Assembly: GCF_004010195.1 (NCBI RefSeq)
Contig: NC_057758.1
Span: 5,694,998 to 5,720,645, forward strand
Source of the DNA: Chiloscyllium plagiosum
Lineage: Eukaryota
Reading direction: 5' to 3'
Length of the DNA: 25,648 nucleotides
Part shown: in pieces, positions 1 to 25,648 of the stretch
Position numbering within the stretch: the stretch's first letter is position 1
Layout of the letters: the number at the start of each line of letters is the position of its first letter
Program-made: the position numbers and the translations under genes
Notes under the pieces: model-generated
What the model was told of the DNA's origin: nothing
What the model saw: the letters and a program-made list of their open reading frames with translations, nothing else
Database searches by the model: none

Positions 1-364
1 ACTATTACAACTCTAAGCAGGCAATTGAAGTGTGTAAATCTGTTCCTTGGAGAAATACAGACAATCCAATGACGACAAAATTTTCAGAAACATGCTTTTA
101 CGTTAATTAGTTTCACTGCATGGATTATACTTTGCTGGCCAAATTGTCGGCGGGACTTTAAGAGTTAACCACGCTGCTGTGGATCTGGAGTCACAAGCAG
201 AAAAAGACAAATTAAGCACACAGTTTCCACAAAGGATATGAAAGACCGACGGTTTTTTTTTCAACAATAGTCCTGAATTTAAGATATTTACCCTCCTCAC
301 CCCCGACCACGACACCCACCTTGTCATCTCTGCGTAATTGAGTTCAAATTCCCCAATGAGAATT

Positions 365-450
365 GTGCTAAAGAAGGGTTACTGGACATAAAATATTAAT
401 ATCTCTCCACAAATGCTACGAATTCTGTCGTAGTTCTGCTGCATTCTGTA
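365..450 (+). mobile_element. Short decayed Penelope-type terminal repeat
   Basis: CTAAAGAAGGGTTACTGGACATAAAA...CTCTCCACAAATGCT resembles the terminal repeat at 5990-6054(-). A further tail fragment lies at about 19915-19965. Confidence 0.45.
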
Positions 451-2104
451 ACATACAGAATGCTCTCACTGTGTTGCAGTGAGAACATTCAGCTTTGTGC
501 TGGCCTTACACTCGTGCAAAATCAATTGTATATCTTTTCTATTCGGGTCATGAAAGCGGTTCTGATCCGCACAGTTCAGAAGTAAATCAATTACGTTACC
601 AAAGAGAGTCAATGAAGTTAGAATTGCAAGTAACTTCCTGAGGCAACAGGTCTCTAAAAACTGGCATTTCCTCGGTTTGTTATAGTTTTCATAGTTTCTA
701 TATTACACTCATCTGCGGAAAGAGCATCTATGTAGGTAATTCGGACGAAAGGGCACCAATAATACTCTGGCAATTGCAAACAGACGTTGAGAGTCGAAAT
801 ACTCATATTTCCACATGTTTACATAGAGACGCTGCCAGTGTTTGATCTATGTAGTCTTAATTGCAATTCTGCCTTCGTAGCACTCTCGGGGCTCACGTAG
901 TAACCTTGATGCTGTTTCATTTTGGTTCTGTTTAATTCGCTGTGCTTGATGACATTGAGGAGCATGAGCTGTATGGTCCCGGAAGAAAATGGCTCACGCG
1001 CTAGTCAACGAGTTTTGTTGATAGGTGCTTTAATCATGACTGGGTAAATGACCCGAAATAATCTGAGGGAGTGCCATGTCGGAGGGGGTTAGATTGAAGA
1101 TTTCAAAGTACTGTATTTTGGAAGTGCATTCACTCAATTTCGCAAACCCTCTGATTTCGTGGTGGAACAATTAGTGTCATGTATTCTCGAGTTTGGTTCA
1201 CAGTTTAGAATCTCCACCACATTCTAACCCCAAAGCTACATCTCTCCCGTTTATGCTTCCCATTTTTTTAAACATGAGAAACACTTTAATGACGAGAAAA
1301 AACATGAAGGAGTGTACGGTCTTACAGCGATGAAGAGAGTCAGAGAGAACCTGAAGTGTAATCTCAAGAATAAAAAATGTCTTACTGTTTGTGATTGCGG
1401 GTAATTTTGACCTGGCATGGTCAACATTGTCAGTGATATTTTTTGGTACCAGATGTATCGTTCGGAATGTCAGTCAATGTCATTACTTTGTGCCAGAATA
1501 GGGCTTCTTGCTGCAGATCCTCAGCTGCTGAACAGAGCCTGCGCTGTATGCTGTGACCCAGACTACATTCAGACAGCAGCTGAAGATTGTGCTGAGTATC
1601 GTCAAATCAATCAATCGTTCAAAAATCACAAATTTAATAATTAAATCCAGAAACGTGTATTTGTTTTTAAAAATTGCAGCAATAACGCTGCCTGTCGCTG
1701 TATTAAATCTCTAAAGGTACTGCTGGCTTGTTTCAATCTTCCAGCACAGGTTATTTGGCACTTTTCGATCTGTCTGCCCACTCTGAGTTCAAAATAAAAG
1801 GGGGCATCATTCGGTAGGTCTGCCATCACGCACACTCTCACTCCCTAAAACAATCTGCTGTCCAATTTGCTTGACTCTCTGCATTCGTCTATTCCACTGG
1901 GCAACTGTATCGCTTCTTCCTTCCTGCCTTCCTCTCCATCATTGTTCACCAACTCGCTATCTCTCCTCATCTCCATTGCTGTCTCTTCTTCCCTCTCGCT
2001 CTCTACTGTCTCGACTGTCAATTTTATCCAACAGCAAATAACAATTCAGAACAGGAACAACCCCTCCGCCCCCAACTCTGTGGTGACAAATTTTACATTG
2101 TATT

Positions 2105-2670
2105 AACTTGCAGGTTCTGTATTTATCCTTTCTCTTTCTAATCATGCATTCCTCCAGTGCTTCTTGAATGCTGCTGTTGTATCTACATCCACACCTCCTC
2201 TGGCCACCTGTTCCAGGCACTCAACACCATTTGCGTCAAAGACTTGCCTTGCAAATCTCTTTTAAAGCTACCAACAATCCTGAAACTCTCTCCACAGCAC
2301 AGCCCCCATTTCCTCCAACGCCTGGAACCTGAGTCGCTTAGTAAGTGGACTCTCCAAAATGTGAAAAAGTGTCCTGAATTCCACACGATCCATGCAATCA
2401 CAATTTGATAAACATCTATCAAGTCGCCCCTCAACCTCCTGCATTCCGTTGAAAACAAAGCCAGTTTGTGCAAACATTCTTCACAGCTAACATTGCCCAT
2501 CCCCCTAAAACGTTATTGCACCGTCGGCAAAGTATTCTGGTAGTGTGGTGAAAAGAACTGTGCGCAATATTACAAGTGTGACTGAACCAAAGTTCGATAA
2601 AATTGCAGCATAACTTGTCTATACTTATATTCTTTGCCCCTTCCAATGAAGGCAAACACACTATGGGCAT
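2105..2670 (-). mobile_element. CR1 LINE 3' fragment, decayed
   Basis: Minus-strand translation includes LALFSTECRRLRGDLIDVYQI and FKRDLQGKSLTQMVLSAWNRWPEEV, matching the CR1 ORF2 C-terminus (LFSLERRRLRGDLIEVYKI / FTQRVV.AWN.LPEEV). Confidence 0.85.
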
Positions 2671-2674
2671 TTGT

Positions 2675-2850
2675 TTTCAAGAATAGGAAGTGCATGCTGG
2701 CGATGGAGCGAGAACAATACAGGATTACAGAAATGATGCATGTTGTTCCGGGTTACGGTATGAGGATTATACAACTTAGCATTTTGACTCTAGAATTTAG
2801 AAAGGTAAAGGTTTGATGGAAATATTCATACTGTCAATGGAGTCGGAGTG
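2675..2850 (+). mobile_element. Short CR1 ORF2 fragment in the opposite orientation
   Basis: RKCMLAMEREQYRITEMM resembles CR1 RKDVLALERVQRRFTRMI. Confidence 0.6.
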
Positions 2851-2932
2851 GGGGGCGGGGAAGGGTGGATAAACATAAATTTATTTTGCGGATTGGTTAT
2901 TATGGAAGTAGTGGACTTTGTATGACATTTAG

Positions 2933-3040
2933 AGCCAGAGATGTTGCGAAGCACTTGTTCACATGGATGTTTGAAACGATCTTGCACAAACAAGAGTGAA
3001 TTCTGGAAGGGTTTTTCGACTTTTGTTGCCCAAAGACACG
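2933..3040 (+). pseudogene. Possible degenerate beta-defensin exon-2 relic inside the duplicated segment (second copy about 24330-24434, - strand)
   Basis: After TTTAG, combining the two copies and allowing frameshifts gives RYCEAL..HGC-LKRS-C-TNKSEFWMS-C-.DF-CC-PK. Cys2 survives in copy 1 and Cys4 in copy 2. Confidence 0.4.
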
Positions 3041-4125
3041 AGGGATTATGGGCAAAAAGCAGGAATTTGGAGTTCGGCAAGAGAGGCAACCCCTATGTCG
3101 GTAATGGTGGAATGTGCATGAAGAGTTCAACCGACTCCTCCTTTCTTGTGTTCATATGAAACTGTGCTTTATTGCATGGAACCAGGAGGTTACTTTGTTA
3201 CTTTTTGTCTCATCAATAACTGTTCTTTGACTTTCAGAGACCGGAGATAATATAACACACTGTGATCTGGAGCTGAAATCTTCAATCCATGCATTTTCGA
3301 CAGAATTAGATTAGATAAGTCTAATCTGATCTTTGACATACTTATTTCAAAACCGTGAGATGACACATGAGCTCCATCCAAGTTTTATTCTTGACACTAG
3401 AGTTAGAATCGACATTTCCGGTGTGTATGCTTACCTTGCGCATCAAATCCATCTATATCCAACCGACCCTACGAAGTAACAAATTCTGTGTCTGAAAAAT
3501 TCCCAATTCTTCCAAATTTCTTGTTTCCTTGAATCATTGGTCTTGAATGTCATGTTGACTTTAATTGGACTGTGCCCAATCTCTCTGCTGAAGAAGTTTT
3601 CCATCGCTGGAATGTCTTTTTGTGAAGAAGCCGTTGCGACTGAACCAAACCATAGGTTCACTGACGTATGAAGAGTATTTGGAATCTTTGCTTTCTACAA
3701 CAGCAAATATGGAAAACATAATGTGGAGGTGGACTACCTTATAAATAATATAAAACACCAGCTTATAGTGCAAAAGGTTTATTTCAAAGAAACCTGTTGA
3801 ACAATAACCAGGTGTTTGATGGTTAATTTTGTCAACATGGGAGAGATTGTAATGCTGATATCAATGCTGCCTTCCAGTTGCGGTTTGCATAATTCTCAAT
3901 GCAGGGTTTCTGCAATTTCCACAGTTTGTGATAATCAGCCAGACTTCCACAGATCCTGATGATTTTTTTTAAAAGATATGGGAGGGATTACGTCATGGTA
4001 CAGTTCTTCAGGGTCTATCCAGAGTTGGAGGAATGATGGTGGGCAATGGATTTGAAATAGTGTCTTTTTCGCTGGCCTGGCATCGGGCTGAGGTAGGCTA
4101 ACTCCTGGACTTCTCCCAAAGGGAT

Positions 4126-4750
4126 TGTTATGGTCCGGTTCATACCAGACAATCGCCAAATAGTTTAAGATTGCTGTCTAAACAGGATGGTTTCCTTATT
4201 TTAAGGCAAATGTAAGGTACCGTGTTCCAGATACGAACTTAATGGTTCAATAAAACAACATTAAGCAAAACGCAATTTATTCAAACACTATCGTTAAAGG
4301 GCAAAGGCCAAATGAAGATCTGAGAATCACTTTAATCCATTGGAAAGTTTAACAGTGTGTTGGATACATTAAATCTTACTGATGAACTGTTCTGATACAA
4401 TAACATGCCATGAACACACCTCTTTGGAAAAACGCAAATTTAGAAGTCTGAGTTCCTCACATGCAACGTTTGCATCAAAAAGAGAAACACCACCTTCTGG
4501 CTGTACACGCAAGCGGGTGAAAGATCTCTTCTACTTCTGCTGAATTTAGGACCTAAAAACAATCTAGAAATCCTAACCTGTGAGACCAGGACCCACCCAT
4601 CCAGGCTACATCTATTGTTCCAACTATTTATTAAACCAAGACTTTACAAGCTATTTACAATACCACGGAGAGTTCTGCGCCTCTGGTTCAATCTATTTCT
4701 AAACAGAAACCACGATACAGTACACATTTTATAGGCATGCCATTATCACA
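4126..4750 (-). mobile_element. Probable solo LTR
   Basis: Bounded by TGTTAT...ATCACA. On the - strand it ends CCATAACA, like the LTR ending at 10640. Flanks GGAT/AGAT resemble a 4-bp target-site duplication with one mismatch. Confidence 0.55.
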
Positions 4751-5054
4751 AGATGGTATCACTTTTCCTCGGGTGGTCTCACTCACAACCGTACCTCTCC
4801 ATGCACATCACTGCCACAAATCAAATGCTCATATCCCTTTTTTATTTTGGGAGGGGTGGGGGGGGGGGGGGGGTCTGGGGCGGTCATTTATACTTTCTCA
4901 ATCACCTCTCTCAAACCTCTCCTCTGATGCCCAGAGGAAGCTACCCTTTCGAACATATGAGCTTGATCATAAGAAGCCTGCTCTGCCATTCAGTAAGTTA
5001 ATGGATCATCTGATTTCAAACTCATCCCTGCGCTCAGTAGCAGCAGTCTGTATA

Positions 5055-5640
5055 AATTAGGCTTGCAATATAAGAGGAGTGGCCACAAGAGCAGGTTGAA
5101 AATACAGAATCCTATAGCCACTCAGTCACTGCCTGTCAACAAAGCCCAAGTCAGGAGTATGATGGAATATTCCCCAACTCCCTGGATGAGTGCAGCTCCA
5201 ATAACACAAAAGAAGCGTTAGTATTCGGGACAAAGTAACCCAATTATTTGGGAAACTCATTTACAAGCATCCATTCCCTAAACCACCAACGCTCAGTCTC
5301 AGCAAGAAATTCGCCAAACATCTTCAGATAGCATCTTCCGAAGCCACGACCACTTCAGGTGGTCTATCTCGAATGATGGGAATGGCAGATACATGTGAAT
5401 ATCTCCATCTGTACGTTCCCCTTCAAGTCATTCACCATTCCAACCTGGAAATATATCACTGATCCTTCAGTGCCCGGAGAAACTACCCTGCAACTGACTT
5501 CATAATTACACAGTCCCTGTACCACATGGACTGCAACTGCTTAAAAAGGCACCTCAGCACCACCCTCTGAAGGAGCAGTAACAATGGGCCAATTCATATT
5601 GTTTCCAGCCAGTGGCACCCCCATCTGTGAAGGAATAAGA
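5055..5640 (+). mobile_element. CR1/L2-group LINE 3' fragment
   Basis: AACAAAGCCCAAGTCAGGAGTATGATGGAATATTCCCCA... translates to KAQVRSMMEYSP..WMSAAPIT.KK, a LINE ORF2 C-terminal motif. Confidence 0.7.
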
Positions 5641-5929
5641 TCAAGTCTTGCTGCTCTGTTTATGTAGATCTATGTTGAGGACAATCAGCTGTTTACTTGT
5701 TTGGACAACGACGTACTTACACATCTTCAGCTAGGATAGACGACCACCATCACTGTCCGACTAAGACATCTGCAACATGGATCATTTTCCACTTGGGAAA
5801 AATAAAACACCAAAAAGATTGAAATGTCAGTCTTAAAAAATTCTCAGTACTTCATTCACCTTTGTATGATATTTGCAGCATCGGATTGTTGAAGGTACAT
5901 ATTAGGAAGGGAGCCCAGACCGACCACTG

Positions 5930-6990
5930 GAGTGAAAGTGAGGACTGCGGCTGTTGGAGATTGCTGTCGTGCGTGTGGTGCTGAAAAGCACACCAGGTCA
6001 GGCAACATTCGAGGAGCAGCAGAGTCGACGTTTCAGCAAAAGCCCTTCATCATGAATGAGGCTGGAAACGTCGGGGGTGTAGAAGTAAATAGGAGGAGTT
6101 TGGGCTTGGGGACGTTAGCTGAGAGTGTGATAGTTAAATTGAGATGGTGCAATGGTGATAGGTCAGGCGGGATGGTAGAGATGATAGGTGAGAAGGAAGA
6201 TGAACAGATAGTCCGTTCATGAGGTGGTGCCGAGTGGGAAGCATGGATCTGGGGTAAAGTGTGGCCGAGGAAATGAGGAAACCTGTGAAATTCATATTCA
6301 TTCCGTGGGTTTGGAGGGTCCCGAGGCGAAGATGAGGCGTTCTTCCTCCAGAAGTCAGGTGGTTAGGGAGTGGCGATGGCGGATTCCCGGGACCTGCATA
6401 TCCTCGGAGGAGTCGGAGTGGGAGATGAAGTGTTTAACCACAGGGCGGTGGGTTTGTTTGTTGTGGGTGCTGCGGATATGTTCTCCGAAGGGCTTTGCGA
6501 TTAGGCATCCTGTCTCCCCAGTGTAGAGGAGACCGCATCTGGATCAATAGATAAGTAAATGACATGTGCAGAAGAGCAGGTGAAACGTTGATGTATGCCA
6601 AAGGCTCCTTTGGAACATGGATGGAGATGAGGGAGAGGTTGGGCGCAGGTTTTGCAAAAACTGCTGTAGCAGGAGAAGGTGCCAGGAGGAGAGGATTGCT
6701 TGGGGCGTGGAAATAATGAGCGAATCGTGGAGCCAACATTCTTTCTGGAAAGCGGCAAAGGGTTGGGCGGGAAAAATATATATGTTAGTGGCATCCGTTT
6801 GTAGGGGGCAGAAATGATCGACGATGTTGCAATGGATACAGAGGTTGGCGAGTTGGAAGGGAAAGACTAGGGTGTTGTTTCCTTCGTGCAATCGAATGGT
6901 TAGTGTTTGAGGGCGGAGCTGCAGGAAGTGGATGAGATGCGCCGGAGGGATCATCATCCACGTCGGAGGCAAATTGCGGTCTTTAAAGGA
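5930..6990 (-). mobile_element. Penelope-like element 3' fragment (GIY-YIG endonuclease + terminal repeat), decayed
   Basis: PGTFSCYSSFCKTCA...HQRFTCSSAHVIY, the Cys-rich linker and GIY-YIG start of Penelope-like elements. The terminal part carries a hammerhead-like core at 6026-6054. Confidence 0.85.
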
Positions 6991-7304
6991 GTGATATAGC
7001 TGTCAAACCACATATTTCTAAACAAAACAGATTTTTCGAATGAAGCACGAAAGTAAAAAACAACAGAATATAGAATATTTTGCCCGATCTGCAAACACAA
7101 CCGAATCTATCGCAGCTTAATCAGAAAGTTCCAAATCCCAGCAACATTCCAATAACATACCCCATTGGCAAGAATTCAAATTCAAACATAGGTCCTTACA
7201 GGAGAGCTGTCGGAGAGAGAATAAGCATTTACATTCTTTTCACTGCAACTTTTCTTTGGATTCTCAGCTAAAACATACACCAAAGCAGAAGCAGACATGA
7301 TCTT

Positions 7305-7447
7305 GAAGAACTAGCCACTAACCTCCCATTGGACAAGTGTTTAAAAACACCTGAAAACGGTTTCCCTGATGGTTAATTTGACTCGTATCTGACAGCCATT
7401 AGCAAAGACCCAAACCAAACAAATTGGACCATCTGCCTTTTAAAACC
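7305..7447 (-). pseudogene. Beta-defensin paralogue C, degenerate exon 2
   Basis: Strong acceptor TTTTTCTCGTTTTCATTTTTCAACAG. TGT TTG GTT ..GGT CTT TGC (C L V..G L C) resembles CLVQGGIC, and TGT CCA ATG GGA GGT TAG TGG (C P M G G * W) resembles CEHGGFCC. Multiple stops and indels. Confidence 0.5.
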
Positions 7448-7766
7448 CTGTTGAAAAATGAAAACGAGAAAAATGTAACCTTGCCCAAGGAACAGCATGA
7501 ACAGATATTCGACAGGCACATCAAACTCCTTGGTGAAAATAAAGTGCTGCTGGATGATTAAAAAAACACTTGGAAATTTCTACTCCGCAGTTGGTAACTT
7601 GCATGAGGCTTGGGTTTTAAATGTTAATGAACAAAGATTGTTTGTCAGGTTAGGGCACACATTTAACCTAAATTTATTTGAATATCACCAGAAGATATGC
7701 GGGTGTTGTATTTTCTCCACTTCTTCATCCCTGAAAGAAGTCCCTGTACGTAAAGATATACACTCG

Positions 7767-7848
7767 CATTCAGTAAAGTATCTTGCACTCCAGCAGTAAT
7801 GGGTTGCATCGACAACAAAGTTCAAAGGAGTAAAAGCAAGGCTTTTGT
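7767..7848 (-). pseudogene. Beta-defensin paralogue C, dead exon 1: (T)KALLLLL*TLLSMQPITAGVQDTLLN
   Basis: Codon-level match to intact exon 1 (AAA GCC TTG CTT TTA CTC vs AAA TCA CTG CTT TTG CTC; CAA CCC ATT ACT GCT vs GAA CCC ATC ACT GCG). The start codon reads ACA, there is an internal TGA at 7824-7822, and the donor-like site reads GCGAGT. Upstream AAATAAAGAGCTTCTGCCTTCC matches the intact TATA motif. Confidence 0.75.
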
Positions 7849-8489
7849 TGAATTCTTCGTTACCAGTTGTATTCACCGGAAGGCAGAAGCTCTTTATTTT
7901 CTATCATTCATTATCGCGTTCTCCCTTACGGGCACATAGACACACTAACACAAGCGTGCTCATGCACAAACACACACACACGCAGAGGGCTAGCTCCAAC
8001 GCGAATCTGTTAAAGGGACTGTTCAGTCACGGAGATCTGCAATCAAGGAACTCAAAGAAAACGTAGATCTTCCTTAGTTGAGGAAGTGGGTTGAACGGTA
8101 TTCTGTGGGATGTCTGCTCTGAAACAGAACATCCCCAGGATGGTGACGAACGAGGACAATGCATTGTGTGTAAAATATTATTCCGCTACGAGGAATAGTC
8201 GAGCGACCACATTTCAAACGGGCCCTCGGAATCTCTGTGCTGCCACTCTCCTGTTCACACAAAATACGTCGATCGGATTCAGAAAGTAAAGGTAATCAAA
8301 AGGCACTATTCAATCCAGTAAGCATTATTAAATTTATCCTGAAATCACCGAATCAAGGGGCTGCGGTTCCACCTGATCTATAAGTGCCTGAATGACAGAC
8401 ATCGCTATCACCATAACTCAGACGATTAAAGGGATCACGCTGTGTGCGGAGGGGGTGGAGGTTTGCCACCTTCTGTGTTGTGCCACTCA

Positions 8490-8601
8490 TTACTTGATGC
8501 AGCAACGATCCTCACATGCAACGATCCTAACATGCAAATACTTTGGCTTCTCATCCGCCGTTGGATGCGACAGAACAACATCTTCCTGAGGGATACGGCG
8601 G
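8490..8601 (-). pseudogene. Beta-defensin paralogue B, degenerate exon 2
   Basis: Acceptor TCCATTCAG. Reading with frameshifts gives (R/C)RIPQGRC-CSVA-(S/C)-NGG*EAKVFA-C...DRCCIK*. It contains a 16-bp tandem duplication (TTGCATGT[T/G]AGGATCG) and a stop. It lies just downstream of the same 51-bp minisatellite that precedes exon 2 of the intact gene. Confidence 0.55.
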
Positions 8602-8619
8602 CTGAATGGATTTTGGGAG

Positions 8620-9470
8620 GTGAGAAGTGTACAGTGCTCCCAGTGTTTTCTGCCCGATGCAGATTAGGGCCTGAGGTATCCACACTGCTCGCGGTCTGGT
8701 CTGCATAATATATTTGGAACCTAAAGTGTGCAGAGTGTTCCCAGTGTGTACTGTCAAACGTATATTGGGACCTGAGAAATTCACAGTACTCCCAGTGTGG
8801 TCTGCACAATATCGTTTGGGACCTGAGGAATGAAAAGTGCTCCCATTGTTGTCTGTCCAATGTAGATTGGGACGTCGGGACTATACACTGCTCCCAGTGT
8901 GGTCTGCTCAAAGTAGGTTTGGACCTCAGGATTGCACATTGCTCACAGTGTGGTTTTCTCCGTCTACATTGGTGTATGGCGATCACAGAGAGTGGCCTGC
9001 TAAATGTAGATTTGGAATTGAGGATTATGCAGTGCTCCCAGTGTGATCTATCCAAGGTAGATAGGGACATAAGAATCGTACACTGCTCCCAATATGCTCT
9101 ACTAAATGCAGTTTGGAACTGAGGATTACGCAGTGATCCCAATGTGGTCAGTCCAATATAGACTGGGACGTGAGATTTACAAACTTCTCCCAGTGTGGCC
9201 TGCTCAAAGTAGGTAGGGAACTCAGTATTACATAGTTCTCACAGTGTGGTTTTCTCAATATAGTTTGGTGCATGACGATTACACAGTGCTCCAAGTTTGG
9301 TCTGTCCAATGTAGATTGGAACCTGAGGATTGCACACTGCTGCTAGTGTGGTCTGCCCAAGGTAGGATGAAACCACAGAAGTGCACAATGTTCCCCTTGA
9401 GACTATCAAAGCTGGGGAAGGCGAAGAAAGGTAGACACTTCTCCCAGTGTGCTCAGCCCAAGTCACATGA
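8620..9470 (-). repeat. About 51-bp minisatellite (~17 units) derived from the CR1 'VRPHLEYCVQFWSP' motif
   Basis: CTCCCAGTGTGG-like cores recur every ~51 bp on the + strand (e.g. 8789, 8840, 8891, 9187, 9441). The - strand ORF shows a 17-aa period (LSRPHWEQC.ILRSQST). Confidence 0.9.
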
Positions 9471-9589
9471 GACTTGAGTGGATAAAAAGGGATTAGCACA
9501 AATCGAATCATTGATGATTAAGTTATAATGTCTCATATGATTTGTTGTGGTAATACATGAAAGATGATTTTCATAGCGAATCAATGGAA

Positions 9590-9903
9590 TAGATATTAGG
9601 AGCAAGAGACCAACTGCTCTCTTGAAGTGGCACGAGTCATGGCAGCTTTCGAAGAGGAGAGGGTAATAGATAGTGTAATGGTGGGATATTTACAGATGAC
9701 GTCTCTGGATGCTGAAGGCATGCCACAAATGGTGAACTGGGTCAAATCTGGGAATGTGCAGGAGTGGAAATTGTTGAAGCATGGGATATCAGGGAGGATG
9801 TTTGAGCTGAAAGTAATGGAGATAAGGAGAAACTTCATCAGCCAGAGAGCACTGAGTCAATAAATTCATTGCCACCGAAGACTGTGGAGGCTAGGTCACT
9901 GAG
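9590..9903 (+). mobile_element. CR1 LINE 3' fragment, left part (interrupted by the LTR element)
   Basis: GAGATAAGGAGAAACTTCATCAGCCAGAGAG...AATTCATTGCCACCGAAGACTGTGGAGGCTAGGTCACTGA is the CR1 ORF2 end (EIRRNFISQRA..SLPPKTVEA). Confidence 0.75.
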
Positions 9904-9904
9904 G

Positions 9905-12900
9905 ATCGATATGAAGTTGAAGGTGGGTACTGTGGCTTTTAGAAAGTGAATGGTGTTTTGTACTGAGAGCTTACAAGCACTTGTCATGCGATTGACTTCC
10001 AGTCCCAGATTGTACTGGAAAATTGAAAATATGTAACATTTGGCTGTGAAACAAACACCTGATTTGGTTGCTATTTTGACAACAGTACACATTTAACCAA
10101 TCAGGTTAAACTATGCACCCGGATAGTAAAACTCAATCGAGTTTGCGTTTATTGTTTTGCCAGCATTGAAGCAATACGACGATCCAGTTTTGCGGGATCA
10201 AAAAAAGATAAGCAGTTTGAAAGTCAGACAGAGCAACTGCCATATGAAATACTCGTTATCAAAGGTATCTTTCCACATGAAACGTACTCACAGTAAAAGA
10301 CAGAAGTCGACCCAGGGAGAACGTCTTACCAAAGGAAGAAAGACAGCAAAGACCACCCTCTGTATGGCTCTGCAATAAATTGCTGTTAGTTTTTGTCAGT
10401 GTTTTATTGGAACAGTATATTATTATAGGTTTGTAAGCAGATAACAAGCAGGTGAGGGTTGATGGGTGTGATTAGAGTTGTGCATAGTTGTGTTCCTGTT
10501 CACATTTAGAGTAAAAGTATACATTCTTTTTTCATGGTGGAATTTGGGATTTCTATGCCACTCAAAGTTTAAAAGATTACGAGGGGAAGTGAGTATCTCT
10601 GGGCGGTTGGTTCATTTAACAAAAGTGTTCACCCATAACAGTTTGGGGGCTTGGGTCCGTGGCTTGGGCAGGTGTTGACAGATATAGTCTGAGGTTTGGA
10701 CAGATTTAAACATATTGGGAAACGCATAATGCCAGCAGATTTAAAGAATTGACGATTAGTGTCCTAGATCTTTAAATAAAACGTAGGTGAATTATTTATT
10801 TAATCTCGGTTACTTGCGATTAGTTAAGTGAAAAGTAAACGAAAAATGGGTCCGAAGGTCAGCGAGTTTTGAGATGATTTGTACGTCAGGTTGAAGTTTC
10901 GGATAGAGTTTTGCTCGCTGAGCTGGACCGGTTCATGTTTAGATATTTTGTCAACGTCAACGTGAGCGACAAATCTTCTCAAACGTCGCTGACATCTGTG
11001 GGCGGAATATGCTAAAACTGGACCGAATATGAGAAACGAATGCCATCTGGCAGAGTGCCACCCGCGAACAGCTGTTATTGCTGCACAAATGCCTAAGATA
11101 ACAGGCAATACCTAAATGTCTTAAATACAAACATCCCCTTAACATTCCTGGACCTAAAAGAATAGCAGAGCAAAACTATCGCAGAATGCTTAGAGAAAGG
11201 AGTAATGATCCTCACAACAGATTCCATAAATACAACGGCGAAAATTTGCACCAAAAACTTTACTCACTCGTGCAAAAATCATGAATGGACAGACACAGTG
11301 CAAAAAGCCATTGATATTATATAGCGACAAACACAGACAACGAAATTAAAAGACCGGCAAAGAAAAATTGGACAGACTTTCACAAAAGGAACAACACTGA
11401 CAACATGGAAGCATGGATAAACAAATTCTCTGACCGACCCTTAACAAGCACTGATAAGGCCGTCTTAGTAAGAGAATAAAATTACAACTTCCAGGATTCG
11501 GACAAGAAAGATTTATTTGCCGCATTAGAAACAACACTGAAAGGCAACCAACACACAGGAGAAACCCAGCAAATTATCAGACAGATAGTCAGACCAACAT
11601 TAAGAGGACAAAAAAGCAAGGTAACACCCTCAATACGTAAAAAAAAAAAAACTAGATCGACTAAAAAATGTAAAAATATTGTTATTCAATGTGCGATATT
11701 ATCCGATGTGCACACTACTTGCAGATACCAACACTAACCAACAAGTGTCGATAGAACGACCCCACAATTAGCGAACCGAATCACAGCCCTACTCAAAAAA
11801 TCTTTAGAAATCTGGAGAAATAAGTATGACCGACATCAAAAAAATGAAACCAAAGGATCCAGCACGACATGCTTCGATGGATTACTCATAATTCACAAAC
11901 CAGGAGCCCCCATCACACCTGGAATACCAATTTACAGAATAGTCAAGGAGCTACACCAAAGATTAAAACACTTAGCAGAATACTCACACCACTCCATCCA
12001 CTCTACCCAAGAATTCCTGAAGACAGTCAAAGACACGAAACTGGAAGAGGTTGAAATAATGGTCTGCTTTGATGTAATTGACCTGTTCACATCAATCAAC
12101 ATCAGCCTGGCCACGGAAACACTGCCGACATTATTAGAAGACCCGAAGACACACACACCAAACTCTACCGACTTCATCAGCAAAGACAGTATCGGCAAGC
12201 TAGTGGACCTATGCCTTACCACCGACTTTACCTTCAACAACAAAACCTACAGACAAACCAACGGAAACCCATGGGATATCCGCCATCAGAGTTCTCAGCA
12301 GGGACAGTGATGCAGAGTCGAACAAATTGCTCTGCCTGCCATCCAACTCAACCTTTGCATTCGCCAGTGGATGACACCTTTGCCATCACTAAACGACACA
12401 AATTAGAGGAAACCTTCAAGACCATCAATAATACCCTTACTGGCATAAAATGCACTAAAGAGTAGGAAAACAACACCAGACTGCCTTCTCTAGATATGCC
12501 AATAGAGCGAAAAGCCAATGGGGAACTTCAAACCACGTGTACAGGAAAACAACACATACAGAACAAATAATAAACTGCAGAAGCAACCACCTCAACATCC
12601 ATAAAGGAAGCTGCATCAGAACATTATTCCAAAGAGCCAATACACCCTGCCGCACAGAGAAACTACGCAGAGCAGAGGAAAATTGCCGAGACAGTCTATT
12701 CACAAAGAAGAGATACCCAATGAACACGGTACATAGACTTCTAGCAACAAACCCAAACAAGCAAACAAAATATGTCCCGAAACCGTCGACACGCTCCCCT
12801 ATAAGAAAGACGTGTCAGAAATGACTTCCAGACCACTCAGACGCCTTGGCGTCATGGTAGCCCAAAAACCCACCAACACTTGAACAGCAGCTAATGAACT

Positions 12901-15900
12901 TGAAAGACCCTATACAGACAACAAGCAAAACTAACATCCGTTCCAAAATTCAGAGAAACAACTGTAACAAACACTACATTGTGCAAACGCTGAGAAAACT
13001 GGCCACTCCGATACATGAACATCAACTCGCCAGAAAACGACATGACACTCTTCACTAATGTCTTCACACTTAGATGAGGAAGCACGCCACTTTGACTGGA
13101 ACAACTCATTCATCCTAAGACAAGCCAAGCAGAGACGCGCACGAAAATTACGACAGGCATGACATTTCAACCTAACCTCTATCAATAAACACATTGCTAT
13201 GGATCCTATTTACCACCCCCTGAGAAAAAGAACAGGAATAGACATCACTGTAGGAAACGACAGCACCACAGTAAATGACATCACCAACACAAAGAAACCC
13301 ATCACTTAAATAAAATGCAGGAATCTTCAGCAATATTTTGTCCGGAGACACCCTGAAGATGTTACCTCGTATGGTGACAAAGGATCGGAACATGGCATAG
13401 CGAGCAAGCCTACATCCGGGTTTCAGCATTGCCGAAGGCATCCTCAGGTTTGAAGATGATCCCTGAGTTTGCCAAGGCAGAAGGCGGCCATACTTATGGA
13501 TTTGGAAAATAGATTAGAATTGAGTCTAACTAGATTCAAAATGAAAGCTGAATACGTAATTGAATTAGTCAAGCACTTACGTGTATCAGGGAAACAGGCA
13601 AGTGCAGTTGTTTTAGAAATGTTTAAGATGCAACTGAGGCAAATGGACTGAGAAGATAAAGAAACAGAGAGAGAGAGATGGGGAAAGATACGAGGGAGAG
13701 AAACATAGAGAAGAGAAAGAGAGAATTGGAGAGGAGAAACAAAGAGAGAAGATTCTTAGCTGTGCAAACAGAGCGAGAGAAGGAAGAGAGAGAATGAGAG
13801 AGAGAATTTGCACTTCAGAAGTTGGAAATTGTCAGGAAAGAGAAGTTACCAGAATGGAGTTGATCAGAGAAGGTAGCGATCTCTAAAAATATCTTTAAAT
13901 TGCCACATTGTGATGAGAATGATGTCAAAACCTTTCTTTCGTTTGAAAACGTGACTCAGCAGATGAAGTGGTCAGACGACATGAGGGTAATGATTATTCA
14001 GGCTAAGCTGGTCGGCAAAGCTAGTGAAGTATTTGCAGCGCTTTCAGATGAGGTGTCAAGTGTTTTTGCAGATGTCAAACAGGCTACTTTGAATTATTAT
14101 GAATTGATACCAGAAACCAAGAGAAAGTGGTTCAGAAACATAAAGGAGGAACCAGGTTAGACTTACACTGAGTTCGCAAGAATTAAAAAAAAGTTTTCAT
14201 AGATAGATGCAGATCTTAAAACTAGATAAGAGTTTTGAGGATCTAAGAGAGATGATTCTTCACGAATTTTTTAAAAAAACCTCACTTCCAGAGGGGATAA
14301 GAATTCACGTGGATGAACAGAAACTTCAAGAAATGAGCAGAGCAGCAGTGATGATAGGTGAATATGCGTTGATACATAACGCAAATTTTAGATTTCGGGA
14401 AGAATTTCATCCTGTGAGGGATACAAATTGGGAGGACTGAAGATCCTCCACTACAAAATAAAAATTAGAACACATGGTAAAGAGTTTGCCGCAGAAGAGA
14501 AAAGAGGCCCATGTCGGTGAAAAGGAGTTGAAAGATAGAGGTGTTTCCACTATAATAATATGTGATGTGTAATGTTACAGTGCTTCACGTAAAATACATT
14601 CTCTTTGTGAAATGACGTGGTGAAGAGGCTTCTCCAATGGCAGTAGTGAAAGTAGTAAAGGAAATCCCAAGAGACATCGATTAGCTGTAGGAGAGTTCAC
14701 GGCATAGGCAGAAGCAGTATTTGAGGTAGTGCCTAATCACCATAAAGACTACAACTTCGGGATAAAGTTTGTTCAGAAAGAACAAGGATGAAGATAAATA
14801 AGATATAATTTTGAGAAATACAGGATATAATCAAGTTCAAATAGTAAGAGATGAACACATGCAATCTTTCTGACCTGTAAACTGAGAGAGTGGTCGTTTG
14901 TGGGATAGGTGTACAGTAATTTGGCGTTTCCCTAAGTAAGATCAGGTTGGAATGCCAACACAATTCTGGCGAATTACCAGTGGGAATCAGTGACAGAGTG
15001 TAATTTCTGGGAATGTAATTTGTTCTTGTAAACGATGTATGAGGATCAATGATGGGAGTGGCAGCCCTTACTGTGGTGAAGCCAAAGGTAGACCAGAGAA
15101 CTTAGGAGGTACAAGAAACAAACACTAGAAATCTGCCAGCCTGTGTATGAACAAAATCCAACAATGATAATTCTCTGGAGGAAGCAAAACCTGAACGGAA
15201 AGACGACAGGAGTTGAGCGTTAGTTCGCGGACACACTGCTTGAGGTAATACTGAAGGAAAAACCTGAACAGGCAGAGGATGAGGCAGAAGTGTTGAGGCC
15301 TTAAAACCTGTTGGATCTACATCAGAAAGAAAGCTGGGTGCTGTGTGTGTGCGCGCGCGTGTAAGCATCACAGGAAAAGATTCACATTGTATTCCTAAGG
15401 GGTTTTATATGACATAGAGAATCTTAAGACGAAATTGGAAACCACGGAATGTTAGCGGAGAGGGGGAAAACAATTCGAAATTAACCAGTCAGTATAATGT
15501 ATGGTCCAGAGTACTAATACCCAATCAAGTTTGGATTAATTATTTTGTCAATATCGAACCAAGATAACCATCTGGTGTTGAGAATATTAAAAAACAGACA
15601 GTTTGAAAGTCAGATAGTATAACTGCCATTTGAAACACACTCTATCAAAGGTACCTTTCCAAATGAAACACATTACATTAAGACGACCCAGGGAGATGTC
15701 AGCTGAAGGAAGAAAGACACCAAAGACGACAGCTGCTGTTTGGATTCCAATTAAGTTGACATAACTTTAATCAGTGTTTTATTGGATCAGTATAATATTA
15801 CAGAGTTCGAGACAAATAATAAGCAGTGAAGTGAGGGGGCAAGAGATGTGCATCGTTGTTGTTTAACAATCACTATTAGAGATAAACAATGTATTATTGT

Positions 15901-16022
15901 TATTCTCATTAAATGGTGCAATTTGGAAGTTCTCTGTCACTCATATTTAAAAAAAATACGAGTGGAGCTGAATTTTCTGGGTGTTTGTTTTAAGTAACAG
16001 AAGTGTTCAAGGTGTGTCATAA
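9905..16022 (+). mobile_element. Gypsy-type LTR retrotransposon with SCAN-like gag (Gmr1-like), internally deleted and decayed
   Basis: Diverged direct repeats at about 10090-10640 and 15478-16022. The 5' LTR ends CATAACA and is followed by TGGGGGCTTGGGTCCG, a degenerate tRNA-Pro primer-binding site. Gag remnants at 13460-14600 (FENVTQQMKWSDD..IIQAKLVGKASEVFAALS..VKQATLNYYELIPE; FEDLREMILHEFF) and protease-region remnants at about 14760-15150. No RT or integrase core seen. The left boundary is approximate. Confidence 0.85.
10860..13430 (+). mobile_element. Penelope-like retroelement (RT + GIY-YIG), near full length but frameshifted, inserted in the LTR element
   Basis: RT motifs MVCFDVIDLFTSI, FTFNNKTYRQTNG.PMG, VDDTF, YRKTTHTEQIINCRSNH, CIRTLFQRA. 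GIY-YIG remnant at about 12930-13200. Terminal repeat at 13340-13430 with an inverted copy at 10862-10960. Confidence 0.9.
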
Positions 16023-16185
16023 TTGAATACGAAACACTGAGATATATAGTTAGTTGAGCATTAAAGGGATTTAAATAAAGCAGGTGCAAGGAATTACATA
16101 CTTATCAGCCATGGTTGAATGCAGGAGCGACTCGATGTGCTAAATGGCATAAATTCTGCTCACACTTCTTATGGTCTTATGGTCT
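16023..16185 (+). mobile_element. CR1 LINE 3' tail, right part
   Basis: TATCAGCCATGGTTGAATG...GACTCGATG...AATTCTGCTC...CTTATGGTCTTATGGTCT is a CR1 3' UTR with its short terminal repeat; it continues the fragment ending at about 9903. Confidence 0.8.
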
Positions 16186-16324
16186 GGAAGGGAGAGAGAA
16201 CATCGGAGGATATGAAAGTATATTAACCTCGATGGTGCTGCATTTGCACAGGTGTCAGGACGTGAATGGCGTCTTCTCTTTCTCAGGAAATTGAAACCAG
16301 TCGTGCACGGTGAGATAAACTCAT

Positions 16325-16424
16325 GCCCCACAAGATCAACCAAGGGCACAACACCAACAGCAATTATAGTCTGTACCAACACTAGTGGCAGGCACACAAA
16401 CAGAAAAGGCAACATCTTCCTCAT
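16325..16424 (-). pseudogene. Beta-defensin paralogue B, exon 1 (signal peptide MRKMLPFLFVCLPLVLVQTIIAVGVVPLVDLVG); splice donor apparently decayed
   Basis: LVLVQTIIAVG aligns with LVLVEPITADG of the intact gene. Upstream is TAATAATAAGCTTCTG (16482-16467), resembling the intact promoter. The exon ends GGG C|ATGAGT, a phase-1 GTGAGT donor with a CpG-type G>A change. Confidence 0.7.
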
Positions 16425-17155
16425 TCATTCCTCTTCCCCTCACAGATACAGTGACCTTCTGGAGAACAGAAGCTTATTATTAATGGACAGAACACACTGG
16501 TTTATACTGACCTCAGTCTCATTAAGTTTCGCCCTACGTTGGAAGAGTTAAAGGGACAGTTTACACACCAAGAGCAGCAGTAACTGGGAGCAGGGCCTAC
16601 ATGTGAGCTCCCACTCTGTTCTTTAATAATATCACGCTCATAGCTGGGTTTCGTACAGGAATGATTCCGATCTCAGGCAGAATTGTGGCTTGATCCACTT
16701 CATTTTGTTTGTGTTCAATGTAAAATGACATTTTTCACTGATGCATCAGCACGCAGTGCTGCAACATTGGATTGAGCATTATCGTTCAAAGGTGTGTCGT
16801 GATTAATGCATTTAAATACAGAAGAACTTTCGCCATTCGGCGCAAAATGTCACTGTTAGTTCTTTGTGGTAGAGCAAAAAGAGCAAACACTGGAATGATC
16901 GGCGAAATATTTCCCTTTACTAAAATAAACAATACGTACATATCCAATGTGAAAGTTTGCTGTAAACCTTCAGCACGTCAATTAGTAAACAGTTAGGTTT
17001 CTCTGTTCACTGAGAAGTTACTAATTGACAGAAACGCTTAATCTTTGATTCCAGCTACATTTGGTATTCGTGAAATGACTTTATAATGAGCACAGCGTGG
17101 ATCCAATCTTCAATTTTGAATTGTGATTATTAACGACAGTGTAGTCACTCATCTG

Positions 17156-17176
17156 TTATAAAGAGCCTCGGCGTTC
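17156..17176 (+). promoter_or_regulatory. TATA box / core promoter of the intact beta-defensin gene
   Basis: TTATAAAGAGCCTCGGCGTTC, about 60 bp upstream of the ATG. Related motifs sit at similar distances upstream of the paralogous exon-1 copies. CCAAT at 17103. Confidence 0.7.
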
Positions 17177-17217
17177 AAATTACATTACCATGACTCTGAA
17201 AGACTGTATAGAGAAAG

Positions 17218-17308
17218 ATGAAATCACTGCTTTTGCTCCTCATCGTCCTGGTGCTTGTCGAACCCATCACTGCGGATGGAGAATCGAGACCAAGGTTCTT
17301 CCTTCTCG
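17218..17308 (+). CDS. Beta-defensin, coding exon 1 (signal peptide + short pro-segment: MKSLLLLLIVLVLVEPITADGESRPRFFLL[A])
   Basis: ATG at 17218 in AAGATG context, about 60 bp downstream of TATAAAG. The peptide is M-K, a hydrophobic core, then I-T-A, typical of a signal peptide. The exon ends CTC G|GTTAGT, a near-consensus phase-1 donor that joins exon 2 in frame (G+CT = Ala). Confidence 0.9.
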
Positions 17309-17912
17309 GTTAGTACATTTCTCTGAAAAATAATTGTAGTATCATCAATTCCTCAAGTGTTGGCTGATTTGTATTGTAATTTGAGTGTTTTTTAGTCTTC
17401 TTTCAATCAGCCCAGATTCTCATTCCTCCCTGCTCTGAAATGATGTTACAGTGTCATTTTGGATAATCTTCGAAGAACTGTTCGATTTAATGTGCTACTT
17501 ATTTACCCACAAAATCTATCCAACAAGAAGATGTCCTTAGCTGCATTGTTTACACGTTGAATAGAGAAACGTTTTCAAATGTCTGTTTGACCCACCCCTG
17601 ATCTCTGCACTGTCCTTCAGTATCGACAACATTTCTTGATACTCTTGCCACTTTAATTGTGAAACGCAAACTTATCTAATTCTGATGAATCCAAGAGATC
17701 AGACAGTATGTCAATATTTTTTTCAGATTTTGTTCAGTTTCCTGAGCATAGAGCTGTGGAATGTGCTCCACATAAATGCAATCAATTATCTCAAAGATTC
17801 CTTGAAATCAATCATGTTAGAATATTTCCTTTTTGAATAACGTACTCGTATATCTCCTTATGTGTTTTTTTCTTTCCATATGAAAGAAGACTTTACATAT
17901 GAAAGAAAACTA

Positions 17913-18545
17913 GTCGACATTTCCACGGTTATCTCATATGGGATCACCGTGGACAGTTCTAATCCTTATATCATTCAGTGTGACACTACTTCGAGCACTG
18001 TGCATAGTGATACCTACGATTTCCCTTGGCAACTTTATAACACTTTAAACCGTTATCGTCTCGTTATCCCTCAGTTACACGACACTGAAAGCACTGTGCA
18101 CAAAGATGGACGAGATTTCCCTTCGGTTAGTCACAGTGGAAGCAATGCGTACTTGTCTGGTCTCGACATTCCTTACTTCGTCCAAACTGCAAGCACTGTG
18201 CTCTGTCCTTGACGACATATCCCTTAGTTTGACTATACTTTATTCACCGAATATAGATATGGTCTCAATCTACCTTGGTAAGACCACACTGTACATAGTT
18301 CTCGACGCCACATCCCTCAGTTCGACGACAGTAGGAACACCACACCAATCCTAAGAGTACTTACTCACTGAGACCCATTGGCAAGATGCAGACAGTTCTC
18401 ATCTCTATCTCCCTTGATAAAACATCACTGGGAGCACTGGGCACTGTTCTCATCTTTACATCCCTTGGTAAGCCTACATTGGGTGTACTGTGCACAGTTC
18501 TGGCGTCCATCTCCTTGATTGGATCACACTGGCAGTGCAGATACA
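17913..18545 (+). repeat. About 51-bp CR1-derived minisatellite (~12 degenerate units) in the defensin intron
   Basis: Recurring ATCCCTTGGT...AGCACTGTGCACAGTTCT units; contains CACTGGGAGCACTG, also the core of the 8620-9470 array. Confidence 0.8.
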
Positions 18546-18638
18546 TTTATGCTCGTCATGTTTCCTGGTTTGATGACACACGGAGGACAAATTGTCCCTG
18601 CTGGAGACATCAGTTAAGTATATCTTTCTGTTTTACAG

Positions 18639-18757
18639 CTTCCATGAAATATTGTTTAGTCCAAGGAGGAATTTGCAGGCGTTCCCTTTGTCTTCCACAT
18701 GAAATTCCTTCCAGTGGGTTTTGTGAACATGGGGGGTTCTGCTGCCAGAGAAAATGA
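18639..18757 (+). CDS. Beta-defensin, coding exon 2 (mature six-cysteine domain: ASMKYCLVQGGICRRSLCLPHEIPSSGFCEHGGFCCQRK*)
   Basis: Acceptor TCTTTCTGTTTTACAG|CT. Cysteine spacing is C-X6-C-X4-C-X10-C-X5-CC, with G-G-X-C before Cys2, Glu four residues after Cys3, G-X-C before Cys4 and a basic C-terminus, matching the vertebrate beta-defensin signature. Spliced CDS is 91+119 = 210 nt = 69 aa + stop. Confidence 0.93.
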
Positions 18758-18888
18758 ACGCACAGTATATAAATCTGAAGTGAGGCCCGTCTGAGGCACC
18801 AACTGTTGCACACTGTTACTTCTATTGACCGACTGTGTTCCATTGTGTGGATCCAATGAATCTGACTTCCTGCTTTGTAAATCGTATC

Positions 18889-18894
18889 AATAAA
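18889..18894 (+). terminator. Polyadenylation signal (AATAAA) of the beta-defensin gene
   Basis: First AATAAA after the stop codon, about 130 nt downstream, followed by T/G-rich sequence. Confidence 0.65.
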
Positions 18895-19217
18895 ATTCGT
18901 TGCAATGTATTTGTACAAGCTCGAGTCTTTCATTCATTTGATCGGAGAGAGGGGAGGGCACAAAAACACTGGCAGAATCTTTCATAATTTGCAGTTCAAA
19001 CTGTGTCATCCTCATCTGTTGGTCTTGTCCTCCACAACGTAAAACAACGGGGATACACTGTTGGAGAAGATTCAGCACTCGATTCCATTCTGGCTTTGGG
19101 GTTTGAACCGCTATCACCGTGGAAGTTTCCGGTTCTCCAGTGACTAGTCGAATTGATCAAGGTTTGAAAGCAAACTTTTGCCTGCAGTTCGTGGTGAGAG
19201 AACCAGCAGAAAGGGAA

Positions 19218-19315
19218 ATAATGTCCTTGCTTTCCTTCTAACAAATCTTCCTGCCTCACACACATCTGTCCACATCGTCATTGTTAGAAATGAAGACCAC
19301 ACAATCCTGGCAAAG
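19218..19315 (+). pseudogene. Possible fourth, heavily decayed defensin exon 1
   Basis: ATA ATG TCC TTG CTT resembles ATG AAA TCA CTG CTT. It is preceded by about 50 bp by GAAAGCAAACTTTTGCCTGC, similar to the shared promoter motif. It has an early stop and a frameshift. Confidence 0.3.
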
Positions 19316-19672
19316 ATAAAATATTACCGCCACACTGAGGATACAGTTCTGTTATTGGGTATAGTCATTGTCCCAAATGTAGCAGATTCTGTGCAGATCT
19401 GGAATCTCCGATCTGGGCAGCCATGTGGCGCCAGTAGAATTAAATTTTATCATAATCTCTTAAAACACTGCCTAATATATGCTTAATCCCCTGCGATCGT
19501 CACCTGACAAACTTGCGCAATTCATCTCATCTTGGTCTTGTGAAGAGATCGCCAAGGAAATTCGGTGCATCTGAGCAATTCATCATGCACGTGGTACGCA
19601 TTGTTGGTCTGAATGTCCGTGGTGTGGGAGCAAATCTTTTTTGTAAGTGTCTCTGAAGCATTTACTCTATTT

Positions 19673-19906
19673 TCATAGAAAGCTTACAGTGTGGAAACAA
19701 TTAGACCCACCGAGCCCACACCAAAACACTGATCGGTATCCCTTCTCCAAACAATCCATTAGCCTACGAAGTACATTTTCCATGACTGATTCCCTTAACC
19801 GACATAACCCTAGAATGGATAGGCAATTCAGCATGGCCAATTCACCGAACTTGCTCATCTTTGAAGAAAACCAGAGCACCGGAATGAAACCACTTATATG
19901 TGGGAA
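19673..19906 (-). mobile_element. HE1-like V-SINE fragment
   Basis: CATAGAA..TACAGTGTGGAAAC and GGCAATTCAGCATGGCCAATTCACC..CATCTTTG..AAACCAGAGCACC match the reverse complement of the elasmobranch V-SINE central domain and tail, recalled from memory. Confidence 0.75.
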
Positions 19907-20944
19907 TTTTACATGTACAGGTGCTGCCAGAACTGCTGAGGTTCTCCAGCAGTTTCTATTTTGTTAATCTCTGAGCCAAGATCACGTTTTCAAATTCTGC
20001 TCAGTTTGAGGTGTATCCCAGCGAATCGAGCTGATAGAGAAACGCTGTGCAACGGATAGAGCAATGGCAATCTTTTCTCCCACAATCCCACGCCATTGTG
20101 AAAGGCATCTATATCTGGGATGGTGTTTGCCGTCCACAGGGTTATTGCGAACGTCTCCCAGCAGCAGGAAGGGAAGTAGTCTCCAGTCCAAAGGCTGTGC
20201 TTAATGGTAATACAACTCTGCATTTCCCTTTCACCTTCTCTCCCAGCCAGAGGGGAGCAGGTTCTATGAGGCCGCAGGAGCGAAAGGCAAATGTTGTTTA
20301 CTCTCACCTATGAAAATCTGACCACAAAGATACACACAGCTCCACGTGTTTCACTTTGTGCTTTTCTGTGCCCATTCACAATGCCTAGTCAAAAATGTGG
20401 GACCCCACCAAGAGCCATCAGTCACTCACGCCTGGACTCCGAGATCAAACACTCCAGTGAGTTGGCCATACAGAACAGAAAGATAATTCCCTTCTACGTC
20501 CTTTGATTTAATTCGGCGGAAACCAACCTTTGTGTATTCAGGCAGATTTCGCTACATTTTCACATTTCCAAATTAGCTTCAAACGCTCACTTTGGGTTGT
20601 GCAATTGGATAGAGCAAGGAATTTCAGGAAGGGTTTGCTCCATTAGATAGCACGTATCGAGTCTGGCTGTTAGACCTCGACAAAGGTTCCCAGAACAAAC
20701 CAAACAAGGCAACCTGCACCATGGTTTTTCAATTTGCATCAACCAGAGTACATCCTGCTCCTTTGCTGATTTTCCGTATTTCTTTCAGCCGACATTTAAC
20801 ATTTACACACAGAATGGCATCAGTGCAACAGATTTTGCACATCACTACCTGATGTTGATTGTTTGATGTTGTTGTGTATTTATTTCTTGACCACTTCAAC
20901 AGTCAACATTGACAATTTATTGCTGTCCAAGTCACAGTAAGAAA

Positions 20945-21275
20945 GCTCCACCCTTCATTTCCTTGTTCTCTGTATTCTCATTGCTCCTGATCTTCCTGTT
21001 CACTCATTCTCCATCTGTTTGCATATCTCTTTCTCACCCTAACGCTCGCTATCTCTTTCCATACCTATCTGTACATCTGCTCACAGAACTGTCCCTGAAT
21101 CTCTCTCCCTATTTCTCTTTCCTCCCACATCCACATCTTTTTTCTGTCTGTTTTTTGTCAAGTTTCTCTCTTTATCTATCGTGCAGATTCGTGAGTTGGT
21201 TTTCTCTCTGCATTACCATTTTTACCTCTTGTTGTCTCTCAAAATCTCTCTCTCTCTCTCTCTCACTGTTTCCCT
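20945..21275 (+). repeat. CT-rich low-complexity tract ending in (TC)n
   Basis: Strong pyrimidine bias; about 10 TC units at 21245-21263. Confidence 0.8.
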
Positions 21276-21307
21276 GATGTATCGAAATGCTTCAGATGTT
21301 TAAATAG

Positions 21308-22597
21308 AGTCATAGAGTCATAGTGATGTACAGCATGGAAACCGAAACTTCGGTCCACCTCTTCCAAGCTGATCAAATATCCCAACCTAATCTAGACCCA
21401 CTGCCATCACCTGGCCCATATCAATTATAACCCTTCCGACACATAACCCATTCAAATGACGTTTAAATGTTGCAAATGTAAGAGCCACCACCACTTCCTC
21501 TGGCAACTCATTCCATTCATGTACGCCCTCTGCATGAAAATGTTGTACCTTAGGACTCTTTTACACCTTTCCTTTTTCAAACTCAACCTATGTCCCCCAC
21601 TTCTGGTCTCTGCCACCCCAGGGGAAAATACTTTGTCTATTTGCCACATCCATGCCCCCTCATGACTTTTAAAATTTCTTACGCCTCCGACACTCCAGGG
21701 AAAACTGTCTCAGCCCATTCAAACTCTCCTCCTACCTCAAAATCCTCCAACCCTGGCAACATTTTCGGACGTCTTTTCTGAATGCTTCAAGTGTCACAAA
21801 TTCCTCGCCATTGGAAGGAGACCAGAATTGACCACAATAGTCCAGAAGAGTCCTAACCAATGTCCTTTAATGCTGCAACATCACCTCCTAACTCCTGTAT
21901 TCAATACTCTGACCAATAAAGAAAACCATACCAAATACTGACTTCATCATCCTATCTACCTGAGACTCCACGTTCAATGAGATTTGAACCTCCCCTCCAA
22001 GGTATCTTTACTCAGCAACAATCTCTAGGACATTACCATTAAGTGAATAAATCCTACTAAGATGTTCTTTCCCAAAATGGAGCCCCTCGCATTTATCTCA
22101 CTTAAACTCCATCTGCCACTTCTCAGTCTGTTGGCCTATTTTAATTAGATGCCGTTTTAATCTGAGGTAACCTTCTTCACTGCCCACTGTATCTCCAATT
22201 TTGGTTTCATGTGCAAATTTACTAACTTTGGCTCTTATGCTTACATCCAAATCATTTATGTAAATGAGGAAGAGTGGCGGATCCAGCACCGATTCCTGTG
22301 GCATGCCACTGGCGGCAGGCCTCCAGTTTGGAAAATACAATCCACGAGCCACCCTCTTTCTTCTCGCCTTGAGCCAGTTCTTCATCCCTTTATTCCATGA
22401 GAGCAATCTTGCTAACCAATCTCCCATGTGGAACCTTGTCGAACGCCTTTCTTAAAGATCACATCTAATGCTCTGGCCTCACCAATCCACCTTGCTACTT
22501 TTTTAGAAGACTCTATTAAGTTTGTGAACCATGGTTTCCCATGCTTAAAGTCATGTAGACCATGAGTCCTTGCCTTTCAAAATACTTGTGCATCCTC
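21308..22597 (-). mobile_element. CR1 LINE 3' portion (RT domain end to 3' tail), decayed, cut by the gap
   Basis: [28 protein letters not shown]...VSKFAHETKI...KWQMEF (CR1 RT: [29 protein letters not shown]). Tail repeat TAGAGTCATAGAGTCATAG. Confidence 0.92.
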
Positions 22598-23097
22598 NNN
22601 NNNNNNNNNNNNNNNNNNNNNNNNNNNNNNNNNNNNNNNNNNNNNNNNNNNNNNNNNNNNNNNNNNNNNNNNNNNNNNNNNNNNNNNNNNNNNNNNNNNN
22701 NNNNNNNNNNNNNNNNNNNNNNNNNNNNNNNNNNNNNNNNNNNNNNNNNNNNNNNNNNNNNNNNNNNNNNNNNNNNNNNNNNNNNNNNNNNNNNNNNNNN
22801 NNNNNNNNNNNNNNNNNNNNNNNNNNNNNNNNNNNNNNNNNNNNNNNNNNNNNNNNNNNNNNNNNNNNNNNNNNNNNNNNNNNNNNNNNNNNNNNNNNNN
22901 NNNNNNNNNNNNNNNNNNNNNNNNNNNNNNNNNNNNNNNNNNNNNNNNNNNNNNNNNNNNNNNNNNNNNNNNNNNNNNNNNNNNNNNNNNNNNNNNNNNN
23001 NNNNNNNNNNNNNNNNNNNNNNNNNNNNNNNNNNNNNNNNNNNNNNNNNNNNNNNNNNNNNNNNNNNNNNNNNNNNNNNNNNNNNNNNNNNNNNNNN
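22598..23097. other. Assembly gap (500 N)
   Basis: Run of exactly 500 N; a round size suggests a placeholder scaffolding gap. Confidence 0.99.
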
Positions 23098-25648
23098 TGT
23101 GTTTTGCTTAATGTTGCATTATTTGACCATCAAAGTCGTATCTGGAACGCGGTACCTTACATTTGCCTTAAAATAAGGAAACCATCCTGTTTAGACAGCA
23201 ATCTTAACCTCTTCGGTGTTGATCTGTTATGATCTGGACCATAACAATCCCTTTAGGAGAAGACCAAGAGTTAACCTACATCAGCCCGATGCCAGACCAG
23301 CGAAAAAGACACTATTTCAAATCCATTGCCCACCATCATTCCTTCAACTACTGGATAGACCCAGAAACACAGAACCATGACGAAATCCCTCCCATATCTT
23401 CAAAAAAAAAATCAGGATCCGTGGAAGTCTGGCCAATGATCACAAACTGTAGAAATTGCAGAAACCCTGCATTGAGAATTACGCAAACCGCAACTGGAAG
23501 GCGGAATTGATATCAGCATTACAATCTCTCCCATGTTGACAAAATTAACAATCAAACACCTGGTTATTGTTCAACAGGTTTTTTTGAAATAAACCTTTTA
23601 TCACTATAAGCTGGTGTTTTTTTTTTAAATTTATAACGTGGTCCACCTCCAAATCATGTTTTCCATGTTGGCTGTTGTAGAAAGCAAAGACTCCAAATAC
23701 TCTTCATACGTCAGTGAACGTATCGTTTGGTTCAGTCACAACGGCTACTTCACAAAAAGACATTCCAGTGATGGAAAAACTTCTACAGCAGAGAGATTGG
23801 GCACGGTCCAATTAAAGTCAACATGACATTCAAGACCAATGATTCAAGGAAACAAGAAATTTGGAAGAATTGGGAATTTTTCAGAGACACAGAATTTGTG
23901 ACTTCGTAGGGTTGGATACAGGTGGTTTTGATGCAGAAGTTAAGCATATACACCGAAAATGTCGATGCTAACTCTAGTGTCAAGAATAAAACTTGGATGG
24001 AGCTCATGTGTCATCACACGGTATTGAAATAAGTATGTCAAAGATCAGATTAGATTTATCCAATCTAATTCTGTCGAAAATGCATGGATTGAAGATTTCA
24101 GCTCCAGATCATCGTGTGTTATATTATCTCCGGTCTCTGAAAATCAAAGACCAGTTATTGGTGAGACAAAAGGTAACCTCCTGTTTCCATGCAATAAAGC
24201 AGCTTTTCATACGAACACAAGAAAGGAGGACTCCGTTGAACTCTTGAAGCACATTCCACCATTCACCGACATAGGGGTTGCCTCTCTTGCCGAACTCCGA
24301 ATTCCTGCTTTTTGCCCATAATACTTAGTGTTTTGGGGCAACAAAAGTCGAACAACTCATCCAGAATTCACTCTTGTTTGTGCAAGATCGTTTCAAACTT
24401 CCATGTGTACAAGTGCTTCGCAATATCTCTGGTCCTAAACGTCATACAAAGCCCACTACTTCTATAATATCCAACCCGCAAAATAAATTTATGTTTATCC
24501 ACACTTCCCGTCCCCCAACTCCGACTCCCTTGACAGTATGAAGATTTCCATCAAACCTTTACCTTTCTAAATTCTAGAGTCAAAATGCTAAATTGTATAA
24601 TCATCATACCGTAACCCTGAAGAACATGCATCATTTCTGTAATCCTGTATTGTACTCGCTCCATCGCCAACATGCCCTTCCTATCCTTGAAAACAAAGGC
24701 CCATGGTGTGCTTGCCTTCATTGGAAGTGGCAAAGAATACAAGAACAGACAAGTTATTCTGCAATTTTATCGAACTTTGGTTAGGTCACACTTGTAATAT
24801 TGCGCACAGTTCTTTTCACCACACTACCAGAATGCTTTGCCGACGGTGCAATAACGTTTTAGGGGGATGGACAATGTTAGCTGTGAAGAATGTTTGCACA
24901 AACTGGCTTTGTTTTCAATGGAATGCAGGAGAGTGAGGGGCGACTTGATAGATGTTTATCAAATTGTAAATGCATGGACCGTGTGGAATTCAGGACACTT
25001 TTTTTCACATTTTGGAGAGTCCGTTTACTAAGCGACTCAGGTTCCAGGCTTTGGAGGAAGTGGGGGCTGTGCTGTGGAGAGAGTTTCGGGATTGTTGGTA
25101 GCTTTAAAAGAGATTTGCAAGGCAAGTCGTTGACGCAAATGGTGTTGAATGCCTGGAACAGGCGGCCAGAGGAGGTGTGGATGTAGACACAACAGCAGCA
25201 TTCAAGAAGCACTGGACGAATGCATGATTAGGAAGGGAAAGGACGAATACAGAATCTGCAAGTTAAGACAATGTAAAATTTATCACCACAGGTTTGGGGG
25301 CGGAGGGGTTGTTCCTGTTCTGAATTGTTATTTGCTGTTGGATAAAATTGACTGTCGAGACAGTAGAGGGTGAGAGGGAAGAAGAGAGCGCAATGGCGAC
25401 ATGGAGAGATAGCGAGTTGGTGAACAATGATGGAGAGGAAGGCAGGAAGGAAGAAAAGATACAGTTGTCCAGTGGAATAGACGAATGTAGAGAGTCAAGC
25501 AAATTGTACAGCAGAAGAATTATAGGGAGTGAGAGTGTGCGCGATGGCAGACCTGCCGAATGATGCCTCCTTTTGTTTTGAACCCAGAGTGGGCAGACTG
25601 ATCGACAAGTGCCAAATAACATGTGCTGGAAGATTGAAACAAGCCAGT
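23098..25648 (-). repeat. Segmental duplication, copy 2 (bounded by the gap and the window end)
   Basis: Reverse complement of 1722-4274, including the same CR1 fragments and the end of the same solo LTR. Confidence 0.95.

Follow-up and report, generated by a model that had tools for sequence, protein, structure and literature searches.

The 25,648-nucleotide stretch of Chiloscyllium plagiosum DNA analysed here (the window) carries three related promoter and signal-exon units, called A, B and C, and raises the question of how one live beta-defensin gene came to stand beside two dead ones. A sequence-only reading had described a birth-and-death cluster in which the units at 17218 (+ strand), 16424 (− strand) and 7848 (− strand) were each followed by an acceptor and a Cys-pattern exon (18639+, 8601− and 7447−, respectively), the first unit alone being intact. 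It is very probable that A is an intact shark gene, spliced in one public run, whose product is likely a secreted peptide of host defence, and that the repeatedly duplicated block around it carries in B and C two units that were likely dead before duplication began.

The relatedness of the three units was borne out. When promoter and exon 1 are taken together, none of 1000 dinucleotide-shuffled controls reaches the observed score for any of the three pairs (z 7.2, 4.1 and 5.4). With exon 1 alone the signal is weaker, the score being reached by 7 (A-B), 1 (A-C) and 413 (B-C) of 1000 shuffles.

Gene A and its splicing

Gene A (17218-18757, +) proved genuine: it is a beta-defensin gene of two exons, with a precursor of 69 codons. 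Its TATA box (TATAAA) is located at 17157..17162, and its exon 1 (17218..17308, 91 nt), which codes for the signal peptide and a short pro-piece, ends at a phase-1 donor, GTTAGT. The mature domain is encoded by exon 2 (18639..18757), which follows an AG acceptor and was recognised by Pfam, the structural model and Foldseek, and the poly(A) signal (AATAAA) is at 18889..18894. The intron contains a decayed 51-bp minisatellite (17914..18531, +), and the B intron has a homologous one (z 12, 0 of 300 shuffles).

The beta-defensin identity of A is upheld by the Pfam match to PF00711 (24.3 bits, cut-off 21), the fold, the phase-1 intron and the six-Cys motif C-x6-C-x4-C-x10-C-x5-CC, a beta-defensin spacing that ends in CC. 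The mature domain has a net charge of +3. The N-terminus, composed of Met-Lys and a hydrophobic core (mean hydropathy 3.97 over residues 4-14), is a predicted secretion signal. Of five AlphaFold models, a single one reached a confident score (pLDDT 81.5, versus 52-67 for the other four); it has three strands, at residues 12-14, 22-25 and 34-38. Foldseek ranks hBD-1 and hBD-3 highest for this model (probability 0.95-1.0, E 0.07-0.2, with no match at E 0.001), and the nearest solved structure is hBD-1 (TM 0.63-0.66). Gene A is thus predicted to fold like hBD-1, as a three-stranded defensin. An Rfam search gave no match, and Pfam gave none in 40 scanned of the window's 95 long open reading frames.

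Gene A is spliced in one public run, X1, in which the joint 17308>18639 (GT..AG) has a depth of 532 and shows no differences across 148 exon-2 letters. Depth in X1 is 758-13,185 in exon bins versus 42-120 in the intron; these depths pool paralogues at ≥88% identity and, like the joint, come from assembled contigs of a single run of unrecorded type. At position 17206 every X1 contig differs from the window, which reflects either an allele or a paralogue. Exonic reads of A were absent from three other runs (X5, X6 and X7), two of them single-cell runs of which about 2% and 6% were read; these do not constitute a test.

Relics B and C and the block that carries them

Relic B lies head-to-head with A on the − strand. 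Its TATA box is at 16501..16506 and its exon 1 (16325..16424) has an open frame of signal type, the donor being AT instead of GT at 16323-16324. The exon-2 relic (8487..8601, −) is frameshifted and stopped, with only a CC-x-K-stop end recognisable. It is preceded by a minisatellite of 14.6 copies (8601..9462, −) with the same 51-bp unit as the one before A exon 2. The B intron also contains an old insertion (10078..16009, +), bounded by direct repeats of ~550 bp that are 69% identical (10078-10631 and 15466-16009), which we take to be LTR-retrotransposon-like. A further insertion is nested inside it (~10858-13466) and is absent from the paralogous blocks L106 and L116, while the whole B-intron insertion is missing in L110. 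The blocks L103, L104, L106, L110 and L116 are free of the window's insertions, and in them B exon 1 can be connected with the 8601− relic.

The profile of B exon 1 retrieves the first exons of open genes on scaffolds C45, C46 and C50, and the C profile retrieves many first exons; both exons are classed, by sequence similarity, as homologues of defensin signal exons. For B exon 2, position and the CC end agree with descent from defensin mature exons and weakly suggest it. None of 21 copies matches the exon-2 DNA profile or keeps an open six-Cys frame; protein profiles give at most 9.8 bits, versus 4.7 for reversed controls.

Relic C (promoter and exon 1, 7755..8050, −, with the exon-1 unit at 7848) has no ATG and carries an in-frame TGA at 7822-7824, which is present in 23 of 23 alignable copies. 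No exon-2 profile match was found within 6 kb downstream of 25 C copies, as far as these were fetched. The supposed Cys exon at 7447− was ruled out as the second exon of C. It scores z −1.3 against A exon 2 and 0.8 against B exon 2, is not matched by a DNA profile built on open defensin exons, and lies inside part (7037..7498, −) of a dispersed element of ~670 bp, solo-LTR-like, with TG...CA ends and an internal AATAAA, which occurs at 12 places on nine other chromosomes among 45 matches. Of the three acceptor and Cys-exon pairs originally proposed, that of A therefore stands, that of B is weak, and that of C is a genome-wide repeat; the exon-1 copies are not. A is the only intact unit, since B has lost its donor and has a broken exon 2 and C is stopped and lacks an ATG.

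A, B and C could be three sibling genes that arose by local tandem duplication, B and C having died here separately, each with its own Cys exon. The kinship of the three promoter and exon-1 units and the link between B and the 8601− relic agree with this, but the lesions are common to copies down to ~70% identity, and what had passed for exon 2 of C is a dispersed repeat. Among 31 copies the B donor is AT in 27, TT in one, a gap in one and GT in two. Both GT copies stand outside the cassette, and neither is a live B-type gene: the exon-2 relic is stopped in one, and exon 1 is stopped in the other. Local death is thus largely refuted and highly improbable, and B and C are regarded as passengers because 29 of 31 B copies have lost the donor and all 23 C copies that can be aligned carry the same stop.

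The block itself can be followed through the genome. Where the flank is long enough to tell (32 A exon-1 copies), B lies head-to-head beside A in 23, and the two are nearly always separated by 730-840 bp. Over 17 blocks, distances in the A intron are correlated with those in B (Spearman 0.64, 0 of 2000 permutations). Within the window, the downstream part of the block (1723..4274) has a 92%-identical inverted copy at 23098-25647, beyond a 500-N gap (22598-23097). B and C were likely dead already when the block began to be copied (at least 23 times) and have travelled with it as passengers. An ancient inverted duplication would have given rise to A and B, as promoter similarity and the common intron minisatellite suggest. 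The donor of B would then have been lost, as would the start and exon 2 of C. Later, on a small chromosome rich in repeats, blocks tens of kb long would have multiplied, both in tandem and in inverted orientation, with selection keeping or diversifying A in some copies and decay prevailing in most. If so, pseudogene counts overstate how often genes have died wherever dead ones multiply as passengers.

B might still be alive, either as a single-exon secreted peptide translated by read-through or as part of a bidirectional regulatory region of A. In the window its frame runs open through 94 codons, and 14 of 31 copies have at least 79 open codons (one of them running into an N gap), and the near-constant A-B spacing would suit a regulatory role. 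However, the read-through tails vary in frame and length, with no conserved tail; the ATG is missing in six copies and a stop occurs within 28 codons in nine; no Pfam match was obtained; and X1 depth at B exon 1 (80-108) is within the intron background. Survival of B is considered improbable, and B is treated here as a dead passenger.

The defensin family and the fate of A-type copies

The cluster extends beyond the window, as had been anticipated: the scaffold of the window (C49) has at least 33 second exons of defensin type across 7.8 Mb (1.1 to 8.9 Mb), and seven further scaffolds also carry some. In 1.47 Mb of targeted DNA, at least 134 second exons were counted, at least 64 of them open, mostly on the smallest chromosomes. 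Searching the genome with the Pfam family proved insensitive (28 matches, many of them noise), and therefore single peptides were used as queries. A word-index protein search with ten peptides gave two candidates, neither of which was scored.

Most of this number could come from haplotigs and uncollapsed alleles, the true family being small. Unplaced contigs hold 76 of the 134 exons, among which alleles or gap fill may be included, gaps interrupt C49 copies (exon 2 falls in N gaps in two of them), and the 134 exons shrink to 101 clusters at 97% identity and to 71 at 95%. Nevertheless, 51 clusters are left at 90% and 35 at 80%, at least 58 exons, 31 of them open, are placed on eight chromosome-scale scaffolds, and 34 open peptides differ by more than 10%. 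That the high copy number is mostly an assembly artefact is very unlikely, and the family is taken as large. Most of the open peptides are 18-58% identical to A, and 17 of the 34 distinct ones match PF00711 at E≤0.1. Cys spacing is 6-4-10-5 in 61 of the 64 open exons, with x11 in the other three, and charge ranges from −2 to +7.

Of 24 A-like loci with both exons, seven or eight are intact, the eighth having a doubtful donor. The broken copies differ in their lesions, which include stops, frameshifts, and donor, acceptor and Cys losses. A-type copies therefore form a birth-and-death family in which intact and independently broken paralogues lie side by side, so that this part of the original proposal holds, whereas B and C, whose lesions are common to cassette copies, are not separate local deaths.

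Sequence comparison indicates that the mature peptide of the window's lineage changed 2-4 times faster than flanking DNA. Replacements amount to 17-20 of ~90 sites, versus ~6% in the flank. The rate ratio is 2.9-3.8 with two near outgroups (Fisher p 1e-5 to 6e-4) and only 1.9-2.5 with a far outgroup (p 0.004-0.064), in trios that are non-independent, have pseudogenes as sister copies and use a 3' flank that may itself be constrained. Pairwise dN/dS against distant intact copies is ≤1.

Flanking genes of the tetrapod type, which had been expected, were not found. CTSB propeptide matches are on C9 only (two of two), with no defensin match in the surrounding 30 kb, and C49 has none of 21 XK-related matches and none of 14 TLC-domain matches, a search that cannot single out TRAM2. 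No match of CTSB, XKR or TLC-domain type thus lies on the scaffold of the window, which, like the other small scaffolds, could be an unjoined piece of a larger chromosome.

Comparison with known systems and the role of A

Tetrapod beta-defensins (PF00711 and PF13841; hBD-1 2nlq, hBD-3 1kj6, duck AvBD3 7lzl, chicken AvBD2 2lg5) likewise have a signal and a mature exon separated by a phase-1 intron, and their fold is similar to that predicted for A. The A motif falls within the avian range C-X4-6-C-X3-5-C-X9-10-C-X5-6-CC given in PMC11874394. The near-fixed shark spacing, 6-4-10-5, differs from the 6-4-9-6 of hBD-3. The avian CTSB-AvBD-TRAM2 cluster resembles the shark family in its clustered paralogues, lineage-specific expansion and pseudogenes, and the same source describes its evolution as birth-and-death. 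However, it reports for birds one cluster of 66-200 kb, with seven pseudogenes among 354 genes, compared with the 7.8 Mb and seven additional scaffolds here, where about half of the exons are broken and amplification was by multi-gene blocks with dead passengers.

Teleosts have a few beta-defensin genes per species. The few genes of teleosts and lungfish contrast with dozens of open exons in this shark. Antibacterial activity is reported for fish beta-defensins (PMC6795676) and four beta-defensin genes are expressed in lungfish skin (PMC10138462); the former, a 2019 review, names beta-defensins for bony fish only and presents shark antimicrobial peptides as little studied. No paper on cartilaginous-fish defensins was found in a search whose coverage stopped short of subscription journals and supplements (e.g. 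gene-family tables of shark genome papers). To this background the analysis adds evidence of splicing, the cassette with its passengers and the burst in rate.

The sole shark sequence among three matches at E≤0.001 in 1.84 billion representatives is C. punctatum GCC16467.1 ('hypothetical protein' in NCBI, 'Beta-defensin' in UniRef). It belongs to another subfamily found in this genome, and its model lacks the signal exon, starting within what is intron here. It has an open six-Cys frame, while the nearest copy here, at C49:3.48 Mb, is 84.5% identical and stopped. The idea that relatives keep different members alive is thus suggestive, the two being paired by identity only.

By analogy with the family, A would be secreted by its signal peptide, freed of its pro-piece and closed by putative disulfides 1-5/2-4/3-6, and is predicted to have a membrane-directed antimicrobial or chemotactic action. 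Host defence is moderately favoured as its role; a reproductive-tract role is doubtful, and other signalling more so. Many mammalian beta-defensins are epididymal, and A could be expressed for reproduction or signalling (sperm coat, epididymis, receptor ligand) and not for killing microbes. Its modest charge and the GPR139-like receptor genes on the same scaffold fit such a use, but host-defence genes, too, typically combine a fast-changing mature domain with a signal exon that is conserved. The lungfish genes are expressed in skin (PMC10138462). This alternative is regarded as rather unlikely, and host defence is kept as the working role of A.

On balance, sharks would seem to have one of the largest vertebrate beta-defensin repertoires, of at least 100 loci on the smallest chromosomes, unlinked to CTSB/TRAM2, which grew by the copying of multi-gene blocks with ancient dead genes and by bursts of positive selection that made new peptides such as A, and which catalogues have nearly all missed. 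If these dozens of peptides are expressed and fast-changing, large beta-defensin repertoires would no longer be confined to tetrapods, and the shark family would offer concrete candidates for barrier immunity, including salt-tolerant peptides.

Gene A: structure, splicing and rate of change

The window occupies positions 5,694,998-5,720,645 of C49, a scaffold of 9.98 Mb in a genome (G000) of 3.56 Gb. Its intact defensin gene, gene A, is a new member of the known beta-defensin family, with transcript support. Exon 1 (17218-17308, + strand; 91 nt, donor GTTAGT) and exon 2 (18639-18757, + strand) together encode a precursor of 69 residues, and are accompanied on the same strand by TATAAA at 17157 and AATAAA at 18889. 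Exon 2 scores 24.3 bits against Pfam Defensin_beta (cut-off 21) and among PDB sequences it matches hBD-3 best (E 0.012); Atlas returned Defensin_beta clusters (0.87), a lead only. One of five AlphaFold models was confident (pLDDT 81.5); it shows three strands, and its top Foldseek rows were hBD-1 and hBD-3, at E 0.07-0.2, no row falling under 0.001.

Four public sequencing runs were compared over window positions 16000-19200. Run X1, which consists of assembled contigs whose type is not on record, contains a joint that omits exactly the predicted intron (GT..AG, depth 532), with 0 differences over 148 exon-2 letters, and depth is 758-13,185 in exon bins versus 42-120 in the intron. Since the nearest paralogues differ in exon 2 by 1 and 2 coding positions, the contig fits the window's gene A or an allele. 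This splicing evidence comes from one run, in which paralogues are pooled, and every X1 contig covering 17206 differs there from the window. Exonic signal at gene A is absent from X5, X6 and X7, which is no test of expression.

Rates were compared in 15 sister/outgroup trios. In the 10 trios that use either of two near outgroups, the window's lineage shows 17-20 replacements over about 90 sites against about 6% change in the 3' flank (ratio 2.9-3.8, p 1e-5 to 6e-4); with the far outgroup (5 trios) the ratio is 1.9-2.5 (p 0.004-0.064). The 3' flank changed equally on both lineages. This comparison, made over non-independent trios, is suggestive of positive selection on gene A in the window's lineage.

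The related units B and C

The sequence-only reading had proposed three related promoter and signal-exon units, A, B (16424, - strand) and C (7848, - strand), each followed by a cysteine exon, the last two being dead. Its observation and its interpretation both stand in part: gene A is upheld, and the second exon of C is not. The relatedness itself is borne out, as each pair of promoter plus exon 1 scores above 1000 of 1000 shuffles; the introns of A and B also have a 51-bp minisatellite in common (z 12).

The stretch at 7447 (- strand), taken for the cysteine exon of C, is unlike the second exons of both A and B. Matches to it occur at 12 places on 9 other chromosomes (with one unplaced contig, 13 of the 45 matches listed). 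The seven that were read define an element of about 670 bp whose ends are TG...CA and which contains an AATAAA. It is thus an interspersed repeat, the kind of match which the earlier reading had named, for the exon-1 copies, as contrary to it, found here for this stretch. In the DNA retrieved for 25 copies of C, no second exon was detected.

For B, the stretch at 8601 (- strand) is plausibly a defensin exon relic, judging by its position and its CC-x-K-stop end, with weak statistics. The distance from B exon 1 to this relic is much shorter in paralogous blocks; in the window the intron measures 7.7 kb, enlarged by an old insertion, which we take to be of LTR type, with a nested element. Pfam gave no match in the 40 window ORFs scanned, out of 95. 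The insertion (10078-16009) is bounded by direct repeats only 69% identical; a primer-site-like stretch (about 10642) follows the first and a purine tract (about 15459) precedes the second, features that mark it as a very old LTR-type insertion. Block L110, which is free of it, already has the dead donor of B, so B died before the insertion.

The cassette holding A, B and C is repeated in the genome: A exon 1 has at least 40 matches there, A exon 2 at least 41, B exon 1 at least 34 and the C region at least 45. B stands head-to-head with A in 23 of 32 A-like first exons (43 in total; the other 11 have too little flank), and over 17 blocks A-intron distances follow B-region distances (Spearman 0.64, 0 of 2000 permutations). 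The B donor reads AT in 27 of 31 copies; of the other four, one has TT, one a gap and two GT. Both GT copies have no adjoining A and are broken in other ways. No open six-cysteine frame was found among 21 copies of B exon 2. All 23 alignable copies of C share the in-frame TGA and lack an upstream ATG, two further copies being truncated. Separate fates for B and C, as earlier proposed, do not agree with lesions so shared between copies. Since identity among these copies falls as low as about 70%, the simplest reading is that B and C had already died when the block began to multiply, and they would be ancient passengers of the cassette.

Just upstream of the window, at C49:5678611-5694500 (L147, L148), lies a tandem repeat of window 415-16012 at about 93% identity; it stops at an N gap, leaving its A gene out of view. 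Mid-chromosome on C9 (57209500-57215000, L164), a piece corresponding to window 3995-9061 (B exon 2 and C, about 75% identity) is either a translocated copy or a misplacement. Other defensin subfamilies also carry a decayed first exon head-to-head with, and about 700 bp from, their own first exon (C49:3294042, 5481726 and 5910618; C101012:41754), suggesting that the divergent pair layout may predate the A/B cassette.

The defensin repertoire and its setting

Of the 24 A-like loci in which both exons are visible, 8 are intact (7 if a weak donor is discounted), in a set where two rows have one common exon 2 and one row is cut by a contig end. The others have differing stops, frameshifts, and splice-site or cysteine losses, so that the proposed birth-and-death dynamics hold for A. 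Seven of the 24 are placed on C49, where the window's A alone is clearly intact; two more A-like loci there have exon 2 inside assembly gaps.

Iterated profile searches of 1.47 Mb of targeted DNA gave 134 second exons. In 64 of them the six-cysteine frame is open, which is not proof of a gene, first exons having been checked for a minority; a reversed-sequence control on the 1.27-Mb set had no match at 8 bits. The 134 exons fall into 101, 51 and 35 groups at 97, 90 and 80% identity, and cysteine spacing is 6-4-10-5 in 61 of the 64 open ones. Placement was possible for 58 (31 open; 76 unplaced): 33 on C49, of which 0.66 of 9.98 Mb was read, 10 on C50, 8 on C46, 2 each on C8 and C45, and 1 each on C27, C39 and C43. 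The cluster therefore continues beyond the window, as had been predicted. The exons on C39 and C43 are open. Near the tip of the large chromosome C8, a two-exon defensin that looks intact and has a shorter first exon (333481-335980, L338) lies 9 kb from a decayed copy (344939, L391).

A profile of 34 distinct peptides, compared with 1.84 billion representatives, matched 3 proteins at E<=0.001, including one from a shark; that library therefore contains almost nothing of the family. The shark protein, the closest public match to the defensin profile, is a Chiloscyllium punctatum record and has an open frame where the nearest copy in this genome has stops. No description of a cartilaginous-fish defensin was found in the literature searched (subscription journals and supplements being outside its scope), nor in the available parts of PMC6795676, PMC11874394, PMC10138462 and PMC10707392, the last mentioning defensins there solely in a carp reference. 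The size, location and dynamics of this shark beta-defensin repertoire are notable, and no paper on them was found.

Flanks of tetrapod type, suggested earlier as a check, were not recovered: the CTSB propeptide occurs on C9 only, with no defensin match within the 30 kb read near it, and none of 21 XK-related or 14 TLC-domain matches falls on C49. Fifteen samples of 10 kb each, taken at the ends of C49, contain retroelements, GPCR pieces and one further decayed defensin (100 of 587 ORFs scanned, pooled with five samples of C8 and C9). The GPCR pieces lie at about 0.8 Mb (L380:6678-7232) and 0.2 Mb (L376:1789-2220); the former matches the 'GPR139-like' family, which is expanded in sharks and skates (572 matches), and all 119 named top matches of a C49 GPCR piece are from sharks or skates, which together with the Chiloscyllium punctatum record points to a shark as the host. 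At about 9.65 Mb, L387:6276-6689 weakly matches Pfam TLV_coat (retroviral env; 24.7 bits). Elsewhere, 2,149 bases are 99.95% identical between C34 (7.88 Mb, L161) and C1 (21.13 Mb, L162), through either recent duplication or an artefactual duplicate in the assembly.
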